From Phyllosticta citribraziliensis (lineage: Eukaryota), in assembly GCF_038025025.1 (NCBI RefSeq), contig NW_027117344.1, positions 1,240,001 to 1,304,000 on the forward strand: 64,000 bases of DNA, read 5' to 3'. Both the position numbers and the translations under genes were made by a program. This document shows, one piece after another, positions 1-64,000 of this stretch; the first letter of the stretch is position 1, and every line of letters begins with the position of its first letter. The notes beneath the pieces are model-generated. The model had not been told where the DNA came from. It searched no databases and saw only the letters and a program-made list of their open reading frames with translations.

Positions 1-77
1 TTCTCCCGCCTGCACTCCTGCTCGCCTGTCTCGCCTCTATCGCCTCGACGCGCCCTGCTGGCGCGCTCAAATCCACC

Positions 78-814
78 ATGGAGACCATCAAGTCCTTGCT
101 CTGGAAGCCCTCCCCAGAGGAGCAAGTTCGTCCCCCGCCTATCCGCAATCTCAGCTGCTGACTCGACCGCCCCAGAAACGCAAATGCAACGCCCTCGTGC
201 GCTCCAACGTTCGCAAGCTCGACCGCGACATTGTCAATCTCAAGACCGCCGAGCAAAAGGCCAAGAGCTCCATCCTCCAGGCCTCGCGCCGTGCGCAGCG
301 CAACCCGTCCATGGCCAAGCTCGCCGCCGACGAGACGCGAATCTTTGCCCGCGAACTCATCCGCATCCGAAAGCAAAACGCTCGCCTGCAGACGTCCAAG
401 GCCCAGCTGCAGAGCGTGCAGATGCAGGTCAACGAGGCCTTCTCCGTCCGCAAAATCGAGGGCAGCATCCGCGCCAGCACCGGCATCATGAAGGACGTGA
501 ATACCTTGGTGCGCCTGCCTGAGCTGACTGGCACCATGCGCGAGTTGAGCCAGGAGCTGGTCAAGGCCGGCATCATCGAGGAGATGATTGGCGACTCGCT
601 GCCGGACACCGAGCTGTTGGAGGGCGAGGACGAGGAAGCCGAAACCGAGGTCGACAAGGTCCTGAACGAGGTGCTCAAGGACCGTCTGCCCAAGGCCGCG
701 GAGCCCAAGTCGGAGATCGAGATGCCCACGCCGGCAGCCGAAGAGGAGGAGGAAGAGGATCAAGAAGAAATGCTGAGCCAGATGAGAGGCAGGCTCGAGG
801 CTCTGAAGAGCTAA
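78..814 (+). CDS. VPS24: ESCRT-III subunit Vps24 (Snf7 family)
   Basis: ATG at 78 (ccaccATG); intron 126-175 (GTTCGT..CTGAC..CAG); spliced METIKSLLWKPSPEEQ|KRKCNALVRSNVRKLDRDI...MRELSQELVKAGIIEEMIGD...MRGRLEALKS; basic N-half, acidic C-half and MIM-like end typical of Vps24/CHMP3. Confidence 0.92.
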
Positions 815-1865
815 GTCGGCCTCTCTGGGCGTTAAGGTCGACATTTTCATTACGGGTTCGGGTGGCGCACGGCGTTTTGGTGTCACTGGTCATTCCCCTA
901 TGTTGCGCCAATGTTTGGGCAATGTTTACTCCATCATCATAGAGACGTGCGACGCGACATTATGAACGATCTGCATTCTTCCATTATACGTCAAACTCGT
1001 ACAACTTTCGTCCGACCGGTCGCTGCTAGTAGCCGGGACAATCTCAGAGGCCTTGGGACTTGTTCTGCTTTGTTCAAATGCATTGATTGGTGGTGAGGCG
1101 CTACCGATGCAGCTACCAGCGCGTCACATGGGACGCATGCGTGTAGGAGGCCGATGCGGATTTCCAACAGCTCTGGGGACATAGTCTAGCCAGCTACCTT
1201 GTTTACGTTGCGCAACTAGTGACACATCTGGGAATGTCGCCACTAGACGACTCTCGACATCTCAAGCGAACATCATAGCGATCAGCGCTTTTGACGCACG
1301 TGGAGGTGAGAGGATATCGAAAGCTGCCCGAGAGAGGGGTGAGTATTCTGCCCCTCCGCCAGTCACTGAGAAGCCTTCTCTTCCTGTTGTTATCCAGGTC
1401 CTTCTCACAACCAAAAATGATGATAACTAACACAACGACGCGCGGAACTCCAATGTACACGCGGCTATGCCGTCAGATTCTCCTCCGCCAGTGTCCTACC
1501 GGTTTACGTCGAATGGGTTTCAAAAAGAAGCAGCACTCAAAAGGCTACAGAAAGGTGGGGACGAGGATCACGCAGGGATCTAACATGTAAGGAGGACAGC
1601 TAAACCTCGAGCATTAGACAGGCACTATGGCGTGGTCGAGACGGGCAAGAGCGTCCGGAGGAGAAACCCATCCCAACGTCGTCCGCCCTCCTCCCGACAA
1701 GTCGACCAAACAACCCGCATTACTACCGTATGACGATACCTCTCGCTGTTTATCTCTCCTCGTTGATTGCGGCTGCTCAATCTCACGTCTGTCGCTCAGT
1801 GCCTCTGCCATTATTGTTGCTGGATCGTCGGCTTGGCCTCAGATCTGACGGTCGTTCTCGAAACT

Positions 1866-3131
1866 ATGCCTGCGTCTCGCGGACCACGGAGACTCCAACA
1901 GACTCACCCAAAAAGTCCCCTAAGTGAGTCGTAAAAACCGCAAGCACTTTTCCCAAGTTGAACAACGGTGAAGACAGAGAGGGGAAGGCAAACAAATCAA
2001 TTGCAAACGGCGGCTGCGAAACCAAAAGCAACAGTTGCTCTCAGCCTCCCGGACCACCGAACCACCAACAGAATCAACTGAAAAGTCCTCTAAGTGAGTC
2101 GTAAAAGCAGCAAGCACGTTTCTCAAGTTGAACAATGGTGTAGAAATAAAGGGGGCCGCAGCCAAATCGGTTGCAAACCGCGGCTGCGAAACCAAATGCA
2201 ACAGTGGCTCTCAGCCTCCCGGACCACCGAGGCTCCAACAGAATCGACCAAAAAGTCCCATAAGTGAGTCGTGAAAGCAGCAAGCACGTTTCTCAAGTTG
2301 AGCAATGGTGTAGACATAAAGGGGGCCGCAGCCAAATTAGTCGCAAACAGCGGCAGCGAAACCAGAAGCAACAGTGGCCCTCAGCATCCCCAAAACCATA
2401 CACCGCACAACGGCGGCTATGTCTCAGAGCCTTCGAGCTTTTATTTCACCCACCGAGGCATGGGATCGCTTTGTATGGAGAGGGCGAGGCGACGGGTGCG
2501 CCTTTGGATGGAATCCGACTCCGAGACCTGGCTGGTTGACACGAAGTTCTACGTCCCCTCGAACCGCCCAAGCATCGCTCCTCTGATTTAGGAGATCTCC
2601 TTTACCGATCTCAAGACCGGGAAGACCACGCTGTCAACAAAAGTCAACTACAATCATGCCACCGTGGCGGAATTATGGGTCGGGCTCTATAACGAAGATC
2701 CTCCAGAAACAGAGTCTTTCAAGTTCTTTGAGGAGCAATTCCGGACCCATCACGACAGCGAAAGAACGACCGGTATGCGGCCAAGTGAAATCGAGGGCGC
2801 CATACGCCAGGCAGGCTTCCGCTTGCACACCCATCGACTTCTCTCGTGCCGCAGCCGCTTCGACATGACGGCCGTCATCAAGATTCTGGAAAGGGATGAT
2901 CGGATTGTGTCGCCACGTTTTGAACTTGCCGACCTCAACAGTGGAAATTTCGGGTCCGGCTCAGTTCACTGCCTCCTTGAAAATGATCGTGGCAGCATAG
3001 GCTCGAGGCTTAATGCTGCAGAGCTCAATTTGTTTCCAAAGGAGGTGAACTTCGCATATCATGCAGCAAACATGGATGCGCAGGCGGTGTGGCAGTTTCT
3101 TTTCCAGCTGTACGAGGTTTCGAAAAGATGA
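1866..3131 (+). CDS. Orphan hypothetical protein with N-terminal 40-aa exon repeats (4 predicted introns)
   Basis: ATG 1866; removing 50-nt introns 1924-1973, 2094-2143, 2264-2313 and a weaker-donor intron ending at TAG ~2591 gives a continuous frame MPASRGPRRLQQTHPKSPL|NREG...|...WLVDTKFY|EISFTDLKTGK...QLYEVSKR* that joins ORFs 2271-2591 and 2664-3131. Confidence 0.6.
1880..2390 (+). repeat. Tandem repeat, ~3 copies of a 170-bp unit (50-nt intron + 120-nt exon)
   Basis: TAAGTGAGTCGT recurs at 1921, 2091 and 2261 (exact 170 spacing), with conserved CAAGCAC..CAAGTTGA..GCGAAACCA..CAACAGT..CTCAGC blocks. Confidence 0.95.
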
Positions 3132-6100
3132 TGGTTGGGTTGGAAGTGTTGCTTTCCCGCAGGATTTGGACGCAAGCAAATGCAGTCTTGTGTAGGACTT
3201 TGATGGGGAACGCTGCTGTTGGATGGCCTCAGGTGTCAACTCGTTGGAAGTAAAGCTCTTTGCCAAAAGCCAGCGCACGCACACGTACCATTCCAGTGAG
3301 TATACTGACGATATTTGAACGCTCCTTGTCTTCAATCCTCTCTTCTGACTTGCAGCAACGAATGCTCTCCATGCGCACCCTGACGAAGCTTGGACACCCC
3401 CAAGCTGATCCACCGTATTCGCGTATGCCTCCAGCGGCAAGCTTCAGACGATGGAAGGGCGAGCCTTCAGCCATCATGCATGCTGCGAGCGCACACCCTT
3501 CGCACAAAGTTTACTCATTGGGCAGGCTGGACAGACAGGTTTGGGTGGCTGGGGCATGAGAACACGAGCCACACCTCGAACTTTGAACCACACCAAACCC
3601 TATCTTTAGGACCGACAGTCAGAGCAAGACCAGCCAGCTGATCGCCAGGCAAAACAGAGAAGAAGCATTGTCCGCTGAGCCATCGCCATTATTGTGTGCA
3701 GCCAGCCAGCCCGACCACCTTGGTTTCGAAGCAAGAAAAGCAACCTCAGAAACGTGCAGGCAACCCCCCTGTCCGACCCCGCCGACCAACACCTCCGAGC
3801 AATCCGCAAAAGGGTATCTGTGGTCCCACCATCGTCCCTTTGCGTCCCAGCCATCCATCAAGAACTCCGTTGCGCCGGTTGGAGTTGCAGGAGGAGAACA
3901 GAGTTGGAGTCAAATCAGCAGAGGTCTTGTTGACGCACTGTGCAGGCAAGCTCCCATTCTGCTGATCCAATCAATGGGTTGAGAGCGTTTCTAGAAAGTG
4001 TGCGGTCGTAAGGGTCGCGGCCGCGCAGGCGGTCAACGTGGGTCGATTTGCGTCAACGTCAGTGTAGTCTTTGGAACTGATTAGCATGTTGCTGTGGGAG
4101 TCAGCAATCCTCATCAGGGCAATCACTAAGGAGCATTCGCGTGCGATGCGCCAGCCTACCTAGGGTCTGCTGAGGATCAACGCCCCATGGTGGATGTATG
4201 GGAGTCACGGTGGATGGGACGGGGTTTAGAGGGGATCGGCGGAGGTGTGGATGTGCGGAGGAGTGGAGGAGTAAGTTCAACACTGCGAGACGCGTAACGA
4301 GTGCCGAAGTATGATGCCTGAGGCGTAGAAAGAGTTCGATGTTGTCGGCGAAGCAGGTCTCTCGCATTCGCCGCATACGTCCAAATAATCGCGGATCGAG
4401 ACTTCTCGAGCACACCTCATGTCTCGACAGAAGTGTAGCAATGACGTCAGGAATCCTTGTTCTTGGATTACCTTGCGCTTTGGGATGCTCTCAAAGAGGC
4501 GCTCAGTTAACCAAATCGCGGTCGTCGTCAGTGCCGGCCGGATCATATAATGGGCGAAGCAGCGTATGGCGTGCAGGACTGTCGAATGTAAGTGTATGCC
4601 TTGGTTTTGCCTCTCCCTGAGTGATATTTCCATGGCTGACTTCAGTCATGACTGGTCTACCTGATAGGACCTGTTACGATCGCATGCATGTGCTTTGGAT
4701 ATGGTGATCCCCACGCGAAGGAAGACGTTGCTTGTCAATTGCTCCAGCAAATCGAGCAAATTCTGGAGGCGAACTTTTTTTGCCCCAACAGCCGATCCCC
4801 AGAGACCTTGCGCAGTCGGCTCATGTCCTTGTCGTATGTTGTGGAGCACCCGGATACGGAGAGAAAAAGACTCGGGACATCAAACACCACAAACATGGAC
4901 GAGACTCAGAAATCAAGAGGCTGAGACAGAAGAAAAGGAACTGCAGACTCGAGACACGAGCATGATCGTCGCGCCTGATCACCAGCATGGAGAATGAGCA
5001 GACTTGACGGCATCTCCGGTAAAAGGACCGTATCACATCCCTTGCTCTTGCAGTAAACCAGGCCTAGATTTTGGCGACACACCACCGAATCGGAAGATGA
5101 TTCGGCACTAGAATACTGGAGGTTGGACATTTGACTTTCTTGTGCTGCAAGAAGGAATTCGTCGTGGAAACGTCCACAGCGGAATCTGCAGGATACTTAT
5201 CACTGCAGAGACTGCACGGGGCCTTGTATCAAAACGGATATTGCTGCAGCGAGAAGTCTGGACATGATAAGAGCCATCTGCCAGTGAGTATAGATCTCCA
5301 TGACAACATTGATCTGGAATCTAGGCCAAACGCTTAGCGAGCCCGGTGAGCCAATGGACGAGGGAACTGTTAGCCGCAAAAGTTTTGCTCGGGAAGTCAA
5401 AGTAAACAATGACAAGTGACGGAGTCGCAAGCCAAGACTTTGCTCACCACCGTGTCATGGTCCACGAGAGCGGTCCAAGATCGACCGATCAACGAAGAAG
5501 CGCGACAAGCATAGCGGGAAAACTTTACAAGATACCCAACAAATGGAGGATGCTTGGATGGACGTGCCCAACGTCTGGTTGGAGTTGCGGTAACGACACG
5601 CGTGTCAGGACCGTGGCACGCAGGCGGGATTGCCGTGCGGTGGCTGGGAAGAGGGTGGGAGGTGGGCAGGCCGTCCGCTTTGAGAATGCCGCCCATTGAT
5701 CGCCATTGCCCGGCTGCTCTGAACGTGGTATACAGAACTGTCGTGACTGCCACCCCTGCTGGACGGGACGGGTGGAGTATGGGACGGCACAGTCCCGCAA
5801 CTGGCAAGTCCTCGTTTCGCCGCAAGACAAGAAGAACCTCGTCACCTAGCGTTGACACTAGGGAGGGGCCGCTCCAGGAAAGAAAAAATAACACAAGAGT
5901 GACGTGCAGTCTTGGCCAACACACCACTCGACTTGGACGACGATTGTTGTACTGGGTGGTCTGGGGCGAGCAAGACTGGAGCAGTAGTCTGGAGGCTCGG
6001 CGGCGATGATGGCAGGTTCTGATGGAGCCACACTCTTAATGGCTCTAAGCTTGAAATCTTGCAGCATGAGACAGTCATGATGGGCGTGTGGTTGGACTCG

Positions 6101-7088
6101 CCTACCGCGGTTCGTAAACGGGAAGGTCGTGATGGAAAGCTTAAAAGTCATTGTCGAGTACAACGCACCCGGGCAGTTCGTTGTCAAGTCCATCGGATGG
6201 GCCGCTACGCGGCCGAGGTTTCAGTCGGCAGAGCTGGCCGTGAGGTGGTGATGGAAATGCCCCCGATGGCAGGCAGAAGTTGTTGCTATGCCGCGTTTTA
6301 TTTATGGCAACCAGGCGGTGCAGCAAGCCGACGCGAATGGCGACGTCCCATCCCCCGTCTCGGTCCGGACCTGAAGATCGGATGCACAGCGACGGGCCGG
6401 GGTGGTCCCCGTCGCAGACGTGATGCAGCTCATGGCCGGGTTCGCGCTGCACTGGACAGCTCGAGGTCCCCGCTGGACTGGCGACAGCGTCTGCGGGAGG
6501 TTGAACCTTCGACGCAGAGGGAGGCCTCGGCTTGGCGGAGGTCGAACGAGCAACCAAGCTTCGTCGCCGGCCTTCGAATTCGTGGGTGCTCGGGCAGCCG
6601 CTGCGGGGAGGGAGGAGGGAGAAGCCGCACTCGTTTGAGTTGATTGAGTTTGGTGCCAAGTGAGGTGTCCCTGTTACGAGCCGCCGGCGGAGGCTCCCAC
6701 TCCCAACCCGCTCCCCGTACTGACATCCATCCATCCTGGTACCTGCGCTAGGACGACTACCCAACCCAACCAACGTCATCGGATGCCTCTGGGATACGAC
6801 CTGACCTCGCTGTCACCACCTCTTCTGCTGTTCCCTAGTCCTGAAACGTCCTTCCCGCGCGACCTTTGAAACTCAATTCTCAATTGTTTTCGACTTTCTC
6901 CCTGTTTCTTCTGCCAAAATATTTATAGTACCTGCCAGTATATCAAGAGCTCGTGATGCCCAGTTCAAGCTCCAGTGGCCTCCCCATCCGCTGTCCTCCC
7001 AGCGTACCTGATTCCCTCCACATCTGCCTGAACTCTTTCTTCCCCCCCTACTCGAAATCTCTCTCCTCTTTACCTTTGCTTGCCTGCG

Positions 7089-9518
7089 ATGGTCAAGCAA
7101 AGCCTTGTGTCACTGGGGCTGCTTGCCCCAGTGGTCCTCGCTGCCCCCAATTTTGGGCTGTTTGGCGGCGGTGGACATGACCAACAACAAGGTTGCGAAG
7201 GCGGCAACGGATGCGGTGATATGGGTGGCCACGGCCTGCAGAAGCCAGACTTCTTTGGAGGTGACAAGAAGGGTGGATTCGAAATCAGCGGTGAGAAGAA
7301 GGGCGGCCTCGAGTTGCCAAAGCCAGAAAAATTTGGCGGAGGCGAAGAAGAAAAGAAGGGTGGCTTCGAGATTGGCGGAGAGAAAAAGGGCGGCTTCGAA
7401 GTGAGCGGAGAAAAGAAGGGTGGGTTCGATTTTGGCGCTCCTCCTCCGCTTCCGAAGCCCGAGAAAGAGGAGAACAAGGGCGGTTTCGAGTTTGGCGGAG
7501 AGAAGAAGGGTGGACTCGAAATCTCTGGAGGTGTCCCCCCGCCTCTTCCCGCCCCTGCTCCTCTGCCCGAGAAGAGTGGAGAAGTTGAGAGCAAGGGTGG
7601 TCTCGAAATTGGTGGAGGTGGTTTCTTCGGAGGTCTTTCCAAGATTCTCTACGGAGCAAGCGGCAGCGCCTCCCTCGACATTCCTGATTATTGGAACACT
7701 TGCTACGGTCAGCAGTCGCTTCCTTGCGATCTCAGCGACATTGAGTGTAAGTCGTTTGTCCCCAACGTCTTCTGAACCTTCACTGACCTTCTCACAGGCT
7801 GCTGCGGGAATTCTCATGGCGACGTGCTTCCCAAAGTCAGCAAATGCGCCAAAGAGCAGCATGGCGGCTCGGACTTCGATATCTCGGTCTTCATTACGCC
7901 CTTCACCAACGCTTGCCAGAAAGTGAGCAAGCCCATCCCCGAGGAGTGTGTTTCCAGCGCCAAGGAGGTTGTCACCAAGGAGTCTGTCAACGTTCAGCAA
8001 GCTCCTCCTCCTCCGCCTCCTCAGCCTGAGATTATTCCTCCCCCTCCCCCTGTTGAGGAGAAAGCTCCCCCGCCACCACCGCCAATTGAGATTCCGCCCC
8101 CCGTTGTAGAGAAGCAACCTCCTCCGGTAATTAATGTGCCTCCACCACCGCCGCCGCCCGAGCAAAAGCCTCCTATCGTCAACGTTCCTGAGCAAAAGCC
8201 TCCGGTCGTGAACGTCACGCCGCCATCTCCCCCTGAGGAGAAACCTCCCGTCATCAACGTCCCGGAGCAAAAGCCCCCAGTTGTTAACGTTACCCCGCCG
8301 CCTCCTCCTGAGGAGAAGCCTCCCGTTATCAATGTTCCTGAACAAAAGGCCCCGGTCGTCAACGTTCCTGAGCAAAAGCCGCCCGTCGTGAACGTCCCCC
8401 CGCCCGTTGTCAACGTCCCTGAGCAAAAACCGCCTGTTGTCAACGTCCCGGAGCAAAAGGCCCCCGTCGTGAACATTCCTCCGCCGCCGCCTGCTCCTGA
8501 GCAGAAGCCCCCGGTCATTAACGTCACTCCGCCGCCGCCTCCCCCTGAGGAGAAGCCTTCGCCCCCTGTTATCGTCCCGGCTCCCCCGATTAACAACAAC
8601 AACGAGAACAACAATACGCAGAATCAGAACGTCAATGTCAACGTTCCAGCGCCACCCCCGCCGGCCCCACCTGTCATCGTCGAGAAGGAGAAAGAAAAGC
8701 CTGCGCCGCCGCCGCCGCCTCCAACTGTGATTGAGAAGCCCGCTCCCCCGCCGCCACCGCCCGTAATAATCAACAACACGGTCAACAACACCATTGAGAC
8801 GCCCCCGCCTGCGCCCCCCGTGATCGTCCCTGCTCCCGCTCCTGAGAAGCAGCCGCCGCCACCAATTGTCATCGAGAAGGAAAAGCAGGCTCCTCCGCCA
8901 GCTGCTCCACCGCCAATTGTCATCGAGAAGGAGAAAGAAGCCCCACAAGCTCCTCCGCCTCCTCCAGCTGCCCCAGTTGTTGTGCCCGAAGTAAAGCAGC
9001 CTCCACCTCCTCCAGCCGCGCCAGTTGTTGTCCCGGCTGTTGCTGGCGGCCAGGCCGCTCCCCCGCCCCCAGTTCAGAAGTCTTGCGGAGAGCTGGGAAC
9101 TTGCCCTCCCGTCGAGGTCCAAAAGACTTGCCACGAGCTGGGAACTTGCCCTCCTCCTCAGCCCCCGCCAGTCCCAGCCATTGTTCCCGCTGTTGCTGGC
9201 GGCCAGGCTGGTCCCGTTGCGCCCCCTGTCCCCCCTGTGGCGCCCGCAGCCCCCGTTGCACCAGTTGGCACTCCTGGCCCCGCCCCTCCGCCAGCGCCTT
9301 TGACTCCAGTCATCCCCATTGTTCCGGGCGTGACGGGCACGGCTCCGCCTCCCATCAGCACTCCAATCAACACCACGACTCCTGTGCAGACGCCCGTGGC
9401 TACGCCACCTGTACAGAACACTCCCGCGCCCACTCCCACCGAGTTCAAGGGCGCTGGATCAGCCCCGACGGCTTCTTGGACGCTTGTCCTTTTCGGCTTT
9501 GTCATCGCTCTCTTGTAA
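7089..9518 (+). CDS. Pro-rich GPI-anchored cell-wall protein with degenerate CFEM-like domain
   Basis: Signal peptide MVKQSLVSLGLLAPVVLA; ~8 GEKKGGFE-type repeats; intron 7747-7797 (GTAAGT..CTGAC..CAG) joins PCDLSDIEC|CCGNSHGDVLPKVSKC; extensin-like PEQKPPVVNV repeats; C-terminal EFKGAGSAPTASWTLVLFGFVIALL GPI-type signal. Confidence 0.88.
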
Positions 9519-10912
9519 TGAGCATAATTATTTCTCATATCTGTCAAGAATTCGTTTCGTCGACACAAGACACTTCACCTGATCTTTACACATGCACACT
9601 CACCGACCACATATTTCCTACCATCTCTGTCAAATCTCCTTTTTTTGATATTGCTGTTACCATCAGCAGGGTGTTTCCAGGATTTCCTACCATATCTGTC
9701 CTTAATGATTAATGGTTCCTACCCTTGATGGACGTCATCTCTCTACTACTATCCACTACACTGACCCAACTGGTCATTGCTTTTATCGTTGGTTGGCGGA
9801 TGGATGAGCAGAACGGATTGGATATAATACCCCCTTACCTCTTTACCCTATTGATGGAAAGTCGCGGAGAGAGAAGAGGCGCGGAGAGATTGAAAAAGTT
9901 TGGAAAGCAAGACGCCTGCTCGGGTCAGGCATACACCATCAACCAGTCATGTCTATATAATCGGATGATTCAGATTTCCTACTCTTGTCTCAGTCAGTCA
10001 GTGGTCGACGCTTTGTGGGAGCAGTCAGATGGCTCACAATGAATAATAATGTTCATGATACTTCATCAACTCGGGCTTCCGCACTTGCTCAGTGAAGTTT
10101 AGTGTGACCGAAGCTGTGAGTTGGCAGTTAGAAAGTGACTAGTGGCCATGGCGCAGACAACAGCAAATGCGGAGTGACCAAGGAGCATCCGGGCCAGTTC
10201 CCTGTCAAAGCTTGACGAACTATCACTGAGACGGATGAGGAGCATTCAAGCGTTCGGGAAGAATCGAAATGGGGAAATTCCAATGGGGAGTTTTCAGCTC
10301 GTGGGCTGTGTGTGGTCAAGGAGCGTTCGAACACAGCGAGTCCCCTTCCTGAAGTGTGGCTATGGACACTCGCCTCGTATGTGGGAATTATCGTCCTGTT
10401 TATGAGCCTTGGGAATTAAAGACCTTGGTCTCGCTGGCGACGACTAACTTACTGTGGCAGATGCCACGAACCTTGGCTAGCCTCGCCAACAATCATAATC
10501 AAAGTTCTTTTCCTCATCTGGAGGGCAGTGCAAGCTAGGCGGTGCAAAGCTCGCTACCAGACAACAAAGCCGTGGTGATGTACGAAAAGCAGCGGCGCAG
10601 TTTTGAATCACGAAAACCGCTTCTGTGGTGCGATCGGTCCATCGAGAAAGATCTCGATCCCGCCACCAAAGAAGCTGTGACTACGGCTCATCCCGTCCGC
10701 TTCTGCATCACCAGGCAAGCAAGCGTCGATCAGATCTGCGACCAGGTCAGCGGCGTCACAAACGCCCGGGCAAGCAAAACGCAACGGCCCGACGAATCTA
10801 AAGGCTTCGAATCAACGTCGTGTTTTGAAAATAAGCTCGCATTCCCGTGGGAGGCTCTATACAACATTCGCTTTTATGCAAATCGTCAAATCTAGATACC
10901 AAGTCTTCCTTC

Positions 10913-11725
10913 TTAGACGTTGATCAAGCCCTTGTCTTGCAGGTACTTTGTGATTTGAGCGACGGCTTGCTCGACCGGGGTCTCGACGCTCTTGATCAAG
11001 ATCTCCGGGTTCTCGGGCTCGTCGTAGGGAGCCGAGATGCCGGTAAACTCGGGAATGACGCCGGCGCGGGCCTTCTTGTACAGGCCCTTGGGGTCGCGCT
11101 TCTCGGCGTCCTCGACCGCAATCTGGACGTAGACCTCGATGAAGGGGATGGCCTCGTCTTCGGCAGACTGCGAGGCGGCGTGCAGGTCGCGCGCGGATTG
11201 GCGGTCGGCCTTGTAGGGGGAGATGAAGGAGGTGATGGCAATGGTGGAGGAGTCGGCGAAGAGCTTGGCAACCTGCAAAGGATCAATCTTTGTTTGGTCT
11301 CGTCCCCGGAGAGGGGTCTAGCGCAGCCGTGGGTGCCGTGCTCCTTCTCGCGATGGTGTCCATACCTCTCCTATCCTGCGAATATTCTCATTCCTGTCCT
11401 TCTCCGAGAAGCCAAGGTCCTTGTTGAGGCCGAAGCGGACGTTGTCGCCGTCGAGGCGGTAGGCGGCGAGGCCGAGGTGGAGCAGGTGCTGCTCGAGAGC
11501 GGTAGCAATGGTGGACTTGCCAGAGGCAGAGAGACCGGTGAACCAGATGGTGAAGCCCTTTTGCTTGCGGAACTCGTTGCGCTCCTTGCGCGTAAGACCG
11601 GGGTGCCAGGTGATGTTGCTGTGAGAGCTCAGTCTCTCAATGCCAGAGATGAAAGAAGATGGGTTTGTCTGGTGCTGGAAAACGCAAACATCGGATTTTG
11701 AAGGAAAGCGCACCTACGTTGCCAT
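10913..11725 (-). CDS. MET14: Adenylylsulfate (APS) kinase
   Basis: [16 protein letters not shown]...[16 protein letters not shown] (P-loop)...[18 protein letters not shown]...[21 protein letters not shown]; introns 11717-11619 and 11365-11273. Confidence 0.96.
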
Positions 11726-12491
11726 GGTGTTGGATATGAGTAATGGATGGGGAGTGAGGAGACAGGGCAAGGTCGTGGAAGAGGACAATTGATGTTCTCT
11801 CAGGAGTCAATGCCAGCAAGAGGGTCGGTCCGGGGCGCTGGAGATTTTATTAGCGTCGACGTGGTGCCCTCGCACGCCTTGTTCCAACGCGCGGCACGAC
11901 ACAGGGCTGAAACGCAACACCCTGGCCTTCTATGCGCTCCATTATCGCGTCATTCATCAGCGGTCTTTGTCGCCCTCTTTCAACACCATCAAGAGGCTTC
12001 TACAACAGCGCACACATGCCAGAGCTACCTCTTCTCATACCACCACCGGCGGGCGAGGTGGGGTACGCTCTATCGATAACACCAGGCCTGTGCAGATCGC
12101 AACTCGGAGTTGGTCGACCTCCCGTTTATCCCAGACTCCTCTCCTCCGACTTTTTGATTTCAGTCACTGGAGCTTTCCCTATCCTCTCTGCCTCCAATGC
12201 TCACGACCATTGGTCATTTGGTGTGCAACGGAATCCCTTGACAGCAGTGGTATTTCCAATGATCAAAACAAATCCGAGTTCAGACGAGGCCTTAGATTTG
12301 CTGGCTCAACATTCGCGCACCATGTAAAGTCGAAGCTGAGGCATGTCGATGCCGTTCCAGCTTGTAACAGCCTGGTCGAGAAACTCCGAAAATCTCACAG
12401 TTCGAGCCTTTCCAAGCGATACCGTCTCAACCTTCTCCTGGCGCAATAATTTCACGTCCAGGGTGGTGTATCAGAATGGAAATTCAGAAGC

Positions 12492-12858
12492 TCATATGTA
12501 GCGAAACATGTTGTTCCGGACGCTCCTCTTCATAGCAGTCGGCTCTCCATTCTCGTACTCGACCCCGGCTTCACCACCGTCGCCTGCAATGCCGGCCATC
12601 TTCTTCTTCAGCTCTTCGTCTTTCTCCGCTTGAGTTTGGCCCGTTTTGTGCTTGGACTGCTGTCCGTCCTGTTTTAAAGAAGATTAGGGTCGTGGGCAGT
12701 GTAAAATCAAGCAGTGATGAAGCTACCTTGGTAGATTTGGCAGTTTCTGCTTCCTCAGGCTTGGACTTTGTGTCAGAGGAGGCAAGTCGGAGCGTTTGAT
12801 GGCGTCCAGTAAAAGCCTTGCCATATACCCTCACTGCTGCCGGTAATCTGAGTATCAT
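12492..12858 (-). CDS. Small uncharacterised fungal protein (~102 aa), probable mitochondrial presequence
   Basis: ATG 12858; intron 12726-12669 (GTAGCT..CTAAT..CAG); MILRLPAAVRVYGKAFTGRHQTLRLASS...K|DGQQSKHKTGQTQAEKDEELKKKMAGIAGDGGEAGVEYENGEPTAMKRSVRNNMFRYI*; Arg-rich acid-free N-terminus; the C-terminus resembles a conserved small ascomycete protein family as I recall it. Confidence 0.8.
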
Positions 12859-13053
12859 TTTGCAAGCACAGAAGGAAGCGTAGACAGAGCAAAAAACGCA
12901 AGCCAGCACACTGAGGTTATTTCACTGGCAACCTGCCTGTGATGTCAGACAGGTCCGTGCGATCGTAACGTCACGCTAAATCAAACCAAGACTAGCGTGC
13001 CAAGCCGTACGCCGACCACTTTCGAAGTTGAAGCTCCGTCTCGACATCTCTGA

Positions 13054-15542
<2,489 letters not shown>

Positions 15543-17687
15543 GTCGGCTCTTGCTTGCCCACCAACAGGTACATTTTCGGCAGAGGGGCTGCGTATTGCT
15601 AAATTCGAGCGGTGGTGTTGGGCCCACGTATTCAAGTGTTTACCCGCAACCAGCCTTGTGCCATTTCAAACAACTCACCAACTGGCAGGCACCAGCGATG
15701 ATCGCCACAGCTTATCGTTGACAGGAAAAGACGCACGTCACATCCAGCCGGAACAGGTCAGAAGAAGAGCGGGTACAAGCTGCTGGTAAAAACCACAACG
15801 GATAGAAAAACAAATGACACTGCCTAGCACAGCGACAATTTGGGGACATTCAATCAGCGCCACACCGTGCCTGGGGAGCGATCAGTCAGCACCACAATTC
15901 CGTCGAGGAAGCGCTCATCCAGCACCGCTGCTACAATCTGGGAGCTGCCTTTTCTTTGGATTGGACACCTATGTACCTGGCGCGGAGCTGATGGTTCTCT
16001 CGGGGCTTGGCGATCCGTAGGCCACCAGTCACCGTGTAGTCTCGGTCTTGGACGACATGCCTGTGTCATCAAATTCTGAGTACAGTAGGTGGAGATGCTC
16101 GGCAGCCATCGACGTAGACGCGGTATCCCTGGTTATCAAGCGCGCCGGCCAGAGATAGGCCGCCGCTAGATGTCCGCAGATTGCGCTTGATTGGCCAGAA
16201 TTTTGCGCATTTTCTTGCACTCCTGTTCGATTGGTACGCCGGTACCAGGGTCTCCCACTCCAGGCCCTGCCTGCACGCATGCATGCGGCAACTGAAGCCA
16301 CCAGGCGCACAGACGGGGAAGAAGCGATTGTTGCGCCTGGTGTCGAGGAATGCCACCGGTATCACGACATGTACGAATACGTCTGCGGCTTTAGAAAACG
16401 TTTTCAGCCACTTTTCTGAGACGGGCGGTCAGCTGCGTGATGGCTGCGGTCGAGTGGCGGGACTTGTTTTCTGGTCTTGTCTCGGCGGCGAGCGCTGAGC
16501 ACTTGGCGCGGGCTTGGAGTCGGATAAGGCCGATAAGAAGCACTTGCCGTGCCGGTTGGCGTAAGCTGCTTTTATGCTGCTGCAACATGTGTACGGAACT
16601 TGGGTATACGACGCTGCGCTACCGAGGCAGATGGAGCGAGAACTGAGCGGTGGTGGTGATTGTGGGGAGAGGTACACTAGTTTCTCCTTCCCAACTGCGT
16701 CCCTGGTATTGTACTAAGGTAGCTTTCAGATTGTATCCAGACAACAGCCACTACCACTTTTTTCTTTACCTCTTCTCTCACCTCATGCGTGCAGTCTCTC
16801 GGCAAATATCGCGTCATTCCTTGTTTAGACACCAGCGCCATCCAGTCCTCTCTTGGCATCGCCGCTGCCGTCCATGTGTATACTCCCACCATCTACTTAC
16901 ACACAGCCTATAACAGCCCTACGCAGGACGAGATCTTCTTGAGCTGGCGAAAACTGCGACGTCTTCGCAGTCAGGCTGTCAGCCCACCATTCAAAACCTG
17001 GCGACTCTGTGTCTCTTGCACACTCATCTCACGCTCGACAGACATATCTAGTGACCAACCAATTTACAGACTCCCCACTCCGACAGTCTGTACACCGTGG
17101 GCGCACGCCCAGAAAAGCACGCCATCCAACCAGCCTCAGAGTGGCGCCGCAGAGAGAAAGAAGAGAAGAACCGGGCCTTTTATCCTCGAGTCGTCGGTCG
17201 ATCATACATAATTGGCTGCTCCTTCCTGCCCTGTCCTGCTGCCGTGCGCACCCCCAGATGGAGTTTGTGCCTCAATTCTTTTGCCTCCTCCTCAAAGCCA
17301 TCCGTTTAGGATAGATACGCGTACCGACAACCATCATCACCAAACCTACGCCGTTGAGGCGCGGGCATTGGAATCTCTATTCCCGAGAGTGAGATACCAA
17401 CTCGCTTCTCCACATCTCCACATACGCACGCGCATCCAACCCATCAGGTCTATCGCAAGTACCAACCAGGTAGATCGGCAGCCTGACGTCTCTGTCCGAA
17501 CCAACTACAGGACGGATCCCCCCCCCACAAAACTTAAAGCAATCAACTTTCCTCATAGTACCTCACGCACCTTGGCTTTCTCGCTCGCTTGATACCGCGG
17601 GATCACCATCACCTGTTTACAAGTTACCGCATACTCACGCGGCTATCACGACTCGCACTTGCGTCCGCCACAGCCACCGTCGCTATC

Positions 17688-20209
17688 ATGGCCTCGACGG
17701 GCGTCGATCTCCCGCCCAAGCGATCGCCATCCTTGGGAGGCGTTCCGGACGACGAAAAGAAAATTGGCGGCGGCATCGCTATCTCGCCGGAGAGCGCATC
17801 GCTGCAGATAGGCGGCTCTGGCGACCATACGCAGCGCAGGCTCAAGCCTAGACACATCCAACTGATTGGGTAAGTCGCGTTGTGTTCCAGAGCTCCCAGT
17901 CCAAATGAAGAAGAGTGTGGAAAAGAAAAGAGACGTCACAGTGGGCACCGAAAGAATATCATATCATGTACTGCGGTTGGATCCAGGAGGCAGTCAGTCA
18001 ACACCAAGGCTGCGCCTAGGGAGCTGGCGTTTCTCTCGACACCCATTGAGACGTCCGCGAGATGAAAAAGGATTGCGACGAGAAGAACGCAGAGAAAGAT
18101 TCAAATTGCTAACGCCTCGATAGCATTGGTGGAACCATTGGTACGGCGCTGTACGTGCAAATCGGCAAAGGACTCATGAACGGAGGTCCCGCGAGCTTGT
18201 TCCTCGCCTTCACAATATGGTACGTTTACTCCAAGGTCGCGGGCTAGCAGATCTACTCCATTGGATGAATTCATGTGGAGAATGCATTCGTCGCGAGGAT
18301 ATGATGACCGCACTAGCCACAATTAGGCAATCATCCAACTCTCCATCCACACGAAAGATCAAAGCCCAAGAAGCTAACCTTTTGAAGGTGCTCGTTTATC
18401 TATTGTGTGACAAGCTCCGTGGCAGAGCTTGTGACTTACCTGCCAATCAGCTCGCCTTTTGTCAGGTTCGCTAGTCGATACGTTGACTCCGCTTTCGGCT
18501 TCGCAGCGGGATGGAACTTTTTCGCTTTCGAAGCCTTATTAGTCCCCTTTGAGGTATGTCGTTGATCTTGTCGCTTGAATGGCCTGTATACTGATCATTC
18601 TTTCAGATTGTGGCCTGTAATTTGATCATTCACTACTGGTCGGACGTAGTGCCTGCTGGTGGTGTCATTGCTATCATCATTGTGCTGTACGGGTACGTGC
18701 CTGGTCGAGTTCCTCTCCTTTGCTCATATTTTGAATGGCGGAGCTGACCAATGGTAGATTTATCAATATTCTGGCTGTCCAATGGTACGGAGAGACCGAG
18801 TTCTGGACCGCTCTATTCAAGGTGCTTCTTGCCATTGGGCTGATTCTTTTCACCTTCATCTCAATGCTCGGCGGCAATCCCCAAGGCGACCGCTATGGCT
18901 TCAGGTAAGTAGAAGACACCACGGTCTTAGCGAGACAAGTCACTGACGTCTTTGTCCCAGGTACTGGCGCGATCCCGGCGCATTCACAACCCTCTACTAC
19001 GATGGAAACTTAGGACGCTTCCTCGGCTTCCTTCAATGCCTGATCCAAGCCTCCTTTGCCATCGCCGGGCCAGACTACGTTAGTATGGCAGCCGGGGAAG
19101 CCGAGAACCCGCGTGTTGTCATGCCGCGGGCGTACAAAGCCGTCTTCTACCGGCTAACGTCCTTCTTCGTGCTGGGCGCCCTCTGCGTCGGCATCAACGT
19201 GCCGTACGATGACCCGGAAATGAAGGCGGCCTTCACCAATGGCGAGCCCGGCGCCGCCGCGTCGCCCTACGTCGTGGCCATGAACCGCCTCGGCATCAAG
19301 GTGCTCCCCGACATTGTCAACGCCATGGTGCTGACGGCGGCTTTCTCCGCCGGCAACAGCTACGTCTACTGCGCGTCGCGTTCGCTGTACGGCATGTCGC
19401 TCGAGGGCAAGGCGCCCAAGTTCTTGCGCAAGTGCACACGCAACGGAGTTCCGATTTACTGCGTCTTGGTCGTGCTGGCCATTTCGCTCCTGTCGTTTCT
19501 ACAGGTGACTAACAAGACGGCAGAGGTGCTGCAGTGAGTTCCCCTTTTGACCTTGGCTTTAAATGCTGCTGACATTGATGGGCGCAGGTGGTTCATCAAC
19601 CTGATCACTGCTAGCCAGCTGATAAACTTCTCCGTCATGTGTGCCACGTACCTCTGCTTTAGACGCGCGCTTCAGAAGCAGGGCATCAGCAGAGACAGTC
19701 TCCCGTACAAGGGGTGGGGCCAGCCGTATGTCGCTTACTACGGCTTTGCCGGTACCTTTGTCATGACGTTCGTGGGGGGCTACACGGTATTCCTGCCCGG
19801 CCAGTGGGACACCACCTCATTCTTCTTCTCGTAAGTGTCGACTCGAATCCACCAATGTTGGGTTGCGCCTTTGGACTGACGGACGGCGCGGCAGCTACAC
19901 CATGGTGGGCGTGTTTCCCCTGCTCTACATCGGCTGGAAACTGTTCCACAAGACGACCTTCATCAAGAGCGAAGACGTCGATCTGTTTGAGAATCTGGAC
20001 GAGATTGAAGAGTACCATCGAAATTATGTGGAGACGCCGCCAAAGTGAGTTTGGTCCCCTTGATCGATGCGCTCTAGTGCGGTGCTGCGTTAGCACCGTA
20101 CATGCACGTAGTTGGGCGCAACTGCCGAAGTACCGCTACGTAATCTAGTGCTGACCCGTTTTGTTCTAGGAACGCGTTCGACAAGTGGTTCAACTGGCTC
20201 TTCAGCTGA
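17688..20209 (+). CDS. Amino-acid permease (YAT/APC family, AGP2-like)
   Basis: RRLKPRHIQLIG|IGGTIGTALYVQIG, YGETEFW, AGEAENPR, LTAAFSAGNSYVYCASRSLYGMSLEGKAPKFL, LPYKGWGQPY; about 8 GT-AG introns; ends NAFDKWFNWLFS*. Confidence 0.93.
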
Positions 20210-20819
20210 AACCAACCAATGGGACGCCGCGACTATTATAGATGCTTTCTTTGGTCGGTCGCATGGGAGACGGCGGGCCGCCCTCGCGCGTGCGGCGCGC
20301 AGAAGCGCCATCGGCGCTCTTGTTTGGGTCGTCATGCGGCTGCAGGCATACCTTATGCTTTTTTGGCAGCGCTCCTAAAGACGCCCATAACGCCGTCGCA
20401 GTGCCTTGGTAAGAAACTCTTTTATTCGGGATCGGCGGCGGGGGATATTTTTGGGTTTGGCGAGCGCGCCGTGGAGGTGGTGGGAGAGGCTGCAATGCAA
20501 CAGCGGTTGGATTCTCCTAAATGACCCAATAAAATAGATGATTTCACATTTTCCTCGCCGTGGATTCCCACGATTGGCCATTGGTGGGACGATTTTGGAT
20601 TTTCCAGATCGCTGGGTTGTGTTGTGTCTTGTGGTTGTGCCGCGGTCAGACAGCCGCAACAAGCATTGCGCAACAAATGGCGTCACACACGAGTCGTGGT
20701 TGTTTCTAAATGGCCTTTTGCACCGCAATGTAAATGATACCCTCTGGCACGGCTGCAGCGTAGAGAGCAGCCGTCTACTACTACAGTCACGGAGCATTCG
20801 TCTGCTACCATAGTCACGC

Positions 20820-21639
20820 CTAGGGAGCATCCGTTCGCCCCTGCAGATTGACCTGGGGTATCATTGATTTCGACATAAACAGTGCGGGTGTGAGGGGGGC
20901 TGGCCCTGGCATCCTTCTTTCTACCATCGCTCCACCTTTTCCCACATATCGACCACACTGATGCCGACTCAGCTCCGGTGATAATTCTGCATTGGAAAGA
21001 CCCACCTTGCGGTGCTGTGCATATAGGGCGTCCATCTGCCGAGGCGGTTCGTCTTCTTCTTCCTTCTTGGAGAAGAGTGTTTTGTGCTTCAACGACATCA
21101 TAAAAGACGCCGCCTTCCATGGTGCACTGAGCTGGCAAACCCTTGAATCAGAGTTTCCACTCACTTGTCCGCGATTTCTTCCTCATCCTGGGCCTCCTCC
21201 TCCTCCTGGGATTCCGTTGTGTCGACGTTGTTGAGCCTCTTCCTTCTGTCTTGGGTGGCGGTGATGCTCCCTGGCAATTGTCTACCCCAGGAGAACCGCT
21301 CTTCTGCACAAACGAGCTTTCGCCGTCCTTGTGTGCTGATGCGTTGTTCGCGGGCTGAGCTTCTTGATGGTGTCGAGGAGTGTCAGTCGTCGCTGTGGAT
21401 CTTGGTTCCTGCTCTCTATGCTCGTGCGAGTCTGCGCCATACTGGTTTGCCAACGTGCTCTCGACACGATTTTCCTCTTGACCGCCTTGAGTCTCTGGTG
21501 TTCTACCAGCGTCCTGTTCCCCTTGCCCGCTCTGCTCATCTGAGCATTTGTTTTAACCGAGAGATCTCCATCCTGATACATCGAAGAGACTCGATTGTCC
21601 TCGCTCTCTCTCATTTGGAATCTTTGATCTTGGTGGCAT
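20820..21639 (-). CDS. Possible multi-exon orphan gene (unresolved)
   Basis: ATG 21639 (MPPRSKIPNER); donor-like GTATCA, GTGAGT and GTGGGT sites; charged protein-like segments (TTESQEEEEAQDEEEIADK; FSKKEEEDEPPRQMDALYAQHRK). I could not build a single clean spliced frame. Confidence 0.25.
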
Positions 21640-24600
21640 GAATTGAGCCGGGAGAGTGGGCGTTAATCAGGGAGACGACGTAGTTGAGTGCCAGTGGTTG
21701 TGGTCTGTACGTGAGAGACTGTACTGCAATTGGAGGGCACGATCGTAGGGAACAACAACAGCATTACCGTCGGGTAGGTCATCAAGACTGGTAGAGTAAA
21801 CAGTCTCCGTTGTCACTATCCTGGTGAGTAAGCAACGGTAGTTTTTCTTGGTCGACCATGCTCTTGCAAGCGTATCCTGAATCAGTAGTGAAGCAAGCAA
21901 TGCTATGGCAGGGGCAGAAACGAAACTACGGCTGTAGCATCCGCATAATATCCACTGCAGACTGGCTCGACGCATCTCTTCTTTGGTAGATCCTTTACGC
22001 CGACATTCCTTTCCAGTATTCCTTTCTTCAGTCGCAGGGAGTCGGGGTCTTATCACCGGGAAAATGGGCATGTACAGCTGTTCTATCGAACTCAGTCCAA
22101 GTGTTCACGGACTACCACATTTGCGCCAGGGAGCTGTAGTCTGCTCTGCAGCTAAAGCTAGAGGGCATCATTTCTTTCGAGACCCATGGTGGCACGGCAA
22201 CGCCGGGGACGATGAGGGGAGCCGCGTGAGAGGTTGACTTTCTCATCCAGGTGTGGTGGTAACGAAACGCTTCGTCCTCCGTCCGTGAAGTCCGAGAAGC
22301 CTTCACGAATGGCCTGTTTGAATGATCGAACCCACAGCGAGCGAGCACGGTGGACGACAAGGGTCGGGGCGTATGTGGCGCTCACAGCGGGCCGGCGGAG
22401 CAAGAAGGAGAGGCGCGGAGGGGCGGCGGTGGGCAGCAGAGAAGAAATGAGAGGAGCGGGGATCAGAAAAAATCCGAGTGTCTGAGAAGATGACGATGGC
22501 CGAAATTTTGATGGTTTAGGCTTGCCACGGGCAGGGCAGGGCGAGAGGACGGGGAAAAAGAGGAACCGCTGCGACGATCCGCAACTTCAAACGTCTGCCA
22601 AAAGTGTGGCTGCTGGGCGACAGCCATGGGGGGGACAAAGGCGCGGGTGCCAGGGCTGCAGCTGTGTGTTTGACATCCCAGCGGGCCGGCGTCGCTGACG
22701 ACGGTGGTGGTGTTTGGTGGAGGTGTTTGGTGGAGGTGGTCGGGTGGTGGTCGATGTCAGGACGCTACCTATGTATGTAGCTAGTGTAGCTTGCGCGCCG
22801 CGCGCGAGACGCGTCGTCCTTGTCCGGCTCCGTAAGCGTCATGCCATTCATGGCTGAGACGAGACGCCCGCCGCCCTCAGTCTCACTTCGCTCTCTGTCT
22901 CTTCCTCTTCCGCTTCCTCTCTCTCTCTTGTTCTCCCTCAGACAACACGCCGCCGCCATGGCCGTTGAGCCCCTGGCCCACCCCCGGCTGCTCCGCTAAG
23001 CCTGTTCAAGCCCCGTGGCAGCGGCAGGTCGCCTGCTTCTTCTCTCGCCTGCCCCGCTGCTCAACACAGTTTGGTGGCTCCGACGTGCTGCTGAACTATC
23101 GCGGGCAGCTTCGCAGCGGGGGACGGGCCAAGGTGGCCAAAAAAGCTAACGCCCTACACTACTTATCAGACTTCCTGCGGGCCAAGATGCCCAACTATGC
23201 ACTCTTTTTTGGTTCTCCACCAAACGACAAGGGTTGGGCGGTGCTGTTTTTAGCATCAACGGGTGCGAAGGCCTGTTGTCGTCATGGGCGGCGAGCGGGC
23301 CAGTTGAGACGAATGGCGGTGCGGTATATCGACATTGACCTGTGCCACGGAAGAAGTCAGAGGTCACGCCCGTTTGCAGGACGGGACCCGACTGCAGTCA
23401 GTACTGAACTACCACCTTGTCGCCGTCATGTCGTGTGCCACACCTCTCACGCAACCCGTGTTTTGCACCACAGGCCGCCGGCCGTCATTCAGACATGTCT
23501 GCTGCCGTCTTTTCCCCCACGCAAAACACGACCAGAGACCAACATTGAAGCAATCGAGGCTGCTGCAAGGAGGGCAACGGAAATGGCAATGACAGGTCAA
23601 ACATCATGTCGTGGTCAGACATGGTGAGAGCAGGGGAAAAGCTCGACCTCTCCCCAACCACGCCGCCTCATCTTCTGCACGCCACACACGGCACCAAGTC
23701 AACAAGTTCAAACGTCGTCGGGTCGTGGGATGCACTTCCGGTTTGCTGCGCGGAAGACGGAGCGCATGAATGGGTGGAGTTCGGGACGCCGTCCCGCCGT
23801 CGCCGCCCATCGACGACTGGACTAGACACCAACCCAAACCTTGGAAACACACTGCTGCACTCTCTGCTGCTTGGGCCCTCTTGCGACGCAACGGGCCACC
23901 AAGCTGCACGGCTGCCCTGCCCTGCTGCTTTGCTGGCTGCATCTCCTCTCTTCCGCGCCTGGGCAAAATGGCCTCTGCTGGCCTTTTTGCATTGTGCGCC
24001 ATGCTGCTTTGCGTCCGCCGACGAAGAGCTCTTGGTCCATGATTTGCGCGCGAGCACGCATCCCTTTCCAATCCCGGCTTCTCCGTCGTGTTTGATCCAT
24101 GTTCGCCCGGTGGAACTTGCGCTGCTGGCCATGGTCCTTCGCGGACCCTGTTGCTGGCGTCGTTGTTGTTGATCTGACAAGGGGAGAGCGAAAGGGAGGG
24201 GGCCAAAATCTGTCTGTATGCACATGCCCGTTTGGATCGTGATCCCCGCAGACCGATTCCGTCAGATACGCGAGCAGAAAAAAAGCAAACAAAGGTGGGT
24301 GTGGGTGGGTTGTTGCGAATGCTTTGCTTTTTCTCGCCGTCTCACTACTCTATTTCGACCGCACCTTCTCTTCTCGATTCATCCACTGTTTGGGCGGTGA
24401 TACCAGACAGCAGACAGCATCATGGAAATGACAGGTGGACAGGAGAACATCTGCGAAAGACACCAACGTCTGCCATGTTTTCCCAGGTGCCCACCGTCTT
24501 CTATCCTTCTATCCCTTTCTCGTTCTATTATGGAAATTCCTTGCGGCTCGTTGGTTCCTCTCCACTGCCCGAAATGCGGGCGGAAAGAATATGACGCTGT

Positions 24601-25024
24601 CTCTCTACCACGTCGATTTTCCTTGTCAAATCATCTGCTTTCTCCCGACATCTCCCATGAGCCAGAAAGACGAGAGCAAACAGAAATGTCTGACTTTCGC
24701 TGTCAAAGGGCATGCGGATACTTGGCAAGAGATGCCTCGCTGTATATCAAGGCTTCGCCGGCTGGAAATGACGCTCCCTGGTAGTCGTACTTACTTCGGC
24801 GACCCTTCTCCTCGATACGCTGAACACCGCCACGTTAGCAATTCGCTTTGTGCATTCTCCTTCCACGTCTCGAAGACATTCGTCTACAGCTCTGCATCGT
24901 CATGTGGATACAACGTGTACAAAAAGCGACCAGCGCAACAATGGCCTTGTTCGCTCTGCTCGCCAGTATAAAATTTCTCAGCCTCCCATCCAAGGATCAT
25001 TTTCCTCACCACAGCTCTGACAAC

Positions 25025-25396
25025 ATGGCTAACAACAACATCCACAAAACCAAGCACGAGGACGACTTCGATCTCGTGACGAACCAGGAGGTCCAAGAGA
25101 TTCGGCAGCAGCAAACCGCCCGCGCGGTGTTGGGAATCCGTCCCACCGCCGCCGGGGCCCGATCTTCGAGCAACCGCTTTCTGAAGAAAGCCTTGCGCTC
25201 TGTGGGGTCAACTATGGCTAGCGGTGCAAAGAAGGTGGTCCAGAAGATGGCCGACGGCAAGAAGTCTCCGCAGGACCCGACGCCCGAGCAGGCTCTCTGT
25301 CCTTGTTTGGCTGACCCGGTCAACGGGTGGATGTCATGCAAGATTTACGAGCACGTCCGTGCCAAGCTGAAGAAGAAGGGCATTGTCGCGGCTTAG
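25025..25396 (+). CDS. Orphan microprotein family A, copy 1 (AIM-like DDFDLV + CPC..GW..C..H)
   Basis: TATAAAA at ~24967, caacATG; MANNNIHKTKHEDDFDLVTNQEVQEIR...QDPTPEQALCPCLADPVNGWMSCKIYEHVRAKLKK; paralogous motifs at 28.6 and 30.0 kb. Confidence 0.75.
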   Translation: MANNNIHKTKHEDDFDLVTNQEVQEIRQQQTARAVLGIRPTAAGARSSSNRFLKKALRSVGSTMASGAKKVVQKMADGKKSPQDPTPEQALCPCLADPVNGWMSCKIYEHVRAKLKKKGIVAA

Positions 25397-26101
25397 GCGC
25401 CTTGCCCGCCTGCCTGCCTGCCTGCTGCTGCTGCTGCTGCTGTGGTGGACATGTCAGTCAAGAGCACTTGGGCCACGCTCCGAGCGAGTGAAAGTGGCCT
25501 CTGTTCCAAATTCTGGGACAGCCGTTACTAGGTAAGTTAAACAATGCTGATTCTCTGACGAATTCCGTGCTTCAGACTCCTTTGTGTATGTGACGAGATT
25601 TCCTGAACTGACAACATTTGTGGTTTCGTAGCTCACGGTGATGACTCCTTCCAACCGAAAGACGGGCAACAAAATGGTCAGCCGACTGCCTGCTCACTGT
25701 ATAAACCATGGACCGGTCCTATCAACTGCAAACGGATTTGATGGTCCCTGACGCACTCGATACGCTCGACTTGCGCCTGTTGTCAACCAATGTCACCGCG
25801 CCACCACGCTCTCAGATGCAACCCCGAGGCGCTTGAACGCTCCGATCCGTACAGCGACAGGGTACTGTACGCGCTGGACGGACAACGCATATGCTTCGAT
25901 CTCCAAAGCGGGCTGTGCCCATCGCTCCATCCATTGTTCGACAATATGGACTTTGTCAGACGCCATTGTTCACTAACGACTTGCATTATATATCGCAACC
26001 GTCAGAAAAAGCAACGAGGAACGATGTCCTTGTATACTCCAAATTCCGGTATATATCCTTGTGGGCTCCGCTCTATATTTTCCGTACCAAACACAGCAAA
26101 G

Positions 26102-26284
26102 ATGCCTTCCCAGGACAAGCCCCTCCAAAACGACAAGCAGCCGGTCAAGATTGACCAGGACGCCTATCAGATTGTCATGCCCCCCGGAACCAGTCCCGCC
26201 CCGAAGACTTCCAGCAGTCTCACGATGTTCAACATGAAGGTCAAAGCGAAGAAGTTGATTCGAAAGCTCAAGGGACAGACCTGA
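26102..26284 (+). CDS. Orphan microprotein family B, copy 1 (60 aa)
   Basis: TATATA at ~26050; MPSQDKPLQNDKQPVKIDQDAYQIVM...MFNMKVKAKKLIRKLKGQT*; aligns with the copies at 27178 and 27691. Confidence 0.7.
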   Translation: MPSQDKPLQNDKQPVKIDQDAYQIVMPPGTSPAPKTSSSLTMFNMKVKAKKLIRKLKGQT

Positions 26285-26520
26285 AATCATGTGGTAGCCG
26301 GCCGTCGAGAGGGCTCTTTGCATGATTGTGACGGGTGAGGTGGATGGGGTGTGCGGGAGAAGGACCAGTCAAAATTCAGCCTGGACTTGTCATGAGTGGC
26401 TCAATTTGGTCCTTCTCCCCAACAAGGGGTGAGTTAATCAAATCCATTCCCACAGATTCAGAGTGTTCTTCCATATCCGTGATCAGTGATTCTTGTCCAA
26501 GCATCGCTAACGTAACTTTC

Positions 26521-26721
26521 CACAGCAAGGACAACGAGATCGAGAAGACGTCCCAGAGCGTGCTCATCGACGACGAGGAGCAATGACACGACAATTTCGA
26601 GATTGTCATGAACCAAGAGGCCGAGTCCACGCGGGACCGCAAGGCCAATGTCAAAGTCAAGACCAAGAGGGCGCTTGGTTCCACCGCAAACACGGTGGAG
26701 GTGCTGAAGAAGTCGACTTGA
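26521..26721 (+). pseudogene. Family B copy 2, disrupted
   Basis: HSKDNEIEKTSQSVLIDDEEQ*HDNFEIVMNQEAESTRDRKANVKVKTKRAL: in-frame TGA at 26584-26586, no ATG at the homologous start, same 3' flank as the other copies. Confidence 0.7.
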
Positions 26722-27177
26722 GCCCCTGTGGAAGCTGACCACCTGGCAGGCTCTTTACAGGGGGTATTACGGCTGGAATGTCTGCAGCGGCGTGGGAGAG
26801 GGATCATTCAAGCACTTGAGCCGCCGGAACTCATTACGACTGGCTCAAAATGGCCCATCTCCTGTATATTTCTGCAATTTAAGGAGGCGCAGGCCGCTCA
26901 CCAAAGGATGGACAGTCGAAAAATGGCCGTGTTCGCTCCGCTTTCCAGTATATAACTCCGCGGTCTCCCCCTTATATTTTCCTGGCCAAGCACCACCACT
27001 GAGATGTCTAGGAAGATGAGGATGGGGAGGATGAGGATTGGGTCGTTATTCCAAAAATCAAGAAATCGCTTTACCAGCTCCTGCGCGATGGCAGTGGTCG
27101 GCATTCCTCACCGCCGCCGCATGTCCGTCCACACTGCGACCTTACGAGTCAAAACGGTGCCGACGCCAGCCGCTGAT

Positions 27178-27573
27178 ATGGCCTCTCCGAACATGAAAAT
27201 GCTCAAAGACGACAAGAAACGTGTGGAAGTCGGCCAGGGCACATTCGAGGTCGTCATGAACCAGGACTCCCGGGCTACTCAGGACAGAAATTCCGCCAAG
27301 CCAACTGCTGGAGTCGTCCGGGATCTTCTGGTATTTAACTTGAAGGTCAAAGCAAAGAGAACCCTCCGCTTGCTGAAAAAGCAGTACAGGCCCTCACTTA
27401 GCCTGAACTCTTGTGAGAACTCGCCTTTTGGAAGGCTCTTTGCAGGGGTTGAGACGGCCAAGAGAGACGCGGTTACGGAGGTGTGGGAGAGGACTGGTCA
27501 AGAAATTCTGGCGCCCGATAATCAGCACGAGTGGCTCAATGTGGTTTCTCTCCCGCCTACTTTTACAACTTGA
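27178..27573 (+). CDS. Family B copy 3, with C-terminal extension from stop loss
   Basis: MASPNMKMLKDDKKRVEVGQGTFEVVMNQDSRATQDRNSAKPTAGVVRDLLVFNLKVKAKRTLRLLKKQY...; CAG TAC where copy 4 has CAG TAG. Confidence 0.65.
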   Translation: MASPNMKMLKDDKKRVEVGQGTFEVVMNQDSRATQDRNSAKPTAGVVRDLLVFNLKVKAKRTLRLLKKQYRPSLSLNSCENSPFGRLFAGVETAKRDAVTEVWERTGQEILAPDNQHEWLNVVSLPPTFTT

Positions 27574-27690
27574 AGGACGTCCAGGCCGCCCATGGAAAGA
27601 TGAGTAGACTAGAAAGTGGCTAGTTCGCGATGCTCTCCGATATATAATTCCTTCGCCTCCTCCTAATATTTTCTATCCACCACCGCTACA

Positions 27691-27912
27691 ATGGCTTCCA
27701 AGAACACGAACAACGACGCAGCCATGCTAAAAAATGACAAGAAAGCGTTCCAGATCGACAAGGAAGCTTTCGAGATCGTCATGAACGACGAACCACAGAA
27801 GACTCGGGACCGCAAGGCCCGCAAGCCAGATGCCGGAGTTTCTAGGGAGCTCGCCATCTTCGGCCTCAAGGTCAGGGCCAAAAAGATTCTACGCTCGCTC
27901 GGAAAGCAGTAG
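27691..27912 (+). CDS. Family B copy 4 (73 aa)
   Basis: TATATAA at ~27641, ctacaATG; MASKNTNNDAAMLKNDKKAFQIDKEAFEIVMNDEPQKTRDRKARKPDAGVSRELAIFGLKVRAKKILRSLGKQ*. Confidence 0.75.
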   Translation: MASKNTNNDAAMLKNDKKAFQIDKEAFEIVMNDEPQKTRDRKARKPDAGVSRELAIFGLKVRAKKILRSLGKQ

Positions 27913-28576
27913 AAAGGTTCAAACATGACTTGGAACCCTGCAAGAGCTGACCGTTTGACTGGCTCTTTGCAGCTGTTGTGGACGGCTGGGTTGCTTCCGG
28001 TGCGGAGAGGGGCCAGTCCTGAATTTCGGCCGCCGGAAACTCATCACGAGCGGCTCAATACGGTCCCTTTCCAGAGATGTGCCAGGTTAGTCAATTCAAT
28101 CAATCCTTTTCCCAGAAACTCCGAATGTCTTTCAGTATTTCTGAGGGATGAAACGAATGAAGTGGCGCTGTGGCTAGCATTTGGGGACAGCCACATGACC
28201 GAGAAACCCTGCTAAGTACATATTTCGATCATGATAAGCAACACTTGAAAGAAGTGGAGCTTCAATACTCTGATCTATGCCACGAACACCAACACATCCA
28301 GCAATGACACGAAAAGAACTTCAGTTTGGTTTGGCTGACAAGCCATGGGCAGTCCCGCGAACATTGTTCAGAAATGTTGACCTTGTTGATTCCAGAGACT
28401 TCCCTTCTCTCAGACTTCATGGTCAAGCGGCATCAGCATTGTTGATGTAGACTGGCACGGTCAAGCTACATTTGAAGCGTCAAGCAGCGCACAATGGGCT
28501 TGTTTGCTTCGCAAGTTTGCCTTATATTCCGTCGCTGTCGAGCCTTTTGGTCACCTTTCTATTTAGCAAGACCACC

Positions 28577-28935
28577 ATGGCGCCTCAAGACTCCCGGAAA
28601 ACCTCTCAACAGGAGAAGGAGCTGGAGGAATCGTTCGAGCAGATTGACGAGCTCGAGATGCAAGAAATCCGGCGTCAGGACGAATGCGAGCCTTTCGAGA
28701 CCATCTCCGACGCCGAGGCTCAGGAGGTGCGAGCAGAAGAGCGCAGCGATAGGTAAAATCTCTGGGGAGCAAGGCCAAGCAAGCTCTTCTTCCAAAGAAG
28801 GACCCGACTCCGGAGGAGCTCCACTGCCCCTGCTGGAGCGTTCCCGAGGGCGGCTGGAGGTACTGCTTTGTCGAATCGCATGTGCGGGCGGCTATCAAGC
28901 GCATCGAAGAAGGCCCCAAGACGCAGCCCAGGTAG
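28577..28935 (+). pseudogene. Family A copy 2, frameshifted (or sequencing indel)
   Basis: accaccATG MAPQDSRK..EESFEQIDELEMQEIRRQDECEPFETISDAEAQEVRAEERSDR* (stop 28754-28756); another frame from 28753 continues VKSLGSKAKQALLPKKDPTPEELHCPCWSVPEGGWRYCFVESHVRAAIKRIEEGPKTQPR*. Confidence 0.7.
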
Positions 28936-29943
28936 ACCGACTCTATTAAGCCCAAAGGGTCCCCAGTGCTATTTTGATGGGGGCTCGATGGCCATAATCA
29001 ACAATTTCCCTGACTTCATGTTTATGTTGAGATGCTTTGAGTGTGAGAAGTGACAAATACCATAATGAAATCCTCCTTTCAACCTCCTTGAATGGATAGC
29101 TCTTTTTCTGTTTCTTACCCCTGAAATGTCAAGTCATTTCCAGAACTGGTTGTGAAAGCCATTCCATACGCAAGAGCAGATTTAGAGGGAAAGGTAGAAT
29201 AGTCATGCCATTCGACGAACTGTAACCAGGGAGCATCCGAGCGGTGTCAAGTCCCCTTGAGCAACATGGAATGGGAGGATTCGGCCATACACCAAAGAGT
29301 GGCTTTGTTCATGCTATTCTTTGAGGCGAGATCCTGAAGTCGATGGCTCATCATTATCCTCAAACAATGCTGCACAAATTAGACTGAACCACGCTCCATT
29401 GAGCCAGCGTTGTTCGCACAAGTTGGATTCTTTGTGTTTACCCCTGACCATCCGACTTGCAGTAGTCATCTCTCACACATCAATATCTCCTTCCGCTGAT
29501 GTCGACGATCCTTATCGGTACCTTGGACCAATGCCAGATTTCACAATTTTTATGTGGTCGGCGTCGCCAAAGAGCCCACCTGCCGGTTGGAGAGAGAAGT
29601 CACCTGGGAAGGAAGGACGAAGCCCGCCGAGACGATCCACTCATGGACATCCACCATGTCAACCTCCCACCTCCCACACTCATTGTCTTCCACAAATCTC
29701 ATTGCCATCGCTATCACATCCATCCATTCGCTACGTTAGCAAACGCAAGAGCATTCCGAATCAACCACTCAATCACTTCGGCGCAGAGGCTTAAAAGAGC
29801 CTTTGACGACTTCCAAACTACTTCCAAGTGTTCCAGGATCCTGCTCCACGCACGAAACGCGACCAGGCACAAGGGGACATGTACGTGCGAAGCCACTGTC
29901 GACATGCTCTGCGCAGTCAGCTCAGAAGACCCCAGCAGCCAAG

Positions 29944-30591
29944 ATGTCGAGCCCGTCGGGCAGGTCGCGCTCGTCGAGCTCGTCGAGCGTTTGCTCGGAA
30001 ATGATGCATAGTATCATCCTCGACCCCGATCAAAAGCCAGACTTCCTGGTGGACCAGGACTACGACTTCGTCGAGTTATCCGACGGCGACACGCTTCTCG
30101 GCTCCTCCACTGACGACGACGACGACGACGGCCAGCCTGACAAAGAAAGCGACAAGAAGCGGCGGAAAGACACCACAAAATCGGAGAAGTATGATGTCCA
30201 AGCCCACAAGCCCGTCAAGTCCAGCAGCAACAGCAAGCAGCTTCTCCCCTCCTCATCCTCTACCACCGAGTGGGACGCCGCGACCGACGCGGAAAACACG
30301 GCATCTAAGTGGGCCGGCGTCTTCCACGGCATTGGCAGCCTCACAGCAGAAAGCGACGACTTCGACCACATCGACGCAACCGAGGCGCAGGACGCCACAG
30401 TCGACGAGCGCACGGCACGGATCGAAAAGGCAATGGCGATACAGCGACGCAGGAACGAGCTGCGCAGAATCGCGCCGGCGCCCGAGCAGATTGGGTGTCC
30501 TTGTCTCACCGGTGGGAGGGATGGCTGGAAGGGGTGCCGAGTTCCAGCGCACGTGGAGTTGGGCAGGCTGACGATGGAAAATATTCGCTGA
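29944..30591 (+). CDS. Family A copy 3 (longer, acidic and disordered)
   Basis: MSSPSGRSRSSSSSS..DQDYDFVELSD..SDDFDHIDATEAQD..APAPEQIGCPCLTGGRDGWKGCRVPAHVELGR; shares the C-terminal Cys/His motif with copies 1 and 2. Confidence 0.75.
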   Translation: MSSPSGRSRSSSSSSVCSEMMHSIILDPDQKPDFLVDQDYDFVELSDGDTLLGSSTDDDDDDGQPDKESDKKRRKDTTKSEKYDVQAHKPVKSSSNSKQLLPSSSSTTEWDAATDAENTASKWAGVFHGIGSLTAESDDFDHIDATEAQDATVDERTARIEKAMAIQRRRNELRRIAPAPEQIGCPCLTGGRDGWKGCRVPAHVELGRLTMENIR

Positions 30592-31205
30592 GAAAGTGCA
30601 GATTTGAAGGGGAGTGCCAGGGGTTGCGGCTCGACTCGGATTTGGGTGTCCATCTCGCCAGGCTGCGCAGGAGTCGTCTTTCGTTTGCGCGCTTGCTTAG
30701 TTCGCAGGGCTTTATACCACGAGAGACGCTTTGAGAGAATGGATCGTCGCATTGGATGATTCGGGATTTTACCTCGAGCACATGCCGTCCAGGCTTGATG
30801 ACAAAAGTCGTGGCATACACGACAAGAGGTGAAAGATAGGGGAGCATTCGTAGGCTTTGACTGTTGATTTACGTTGGTCATTGAAGCCACTTCAACTAGA
30901 GACCATCGTACTAGAGCTAGAGAGCATATGAGTGTCGCAAGGGGCATTTACAGGGAGCATTCAAGCCCCCATCCACAAAGCCTCTGATGCAATCATGGCT
31001 TCCGCAAGTCAAAGTCCATGAATGGGCATCGTTTCTGTCTCTTATAGATGGTTGGGTGCTTTGAAGGACTCTAGTACAGAAGCCTGAACTCTCTTTGTTA
31101 GCCACCCGTCAAAGTGTATGATTGCTGCTTCTCTGTGGCTAACTTGGTGTAGTGTGACACTCCCTAGTCTTCTATCCTGGCTAGTTACGGTAGGCTGAAT
31201 GCTCC

Positions 31206-33432
31206 TCATTCATCCTCATCCTCGTCATCACTCCCGAAGATGGCCTTGAAGACCTCATCACCCGCCCTCTGCGCCTCCAGCGCTTCGTTCTTTTCGACAT
31301 CAACCGGCGCATGAGTTGGCAAGCCCACCGCACCCGCAGGGGACGCTTCTTCGCCGACAGGAGCAGCAGCAGATTTGGCGGTCTGCGCCGTCCGAAACGC
31401 AGCAGGAGCATCCCGCAGCATGTCATGGATGGCCGAGTCGGGGATGATGGTGAGGTCGCGCGGGACAGCGGCCGACGATGTGGCAGCGTCGGAATGCTTC
31501 TGCTGCTGCGTCGATTGGTCCGGCTGGACGTTTGACGGCGGCTTGACATTGAAGCGCTTGCAGACCAAGCGGGTCGGGAAGAAGGGCTTGACCTGCCGTG
31601 TCAGAGGGCCGTACATGCCGAGGCGGGCGGCCTGCTCGGCCGGGTCGACAGGAGGCGTCGCCGGCTTGCTGAGGAGGTGGTCCTTTTCCTTCGTCGACTC
31701 GCCCGAACTCGAGGCTGGTTGTGACGACGAAGAGACGAAGCGCGCGGCCATCAGGCCGCTGATGGGCTTGAAGACGTTGGCAGCCTGGGCGAATTCGTTG
31801 AGCTCGCGAACCCACTCGTCAACCGTCACGCCCGCGGGGCGTTCGGGGAGCGCGTCGGCCTGCCCTGCCTTGAGCTCAAGAAAGGCGCGGTAACGAGCGC
31901 GCTTCTGCGCGTCTTCGGCATAAGGCATCCACCCGCTCGTACCGCGATTCAAGGCCGCAGCTGCAATCGATGCATCCAATGCAGGTACGAGGTTCCACAG
32001 CGTTTTGCGCTTCTCGGCATCCGTCTGCTGGGATCCCTCGAAGAACTCGCCGCGCGCGGCGGGTAAGTTATTTTTGCCGGTGGCGGCGGCTATGCGCTCT
32101 CGCGCGGCGGGACTGAGAAAGTCGAATACGGATTTTCCGGGGAGTGCTTGCTCACCGAGAATGGCGGCTCGAGATTTTGCATCCAGCGTGGAGGCTTTTG
32201 CAGCGTCGGCGGTAGATTGGTATGGCGCATCTTCACTCGCCGAAGTCGAACTCTTAGAGCTACTCCAGCCTGGTGGTGGTTGAGGTGGAGCATATTTGCC
32301 ATCGTCGGAAAGAGAGAGCGACTGCGTTGCCAAGACAAATCCATCAAGCGGGAGGCGGCCGTCGTGGCATTTCCGAAAGCCATCAGTCTTTTTACTCTGT
32401 GTCTTTTTTGAGATGAAAACAGGCTTCGTGCCAAGAAGGGGGTTGGCAGAGGCTCCCGATGGCTTAACCTTCTTTTTGGGCTTCTTGTCTCCACCCAAGA
32501 CCCGATTGTAGGAAATTTTGGGACCCATCTCGTAAGGATCCTCCTCATCCGAGCCAGTATCGTTCAAGATACCAACACCAAAGCCACCGCGTTTTGCAGC
32601 CTTTGGGGCTTTTGGTTTGGTTTTCAAAGATCCATTGGAGCTGTTGTCCTCGTCGTCTTCGTCGTCTTTATTCTTGCCGGCCGCATCGACGTTAGACAAG
32701 CGTGCTTCGCCTTCATAGCCCAATCCTTTGTGATCATTTTTGCGGACAAAGGTAATCATGGGCGAGTGTTCAGGCGCGAAGAGATGGGTTTGCTGGTCCG
32801 AGTCTGCATGGGCGGCGTCGTCTGGATCCAGGCGAGCTTTCCGGCGCACTTTGGGGCCAACTCCCTGACCCATCTTCCAGCCCATTTTTTGCAAAAGCTT
32901 GACGCCCATGGTCTCGCCTGTTGTCTTGACCAAACCGAGAAGGGCATCTCGTTTCGACAGGTCGTCCCCGGTGGAACCCAAGCCTGCAAAGTCTCCAGCG
33001 GTCTCGATTTTGCGGGCTTCTTCGGCATCAGCCAAGTCCTCGTCGTCCATGTAATCCTCCGGTCTTTGTTGCTGGGGATTCTTCTGGTCTTTGTGCCTGT
33101 TTGTGCGCGAGGACACAAAGGTGGCAGGCTTCCATCCCTCCTTGGATCCTACAGTATTGAAGTAGCTAGACTAGATGGTAGTTACTGCTCTGACCTTTGG
33201 AGACAATAGGGACACGAGCTTACCCTGCGCTAAAGCCACCAGTGAATGCGCCATGGAGACGCTTCCGGCCGCGTTCATCAGTGACCTCTTGCTTCCAAAG
33301 TGGGACGTATGATCCGTCATCGCGGGTGTTTTCGTCGAGGGGAGGTAGCGGGGTGCCGAACAGGGCGTAAGGCGACTCGTGGCTCTGCAGGTCGGCCTCG
33401 AAGGTGGCGCGCGAGCGTTTGTAGTAGGACAT
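31206..33432 (-). CDS. G-patch domain protein (GPATCH1/TGH-like, DUF1604 N-terminus)
   Basis: [50 protein letters not shown]-patch [20 protein letters not shown]-terminal [11 protein letters not shown]; intron 33223-33166. Confidence 0.92.
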
Positions 33433-33958
33433 GGCGATGGCTAGGTGTCGCGGGCGATGATGTGCAAGGACGCATTGACCGCGGGGAGATGGCGGGGTCC
33501 AGGTGTGGGTGTGGGCGTGGGCGTGGGCGTGAGCAGAGAGGAGAGAGGTGGCATGGTGCAGTGGAGGAGGGAGGTGTCGTCGAAAATGCCGGCAGTCGGC
33601 GCCCTCGCAGCGGGAGAAACGCGGCGCGTCGGAAACGAACAAATAACGACTGTAGTGGTTACTGCTGTGCGAGTATGTAGCAATTTGCCAAGTGGGCGGA
33701 CGCGGTGATGGGGTTTCGAGACCCCTGCAAGACTCGCCGTCAGTTAATGGACGGCAGGGATGGCGAGGTGGGCACGACGTTGACAAGATTTTGGCTTGCA
33801 ATGTCACTGTCAGTCAGTTGCGCTGGTGGCTGTCTGGCTGGCACTGGCCGGCTGGCTGGCTTCAGCACCCACTGCACAGGAACAGGCGGGCGGTGGACTT
33901 CACAATCATCTCGTCCCGTCTCTGTCCGCTCGTCCTCCCATCACCTACCCGTCCATCC

Positions 33959-34155
33959 CATCCATCCATCCATCCATCCATCCATCCAGCCATCCACTCA
34001 GGCGGCGGCGGTACACATCTGCATCTCCGCTGTCCTAATTTCCCATTTCCAGTGCTGCCGAAACATTGTTGCCTCTGTCTCGCTCGCGTCGCCCCGTCCC
34101 GTGTTTGGTCCAGTCCTCCGTCCTCCGGCTCCCTCTCTCTCTCTCTCTCTCTCTC
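33959..34155. repeat. Microsatellites (CATC)n and (CT)n in the divergent G-patch/KIN1 intergenic region
   Basis: CATCCATCCATC run ~33959-33985; CTCTCT run ~34133-34155. Confidence 0.9.
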
Positions 34156-34680
34156 AGGTCCCGTCGTCCAGCTCCCTCTGCAGCCCGAAACACCACCATC
34201 ACCATCAACGCAACTCTTACGCTGCATCTCTTCGTCCTCGTATCGCACGCGTCCGGCAGTCTCGTCGCCTTGCCGCCGCCGCTCGCTGGTCCGCTGCACC
34301 GCTGCCACCTGGCGCCGGCCTTGTACGTAAGCACGGCATTGCGCATGACAGCTTCCGACGCCTAAACAGCTTCGGGCCTCCTCTCCACGTTCCAGGTCGC
34401 AAGCAAACAGACGCGCCCCTCCGACTCCCCTACTCGCTCCGTCTGCGTCCCGGTCCCCGTTTCGCCGTCGACTCCAAACATCCCGTCCAACCCGTGCCTT
34501 TGAAATACCACACCATTCGCAAACGGCCTGCCAGCCGCCGACCGTCAATCGGCGCGTCACTGTGCGGCCCACTTCTTGTGCCGCTGATCTACCCCCCATA
34601 GTGGTTCATGCACCCTCCTCCAACCCTGCGTTAAGCCTTCACTCCGCCCTCATCGCCTGCTTCTCCTTGGCCCCGACATC

Positions 34681-37600
34681 ATGTCCTCGCCGGCCGTCGT
34701 CCACAACTCTTCCGCCGCCCGCCCGACGCGTACCCAGTCCACCGCCGTCCGCTCCACCGCAGCTCCCCCGGCAGCTTCTCCCCATCGCTCCCAGTCCCAA
34801 TCGCACGGCCACTCTCGCCCGAGTCACCCGTCACAGCAGGTCCCGCTGGCAAACAATCCGGTCAAGAGGGAATATGATCAAAAGCTTCCCCCGCGTCGAA
34901 GCGAGTCGAGGGACGGCGCCGCTCCTCAGCCCGACCAGCGCAGCAATTCCCACAACAGACACGCTCGTTATGCACCGGACCCTTCGGCGACAGCTGCTAC
35001 AACAAACGGGACCACTGCTGAACCGCCCCGCCATGCACCGCCAACCAATGCTTCGGGCCGCCGGAGGACCACCATAACAGCTCAAACGGGGCAATGGGCT
35101 TTGGGCAAGACAATAGGCGCTGGTAGCATGGGTAAGGTCAAGTTGGCCAGGAACCTCGAAACTGGGGAACAGGTACGTCCAGCCGCTACGTGTGCGTGTG
35201 CGCACTCACAGTAGTACAAAGCTGACCCTTTGCAGGTGGCGGTCAAGATCGTTCCCCGACAGTCCACCGACGAGCACCGTAATCAGGCGGATCGGGAGAG
35301 GGCCGACCATTCCAAAGAAGTGCGCACTGCAAGGGAAGCGGCCATCATGACTCTGGTGAACCATCCTTATATCTGTGGCATGCGGGATGTGGTCCGCACC
35401 AATTATCATTGGTACATGCTCTGCGAGTATGTCAACGGCGGGCAGATGCTGGACTACATCATCTCCCACGGACGCCTAAAGGAAAAGCAAGCGCGCAAGT
35501 TTGCCCGCCAGATTGCGAGCGCGCTCGATTATTGCCACCGGAATAGCATTGTCCACCGGGACCTCAAGATCGAAAACATTTTGATCAGCAAGACGGGAGA
35601 TATTAAGATTATCGACTTTGGGCTCAGCAACCTGTTCTCCCCGAGGAGCCAACTCAAGACTTTTTGTGGCAGCCTGTACTTTGCTGCGCCGGAGCTGCTC
35701 CAGGCCAAGCAGTATACGGGGCCTGAGGTAGACATTTGGAGTTTTGGCATAGTGTTATATGTCCTCGTTTGTGGCAAAGTCCCATTCGACGATCAAAGCA
35801 TGCCTCAACTACATGCCAAAATCAAAAAGGGACATGTAGAGTATCCACCATGGCTTACAGCAGGTAAGATGGATGAGAGAGCGACAAACGAGCGGTGCTG
35901 ACAAGGTTTGTAGAGTGCAAAAATCTCATCTCGAGAATGCTTGTGACGGACCCCAAGCAACGGTCTCCTCTGGCTGAAATCATGTCGCATCCATGGATAA
36001 CCAAGGGCTTCAACTCGTCACCAGAAAATTTCCTCCCTCCCCGGGAACCGCTGCAGCTTCCTCTTGATCCTCATGTCATTGACAAGATGACTGGGTTCGA
36101 CTTTGGGACTCCAGAGTACATCACGGCGCAGCTCACCAAAATCATTCAATCAGAAGAATACCAGGCCGCAGTCCGCATGGCTGCTCAAAGGGCGCAGGAT
36201 AAGAATCCCGAAACCGAGAAGAAGCGAGGAGTCTTTGACTTTTACAAGCGCCGAAATTCCATGAGCCGGGACACTCTCACCAACTCTTCCTCAGAGCAGC
36301 TCGCCGTTGGGGCAGACCCAGTCAATGCTTTTAGCCCGCTAATTTCTGTGTACTTCCTCGTGCGAGAAAAGCAAGATCGCGAGCGAAAGGAAGAAAACCC
36401 AGGTGGCATGAGCATGCCAAAGATGGCCGGAGAGAAGCCTTTCAAGGTCCCCGACCTGGCGCCGCCCGAGGCAGCACACACCAACGCTTCATCGTACGAG
36501 ATGGCTGGTGAAAAGCCAACTGGCGGCCGGTCACGGCCAAGGGCAAGGACTCATGGTGAAGATGAGGTCACAGACGATCTCAAGAAGATGAACTTGAATG
36601 TTCCCAACCCGGCAAACAACACTCCTCCCGCAGTCATTACTCCTCCTAACGATCCTGCACCTCTCAAAAAGGAAAGCACAGCGGCTGGTTTGCTTCGGCG
36701 GTTCAGCACGCGGCGCCACCGCGACCACATATCTCGCGACAGATCACAGCCGCCACAAGGGCCACCCGAAATCAACGAGCAGCCGGCCAAGGAGGGCTTG
36801 GGATTCCCGTTGCGGAGTTTCTCAGTGCGCAAGGCTCGCGACAGGGCCGCTCAGTCACCGTCTCTGCCCCAGGGCGTGAACGACAACTCGGAACAGCCAG
36901 GGCTGCTCGCACCGCCCAGTCCTGGCATCCACGCCACGCAGAGACTCAAGGGACTCGGCAGATCAACCAGCGTCAATTCGGCTGACATGCGCCGCAAGAC
37001 CATTAGACGAGGTGTTTCTGAAGGACATCAAGAACCGCCGCCCACCAGCGGCTCGGACAAGTCGAGTGTTAGTGGAGCGCGCTCAAGGCCAGTGCCCGAC
37101 ACAGCTTCCGAGGAGGTCGCCGTCGGAGCGCCGCCGAGAAGTGCCCCGGCTGTCAGGACCAAATCCCTTGGCCATGCCCGCAGAGAGAGCATCCAAGCTC
37201 GTCGTGCCAGGCGAGAGCAGGCAATCGAAACCAACGTTCCCGAGGAGACAGATCAAGAAGTTGCCGAGGCAAACGACTCTGCCGGGGAAGGTCGCAACTC
37301 GGAGACGATTAAGCCCGTCTATCTCAAAGGACTTTTCAGCGTGTCGACGACAAGCAGCAAGCCTCTTCCCGTGATTCGTGCGGATCTGATCCGCGTTCTC
37401 AAGCAGCTGGGCGTCGAGTATTGGGAAAGCAAGAGCGGGTTCCAATGCCGCCATGCGCCGAGCATCGATGTACCTGGAAACGAAAACGCGCCGAACCCTC
37501 CAACGAGTCCCAATCAAACTCCAAGTGGCAGCCTTGGTCACAGGCGCAAAATCAGCTTTGGATTGAGGGCTTCGGAGCAACGCGAGCGCGACGAGTTCCG

Positions 37601-37913
37601 CGACGCACACAAGGTCCAGACTCCAAGGTCGGCACGTCATGCGCGTCGAGCAGACCCCAGCTACACGAGCGCAGAGGAGTCAGAGGAGAGTGAGCCCAGC
37701 GAGCCCAAGGGAGCGAACCGGTCGCGCCCCGTGGGCGAGACAACAACGCACGTGCAGAGTGACATGGGCGGAAGCATGGTGCTCAAGTTCGAGATTTACA
37801 TTGTCAAAGTGCCTCTGCTCTCGCTGCACGGGATCCAGTTCAAAAAGGTGGATGGAGGCACATGGCAGTACAAGAGTTTGGCGCAAAAGATTTTGGATGA
37901 GCTGCGGCTGTAA
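34681..37913 (+). CDS. KIN1: Ser/Thr kinase Kin1/Kin2 (MARK/Par-1 family, KA1 domain)
   Basis: [48 protein letters not shown]-terminal KA1 [41 protein letters not shown]; introns 35173-35235 and 35864-35913. Confidence 0.96.
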
Positions 37914-38760
37914 TAGCGTGTGGGCTCCGACGTTCGCTGGGTGTACTGTTGAATTTTGCATGGACACCACTCCCAAGAAAGCAGGGCCTCTTCCCCTATG
38001 TATTTGAAACTGGGCGCTCAGCTCAGAGTTGCCACCTGTCACGAATTTCTTTTGTTGGAAATAGGATAGTTTATTGTTCGGTTCTGAGAGGGCATGGTTT
38101 GCCAGGGGCAAAAGGATTTGGCCTCTAATATGGATAGCAACAGCAGTAACTTAGGTGGTAGTGTTTGCGGATGGATTGTTTCTTTGGTGGCAGCGGGGGA
38201 ACTCCATGTTGTGGGGAGCATGTAGACACAATTGAGGCTGTAGATGGATAGATGAAGTGTTGGCCTGGGGAGTAATGATGAAGGTGATTGGCTGCGGCAT
38301 CCATGTGAAGGGCCAGACCCTGCCGTGGGTGAGGTGCGGTCTAATGCGTGCGGTGCGTGCGGTGCCTGCGCGCCATCCATATGTGCGCGACGTCCGCCGT
38401 AGCCTGGCCTGGCCTACGCACGGACCCGGCCAGCAAACTGAAGTGAAGCCACTGCACCCGACTGCACCCAGTGAACCAGAGCTGAGGGACAGACACATCC
38501 GGGCGGCGTCGGGTCAATACCTCTCTAGGCTCGGCATCTACCAAGTCCTCGCCCGTGTCCCGCTACCCACCTACCCTACCTTACCTTGCCTCGAACCAAC
38601 CAACCAACCAACTCTCCACCTCTTCGCTCCCACCCGACCTCGATCACCCCAATTCTAGACCTCGTCACCGCTCCACTCCAACTCCCTCGAGCGCGACGCA
38701 GCAGTCATCCATCCACCTCTCCCTCACACTCATCCAGCAACCCTCTTCAGGCTTTCGACA

Positions 38761-40027
38761 ATGCTGGGCCAACACGTCTTCTCCCACCAGTACCAGCATC
38801 CGCCGACAGACTGGCCCCAGACCCACCACTCCACGCATACCCACCACGCTGCTGCTCAGCAGCACGCTCAGGCTCAAGCCGCCGCTGCCGCCGCCGCCGC
38901 CGCCCAGCAGCAGCACTACAACCGCATCGCCGCGAGCAACAATGCCTCAGCTGCCGCTGGTATGGGTGGAATGGCCGCAGCAGCCCATGATCAGGGCATG
39001 ACGGTCGACCAGGGTGTCAGTGAAGAGAACCGGCGCGTGCTTGAGTGGATCGCGCAGCTGCTGAACCCCGCGACTCGTGAAACCGCCTTGCTCGAACTCA
39101 GCAAGAAGCGCGAGCAGGTACCCGAGTTGGCCTTGATTCTGTGGCATTCGTTTGGTAAGTCGTGTTGGCCGCAAAGCGCCCCTTCCAACAGCCCGCTAAC
39201 TGGCCTCCTCACAGGCGTCATGACCTCCCTGCTCCAGGAAATCATTTCCGTCTATCCTCTGCTCAACCCATCGCAACTCACGGCGGCCGCTTCCAACCGC
39301 GTATGCAACGCTCTCGCTCTACTCCAGTGCGTTGCCTCGCACACTGACACTCGTGGCCTCTTCCTAAGCGGTGCGTCTCAGCCTGACACGGACGAAGAAG
39401 CATGCTCACATCTCAACAGCGCATATTCCGCTATTCCTCTACCCATTCCTCAACACGACTTCCAAGTCCCGTCCGTTTGAGTACCTCCGCCTCACCTCTC
39501 TCGGTGTCATTGGCGCGCTCGTCAAGAACGACTCGTCCGATGTTATCAACTTCCTCTTGACAACCGAGATCATCCCCCTGTGCCTGCGCATAATGGAGAC
39601 GGGCTCTGAGCTGAGCAAAACGGTGGCCATCTTCATTGTTCAAAAGATTCTGCTGGACGACCTAGGACTGGCGTACATCTGCCAGACATACGAGCGCTTC
39701 TACGCGGTTGGGACCGTCCTTTCGAACATGGTCAACCAGCTGGTTGAACAGCAGACTGTCCGTCTGCTGAAGCATGTCGTTCGTTGCTTTCTCAGGTACC
39801 TTTTTCTTTTGCAGCATTGTGTGTCAAGGCTAACAATTTGCAGGTTGAGTGACAATGCCCGCGCACGCGAAGCGCTGCGCCAATGTCTACCAGAGCCACT
39901 GCGGGACGCGACCTTTTCCTCCGTCTTGCGCGACGATGCCGCGACTAAGCGTTGCCTCGCGCAACTTCTCATCAATCTCTCTGACAACGTCGTCGAGGCT
40001 ACCAACAATCAAGGACTACTTCATTGA
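38761..40027 (+). CDS. RCD1: CCR4-NOT subunit Rcd1/Caf40 (CNOT9)
   Basis: [77 protein letters not shown]; introns 39155-39214, 39371-39419, 39796-39843; His/Ala/Gln-rich N-terminus. Confidence 0.96.
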
Positions 40028-41400
40028 GACAGCTGGTCGATACCGATCGCGTCACTTTGATTTCGTCCTCGGCGATTGATTCGCTGCTGTTGTGCTTCTA
40101 CGCAAAGAAACATAGACACGCTTCCATTCTGCCACCCTGACGACATGTTCTCCATTCTTTCCGCAGCGCCTGGGCGACCCGTCGTCACGCACATCCCTAG
40201 TTCAACACGACGTGAACGATAACCGATTACGACCAAGGACCCCCAAGGCCGTTGGATCATGGAGTCAGCTTACAGCCAAAGAGGCTTCGGATCTTGCAGC
40301 GGGGTATGTTGCTGCCTGCTTTAATTTACGAACCACCATTTCACCGGAAGCATTCGTCGGGCTCTTTTTCTTATTGACGGTCTTAGTCAGCTGAGCCGCT
40401 CTTTTCTGCCCGTTCTCGATGATTCGAAATTTCTTCTTGTGGCATATCGCGAGCGTCTCTCCTCGGTTCATCCGAGGAAGGAGGGTCGGCCCATTTTCAT
40501 CTGATGCCAAACGAGCCCCGAGTTTTCTTTTTCCTTTTCTCTCTCTCCAACACAAAAAGCATGGGATGGAGGGGTTGGCGAATGTGTGTGTACTTGCAAG
40601 CATCGGGACATGGAGTTTTTTGCGCGGAACGGGCAACGGGAAAGTCACTGGAAACTTCTCAAAGGCGTTTTTGCACGGAACAATGAGCGAAACGGGCGGC
40701 GTGGCTGCTGAGCGGGTGCTACCAGTTGGATCCTTTTCCTTCGTGATTCATGGGAGGACGAGTTCAGTATGACCCGTCTCATCCCTTTTTCATCTCTTCG
40801 ACTTTCACCACCATACCCGTTTGACGCTGAGAGAGCCATCCTTATGCCCATACATATACCTTTCTCTTCCAGTGCGTTGAGGGCATGAATTATGGCGTCT
40901 GGCTTGAATTTGCTTTCTCCACGAAAAATAATGACCTCTCCCTTGTTCCTTCAACTGAAGTGATATGTTCTAGCCCAGCGACTCGACCCAGGGTGCTGTA
41001 ATTCACCATAGCATCATGTGTGAGACTAGGAGGCAGCCACCTCATATCAACGGCAACAGGGGCAGACATCATGGGCGCATCCAGGGCGCTGTGAACTCTT
41101 CCAACACCAGCTATGCCTCTTCGCCTCCGTTCGTGAGCATCTCAGCATCTGGCATCACTTGAATACGCCATGCGCAGCAATTGGGGATACCAGCAAGGTC
41201 AGAAGCCAAGCTGGTGGCAATTTACGACTAAAATGTTCTAACATTTTTGACTCGAGGACCCGCTTGAACGCTCACGATCTACACTAGCGATGCACCCAGA
41301 CGCCAACACCAGCCCATCTTTGAGAGGAGATTCATTACCATTCTTTCATGCAGATGAGGACCATTCACGAGACCTCAGTGCGGAGCGACGAGGAACCTCA

Positions 41401-42110
41401 TCATTGTTTCGGCGACTGGGCTTTATCATGCTGCCTCCTCCACTCATCAAATGCTTCTTCGAAGCTTCGGCTTTCGTCTCCACATCGTTCCGAGACTAGC
41501 TGCCACGACCGGGTCCTGATGATACTCTCCACGCCTCTCTCATTCCGCAGCACGTTGGCGAGCATTTCCGTCCGAGCCTCGCGCGGCAAGTATCTCGCGC
41601 TGTAGGGATCTAATCGTTCGTCGACAATCGTTTCCCTCGCCTTGGCGCTCTCCACCTCGCGCAGGATGGCGTCCGGGTCATCGGGGTCGGGTGATGTGGC
41701 GACGCTGACGCAGTAGTTGATGACGTCGGAGCGGACTTGCCACGACGGGAACAGCACCTTGTCTTTGAAAAAGCGACAGCTTGACGGCGGTATTTGGCGC
41801 CTGGTGCCTGGCGGTAGCGTGGAGCGGGCTTGCGTGGACGAGGGATCGAAGCCAGTAGAACCGGGTGTGAGGAGTGAGTTTAGATTCTGGGTGATGGAGT
41901 CGTCGATGGTTGCGCGGGATAGACGAAGGAAGTCTGATTAGAGAAGAGGTGATCAGTATTTGCTGTGTGTGTTGAAAAGAGCTACGAGATGGGTGGGCTC
42001 TTTGTGGTGTGACAGCCGCAGTTCGAATCCACCATTCACGTACCTCGTAATGCGGTTTGGTTGAAGCAGAATTGCGGCGTCAGCGTTGGACGATCCGAGG
42101 CCTTGTTCAT
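41401..42110 (-). CDS. MIX23: Mix23/Cid2 (CCDC58-like) mitochondrial intermembrane-space protein
   Basis: PTLTPQFCFNQTALR|DFLRLSRATIDDSITQNLN..LFPSWQVRSDVINYC..ERLDPYSARY..NERGVESIIRTRSWQLVSERC; intron 42043-41934; an upstream in-frame ATG (~42182) is an alternative start. Confidence 0.85.
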
Positions 42111-42421
42111 TGTAGTATCTTCAGCGACAGGAGATGGGGACTGGATTTGACCGGATCGCTTTTTCCATACCATCGAAGCCATTGTGAAAATGACGGGGAA
42201 AAAAGTACAAGGAAGTCGAGTTGCAGTCAATGATGCGGCGGTTGTAGGTGGTTATGTCAACTGTCAAGGGAGCTAGCTGCGGCGTCAGCGCTAGCGAGTC
42301 ATGCAATCTTGCCGCGAATCGGCACGACGCGTCTCGTCGCCTGCAGTCGCGTTGCCTGGCCTGGCGCCTGCCATTAGTACTGTCCTGACTTCTCTCTACT
42401 ACCACTCTGTCCCCTCTTGCC

Positions 42422-45400
42422 ATGCAACTGCGCCTACGACTACATGAACCAACAAAACTCTTTTCCTTGCGCCGCTTGCTGAGCTCCGTATCCCGCAATT
42501 CTTCGTTTCCGTTCCCCGGCTCTCAATTGCGCACCTTCGTCGCCCGAGTCCCGCATCGGCACGACTTCACTTCCGTCGCCATGCCTCCGAAACAGCAGGC
42601 TACCTTGGGGTATGTCAAGTCAAATCAAAAGACGTTAGGGCATGCTTTCCCATGACTAGCACGAGCAATTGTTCCAGCAATCTTCTCTGACACCATGCAG
42701 GTCGTTCTTCAACAAGCCCGCCGGTGCCAAGGCTGAGCCCCGCCAGTCCAGGCTCGCGTTCTCGACCAAATCCAAAGGCAAACCCACCGAGACCAGGGAC
42801 GCTCCTGCCGATGAGTCCACCAAGGAGAATGTCGATTTGAACGGAAAAGAAACGAAGCAGGAGGCCGCAGAAGAAGATGCTGAGATGAGTGGCGAGAACG
42901 GAGCCAAGGAGGACTCGAAGAAGAGAACACGAGAAGAGAGTGAAGAAGACGAGGAGCCTGTCACAACCAAACGCAGGACAAGGAGGAAGAAGGATGCGGA
43001 CGAAGCTTCGGAGGCAACCGCCACACCACAATCGCCCGTGAAGAAGCGCAAGTCGACAGTTAAGATCAGCGAAGAGGAAAGCCATGAGGTACCAAAGCCA
43101 TCGCCCAAGAAAGCCAAAGCTAAGGCAAAATCCGAAAAGAAGGACGATCTTCCCGAAGAGGAGGGAGAAGCCCCGAAGCCTGCGCCAACCAAAAAGCCCA
43201 AGTCAAAGCCCAAAGCGGAAAATGAGGAGGACCATTCCGAAGGCGAGCAAGATGCTCCAAAGCCAACATCGCCCAAACAGCCAAAGGCCAAAACCAAGTC
43301 CACGGCGGCAAGGAAGAAGATGGTTGTTGAAGACGAGCTTTCTGAGCCTCCCTCTCCAAAACGCTCCAAGGCGAGCTCTGCCGAAAAGGAGTCTGACGAG
43401 GAATCGGTTACGCCCCCGCCCAAGGCTGCACCGACCAAGAGCAAAAAGGCTTCGAGCAAGAATGCGAATACGTGGGAGAAGACGTATAAACATGGAATGT
43501 GCGATGACTGGAAGGCCGGCGAACCTGTTCCGTTTGCCGCTCTCTGCCAGGTCATGTCCAAGATCGAAAACACGACCAAGCGACTCGAGATGCAAAACTA
43601 CGCCACGAGATTCTTCTGCCAGGTGCTCCGTTTGACGCCCGACGACTTGCTGCACATTGTCCTGCTCTTGGTGAACAAGCTTGCTGCCGATTACAAGGGC
43701 ATCGAACTCGGCGTCGGCGAAGCTCTTATCCAGCAGACCATTGCAGGAGCGACTGGACGGGAGAAGAAGAAGATTGTGGAGGAGCACAACAAAGTGGGAG
43801 ATTGGGGTCTGGTCGCAGCTCAAAGCAGAGCGAACCAGCCGACCATGTTCAAGCCAAAACCGCTCAGCGTCCGGAGTGTCCGCGAGGATTTGATCAAGAT
43901 TTCCCAGATTTCCGGGTCTGGCACAAACAAGAGCAAGCTTGGTGTCATGACGAAGCTTCTGTGCGCCGCTGACGCGGCTGGCAAAGTGGACATCAACGAA
44001 GAGAAGGGAGGTCCGAGCGAGGCCAAATTCATTACTAGATTCTTCGAAAGCAAGCTTCGGCTGGGACTGGCTGAGCAGAGTGTGCTCGTCTGCCTCGCGC
44101 ACGCTTTGGCTGCATACAAGCTAGACCCTACTTTTGAGACGATGCCTACTACTGAAGAGCTTCAAAACAGCGAGCATCTTTTGAAGACTGTCTACAGGTA
44201 AGACTCTGAGATGACGTTTTGAGGGCTTCGGAACTGACTGGTTTCCAGCGAACTTCCCAGCTACGAAGACATCGTTCCCGTTGCGCTCAAGCATGGCCTT
44301 GACGAGACGCCCAAATACTGTACTCTCCACCCCGGTGTCCCGATCAAGCCCATGCTTGCGAACCCGACCAAATCCATCGCCGAAGTCTTGCAGAGATTCG
44401 AAAACAAAAGCTTTACGTGTGAATACAAATACGACGGCGAACGTGCCCAGATACACTTTGTCGCCCACGGAGCAAAGCAGACTTACGATGGCACTGAAGC
44501 ACCAGCGGCAGGCAAGACTGAGAGAGGAGTTGCCAACATCTTCTCTCGAAACTCCGAAGATCTGTCTGGCAAGTATCCGGACATTCTGTCCAAACTTCCG
44601 ACGTGGGTCAAGGAGGACACCAAGAGCTTCGTGCTTGATTGCGAGACGGTTGCTTGGGACATGGTCGAAAAGAAAGTCCTGCCATTCCAGATGTTGATGA
44701 CACGCAAGAGGAAAGATGTCAAGATCGAGGATGTCAAGGTCAAAGTTTGCGTCTTTGCTTTCGACTTGTTGTATCTCAATGGCGAGGTAATATCTGGCCG
44801 CAAACGATCTTTGGATTTCTACTGACAGCACTTCAGCGTCTCACCAGGAAATCGTTCCGCGAGCGACGAGAGCTTCTCCACAACTCTTTTGTTCCCGTCG
44901 AAGGAGAATTCGCTTTCGCAGAGCACGGTGACGCGTCTGATGTCGTCGAGATTCAGGAGCTCCTGGATCAATCCATCAAGGCCTCGTGCGAAGGTCTCAT
45001 GGTCAAGATGCTTGATGGCTCTGAATCGAACTACCTTCCCTCCAAGCGCTCACAGAATTGGCTCAAAGTCAAGAAGGACTATCTCAATAACTTGGGAGAC
45101 TCGCTGGATCTCGTCGTGCTGGGTGCCTACTACGGCAAGGGCAAGCGTACCAGCGTATACGGCGCGTTCCTCCTCGCTTGTTACGACCCCAACTCGGAGT
45201 CCTACCAAACCGTCTGCAACATTGGCACAGGCTTCAGCGACGAGGCCCTGTCATCGCTCCACGCCGCCCTCTCGCAGCACGTCATCGAGAAGCCCAAGCC
45301 CTTCTACTCGCACTCGCCGGGCAACACGGACCAGCCCGACGTGTGGTTCGAGCCGCGATTCGTGTGGGAAGTCAAGAGCGCCGACCTCACCGTGTCGCCC

Positions 45401-45595
45401 CGCTACCGTGCGGCGATTGAGGAGCTCGGCGTGGGCAAGGGCATAAGCCTGCGCTTCCCCCGCTTCATCCGCGTGCGCGACGACAAGAAGCCCGAGGAGG
45501 CGACGAGCAGTGAGCGCGTTGCCGCCATGTACCGCGATCAGGAAGTCAACAAGAAGAGCAAGGGACCGAGTGCGGACGATGGATGGGAGTACTGA
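42422..45595 (+). CDS. CDC9: DNA ligase I, with upstream in-frame mitochondrial-type extension; second start at 42581
   Basis: PIP box QATLG|SFF; motif I EYKYDGERAQ; EGLMVKML; WLKVKKDYL; SLRFPRFIRVRDDK; introns 42610-42700, 44198-44248, 44787-44836. Confidence 0.96.
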
Positions 45596-45727
45596 GAGGC
45601 TGTCTTTCTCGTCGACTGTGGCGTGCGTGCTGCGTGTGGTCCCGGTGTTTGTGGCTGGGCTGGGCTGGGCTGGCAATCAATGTGTTGACGGTGTTTGGGC
45701 TGTGACCAGATGGGATGGGTCGTTTGT

Positions 45728-45770
45728 GCTATGCTATGCTTTGCTATGCTTTGCTATGCTTTGCTATGCT
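45728..45770. repeat. (GCTATGCTTT)n minisatellite downstream of the ligase
   Basis: gctatgctatgctttgctatgctttgctatgctttgctatgct. Confidence 0.9.
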
Positions 45771-46531
45771 AAAGACAGCTTTTACAATTTGCTAGGCTGG
45801 CAGACATGCTTCGAAGTATTTGCTTTGATTCGACCTCGTCCCATTTGAGTGGATCCACAAAGATGGACAGTCCAGTAAAGAATGTGCGGCTGTGACGAGC
45901 CAGGAGTGAATGCGACCAATGCACTTGGACCACCGAGCGAGCTTGTAAAAAAAGAAAAGTGAAAAAGATTGGTACACTATGAGAAAAAGATGGAAACCAA
46001 AGGTCGCAGTTGATGGAGAAGAAGACAGACTTGAAAAGGTTGCTCACAAGGGACAAAAAGGAGACGCGTGGTAACGGTGTTCATGTTGTTGTCGAGCATC
46101 AGCGATCCGATATCCTATCAGAGAAGAAAGAGACCGTCTCGAAGCGGCGCGGCCCGGGCCAGCAGCGTCTGCGGTCCGTTTGGGTTGCGTGGCCGAACAG
46201 ACCAGCCCCTGATCAGCACTTCTTCACCAAATTTTTCAATCACGACACAAAAAAACAAACAAAAACGTACAACAGCCGGGATTCGCTGCTGGTCACCCAC
46301 GCAACTACTAATCGGCCGCAAGGTAGCTTATCTATGGAAGAGCGGACGGGGTTCCGAGTTTTCTACCTGCTATGGTCGTACGTACCAATTCAACCCAAAC
46401 ATTCAAGTTATGAATTGTACCACTAGTGCAACTCTTTCTCCATCAGCTCCTCACTTCCTTGTCCATTTTGCTCTCGCTCGTCTCTCACCTCTCCCGGAGT
46501 CATTTGGCGTGGGTCAGATGCCACGGCCCGA

Positions 46532-48426
46532 TCAGAAGCCCTCGGCGGCGTCAAAGTTGCGGATCAAGTCGTAGTAGAAGCGGACGCCCTCGGCGTGGGC
46601 GACGATGTCGACGCGCTCGTCGACCGTGTGCGCGTTGAAGCGCGTGCCGTCGCGCGCGGGGCCGAAGCGGTAGATGTTCTTGGTCAGGTCCCAGTAGTGG
46701 CGCGTGTCGGTGTTGCCCTGGACAGAGAGAGGGAAGGAGGTTAGCGTGTGCCTGCAGCAACATCGTCTTGCGAGTGCGAAGAAGGATCAAGGGGTCTGGT
46801 GTGGCTTACAGTCATGATGTCGCCGACGGGGACGACAGTCTTGTCCTTGTATTCGGGAATGTCTTCAAAGACCTGGCGGATGGTGCCGCTGAACAGGTTC
46901 CAGACGGGGTTGTCGAGCGACGTCGGGCTGACTGGGGCCGGCGGCATGTAGAGCGTCCTGTTTATGGTGACGCTGCCGGCGCCGCGCTTCTCGCTCGGGG
47001 CATCATCGCTGAAGCCAAACGCGTCGAGGCTGAGGCGGTGCTTGTGGGCAATGGGCCGCAGCAGCTTGGCCGCGTTGTCCTTGACCGAGTCGACCGAGTC
47101 GTGCGACGCGATGCGGTAGTTGACGAGGGCCGTGACGCTCTCGGGCAGCGCGTTGACCTTTTCGCCGCCGCGGATGATGTCGACGGCCTGCGAGGTTTGC
47201 AGGATGAAGCGGTCGTCCTCGCGCGTCTTCGCGAGGCGTGTGCCCAGATTCTTCTCGCTGGTGTGTCTGTTGGCGAGGGCGTGGCGGAGCCAGGGCTCGA
47301 CGTCCTTGGGCGAGTACTTGACCTGGCATTCCAGGAGCCCGCGGAAAGGGTTGTCCTGCGTCAGACGTGGGGTGTAGGGGTTCGCCTCGAGCTCCGTGAT
47401 GAGCTCGGCCATGATGCCGATGCCAGTGTGCGGTGGCGGGCGCGAACTGTGGCCACCGTCGACGTCGACAGTGATGAGCAAGTCGGCATAGCCTTTTTCG
47501 CCTACTCCGGGGAGGGCGTAGACGTGGTCGCCGAGGGCAGTGAGGCCCATGCCGCCCTCGTCAATGATGAAGGCAATGCTGTCTGGCTCATATCTCTTGT
47601 TCAATTCGGCGGCGAGGAAGGCAGCTCCGCGATCTCCGCCCACTTCCTCGTCAAAGCCAAACGACAAGATGATGGTACGCTTGGGCTGGAAGTCTTGCTC
47701 CAGCAGATCCTCGAGAGCGGAAAGAATACCAATCAAGTTGTTCTTGCAGTCGACCGACCCGCGTCCCCAGAGGTATTGCCCGTCGAAGTGCGCCTCGTAG
47801 GGAGGATAAGTCCATTTTTCAGGGGAGGTTGCCGGCACCACGTCCTGGTGTGCCATGTACAGGGCGGGCTTGAGCTCCTTGGACGAGCCAGGGAAAGTGT
47901 ACAGGAGGCCATATTTATTAATCTTTTCGAGCTGGAGCTTTTCGTGCCTGCTCACATCAGACTACTGCTCATTGATAGTTTAAGAAGGAGACAAAATGAA
48001 AATCATGACTGACACCAAGGGAAAGTATTGAGCCAGAGTGGCATGAAAGTCGTCAAAGGTCTTGTACCGAGGATCCTCGTTGACATCGCCATTGTCGTCG
48101 TGGCTCTCAGTTGGGACTTTGATGGCGGCAGCGAGTCGCTCGATTTGCTTGGCAATGGAGCTCTCGTCCAGGAACTTTGAAGATTGCTCCAGCCCGTCTG
48201 GAGCCTCGGAAGGTGTCTTGGACAGAGGGCACCAAGAATCGACCTTGTCGTGCTGGATGCGAAGGCTGCCGCCCCCACCTATGATGCCATGAGGAAGGCG
48301 GACGAGGGCTGGGAAGCTCCAGAAGCAAGCAGCGGTTGCGAGAGCCGCAACCAGAGCGATGGAACGCCTGGTGGGAGTTCTTTTAGGGGGCGGGGACGCG
48401 AATTGTCTTGTCTCAAGCTTCTCCAT
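46532..48426 (-). CDS. CPS1: Gly-Xaa carboxypeptidase (peptidase M20A, Cps1-like), N-terminal membrane anchor
   Basis: MAHQDVVP, WGRGSVDCK, FGFDEEVGG, IIDEGG, GGHSSRPP, GGEKVNALPE, |GNTDTRHYWDLTKNIYRF, NAHTVDE; introns 48013-47948 and ~46808-46719. Confidence 0.92.
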
Positions 48427-48844
48427 GGCGACGAAGAGGAGTGCGGAGGCACGAGTAGCACACGGTGGGCAGTGGGCGCTCGATGCATTTTGAATGCGGA
48501 CAGCAGATGCAGGCAGTCAAGAGTGGGCGAGTAGGACGATGGCGATAGGGCACGGGGACAATGATGCGGAGAGACACAGCTATGCCCGAGCAAGCAGGTG
48601 AGAGAGGTGCTGTAGCTATCTCGCCATGATTCGCAATTGCTGGGATCCCTGTCGTCTCGCCGGCGCGGTCCGGGGGGTCTAGTTAGGTTTGTGTCGCCGG
48701 TGACGTCAACCCCGCGAACTCCAGACTGCCTCCCGCTTGCATGAGGTGCCCTGGTACGCCATCCCTGGCTCCAGTCCGGTCCCCTCTTCTCACTAACAAA
48801 CGCCATCTTCTTGAATTCCCTCTACGACCTAGTCTGGACTCACC

Positions 48845-49580
48845 ATGGACGTAAGTCGCCTCATCGCAGCTCCACAGCTCCAACTGACCGCGACCGCTCC
48901 CTCCAGGTCTTCTACTCGTACACCTACGGCACGGCAGCATGGCTGGGCCTACAGGCAGCGCCATTGATCTTCTCGCCGACCCTCATTGTCGCCCTGCTCT
49001 CGCCCAGCGTCCGCGATGCCACCCGTACGTGCAATTGGCCCATTGAGTGGCTCGCGATACTCACAGAAAGACAACCACAGCTCTTGAGGTCTACTTTTCG
49101 CGCTCCGTCGGCTTCGCCTTCATCGCGCTCGCCGTCCTCACCCTCCTCCTCAGCGGCTCCGTGCCGCTGTCCTCGCGCCTGTCGGACGAGGGTACGTACA
49201 ATACCTACCTTGCCTTACACAGCCCCCAGAACTCCACCTTGCGACCTGCAACTAACGCGCCCCCGCGCGCAGTCGCGCCCACATCGACCAACCCGAACGA
49301 TCCCAAAGCTCCCTACGCGCTGCCGACGCTCGCCATCACCGCCGCACACCACGGCCTGACGGCCTTCTACGCCTACGCCATGTGGAACCAGACGGGCGCG
49401 GCGGCCTTCTCGCTCGGCATGCTGGGCAGCACCGGGCTGGCGGCCGTGGCGCTCTGGTGCATCCTGTTCGCCAGCAGCGACGGCCGCATCAGCCGCAAGA
49501 CGGGCGCCGACAAGCGCACCAGCGGCTGGCCGTTCAAGAATAGGGAGGCGGATAGGCGCAAGGGTAGGAAGCAGACTTGA
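48845..49580 (+). CDS. Conserved fungal multi-pass membrane protein of unknown function
   Basis: caccATG GAC|GTAAGT micro-exon; VFYSYTYGTAAWLGLQAAPLIFSP..LEVYFSRSVGFAFIALAVL..PYALPTL..LWCILFASSDGRISRKTGADKRTSGWPFKN; three introns. Confidence 0.85.
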
Positions 49581-50372
49581 TCGTGTGCGCAGTGGCGCAT
49601 GGGCAAATGGTGGGAACACAAACCCTAAACAGGGCGGGCTTGGTGTTGCAAAGACGCTAAACACGGTTTCAGGCCCTTTAAGCCGGACGTGAGAAGTGGT
49701 CACCACAACGTGGCGGACGGTGTTTGAGAAGAATAGCATCGGCAATGTAAGCCCGATCCCTTCGGACCATGATATATCCATTTACTGCAACCAAGGGTAA
49801 AAGCAGTGCAGCGTCCTAGCGCCCCTCTAGCCCAACAAGATGACTATGCTTTATCCTGCGTCTTGAAGAAAAGTCTTCCTTCTTTTGCTTTAACCCTTTG
49901 CGATTCTTCCTCTCTTGAGTAGGGAGACGATAGACGATAAAGAAGCATCAAATGCCTTGCCACGCCGCGCCATACCATGCCATGTCGAGGTGCTGAGAGG
50001 AGACGACTCGAGGAAAGAGACGAGAGACGGGGAGCGCGCCCTGGAAGTAGGAACTCCCCAACCCACCCATCTATTCGTCCATGAAGCAGCGCCGCCAGAA
50101 ATTGTACACAGCCGCGGTCCATATCTACCCACGAGCCAGATGCGCAGAGTGGCTGTTTTATGTTTTCCAAATCAGAAGCGCCAGAAGTGAACGGCGGGAA
50201 AACGCCCGAGTCGATGCCATGCCGTGAACCCCAATTCCAACCAAATCAGCCTATGATGTGAGTATTTCTCCGATTGCGTCCATTCTCGTAAGCCCTGTTT
50301 CGTCGCTGTGGCACATTTCGTCCACTCGGTGCGTCTGGATGCAATTGTTTGATCCGACCTCGTTGCCGTAGC

Positions 50373-52136
50373 TCATCGCAACGCAATCAAGTGCGACTTC
50401 TTCATCTCCTCGACATGCGAAGCTAGAGCCTTGGCCGAGACGTGGTCGTGGCCCTGAGGAAAGTCGACCAAGCCCTTGCGCAGGGCAGCCCAGCCAGCGC
50501 GGCCAAATGCGTCGATGAACTTGCCGGCAAACTCGCCGTCCGTCATGGCGCGCAAGACGTTGAAGTGCGTTGGTTGCGCCTCGGCTGCCGGGGTGTCGAC
50601 GATGCGAGCAAACGATGTCCAGTACTGTGCGGGTGTAAAGGGCGGGATGAGGGCCGTCGAGAGCTTGTACTTGCGCAGGCACAGCGAAGCCCAGCCGCCG
50701 CCAATTCCCGTCATGCGCTCGCGGTGGCCCTGCTCCGTCTCCCAGTCGCCGTGCAGACAGCGCCAGCCTAGGCGCTTGCGGCCGTTCTGAAGGTTCTCGG
50801 GGCCATAGATACCAAAAAGGACGCCGCAAGAATGGTGGAACTTGGCCAGCAGGATGTCCGACAAGGGAACTTGGTTCATGAGGCACAAGTCACGGTTCCC
50901 GAGAAGGGAAACGCCTAAGATGCCGAGGGAATCCGCATGGCTTGCGTTGATGCCGGCGTCGCTGATGAATTGGTTGAAGAGAGATTTGCAAAAGTGGTGA
51001 AGCTCAAAGAGAAAGAGAACCGAGATTTCAAAGGGACCCTGCGGAAGGCGAGCCTGAGTGCTGCTCGCGAGGTAAGGCTTGATGTCGGTTGTGGGCGAAG
51101 GGATGGATTGCGCTTCTAGGAGCAATTCGCGGACTTCGCGGAGTTTTTCCCTGTTTCCCTTCATCTGCTCGGCATTCGCCGGCGTTGCTCCTGCAAGTCC
51201 TTTGGGTTTGGCGACATGGGTTATTTGGCCAATCTTCATGCGTATACTGCGGCGAATCCTGCTAGCATTGTCCTTCAGCGTGGGGTGTACAGCAGAAAGC
51301 TGCTTGAAATCGTTGCGCAGTTTCTTGAGCCGTTGGTGGATTGCAAGATATTCCCCGTGTATGGCGTCTCTCTCCTGCCGGGACGAGATGATTCCAGGTC
51401 GGGCGGCCAGCTGTGGTACTGCGTTTGAGGAATTTGCGGCTATTCCATTCGTCGCGGGAGGCTGTGTCAAGGCGGATGGCTGAGCTGGATTTGCTTGGGC
51501 TTGTGCTTGGGCTTTTGCAGCAGCTTGAGCAGCTTCTCTCGCAGCAGTCTCCTTTGCAGCGGCCTCGTGGCGTTCTTGTTGCTCCTTTTCGGCCTTTCTT
51601 CTCGCGGCTTCTGCCTCCTCGGCAGCCTTTTGTTTGCGCAGTCTCTCTTCGGCTTCTTGGACCTGTCGAGCATGCTCGGCTGCTCTTCTCTGCTCCTCTT
51701 CCCTCCGCTTCACCTCGTCGAGCTCGCGCCGTCGTTTCTCGGCTTCGATGCGCGCATTCTCCTGACGCATCCTTTCCAGCTCGCGCTTTTGCTCGTCCTC
51801 TCTCCTCTTTCGCGCTTGTTCTTCCTCCAGGTGTACCCTCTCGGCGACGCGTTCGGCGCTCCGTCGAATTTCTTCATGGCGCTCGGCGGCCTCGGCTAGC
51901 AGCAAGCGGTACTTTTCCCGTTCGGCGGCCTCGTGTTGCTCAAGACGGTCGTGGAAGCGGCGGTCCCCATCAATCAGCATGCAGCTGAATTCGCGCCAGA
52001 GCTGGCGGGACGGGCTGTCGAGTTCGGCGGGCTGCGACTCGGCATGGCGCTTGGCTTCGGAGAAGAGCTGGCGCGAGGGGCTGTCATTCTTCAATGGCGA
52101 GGAGGAGGGGTGGGGTGGTTGGGGTGATTTTTCCAT
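50373..52136 (-). CDS. GLE1: mRNA export factor / nucleoporin Gle1
   Basis: Intronless ORF from MEKSPQ (52136); long charged coiled coil, then a Gle1-like domain (ILLAKFHHSCGVLFGIYG..GRKRLGW..HRERMTGIGGGWASLCLR..YWTSFARIV..KFIDAFG..ALRKGLVDFP). Confidence 0.85.
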   Translation of the reverse strand: MEKSPQPPHPSSSPLKNDSPSRQLFSEAKRHAESQPAELDSPSRQLWREFSCMLIDGDRRFHDRLEQHEAAEREKYRLLLAEAAERHEEIRRSAERVAERVHLEEEQARKRREDEQKRELERMRQENARIEAEKRRRELDEVKRREEEQRRAAEHARQVQEAEERLRKQKAAEEAEAARRKAEKEQQERHEAAAKETAAREAAQAAAKAQAQAQANPAQPSALTQPPATNGIAANSSNAVPQLAARPGIISSRQERDAIHGEYLAIHQRLKKLRNDFKQLSAVHPTLKDNASRIRRSIRMKIGQITHVAKPKGLAGATPANAEQMKGNREKLREVRELLLEAQSIPSPTTDIKPYLASSTQARLPQGPFEISVLFLFELHHFCKSLFNQFISDAGINASHADSLGILGVSLLGNRDLCLMNQVPLSDILLAKFHHSCGVLFGIYGPENLQNGRKRLGWRCLHGDWETEQGHRERMTGIGGGWASLCLRKYKLSTALIPPFTPAQYWTSFARIVDTPAAEAQPTHFNVLRAMTDGEFAGKFIDAFGRAGWAALRKGLVDFPQGHDHVSAKALASHVEEMKKSHLIALR

Positions 52137-53135
52137 GGCGAGGGAAGGGTGTAAACAACGGGACGACGACGTCAGGGCAGGGCAGGGCGCGTAAAGCGCG
52201 GTAGCAGACGCGGTCCGGTGCAGACAATACCTAGGTAACGCGTGCAGGGACAGGCGGTAGCTCAGGCAGGCGGGGACGGAGGGCGGACGCGGGCCCTGGT
52301 CAGCCAAAGGTGGTGCAGATCATTTTTCGGTTTTTTTTTCTTCTTTCCAGTCGGGTGGGCGGAGTGGATGGGTGCGGTGAAGAAAGGGCGGCGGCATGGT
52401 CAAGTCAACAGTTGGAGGTGGGTAACCAAGGCATAATTGGTGGCCGCCGGGGCGGGAGCGCCAAGGCGGGGCAGCGTGGCCGCGAGTTAATCAACAAGAA
52501 GCAGCTCAGTTCATTGGCAAAAGCATGCTGGCCGTTTGCAGCAGGGGACGAAACACGGCCGCTGCTGCTTGCGTCGTTGGGCGCACAAAGGAGCCCTCTC
52601 CAAGTCCAAGTCCAAGTCCAAGCCGACGTCCAAGTCCCAATCTGTGGCCCGGGCCGGAGCAGTGCAGCGTGTGGAGTTCGACCGGACGTCGGAGGGACTG
52701 CCAGCGTCCTCGAGCTCGTGGGGTCCCGTCAGGTTCACCTCACTTTAGGTGTGCCGTGGGTGGGTGGGTGGGCGTTCGTCGGGCAGGCAGGTTCCGAGGG
52801 ACCAACTGCGACTGAGGTGGACACCGTCCTCTCCTCTGGGTGGTGATGATATCAAACACTTGGGCATTAGCTATTCTTATTATCACTTCCAAGAACAAGC
52901 TGATTGATGGCTGAGGCCTGAGCTTGACGGCTGCTGCGCCTGTTCTGCCCTCACCCACTGCCTGCCTGCCTGCCTGCCTGCCCGCCCGCCCGCCCGCTCT
53001 GCTCTCTCTCGCTTGACGTACTTCCCCGGCATTGACCCTTTCACCTGCCCATCATCCACACCCACCTCTCTCTGTTCGTCACTTTCTTTCTGCTCCGTCC
53101 GTCACCATCACCTTCCTTTCATCGCCTCTCCTCCT

Positions 53136-53217
53136 CCCCCCCCCCCCCCCCCCCCCCCCCCCATCCTCCCCCATCGCCCTTTCTGCTTGCTACAACTCCC
53201 TCCCTCCCTCCCTCCCT
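53136..53217 (+). repeat. C27 homopolymer followed by (CCCT)5 upstream of SSD1
   Basis: C run 53136-53162; CCCTCCCTCCCTCCCTCCCT 53198-53217. Confidence 0.9.
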
Positions 53218-53766
53218 TCGACGCACTCTCTCGAAACGCACCTCGTTCTCTCGCCGGCGTTGGCGTTGCCCTGCTCGCTGCGGCAGCTGCCCTGCAACCC
53301 GCTCCTGACCTGACAGTCTCTCTGCAGCCCACCACCCCAATCCTTTGCCCCTCGTCGCCCTTCAGCTTCTCCGTCAATCACTTGCGAAGAGACGTTTTGC
53401 CATCCATCGAACTTGGCTCCCTCAAGAAGGCATCTCTCCCTCAACACGCCGTCCAAGCGCTTTTGCCGACCGGCATCTGCCATCTTCGACATCCGAGCTC
53501 CCTCCACGCGAGCCACCCCCGACACCGCCTGCCATTTCGCCATAGCTCGCTGGCCCTGCGCGACCCATCTCCAGCTTTCCAAGGTCCTGCCAGCCGTAAG
53601 TCCCGCCCTTGTCGCATGCTGCCGCTAGTTCCGGTCCACCCCTCTGACACTTGGCCTAGGTTACCACTGTCCGTCAGTCCTGTCCCCGACACCTGGACCC
53701 AGAGCCTCCAGCTGCTCTACCCCACCATCACCACCACCACCTGCATACCTTTGAAAGTCTTTGGCC

Positions 53767-54124
53767 ATGGATCCTCAGGGAAACAATGGCCCCATGGGCC
53801 CAGCAGGCCGCCGCTTGCACATTGCGCATCGGCGTAGCCCCTCCGAGTTGACGCCCCTCATGAGTACGACCCCTCACAAGCTTCCCTGACGTGTTTCACT
53901 TGCCCTGCTTGGACCACCATTGGCTGACTCTCCTTCTCCTCGCAGTGGAACAACTCGCCATTGCACAGCAGATTGAAGCTCTACAGCAGCAGCAGCAGCA
54001 AATAGCTGCAACCCACCAGCAGTATGTAAACATGGGCATGATTCCCGCCCAGCAACACCTCGCAGGACAGCAGTTCCAGATGCAGGGCCAGATGCAAGGC
54101 CAGCTCGGCAACTTTCAGTTCCCT

Positions 54125-54158
<34 letters not shown>

Positions 54159-57100
54159 GGCAGCATCTGGGCGTCCCCATGAATGCGCCTGTGCAAAACA
54201 ACACCCACCGCCGCAACCAGTCAGCAATGCCCAACATGACCATGGGCCCCCCTCCCGCACCCTCGGCTGGTAGCTCCGGATTCGGTGAATTCCAACAGAA
54301 TCAGGGTCGTGAAAACGTCAACCCTCGCGGCGGACGTCAGGGTTCTGTGGGAGGCGGTCACACAAGACGCCACTCACTAGCACTTCCAGAAGCCAAAAAG
54401 GCTGCTGAGCTGGCTGAGCAAAAACGAAAGACTTCTGGCTTCCAGTTCCCTATCCCTGGAGCTTCCGGTGCGTCCAGCACTGAACGCTCGTCAAGTCCCT
54501 CGAGCGTGCAAGGCGCTGAGCAATACAAGCCCGCCGGCCGCGGAGCTTCGCATGGCCGTAGCCAGAGCATGGCCGTTGGCAATGGGCGCGGCGGTTCCCG
54601 AGGCGGAAGCTTCCAGTTCCCGCCGCCGTCCAATGACAGTGGCTCCTCCATGGATTTTCAGCGCCGGGGATCCACGGGCCATAATCGCTCGTCCTCCCGC
54701 AATTTTGATGGCAACTGGAGGCAGCCTCAGAACCAGCAGCCGAACGTGCAAGACCAGCAGTCGAACAACATGGGTAGTTTCAACATGAATCAGGCCACGG
54801 GAGCAGCTCCGTTCCAACCGGGACACCGTTCGCGGGGTTCGCTTAGTAGTCAATCGGTCAGCTCTATTGGCAACTTCCAGTACAACGCCCAGCCTCAACT
54901 TCTGCACCTTCCCCAGGGTCAGGTCTTTGTCCCTCCTCAAATGCTGGGCCAGGTCCAAGGTCTCAACCCTCTCCAGCTCGCGCAATTCCAGGCGCTCCAG
55001 GCGGCTCAAATCAACGGACAAGGCCTTGGTGGACTCCAGGGGAGCCAACATGCGCCTCAAATGTCCATGCAACAGCAGAATTCGCAACAGCAGCGCAAGA
55101 CGCTATTCACTCCCTATCTGCCCCAGGCCAGTTTGCCTGCTCTGCTTAGCGATGGCCAGCTGGTCGCCGGCATCCTCCGCGTCAACAAAAAGAACCGCAG
55201 CGACGCTTACGTCACTAGCTCCGACCTCGATGCCGACATCTTCATTTGCGGAAGCAAGGACCGGAACCGCGCTTTGGAAGGCGACTACGTCGCTGTCGAG
55301 TTGCTCGACGTGGACGAAGTCTGGAGCCAAAAGCGTGAAAAGGAAGAAAAGAAGAAACGCAAGGACAACACCGACCGAGGCAGCAGCATTGCGGTCAATG
55401 ATGCAACGACGCAGCCCGAGACTGGCGGGTCGGAGGGCGGCATTCGCAGGCGCGGCAGTCTGAGACAGCGCCCGACCCAGAAGAAAAATGATGACGTTGA
55501 AGTCGAGGGACAAAGTCTCCTCCTGATGGAAGAAGAAGAAATCAACGACGACCAGAAGCCTCTCTACGCGGGTCATGTTGTCGCCGTCATTGAGCGTGTC
55601 GCCGGCCAAATGTTCTCTGGCACGCTTGGACTTTTGCGCCCCAGCAGTCAGGCCACCAAGGAGAAACAGGAAGCCGAGCGCACTGCTCGCGAGGGCAGCC
55701 ATGGTCGTTCTCAGCCTGAACGTCACCAGGAGAAGCCTAAGATTGTTTGGTTCAAGCCTACCGACAAGCGCGTTCCCCTCATTGCCATTCCGACAGAGCA
55801 GGCTCCCCGCGACTTTGTGGAGCGACACCAGGACTATGCCAACCGCATTTTTGTGGCCTGCATCAAGCGCTGGCCCATAACTTCTTTGCACCCTTTTGGT
55901 ACCCTTGTTGAGCAGTTGGGCGAGATGGGTGACTTGAAGGTCGAGACCGACGCTTTGCTTCGCGACAACAATTTTGGACCGGACGACTTTTCCGAGGCCG
56001 TCATTCGCAATGTCGGGTTCGACGACTGGTCAGTTGCCAACGACGGTGAGGCTGTTTTCGAGACTCGTCGGGACTTCCGTGAGGAGCAGACCTTCACTAT
56101 CGACCCCAACGGCAGCAAGGAACTTGACGATGCCATTCACTTCAAGTCGCTCCCTGATGGCAACGTGGAAATTGGTATTCACGTTGCCGACGTTGCTCAC
56201 TTTGTCAAGTCCAACTCGCTTGTTGACCGGGAGGCCAAGAAGCGGGGAACCGCAGTTTACTTGACGAACCGTGCCGTCAACATGCTTCCTCCAAGGCTTT
56301 CGGCTGAAATTCTCTGCCTCAGCCCCGGTGAGGAGCGTTACACTGTCAGTGTGGTCTTCAAGGCCGACCCAAGCTCTGGCAAGGTCTTTGAAGAGGAGAC
56401 CTGGATGGGCAAGGGTGTCATTCGGAGCTCTGGAAAGCTCTCGTATGAACAGGTCGACAACATCATCAGCGGCCGTGGAGCCGGCCTCGGAGATAGGGAA
56501 CACGATGTCAAGATGCTCCACCAGCTCGCCACGAAGTTCCGCGACACTCGTTTTGGCAACCGTTCGTCGAACGTCCCTTCGCTCAGGCTGCTTTACCAGC
56601 TTGACGACGAGAACGTGCCTGTTGAAGAAAACATCTTCCACTCTTCACCAGCGCACGAGCTGATCGAGGAGCTGAGCCACAAGGCCAACGCATATGTCGC
56701 GCAGCAGCTCAACTCTCAGCTGGGCGAAAAGGCCCTCCTTCGCCGTCATGCAGGACCCAACCCCCGCCGTCTCCGCACGTTTGTGGACAGAATGGCTGCA
56801 ATTGGTTTCGAAATCGACCCTTCCAGCAGCGGCACTCTGCAGAGCAGCTTGTTCAAAATCGAAGACAGCAACATTCGCCAGGGCATGGAGACGCTCATTG
56901 TCAAGACCATGTCCAGGGCCAAGTACTTTGTTGCTGGCAAGCAGACGGATGATCAGTGGTCCCACTATGCGCTCAACCTACCCCTGTACACTCACTTTAC
57001 CAACCCCTCCCGTCGCTACGCCGACATCATCGTGCACCGTCAACTCGACTGCATCCTGTCCGAAGGCAAGGTCGAGTTCACAGAGGACATCGAGTCGCTC

Positions 57101-57991
57101 AACAAGACGACGGAAATGTGCAACACCAAGAAGGACTCGGCTCACAATGCTCAAGAGCAGAGCGTCCACATTGAATCTTGCCGGAAGATGGACAAGACGC
57201 GTCAGGAGATTGGCGGCGACCTCATCTCGGAAGGTATTGTCTTGTGCGTCTACGAGTCTGCCTTTGACGTTCTCATCCCCGAATTCGGATTCGAGAAGCG
57301 CGTGCACTGCGACCAGTTGCCCTTGAAAAAGGCAGAGTTTGACAAGACCAAGCGTTTGTTGGAGCTTTACTGGGAGAAGGGCGTGCCCTCTTCGACATAT
57401 ATCCCCGAGGATGAGCGCCCCAAGACTGGTTCTGTCCGCGGCGCCAACGCGCTGGCGGCAGCTCGCGAGGCTGAGGCCGCCAAGCAAGCCGCAAAGGAGA
57501 AGGAGGAGGCACAGCGCCGCAACATGGATACGAACACCATGTCCGCTGATGACGTCGATGCCCTGTTCGACGATGACGACGACGCCGTGTCTGACCTGGT
57601 CGAAGGCACTTCTGGCGTCTCTCTGAACCAGCCTGGAGCGGATCGCCCGACACAGAGCATGCCACCCTCGCCCACGAGGACAGGCCTCATGGCGTCCGAG
57701 CACGCCCCCCACCGCACCCAGTCCGATCCCAAGATTTCCCAGAGTGCTGCCGACAACGTCATCGAGGCCAAGTTGAGCAACAAGGACAAGTATCTGAAGC
57801 TCTTTGCTTTGAGAGAGGAGAATGGCAACCACATCCAGGACGTCAAGGAGATGACTCGCGTTCCCGTAATTTTGAAGACGGATCTTGCCAAGAGCCCTCC
57901 GTAAGTTGTCCCAGCATGGAACCACTAAACAGTAACTAACATGCATGGCAGGTGCTTGACCATCCGCTCGTTGAACCCATATGCTCTCTAA
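53767..57991 (+). CDS. SSD1: Ssd1/Gul1 RNA-binding RNase II-family (pseudo)nuclease
   Basis: RRLHIAHRRSPSELTPLM|MEQLAIAQQIE; polyQ (CAG run ~54125-54157); RKTLFTPYLPQ; GILRVNKKNRSDAYV; RNB YTHFTNPSRRYADIIVHRQL; introns 53864-53945 and 57901-57952; ends CLTIRSLNPYAL*. Confidence 0.96.
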
Positions 57992-59496
57992 ACGACAACA
58001 TAAATCAACAATCGACTATAAGCGGCCTCGCTGACAATCCAACGGACGACATGTTCCAAATTCCATTTCTATCGGTCCATCTTAATCCAAGACTTAAGGG
58101 GGCGTTCAGTACCATCAGAAGATTGTCTTCAGCTGCTTTGTACACATTCTTTATGCTGTACATAGCTGTGCAGGCACATCGTCCGTTCCTTGATTCGCAG
58201 TGGTCTTTGCACACTGCCAGCTCGGATATTTCACGAATCCCACAGCCTCACGGCGAGGTCTGCCAGTCAGGGAAATTGGCATTTCTTTGGTCGGAATTGT
58301 AATGCAACGCAGGGAGGCGGGAGTGATAAAAAGACAGGGCTTGAAATTGGGAGTTGAACGCTGGAATGGAGGCATCAAAGTTGCAGTAGAGATTAGGGTT
58401 ACGGACTCAGCGCTGGTGAGTCTTGGGAAAGGTGTGGCGGCTGTGTTAACGAGTTCTCTTTTGCGGAGACGTCAAATAAGTAGTTGCGAGCAGTGATAAT
58501 GGCTAGAGTTGATTTTGCGCGTGCCTTTCCAAGCGAGCCGATGAGACGACGTCGCATGAAAAATGAAGCCTCCTGCGCCACAAGCAGGATCGTCTAGAGG
58601 TCCGAGGGGCCGCGTGGTCGTCTCATGCTCTGGAATACTCGGTCGACAGCACGAGAAGCCATGGCTTCGGGAACGTTTTTGGGGTCCGGGGAGTAAAGCT
58701 TCCGGTTGGGACGCTTGCTGGTTGTTGCTTTGGAGGATCACAAGGTGTGTGGAGGTGCTCCGTATTTGAACGCACAGTTTGCTGACCTTTCGCAGACTCG
58801 TTCGCACCCAAGTCGCATTCGCCAACGCTACCGCGGAAATCGCATCGGATTCCGACCTACCTACAATCCTTTCGACTATCCGCCACGTGGGACCTCAAGC
58901 GCCCCGAGTCTCACCGCCAGTCCCCGAGTCGCAGAACCGTCTCAACACCAGTGCGCCAATGTCGGTACCTTGTCCTCAATTCCCATTGGCTTCCAATTTT
59001 CCACATCCTTGCAAGACAAACTGTCAGTGTCTCCACAGAAATGCGCTCCGTTCATGATACTGGCTCAAATCACCCAAGTGCTAGGCAACCAGCCACACCA
59101 TGGGTCGCTCGGCAACTCAAGCATGCTCAATCGTGACAATTTGGGAGATGCCTGCGTGGGCTCGGAGTGCTCTATCGCCGTGAAACCAAGTTGAGGTAGG
59201 TATAAGGTCGCACTGCCATGCCAATATCTCTGGTCCACGCCGAGACTTTCTCGCAGAGCGACCGGTCCGTCGCTTGATTTTACTTAATTGACATTCTCTT
59301 TCCTTTTCCTGGTTTTCCGTTTCCTTTGACGCTCGAATTGCTGCTTGACTGCGCAGCAGAGCTCCGGTAGCCGTGACTTTCCTTTGTCGAGTCTTCGCTC
59401 CCTATTACAAACTTGTCCCTGGTCGGACTTTTAATTCCTATTGACAGTCGGACTGGACCATCGCCGGACGAAGCTTCAATCATTCCCGCTCCCACC

Positions 59497-61169
59497 ATGG
59501 CACCCATTGGAGGATTAATCAAGACACTTCTCATATTGGGTCCCATTTTTGCAAGTGCTACGCCAGTAAGGTCGACCATGCTCCAACATATTCAGCAGTC
59601 TTCTCATTCTATATACAGGTCCTTGTACCCAGGCAGGCAAATCCCGCTGCCCCAGCTCCTCAGACGGTCACCGTCCTTCCGATAGGAGCCACTCCTGCAG
59701 CTCCAGCTCCTCAAGCTCCACCACCACAAGAAGGTTCTCCTCAGGGGAACTCCCCTCAAGGGACTTCGCCTCAGGGAACCTCGCCTCAAGGAACTTCTCC
59801 GCAAGGTTCGAGTCCTCAAGGCGCTTCGCCCCAGGGGGCTTCACCTCAGGCTCAAGGGACAGCTCCTCCAGCAACCACTCCCCAGGGGTCATCTCAAGGA
59901 GGTTCGCCTCAAGGTGTCTCTCCTCAGGGAGTTTCTCCTCAGGGGACTAGCCCTCAGGGCACTTCTCCTCAGGGGGCAGCTCCTCAAGGAACTGCTCCAC
60001 AGGGGGCTGCTCCACAACCCGCCGCCCCGGAGCAAGCACCGCCTGCAAATGGGCTTTCGGACATTGATATTCTCCAATTGTAAGCCAATGATTTGACATG
60101 CGCGGCGTGTGAAAGTGCCAAAACTCACTCTACACAGCGCCCTGACCGCCGAACACCTCGAGTCTGCCTTTTACGCCCAAGGCTTCGCCAAATTCCCCGC
60201 TGCTCAATTCAAGGCCGCCGGACTCACTGATGGCGACGTTCAAGCTCTGCAGTCGATAGGCCAGTCCGAAAGCACCCACGTCTCGACCTTGCTCTCCGCC
60301 ATTGCGAGCTCAGGCGCCGAACCAGTCCAGCCATGCACCTATCAATTCAACTTTACTGATCCCAAGGCCATGATCTCCACAGCCAGAACCCTCGAAGCCG
60401 TCGGACTATCAGCGTAAGTCGCCTCGAATGCCTCTTCCCACCTCACACCAACCACATGTCCCGTTCTAACCGCGCACGCCACGGCCCGCAGCTACCTGGG
60501 CGCCGCGCCCCTAATCCAGTCCCGCGACGTGCTCTCGGCCGCCACGACCATCGCGACCATCGAGGCGCGGCACCAGACGCTGGTGCGCGTGGCCTCGGGC
60601 GCCGTGCCCGTGCCCGCCTCGTTCGACACGCCGCTGGGCCCGCGCGCCGTCTTCTCGCTCGCCAGCAGCTTCATCCAGGCCTGCCCCCAGGGCTCCAACC
60701 TCAACATCGCGCCCTTCCCGGCCATCCAGTTCGCCGCGCCCGCGCCCGGCGGCGCCGCCGCCGCGCAGCAGGGCAACTTCGTCAAGGCCGGCGACACGCT
60801 CTCGCTTGCTGCCGGCATGCCGAATGGCGGCCAGTTTTGCGCGTTTAGCAGCTCGTGAGTGCTTCCTCCCCGCTCCCTCCAAGATCGAGAATACGGGACA
60901 TGGCCATGACCGAGTATGGACGTGGGAGGAAATGCAAGTGCTAAAATGACCGTTGACAGCGGCGGCAATCAATTCTCGACCCTCGCCAACGGCAACTGCC
61001 AGGTCCCGCAGAACCTCGTCGGCGAAGTCTTTGTGCTCGTGACGAATCAGCAATCGGTAACCGACGGCGCCGTCATCGCTGGGTAAGCCAGGCTTCTTTT
61101 CTCCTCCTCCTTGGACACACGACTAACAAACCTCATCGTGGCAGTCCTTCCGTCCTCCAGGCTTCTTGA
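59497..61169 (+). CDS. Secreted ferritin-like domain protein (Rds1-type) with (GxSPQ)n repeat
   Basis: Signal MAPIGGLIKTLLILGPIFASATP|VLVPRQ; LSDIDILQF|ALTAEHLESAFYAQGF..SESTHV..LEAVGLSA|YLGAAPLI..IATIEARHQ; five introns; ends GPSVLQAS*. Confidence 0.88.
59725..60015 (+). repeat. 15-bp coding minisatellite (CCTCARGGN..) encoding SPQG pentapeptides
   Basis: Repeated cctcaggg/cctcaagg units: EGSPQGNSPQGTSPQGTSPQGTSPQGSSPQGASPQ..GVSPQGVSPQGTSPQGTSPQGAAPQ. Confidence 0.92.
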
Positions 61170-61735
61170 TGGAGAGTTGGAGACAGACGGGAAAATGTAA
61201 TTCGAGCGAATGAAGGCAAAACTGCAAAAAATCTCGATGATTGATTGAGTGAGACGTCTTTCTTTTCGCTTGTAAAGTAGCTGTTTAATTGTTACTTTTC
61301 TGTTGCCTGTGTGCAGAGCAGCCAGGCGAAAGTCGAACTCCTCGCCCCTTCCGAATACTTCCCTTTCCTCAAACAGCCTCCGAGCTCGCTCGAGGGAGGG
61401 GGCACAGCGTGAGTGAAATGCAGACAGGGCGTGCGGCGCCAAGCGGCCGGCCTTTCGACAGCGGTCTCCACGATGTCCGAAATCGGACAATTGTGGTGTT
61501 TCCGGTCAATTTGTAATCCGGCGTCACTCACTCCTTTCCCCTCACCACGCCCAAAATCTGCGTCGTTTTCGGAGCGAGCGAGCGAGCGAGCGAGTGGCCA
61601 AAACGAGCGAGTGAGGCAAATCTTGGCCCGTCTTGGCCGGGGCGGACAGGACCCTTCCTTTACTTATTACTTGTATTGGTGTATCTGTCATCACATCCCG
61701 TCGTCCAGTCCCTGCACCTTGCCCGCACGCGCCTG

Positions 61736-62284
61736 ACGCCTCCATCCGGAACGGACCGGCGACCGACCAACCGACCAACCGGTCGTCCGCCTTCTTTCGA
61801 CATTTGTAAAGTGCTCGCATCCGAGCTGGTGCGACGGGCTTTTCTTGGGAGGCACTCGGTCATGATTGGACCTCATGTCTGGAGTGTTTAGGGTTGCCAT
61901 TCTGTTATGTGTCACCCTGCTCTTTCCTGGCTTGCCCGGATCTGTCACAAAAGCAGGAGGATTTGCGCCTCGTTCTTCTCTGAAATCCGCTGGCCTGACT
62001 TGCTCGACTTGACTTTGCTTTCTCGCTGGCGTCCTTCTGATTCTTGAGCGGAGAGGAACATGGGTTTGCATGGCTGGGTATTCCAGGATCTGAGGAACTG
62101 GTCGTCTTTGTAATCTCATTTATTGATGTAGTCTGTTGAGGAGACGAGTGCCATGGCTTTAGCAAGCTGCCGATTGGTCTTGGATAAGTAGTAGAACTTC
62201 CCGATGTATCGTGAAGAGCCGCCACGGATTTCGTCCTCTCACTGCGAGCACCATCGGGCCGGGTGTACAAGAGGATGGAGGCGT
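61736..62284 (+). ncRNA. Candidate structured non-coding RNA (~550 nt), family unidentified
   Basis: Nested long-range complementary helices, including 61736-47/62273-84 (12 bp) and 61811-19/62243-51 (9 bp), with G-U pairs on the + strand; no credible ORF. Confidence 0.55.
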
Positions 62285-62475
62285 GACGCAGCCCTGGGAT
62301 TGATCCCATAACCGCGGACTATCTTTGCGACTTGTGGCGCAGACAAGCGCCAAGCGCAGGAATGAATCCGAGTGAGGCGCCCCGCCCCAGTCCATCAGTG
62401 ACATAATACAACCCCAGCCAAATTGACGGGGGTAGAGTGAATGCAAAGAGGGTGCAATAAAATTTGGAGTGTCGT

Positions 62476-63508
62476 CTACTTTTCGAGACCCCTAGCCTTG
62501 ATGAATCGGTTGATTTGATCTTTGCAGAGCTTCTCGTTGTACGTCTCCCACACCTCGTACAAGGATATAAACTCCTGCACGCAATCCGCCACAGCATCAA
62601 TGTCGATGGTCGTCTCGGCAAGCCAGTTCATGATGTGCTGGACACGGGCCGGCGAGCCACCGCCGCTACCACCGCCGCCAACAGCCGTTCCTCCGGCCGC
62701 TGCCCCGCCCGCGTTGGCTAGATTGGCCATGGCTGACTGCATGTTTGCGGCCGAGAGCATGGTGAGGCCGGCCTGAGCCTGGGGCGGGCCGATGGTGACG
62801 GCAAGCACCATGGCGGTCACGGCAATGACGGGAGGCGGATGCAGCAGCGGCATGTCTGTTAGATAGTGGTCGTTGATGAGGTACTCGGCGACAGAGTGCT
62901 CTTCGTGCGTCAGCTTCCAGCCATTTTCCAAGTCGATGAGGCTGCGGTATGGATGGTGGATGATGAGTTGCGAATTAAGCTCTGAAATGATGTGGAATTC
63001 GCATTCACCAAGCTTCGACGTGTCTGGGAGATTGATGTCTGGAGAGCGATGGTTAGCACTGGAATTGTCGTAGCTTGAAGGGGAGAAACGTGCCTTGCCA
63101 GGCTTGTTTGGCTTCGCCTAGGATCATCCGGATGTGCTGTGGGCTTTCCTCCATTTTGCACGCCAGATACAGTGCCGTCACAAGGACGAGATTTGGATTG
63201 GTCCTTCGTATCTCAACCTTGGTGTACACACGGCGGATGTACACTTGAGCAGTTGCCACTGCCTGTTGGCTTAGTTTTAATCGTCGCACGAGTTTATTCA
63301 ATTCTGGGCCTGTCAGCAAACACACGGTGAGGCCACGGGGCCACGCACGGGAAGAAAAATAGACGCTCAGTAGACGCCGATCCGGCAAGGCAAACTTTTG
63401 CACAAGCTCCTTGTTTTCATCTTCCAAGCTGCGTCGTATGAGAGCGAGCTTGGGTTTTGAAAAGGTCCAAAACCGACACTGAGTCGAGTTCCAATAGTTG
63501 GCCGCCAT
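62476..63508 (-). CDS. SSN8: Cyclin C (Mediator kinase module)
   Basis: MAANYWNSTQCRFWTF..QQAVATAQVYIRRVY..TALYLACKMEESPQHIR..SKLGECEFHIISELNSQLIIHHPYRSL..INDHYLTDMPLLHPP; introns 63348-63304 and GC-AG 63093-63039. Confidence 0.96.
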
Positions 63509-64000
63509 AGTGTATGGAACGTCCGCTTGCGAGAAGCCGACAGTGTCACGTAGAGGCTCTCGGCATTACGACGAGTAGAAATGGGTCAAGACGAGCAGGT
63601 GCAAAGGGACGGGCTCGGTGATGGATGGCATCAAAAAGGAAGGGGGAGCATGAAGCCAGACGTTGTCGAGCGGTCAAACCCAACAGGCTTCACCAGGCAC
63701 GGAAACGAAGACGTGAAACAAAAAAGCGAAACGGCCGGTTTCCTGGATCGTGAAGACGGCGAGATGCAGTGGTGTTGATGTTGTCGAGGCTGACCGCCCT
63801 CGGCTGTTCTGTTTGCGCGAGCATGGATGACAAAGGACGGCGCATCAGTGGCCTCCGGTTCCCAGGTAACTTCACTCGTCCAGCACAGAGCCCCGCCAGC
63901 CCTCTGCGTGTTTCCCTATGCCCTCCCTTTGCGCCGACCGCCACTCGTTCGACCTCGACCTCATCCTGTAGGCCGGCCTCTCTTCGCTCCGCCGAGTGAC

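Follow-up and report, generated by a model that had tools for sequence, protein, structure and literature searches.

The region 25025..30591 of the window, by which we mean the whole 64,000-nt stretch of Phyllosticta DNA that was analysed, is with high confidence a tandem cluster of a single gene family restricted to the Botryosphaeriales, an order of fungi. It holds three genes of this uncharacterised family, here called the long members (ORF1, ORF6 and ORF7, at loci 25025, 28577 and 29944), and four truncated copies, the short units 2-5 (26102-27912), all seven on the + strand (Table 1). An initial annotation had described these loci as seven co-oriented orphan microproteins. Their common orientation was confirmed, but three of them are family members with homologues in four genera and a C-terminal module that had been overlooked, one is dead and one is frame-shifted.

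Table 1. Coordinates of the features of the cluster, in window positions.
Feature	Position	Strand	Evidence or remark
ORF1 promoter element (24938-24956) and TATA box (24967-24973)	24938..24973	+	pattern search, alignment
ORF1, intact long member, 123 aa	25025..25396	+	translation
ORF1 motif FDLVTNQEVQEIR	25067-25105	+	followed by basic linker
ORF1 C-terminal Cys/His module	from about 25277	+	translation, orthologue comparison
GT..AG intron, 100 nt, of non-coding transcript between ORF1 and unit 2	25532..25631	+	RNA contigs
Short unit 2, 60-aa ORF	26102..26284	+	core YQIV
Unit 2 predicted 3' hairpin, base stem GGGAGARGG/CCNTCTCCC	26355..26419	+	consensus fold
Equivalents of the unit 2 hairpin	26794-26863, 27483-27556, 28004-28072		consensus fold
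GT..AG intron, 97 nt	26429..26525	+	RNA contigs, unit alignment
Short unit 3, dead copy	26526..26722	+	translation, unit alignment
Short unit 4, 189-aa ORF, core FEVV	27004..27573	+	first ATG after TATA 26949-26955
Short unit 5, 73-aa ORF, core FEIV	27691..27912	+	TATA 27641-27647
ORF6 promoter element	28491-28509	+	pattern search
ORF6 first frame, 59 aa, ends TAA 28754-28756	28577..28756	+	translation
ORF6 continuation in another frame, basic segment and Cys/His module	28753..28935	+	translation
ORF7, intact long member, 215 aa	29944..30591	+	translation
ORF7 N-terminal site FVEL	30067-30078	+	translation
ORF7 second motif FDHIDATEAQDAT	30361-30399	+	Cys/His module at C-terminus

A profile search among 1.84 billion representatives returned 14 proteins at E<=0.001; the named family proteins are all 'hypothetical' and come from the genera Phyllosticta, Macrophomina, Lasiodiplodia and Neofusicoccum. 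From N- to C-terminus, the long form is laid out as an acidic motif-bearing part, a basic linker and a Cys/His module of ~40 residues, the first of these probably being disordered and bearing one or two copies of a ~13-residue motif. It is the module, present in 16/16 aligned rows, and not the LIR-like motif (13/16) that defines the family, and the family HMM finds exactly three copies of it in the window. Its pattern is P-x-P-E-x3-C-P-C-x6-G-W-x2-C-x4-H. Across the 16 rows, one P is invariant, as are the three Cys and the His, these four lying within about 20 residues; a further P, the G and the W are nearly so. The module is modelled as compact short helices with a mean pLDDT of 83.8 (about 90 for residues 11-40). 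The 16 members had no Pfam match at the curated cut-off (five single-member matches, best E 0.035), and the module had neither a sequence nor a fold match in the PDB. We predict that it probably binds zinc and, should the long members dock onto Atg8, would hold a cargo or partner.

ORF1 is the best family HMM match of the window (E 5.8e-46), and its orthologues in P. citriasiana and P. citrichinensis share 63% identity with a nearly invariant C-terminus. Within the first 30 residues of four ORF1 orthologues only N5, F15, E22, E25, I26, Q29 and Q30 are invariant; four of these, F15, E22, E25 and I26, correspond to positions 0, +7, +10 and +11 of the motif. ORF7 (E 6.5e-44) has an orthologue at 80% identity, P0006, and two more distant ones, P0014 and P0012. 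The first frame of ORF6 carries two motif copies, FEQIDELEMQEIR and FETISDAEAQEVR. The ORF6 orthologues P0009 and P0008 contain about 30 residues that are missing from the copy in this genome, which has therefore lost about 30 codons in a deletion that also shifts the frame. In P0010, an annotated protein of P. citribraziliensis with which both ORF6 pieces are identical letter for letter, the two frames are joined via a 53-nt intron (28727-28779), but run X2 has an RNA contig (record 7, 28094-29013, 0 gaps) in which this stretch is retained. The basic segments that had been reported after the motif cores all exist, except that at the sixth locus the sequence from KSLGSKAK onward is out of frame with the ATG ORF.

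The promoter elements of ORF1 have homologues upstream of units 2, 4, 5 and 6; the five promoters can be aligned and keep the same spacing to the ATG in all. With up to 3 mismatches allowed, the promoter-element pattern has 3 matches (24938, 26920 and 28491) against 0.01 expected, and it was also seen as repeat family D3. Four ATGs, those at 25025, 26102, 27691 and 28577, are indeed preceded by a TATA box at a distance of 50-58 nt. The region is transcribed: spliced RNA contigs from two runs of two studies cover all 30 bins across it. That these contigs are RNA follows from their skipping the GT..AG introns of the flanking permease and kinase genes; they carry no information on strand or transcript ends. 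Two + strand introns are located within the cluster. The intron between ORF1 and unit 2 (joint 25528>25629, cut +3, in one contig from each of the two runs) is crossed by no ORF of at least 30 aa. The other (joint 26427>26525, cut +1, again one contig from each run) connects unit 3 with the 3' region of unit 2 and takes the place of unit 3's own promoter and start codon; its 3' splice site forms the upstream end of unit 3.

Units 2-5 are tandem copies of 0.44-0.69 kb, homologous end to end, in which the promoter, the core of the motif and the basic segment are retained and the Cys/His module is lacking. They are old tandem duplicates of one truncated copy, three of them with open frames that differ by in-frame indels and one dead. 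Their link to the long forms is weak at the protein level (hhalign E 0.053, probability 1%), and the similarity of promoter DNA is the main basis on which homology is proposed. Contrary to the reading of locus 3 (26521) as coding, unit 3 lacks an ATG and is interrupted by an in-frame TGA (26584-26586) right before HDNFEIV; beyond this stop 44 codons are open. Nor did the start given for locus 4 hold, 27178 being an internal Met in frame with the ATG at 27004; the stop after KKQ has been lost in this unit, so that its ORF runs on through the 3' region. Unit 2 has no acid at +7, its core being followed by prolines, while unit 5 has Glu at +7 and Pro at +8, with the basic segment KVRAKKILRSLGKQ, and no database homologue within a 40-128 aa range. 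The core is kept across the paralogues, as had been argued, but most helix positions of the motif are not kept in the short copies, with +8 and +11 mostly lost.

We consider it rather doubtful that the short units function as proteins at all, and we give an even chance to the explanation that all four, and with them the frame-shifted ORF6, are what duplication left behind and have no function, with ORF1 and ORF7 as the only working genes here and transcription due to retained promoters or read-through transcripts without a working protein. Such an origin would fit the state of unit 3, the broken frame of ORF6 and the RNA contig that retains its annotated intron, the decayed helix positions, and the two UTR-type introns that tie units into longer transcripts. 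It would also fit the DNA identity of the short ORFs (0.56-0.67), which does not exceed that of the flanking DNA (0.50-0.75), and their lack of any annotation or database homologue. Against it, units 2, 4 and 5 remain open over 60-189 codons at about 35-45% DNA divergence, and each keeps a TATA box and upstream element at a fixed distance to the ATG. In addition, the long gaps of the unit alignment within the ORFs (15, 27, 27, 30 and 42 nt) are all multiples of three, unlike those downstream (1, 4 and 5 nt), mismatches by codon phase are biased (107/73/134, summed over six pairs) where the 3' flank is flat, and pairwise dN/dS is 0.20-0.37. A further explanation is that the short units act as RNA, with the paired 3' hairpins as the conserved element and the small ORF incidental, which we regard as unlikely. 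The two DNA blocks in which the units are most conserved do lie outside the ORFs, within predicted hairpins, and occur in the window only in units 2-5; a second predicted hairpin, around a GGCTCTTTRCA block, lies upstream of each 3' hairpin. In the consensus, 89.7% of cells are paired compared with 42-58% for slid partners, six pairs have changed on both sides (reached in 4/500 shuffles), and the fold is specific to the + strand through many G-U pairs. These statistics, however, come from four related sequences, and rows that are related may score above shuffles even where no structure exists; the single-sequence z-scores are -2.5, -1.9, -0.5 and -2.3, one of them no better than shuffles, there is no Rfam match, and substitutions in the ORFs are of the coding type.

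The initial annotation had built its case on a four-residue aromatic-x-x-aliphatic core, and all nine motifs that it quoted were found in + strand frames at their loci. By itself the bare core is uninformative: outside the region, 111,281 six-frame residues contain 1330 instances of [WFY]xx[LIV], or ~12 per 1000 aa, in agreement with the caveat that such 4-mers are common by chance. The conserved part is longer, with a ~13-residue consensus of an acidic flank followed by [FWY]0, [DE]1, x, [ILV]3, [STD]4, x, x, E7, [AVLIM]8, x, [EQ]10, [IVA]11. The set of acidic flank, [FWY]0, [DE]1, [ILV]3, Glu +7 and hydrophobic +8/+11 is complete in 13/16 aligned homologues from four genera, and the motif is absent from P0015, P0013 and P0016. 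At the aligned site, the aromatic residue at 0 and the aliphatic residue at +3 are both kept in 13/16 rows, which bears out the selective conservation expected of them across paralogues and orthologues; an acid at +7 is kept in 14, a hydrophobic residue at +8 in 15 and at +11 in 12, and the acidic flank and acidic X1 in 12 each. The aromatic residue is nearly always Phe. The pattern [WFY][DE]x[LIV]xxx[DE] occurs 5 times in the outside residues, whereas the + strand of the region, with 5,504 residues, has it 8 times; once hydrophobic +8 and +11 are added, the numbers are 0 and 4, respectively, although the copies are paralogues and so these counts are not independent events.

We propose that the long members may bind Atg8 via this motif, a reading drawn from sequence that we hold to be possible but somewhat short of probable. 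Atg8 would take up the aromatic and aliphatic residues in its W and L pockets, Glu +7, with which the next helix begins, would form a salt bridge to Arg67 of Atg8, and the hydrophobic residues at +8/+11 would pack against its helix 3. This would make the long proteins adaptors or receptors of autophagy that are specific to the lineage, and the short copies weak competitors for the same Atg8 site or else decaying relics. On sequence, the motif fits the extended LIR of the literature better than the four-residue reading suggested. In the C-helix mode described there, Glu/Asp, mainly at +7, engages Arg67/Arg70, and +8 or +11 is hydrophobic (PMC8727931); in yeast Atg40 and mammalian ER-phagy receptors, X1 is acidic and the AIM is followed by a short helix (PMC7335187). 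In an unbiased LC3B screen, acids were enriched at -1 to -3 and Glu at X1 and X7 (bioRxiv 10.64898/2026.01.05.697675). The same preprint reports that an F-type consensus peptide bound more weakly than the W-type (about 400 vs 90 nM), which is why the F-type aromatic counts against our proposal, and that no new classifier beat iLIR on a test set of annotated binders and non-binders, with poor performance on less enriched peptides (bioRxiv 10.64898/2026.01.05.697675).

Nearly as likely as Atg8 binding is a generic helix-capping or other-partner reading, in which an amphipathic helix begins at the motif (hydrophobic staple and capping box) and packs within the protein or its oligomer or binds another partner, and the family consists of small proteins that have a Cys/His module and an unrelated function, for instance in metal binding, redox chemistry or regulation; taken as it stands, we think this account a serious contender but less than probable. 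A generic helix N-cap combined with a hydrophobic staple also has the form [ILV]-[STD]-x-x-E-[hydrophobic], and the [STD]-x-x-E after the aliphatic residue resembles it, so that conservation beyond the core may reflect a helix start only. In the AF2 model of P0009, F40-I43 are coil and a helix runs from residue 45. This arrangement speaks for the Atg8 reading, while the helix, with residues 41-60 at a pLDDT of about 80, also suits the capping account, as do the wider retention of the module than of the motif and the unreliability of sequence-based LIR prediction. The first ORF6 motif falls within a predicted long helix (H10-33), not an extended segment, which counts against Atg8 docking. Capping, however, needs neither the acidic flank nor the acidic X1 nor the aromatic residue, which are kept nonetheless. 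Moreover, the motif is duplicated in ORF6-type proteins, and those of the ORF7 type have a second, different LIR-like site near the N-terminus (FVEL here; WVDV and FVDV in orthologues), which is easier to reconcile with a docking motif than with a structural element. That the proteins are instead host-directed effectors hijacking plant ATG8, by analogy with the oomycete PexRD54 and its C-terminal WEIV, strikes us as highly improbable. Phyllosticta species inhabit citrus tissue, and effectors typically lie in tandem, fast-evolving, lineage-specific clusters, as this one is. The core FEIV of short units resembles the WEIV of PexRD54, an effector that binds potato ATG8CL with a Kd of 388 nM (PMC5025708). 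No ORF starting downstream of its TATA has an N-terminal signal peptide by inspection, however; the sole hydrophobic N-terminus, that of a longer annotated model, P0003, overlaps the promoter element and TATA, and homologues occur in saprobic and woody-host genera alike.

Among known systems, PexRD54, an RXLR effector of Phytophthora infestans, is like the family in its filamentous plant-associated source and in a WEIV one residue away from the FEIV of units 3 and 5. It is secreted and has WY domains and an AIM at the extreme C-terminus, whereas the family has no signal peptide or RXLR motif and an N-terminal motif followed by a helix. CCCH-type zinc fingers and small zinc knuckles are comparable to the module, a compact mini-domain that is modelled with confidence and contains three invariant Cys and an invariant His, but the spacing here is C-x-C-x10-C-x4-H, the model consists of short helices and zinc binding is a prediction. 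MicroProteins are shortened paralogues in which an interaction motif survives and which titrate the partner bound by the full-length form. Units 2, 4 and 5 and the 59-aa ORF6 product, which keep the motif part without the module, resemble them, although this likeness is one of sequence and the short copies may simply be decaying. The known ligands with a LIR core and C-helix are FYCO1, the giant ankyrins B/G, FAM134B, SEC62 and yeast Atg40 and Ede1. Outside the motif the family has no homology to them, nor a membrane or motor domain; its proteins are very small (101-253 aa), with the motif near the N-terminus and the Cys/His module at the end. In sequence, both have an acidic flank on the N-terminal side, the aromatic residue at 0, often an acidic X1, the aliphatic +3, a helix-start Glu/Asp at +7 and a hydrophobic residue at +8 or +11. 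The FDIITDEELCQIQ of the FYCO1 peptide given in the preprint (bioRxiv 10.64898/2026.01.05.697675) compares in this way with FDVITDNEVREIQ of the P. citrichinensis ORF1 orthologue, and across the ORF1 orthologues it agrees at positions 0, 1, 3, 4, 7 and 11 and partly elsewhere.

The initial annotation read positions 25025 to 30591 as seven orphan microprotein loci built around Atg8-interacting (AIM/LIR) cores, an observation that is real but mis-framed. All nine quoted motifs were found by translation of the + strand, each with an aromatic residue at position 0 and an aliphatic residue at +3. What had been overlooked is a C-terminal Cys/His module that ends ORF1, the second frame of locus 6 and ORF7, hereafter the long members. 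Taken as a whole, the region is transcribed and contains a tandem cluster from a Botryosphaeriales family that is so far uncharacterised and has a new Cys/His module and a candidate extended LIR; truncated and broken copies accompany it.

Coordinates of features in and beside the cluster (+ strand of the window)
Feature	Positions	Remark
Upstream region beside the permease	20170-24900	
Joint in upstream region	23396>23474	GT..AG, + strand, run X2
Longer annotated ORF1 start	24902-25024	upstream of TATA box
Shared upstream element	24938-24956, 26920-26938, 28491-28509	weaker copies near 26021 and 27612
ORF1	25025-25396	long member
P-[TS]-P-E just 5' of module	25277-25291, 28804-28818, 30475-30489	P-A-P-E in ORF7-type
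Cluster introns	25532-25631, 26429-26525	+ strand
Short units 2-5	26102-27912	
GGCTCTTTRCA block	26312-26322, 26749-26759, 27434-27444, 27961-27971	
ACGASYGGCTCAA block	26392-26404, 26836-26848, 27527-27539, 28046-28058	
Unbroken contig	26525-28085	run X1
Stop in locus 3	26584-26586	in-frame TGA
Unit 4 insertion	27004-27177	about 170 nt
Ungapped contig	28094-29013	run X2
Locus 6 (ORF6), first frame	from 28577	stop at 28754-28756
Supposed ORF6 intron	28727-28779	53 nt
ORF7	29944-30591	long member

Transcription, which the initial annotation wanted checked, is seen in spliced RNA contigs of two public runs (X1 and X2, from two studies) that cover the region. The records label these runs 'RNA?'. 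In the flanking genes for an amino-acid permease and a kinase the contigs pass over GT..AG introns, and in the G-patch gene on the minus strand over a CT..AC intron, which shows that they derive from RNA. Each run shows depth in every one of the 30 bins that span 17500-37400, and two + strand introns inside the cluster are each seen in one contig per run; the contigs do not reveal where transcripts end or, for unspliced parts, on which strand they lie. The second of these introns joins the 3' region of unit 2 to unit 3; no ORF of at least 30 aa crosses the first. The seemingly empty stretch beside the permease is also covered by RNA contigs and holds a spliced joint in run X2 only; the tested ORFs of at least 110 aa in it gave no Pfam match.

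The annotated ORF1 model P0003 (164 aa) and its orthologues P0004 and P0007 begin upstream of the TATA box, and their hydrophobic 'MALFALL' is encoded by the conserved promoter element, whose unit 4 copy reads into a stop. This longer start is probably a mis-annotation, and the products therefore probably lack a signal peptide. The N-termini that follow the TATA-proximal ATGs are hydrophilic by inspection, in line with the absence of a signal peptide claimed at the outset.

The module spans about 40 residues (P-x-P-E-x3-C-P-C-x6-G-W-x2-C-x4-H-V), and a family HMM together with a regular expression found exactly three copies in the window, all in long members and none in the short units. A profile of the long members, searched against 1.84 billion representative proteins, matched 14 proteins at E<=0.001; those that exact look-up named are 'hypothetical' proteins of Phyllosticta (five species), Macrophomina phaseolina, Lasiodiplodia and Neofusicoccum parvum, genera that we take to belong to the Botryosphaeriales. 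The ORF1 orthologues of Phyllosticta citriasiana and P. citrichinensis are 63% identical to it, and ORF7 has an orthologue at 80% identity; the label of orphan does not hold for the three long members. The long members adjoin in other Phyllosticta species too, since the P. citriasiana protein P0027 (386 aa) is a fused gene model of the ORF6 and ORF7 orthologues and the P. capitalensis orthologues of ORF1 and ORF6 have consecutive accession numbers. In a literature search on Phyllosticta and autophagy, none of the matches listed treats this family, to judge from titles and abstracts.

Across 16 aligned rows, one Pro, three Cys and one His of the module are invariant, and a second Pro, the Gly and the Trp nearly so. 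AlphaFold2 models the module alone with a mean pLDDT of 83.8 (about 90 for residues 11-40) and four short helices. Three Cys and one His in such a compact mini-domain suggest that it may bind zinc. Just 5' of the module a P-[TS]-P-E sequence is kept, which resembles a proline-directed kinase site and may equally be structural. In Pfam, the seven window products matched nothing at the curated cut-off (one match at E 0.41, 8.8 bits against a cut-off of 23), nor did the 16 family members (five families each matched by one member, best E 0.035), and a sequence profile search of the PDB gave a best E of 0.27. Foldseek returned 0 matches in the PDB for either the full model or the module, whose 46 residues offer little informative length; a wide VIA search with the full model reached a best Z of 4.2, on long helices, and with the module nothing at Z>=2, an absence that its short length makes weakly informative. 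The ESM Atlas held no usable match for the ORF6 orthologue P0009 or the family protein P0011.

The two motifs placed in locus 6 are present in its first frame, which stops after them; the basic segment and the remainder lie in another frame. The annotated P. citribraziliensis model P0010 (101 aa) corresponds letter for letter to these two pieces and bridges them with a supposed intron. This interval has a weak 5' site (GTGCGA), and a clear branch point was not seen in it. Among the contigs listed one spans this interval, from run X2; it is ungapped, so that the supposed intron is kept, as far as the listed joints show. At the same place the orthologues of P. citrichinensis and P. capitalensis carry about 30 extra residues (YYKRITD…), to which segments in Macrophomina and Neofusicoccum are also related. 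Because the orthologues carry these residues, the window has a frame-shifting deletion, and the product here is likely a 59-aa protein with two motif copies from which the module is absent.

The initial annotation had cautioned that the bare four-residue core is common by chance, and rightly so, as it occurs 1330 times in 111,281 six-frame residues. It also proposed that the aromatic and aliphatic positions are selectively kept, and both are present in 13 of the 16 homologue rows at the aligned family site (aromatic in 13, aliphatic in 14). Further positions are conserved as well: an acidic residue at +1 (12/16), at least one Asp/Glu in -3..-1 (12/16), Asp/Glu at +7 (14/16), and hydrophobic residues at +8 (15/16) and +11 (12/16). 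Positions 0, +3, +7 and either +8 or +11 agree jointly in 13 rows; those that fail are P0015, with Pro at 0, and P0013 and P0016 from Macrophomina and Lasiodiplodia, which share the module only. Over residues 1-30 of four ORF1 orthologues, the sole invariants are N5, F15, E22, E25, I26, Q29 and Q30, and F15, E22, E25 and I26 are motif positions 0, +7, +10 and +11. ORF6-type proteins have two motif copies, and ORF7-type proteins an extra N-terminal site. Matches to [WFY][DE]x[LIV]xxx[DE] number 8 inside the region against 5 outside, and once hydrophobic residues at +8 and +11 are required, 4 against 0. In the window, the motifs have 0-3 acids in -4..-1 (none in unit 4), and 8 of the 9 carry the +7 acid, unit 2 being without it. 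In the short units the core is retained, as is the +7 acid in most, and +8/+11 are not kept: units 4 and 5 fail, with Pro at +8 in unit 5.

Units 2-5 are homologous from promoter through 3' flank, with spacings of 437-691 nt and DNA identity of 56-67%. Five units (1, 2, 4, 5 and 6) have in common an upstream element, a TATA box and the ATG spacing. The element lies about 10-30 nt before the TATA box, with 3 matches at <=3 mismatches against 0.01 expected, which suggests that a single factor regulates these units together. For what would be a common origin of short and long forms, this shared promoter provides the strongest evidence. Descent of the short units from a long paralogue draws on that promoter DNA match and an alignable motif, FEIVMNDE pairing with FDLVTNQE as expected; the protein-level match by hhalign is weak (E 0.053, probability 1%). 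By eye the 3' flank of the short units resembles the DNA of the ORF1 module region, and a decayed module remnant was considered; the likeness is suggestive, the spacing differs and the idea was not established.

Whether the short units still encode proteins is evenly balanced in our judgement, the alternative being that they are relics. Their ORFs are conserved no better than their own flanks, none is annotated and none has a homologue that we found, unit 5 having been searched in the 40-128 aa range of the database. Unit 3 is dead: its motif HDNFEIV is there, but it has no ATG, and an in-frame stop lies directly 5' of the motif. Against relics, the short ORFs show coding constraint, with pairwise dN/dS of 0.20-0.37 (dS saturated), mismatches by codon phase of 107/73/134 summed over six non-independent pairs, where the 3' flank is flat, and long internal gaps in multiples of three, compared with flank gaps of 1, 4 and 5 nt. 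Locus 4 had been started at 27178; the first ATG after the TATA box is at 27004, in frame, and opens a 189-aa ORF, the insertion between this ATG and the conserved start region encoding an Arg-rich, acid-free N-terminal extension. Conservation among the four short units is highest in two short DNA blocks, GGCTCTTTRCA and ACGASYGGCTCAA, which fall outside the ORFs and within the window are confined to these units. The blocks form part of two predicted hairpins on the + strand, in which some changes are compensatory. Rfam gave no match at E<=1 across 20000-31500. A conserved GGCTCTTTGCAG block was considered as an intron 3' splice site rescuing a longer ORF and was dropped because the listed run X1 contig is unbroken there.

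Passages of the structural literature describe a C-helix binding mode in which Glu/Asp, mainly at +7, forms salt bridges with Arg67/Arg70 of Atg8 proteins and a hydrophobic residue at +8 or +11 of an amphipathic helix packs on Atg8 helix 3 (PMC8727931); yeast Atg40 uses the same mode, with an acidic X1 (+1) stressed (PMC7335187). An unbiased LC3B screen, whose preprint prints the FYCO1 and ANK2 peptides, found enrichment of acids over positions -3 to -1 and of Glu at both X1 and X7 (bioRxiv 10.64898/2026.01.05.697675). The family motif shows each of the sequence features that this literature names. As far as residues can tell, the match of the signature to this well-defined binding mode is real and holds position by position, which lifts the Atg8 hypothesis well above the level of a chance core, and that the long members bind Atg8 seems to us a little short of an even chance. 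In the AlphaFold2 model of P0009 the second core (F40-I43) is coil with a helix from residue 45 (+5), and the first (F20-I23) lies within a predicted helix, 10-33 (overall pTM 0.30). A complex prediction of ORF1 residues 1-45 with 79-123, that is of the motif on its own module, scored 0.01, evidence neither way.

It is nearly as likely that the motif is a helix unrelated to Atg8 or serves another partner. The [ILV]-[STD]-x-x-E-hydrophobic pattern is equally that of any capped amphipathic helix. Furthermore, Phe-type LIRs are weaker and LIR classifiers poor, according to the LC3B-screen preprint (bioRxiv 10.64898/2026.01.05.697675). SUMO-interaction and FFAT motifs were considered too, and by inspection the ORF6 and ORF7 cores FEQI, FETI and FDHI do not fit them, so that neither is family-wide.

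The cluster is a worthwhile but unproven lead to Atg8 binding. Selective-autophagy receptors are often lineage-specific and difficult to detect by homology, and many pathogens that attack the trunk, fruit or leaves of woody crops belong to the Botryosphaeriales. Provided that the motif is real, the order would hold a new receptor or adaptor family with a previously undescribed Cys/His module, and the full-length and motif-only paralogues would form a natural series for how Atg8 ligands arise and decay. Should the motif not be a ligand of Atg8, there is still a defined family that is transcribed, confined to this order and equipped with a new small domain. We think it quite unlikely as a whole, yet conceivable, that order-specific Atg8 adaptors, combining an extended LIR with a new zinc-type cargo module, repeatedly gave rise to LIR-only microproteins (units 2, 4, 5 and the frame-shifted ORF6), which would be co-regulated through the shared promoter element and 3' hairpins and would act as competitive inhibitors of the Atg8 docking site.

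Compared with known ligands, the family motif carries both the aromatic/aliphatic core and the N-terminal acids of a canonical AIM/LIR, and the long members add the +7 acid and the +8/+11 hydrophobic residue of a LIR core with C-helix. The GABARAP-interaction motif, given as [W/F]-[V/I]-x-V (PMC8727931), is not matched by FVEL at the extra N-terminal site of ORF7 (Leu at +3), but its orthologues P0014 (WVDV) and P0012 (FVDV) fit. Secreted AIM effectors such as PexRD54, whose AIM is reported as WEIV (PMC5025708), differ in that by inspection the window ORFs lack a signal peptide or translocation motif. The short units lack the module and are candidate microProtein-type truncated paralogues, and the putative LIR-only microproteins would be a natural counterpart of the engineered ankyrin-derived peptides that block Atg8.
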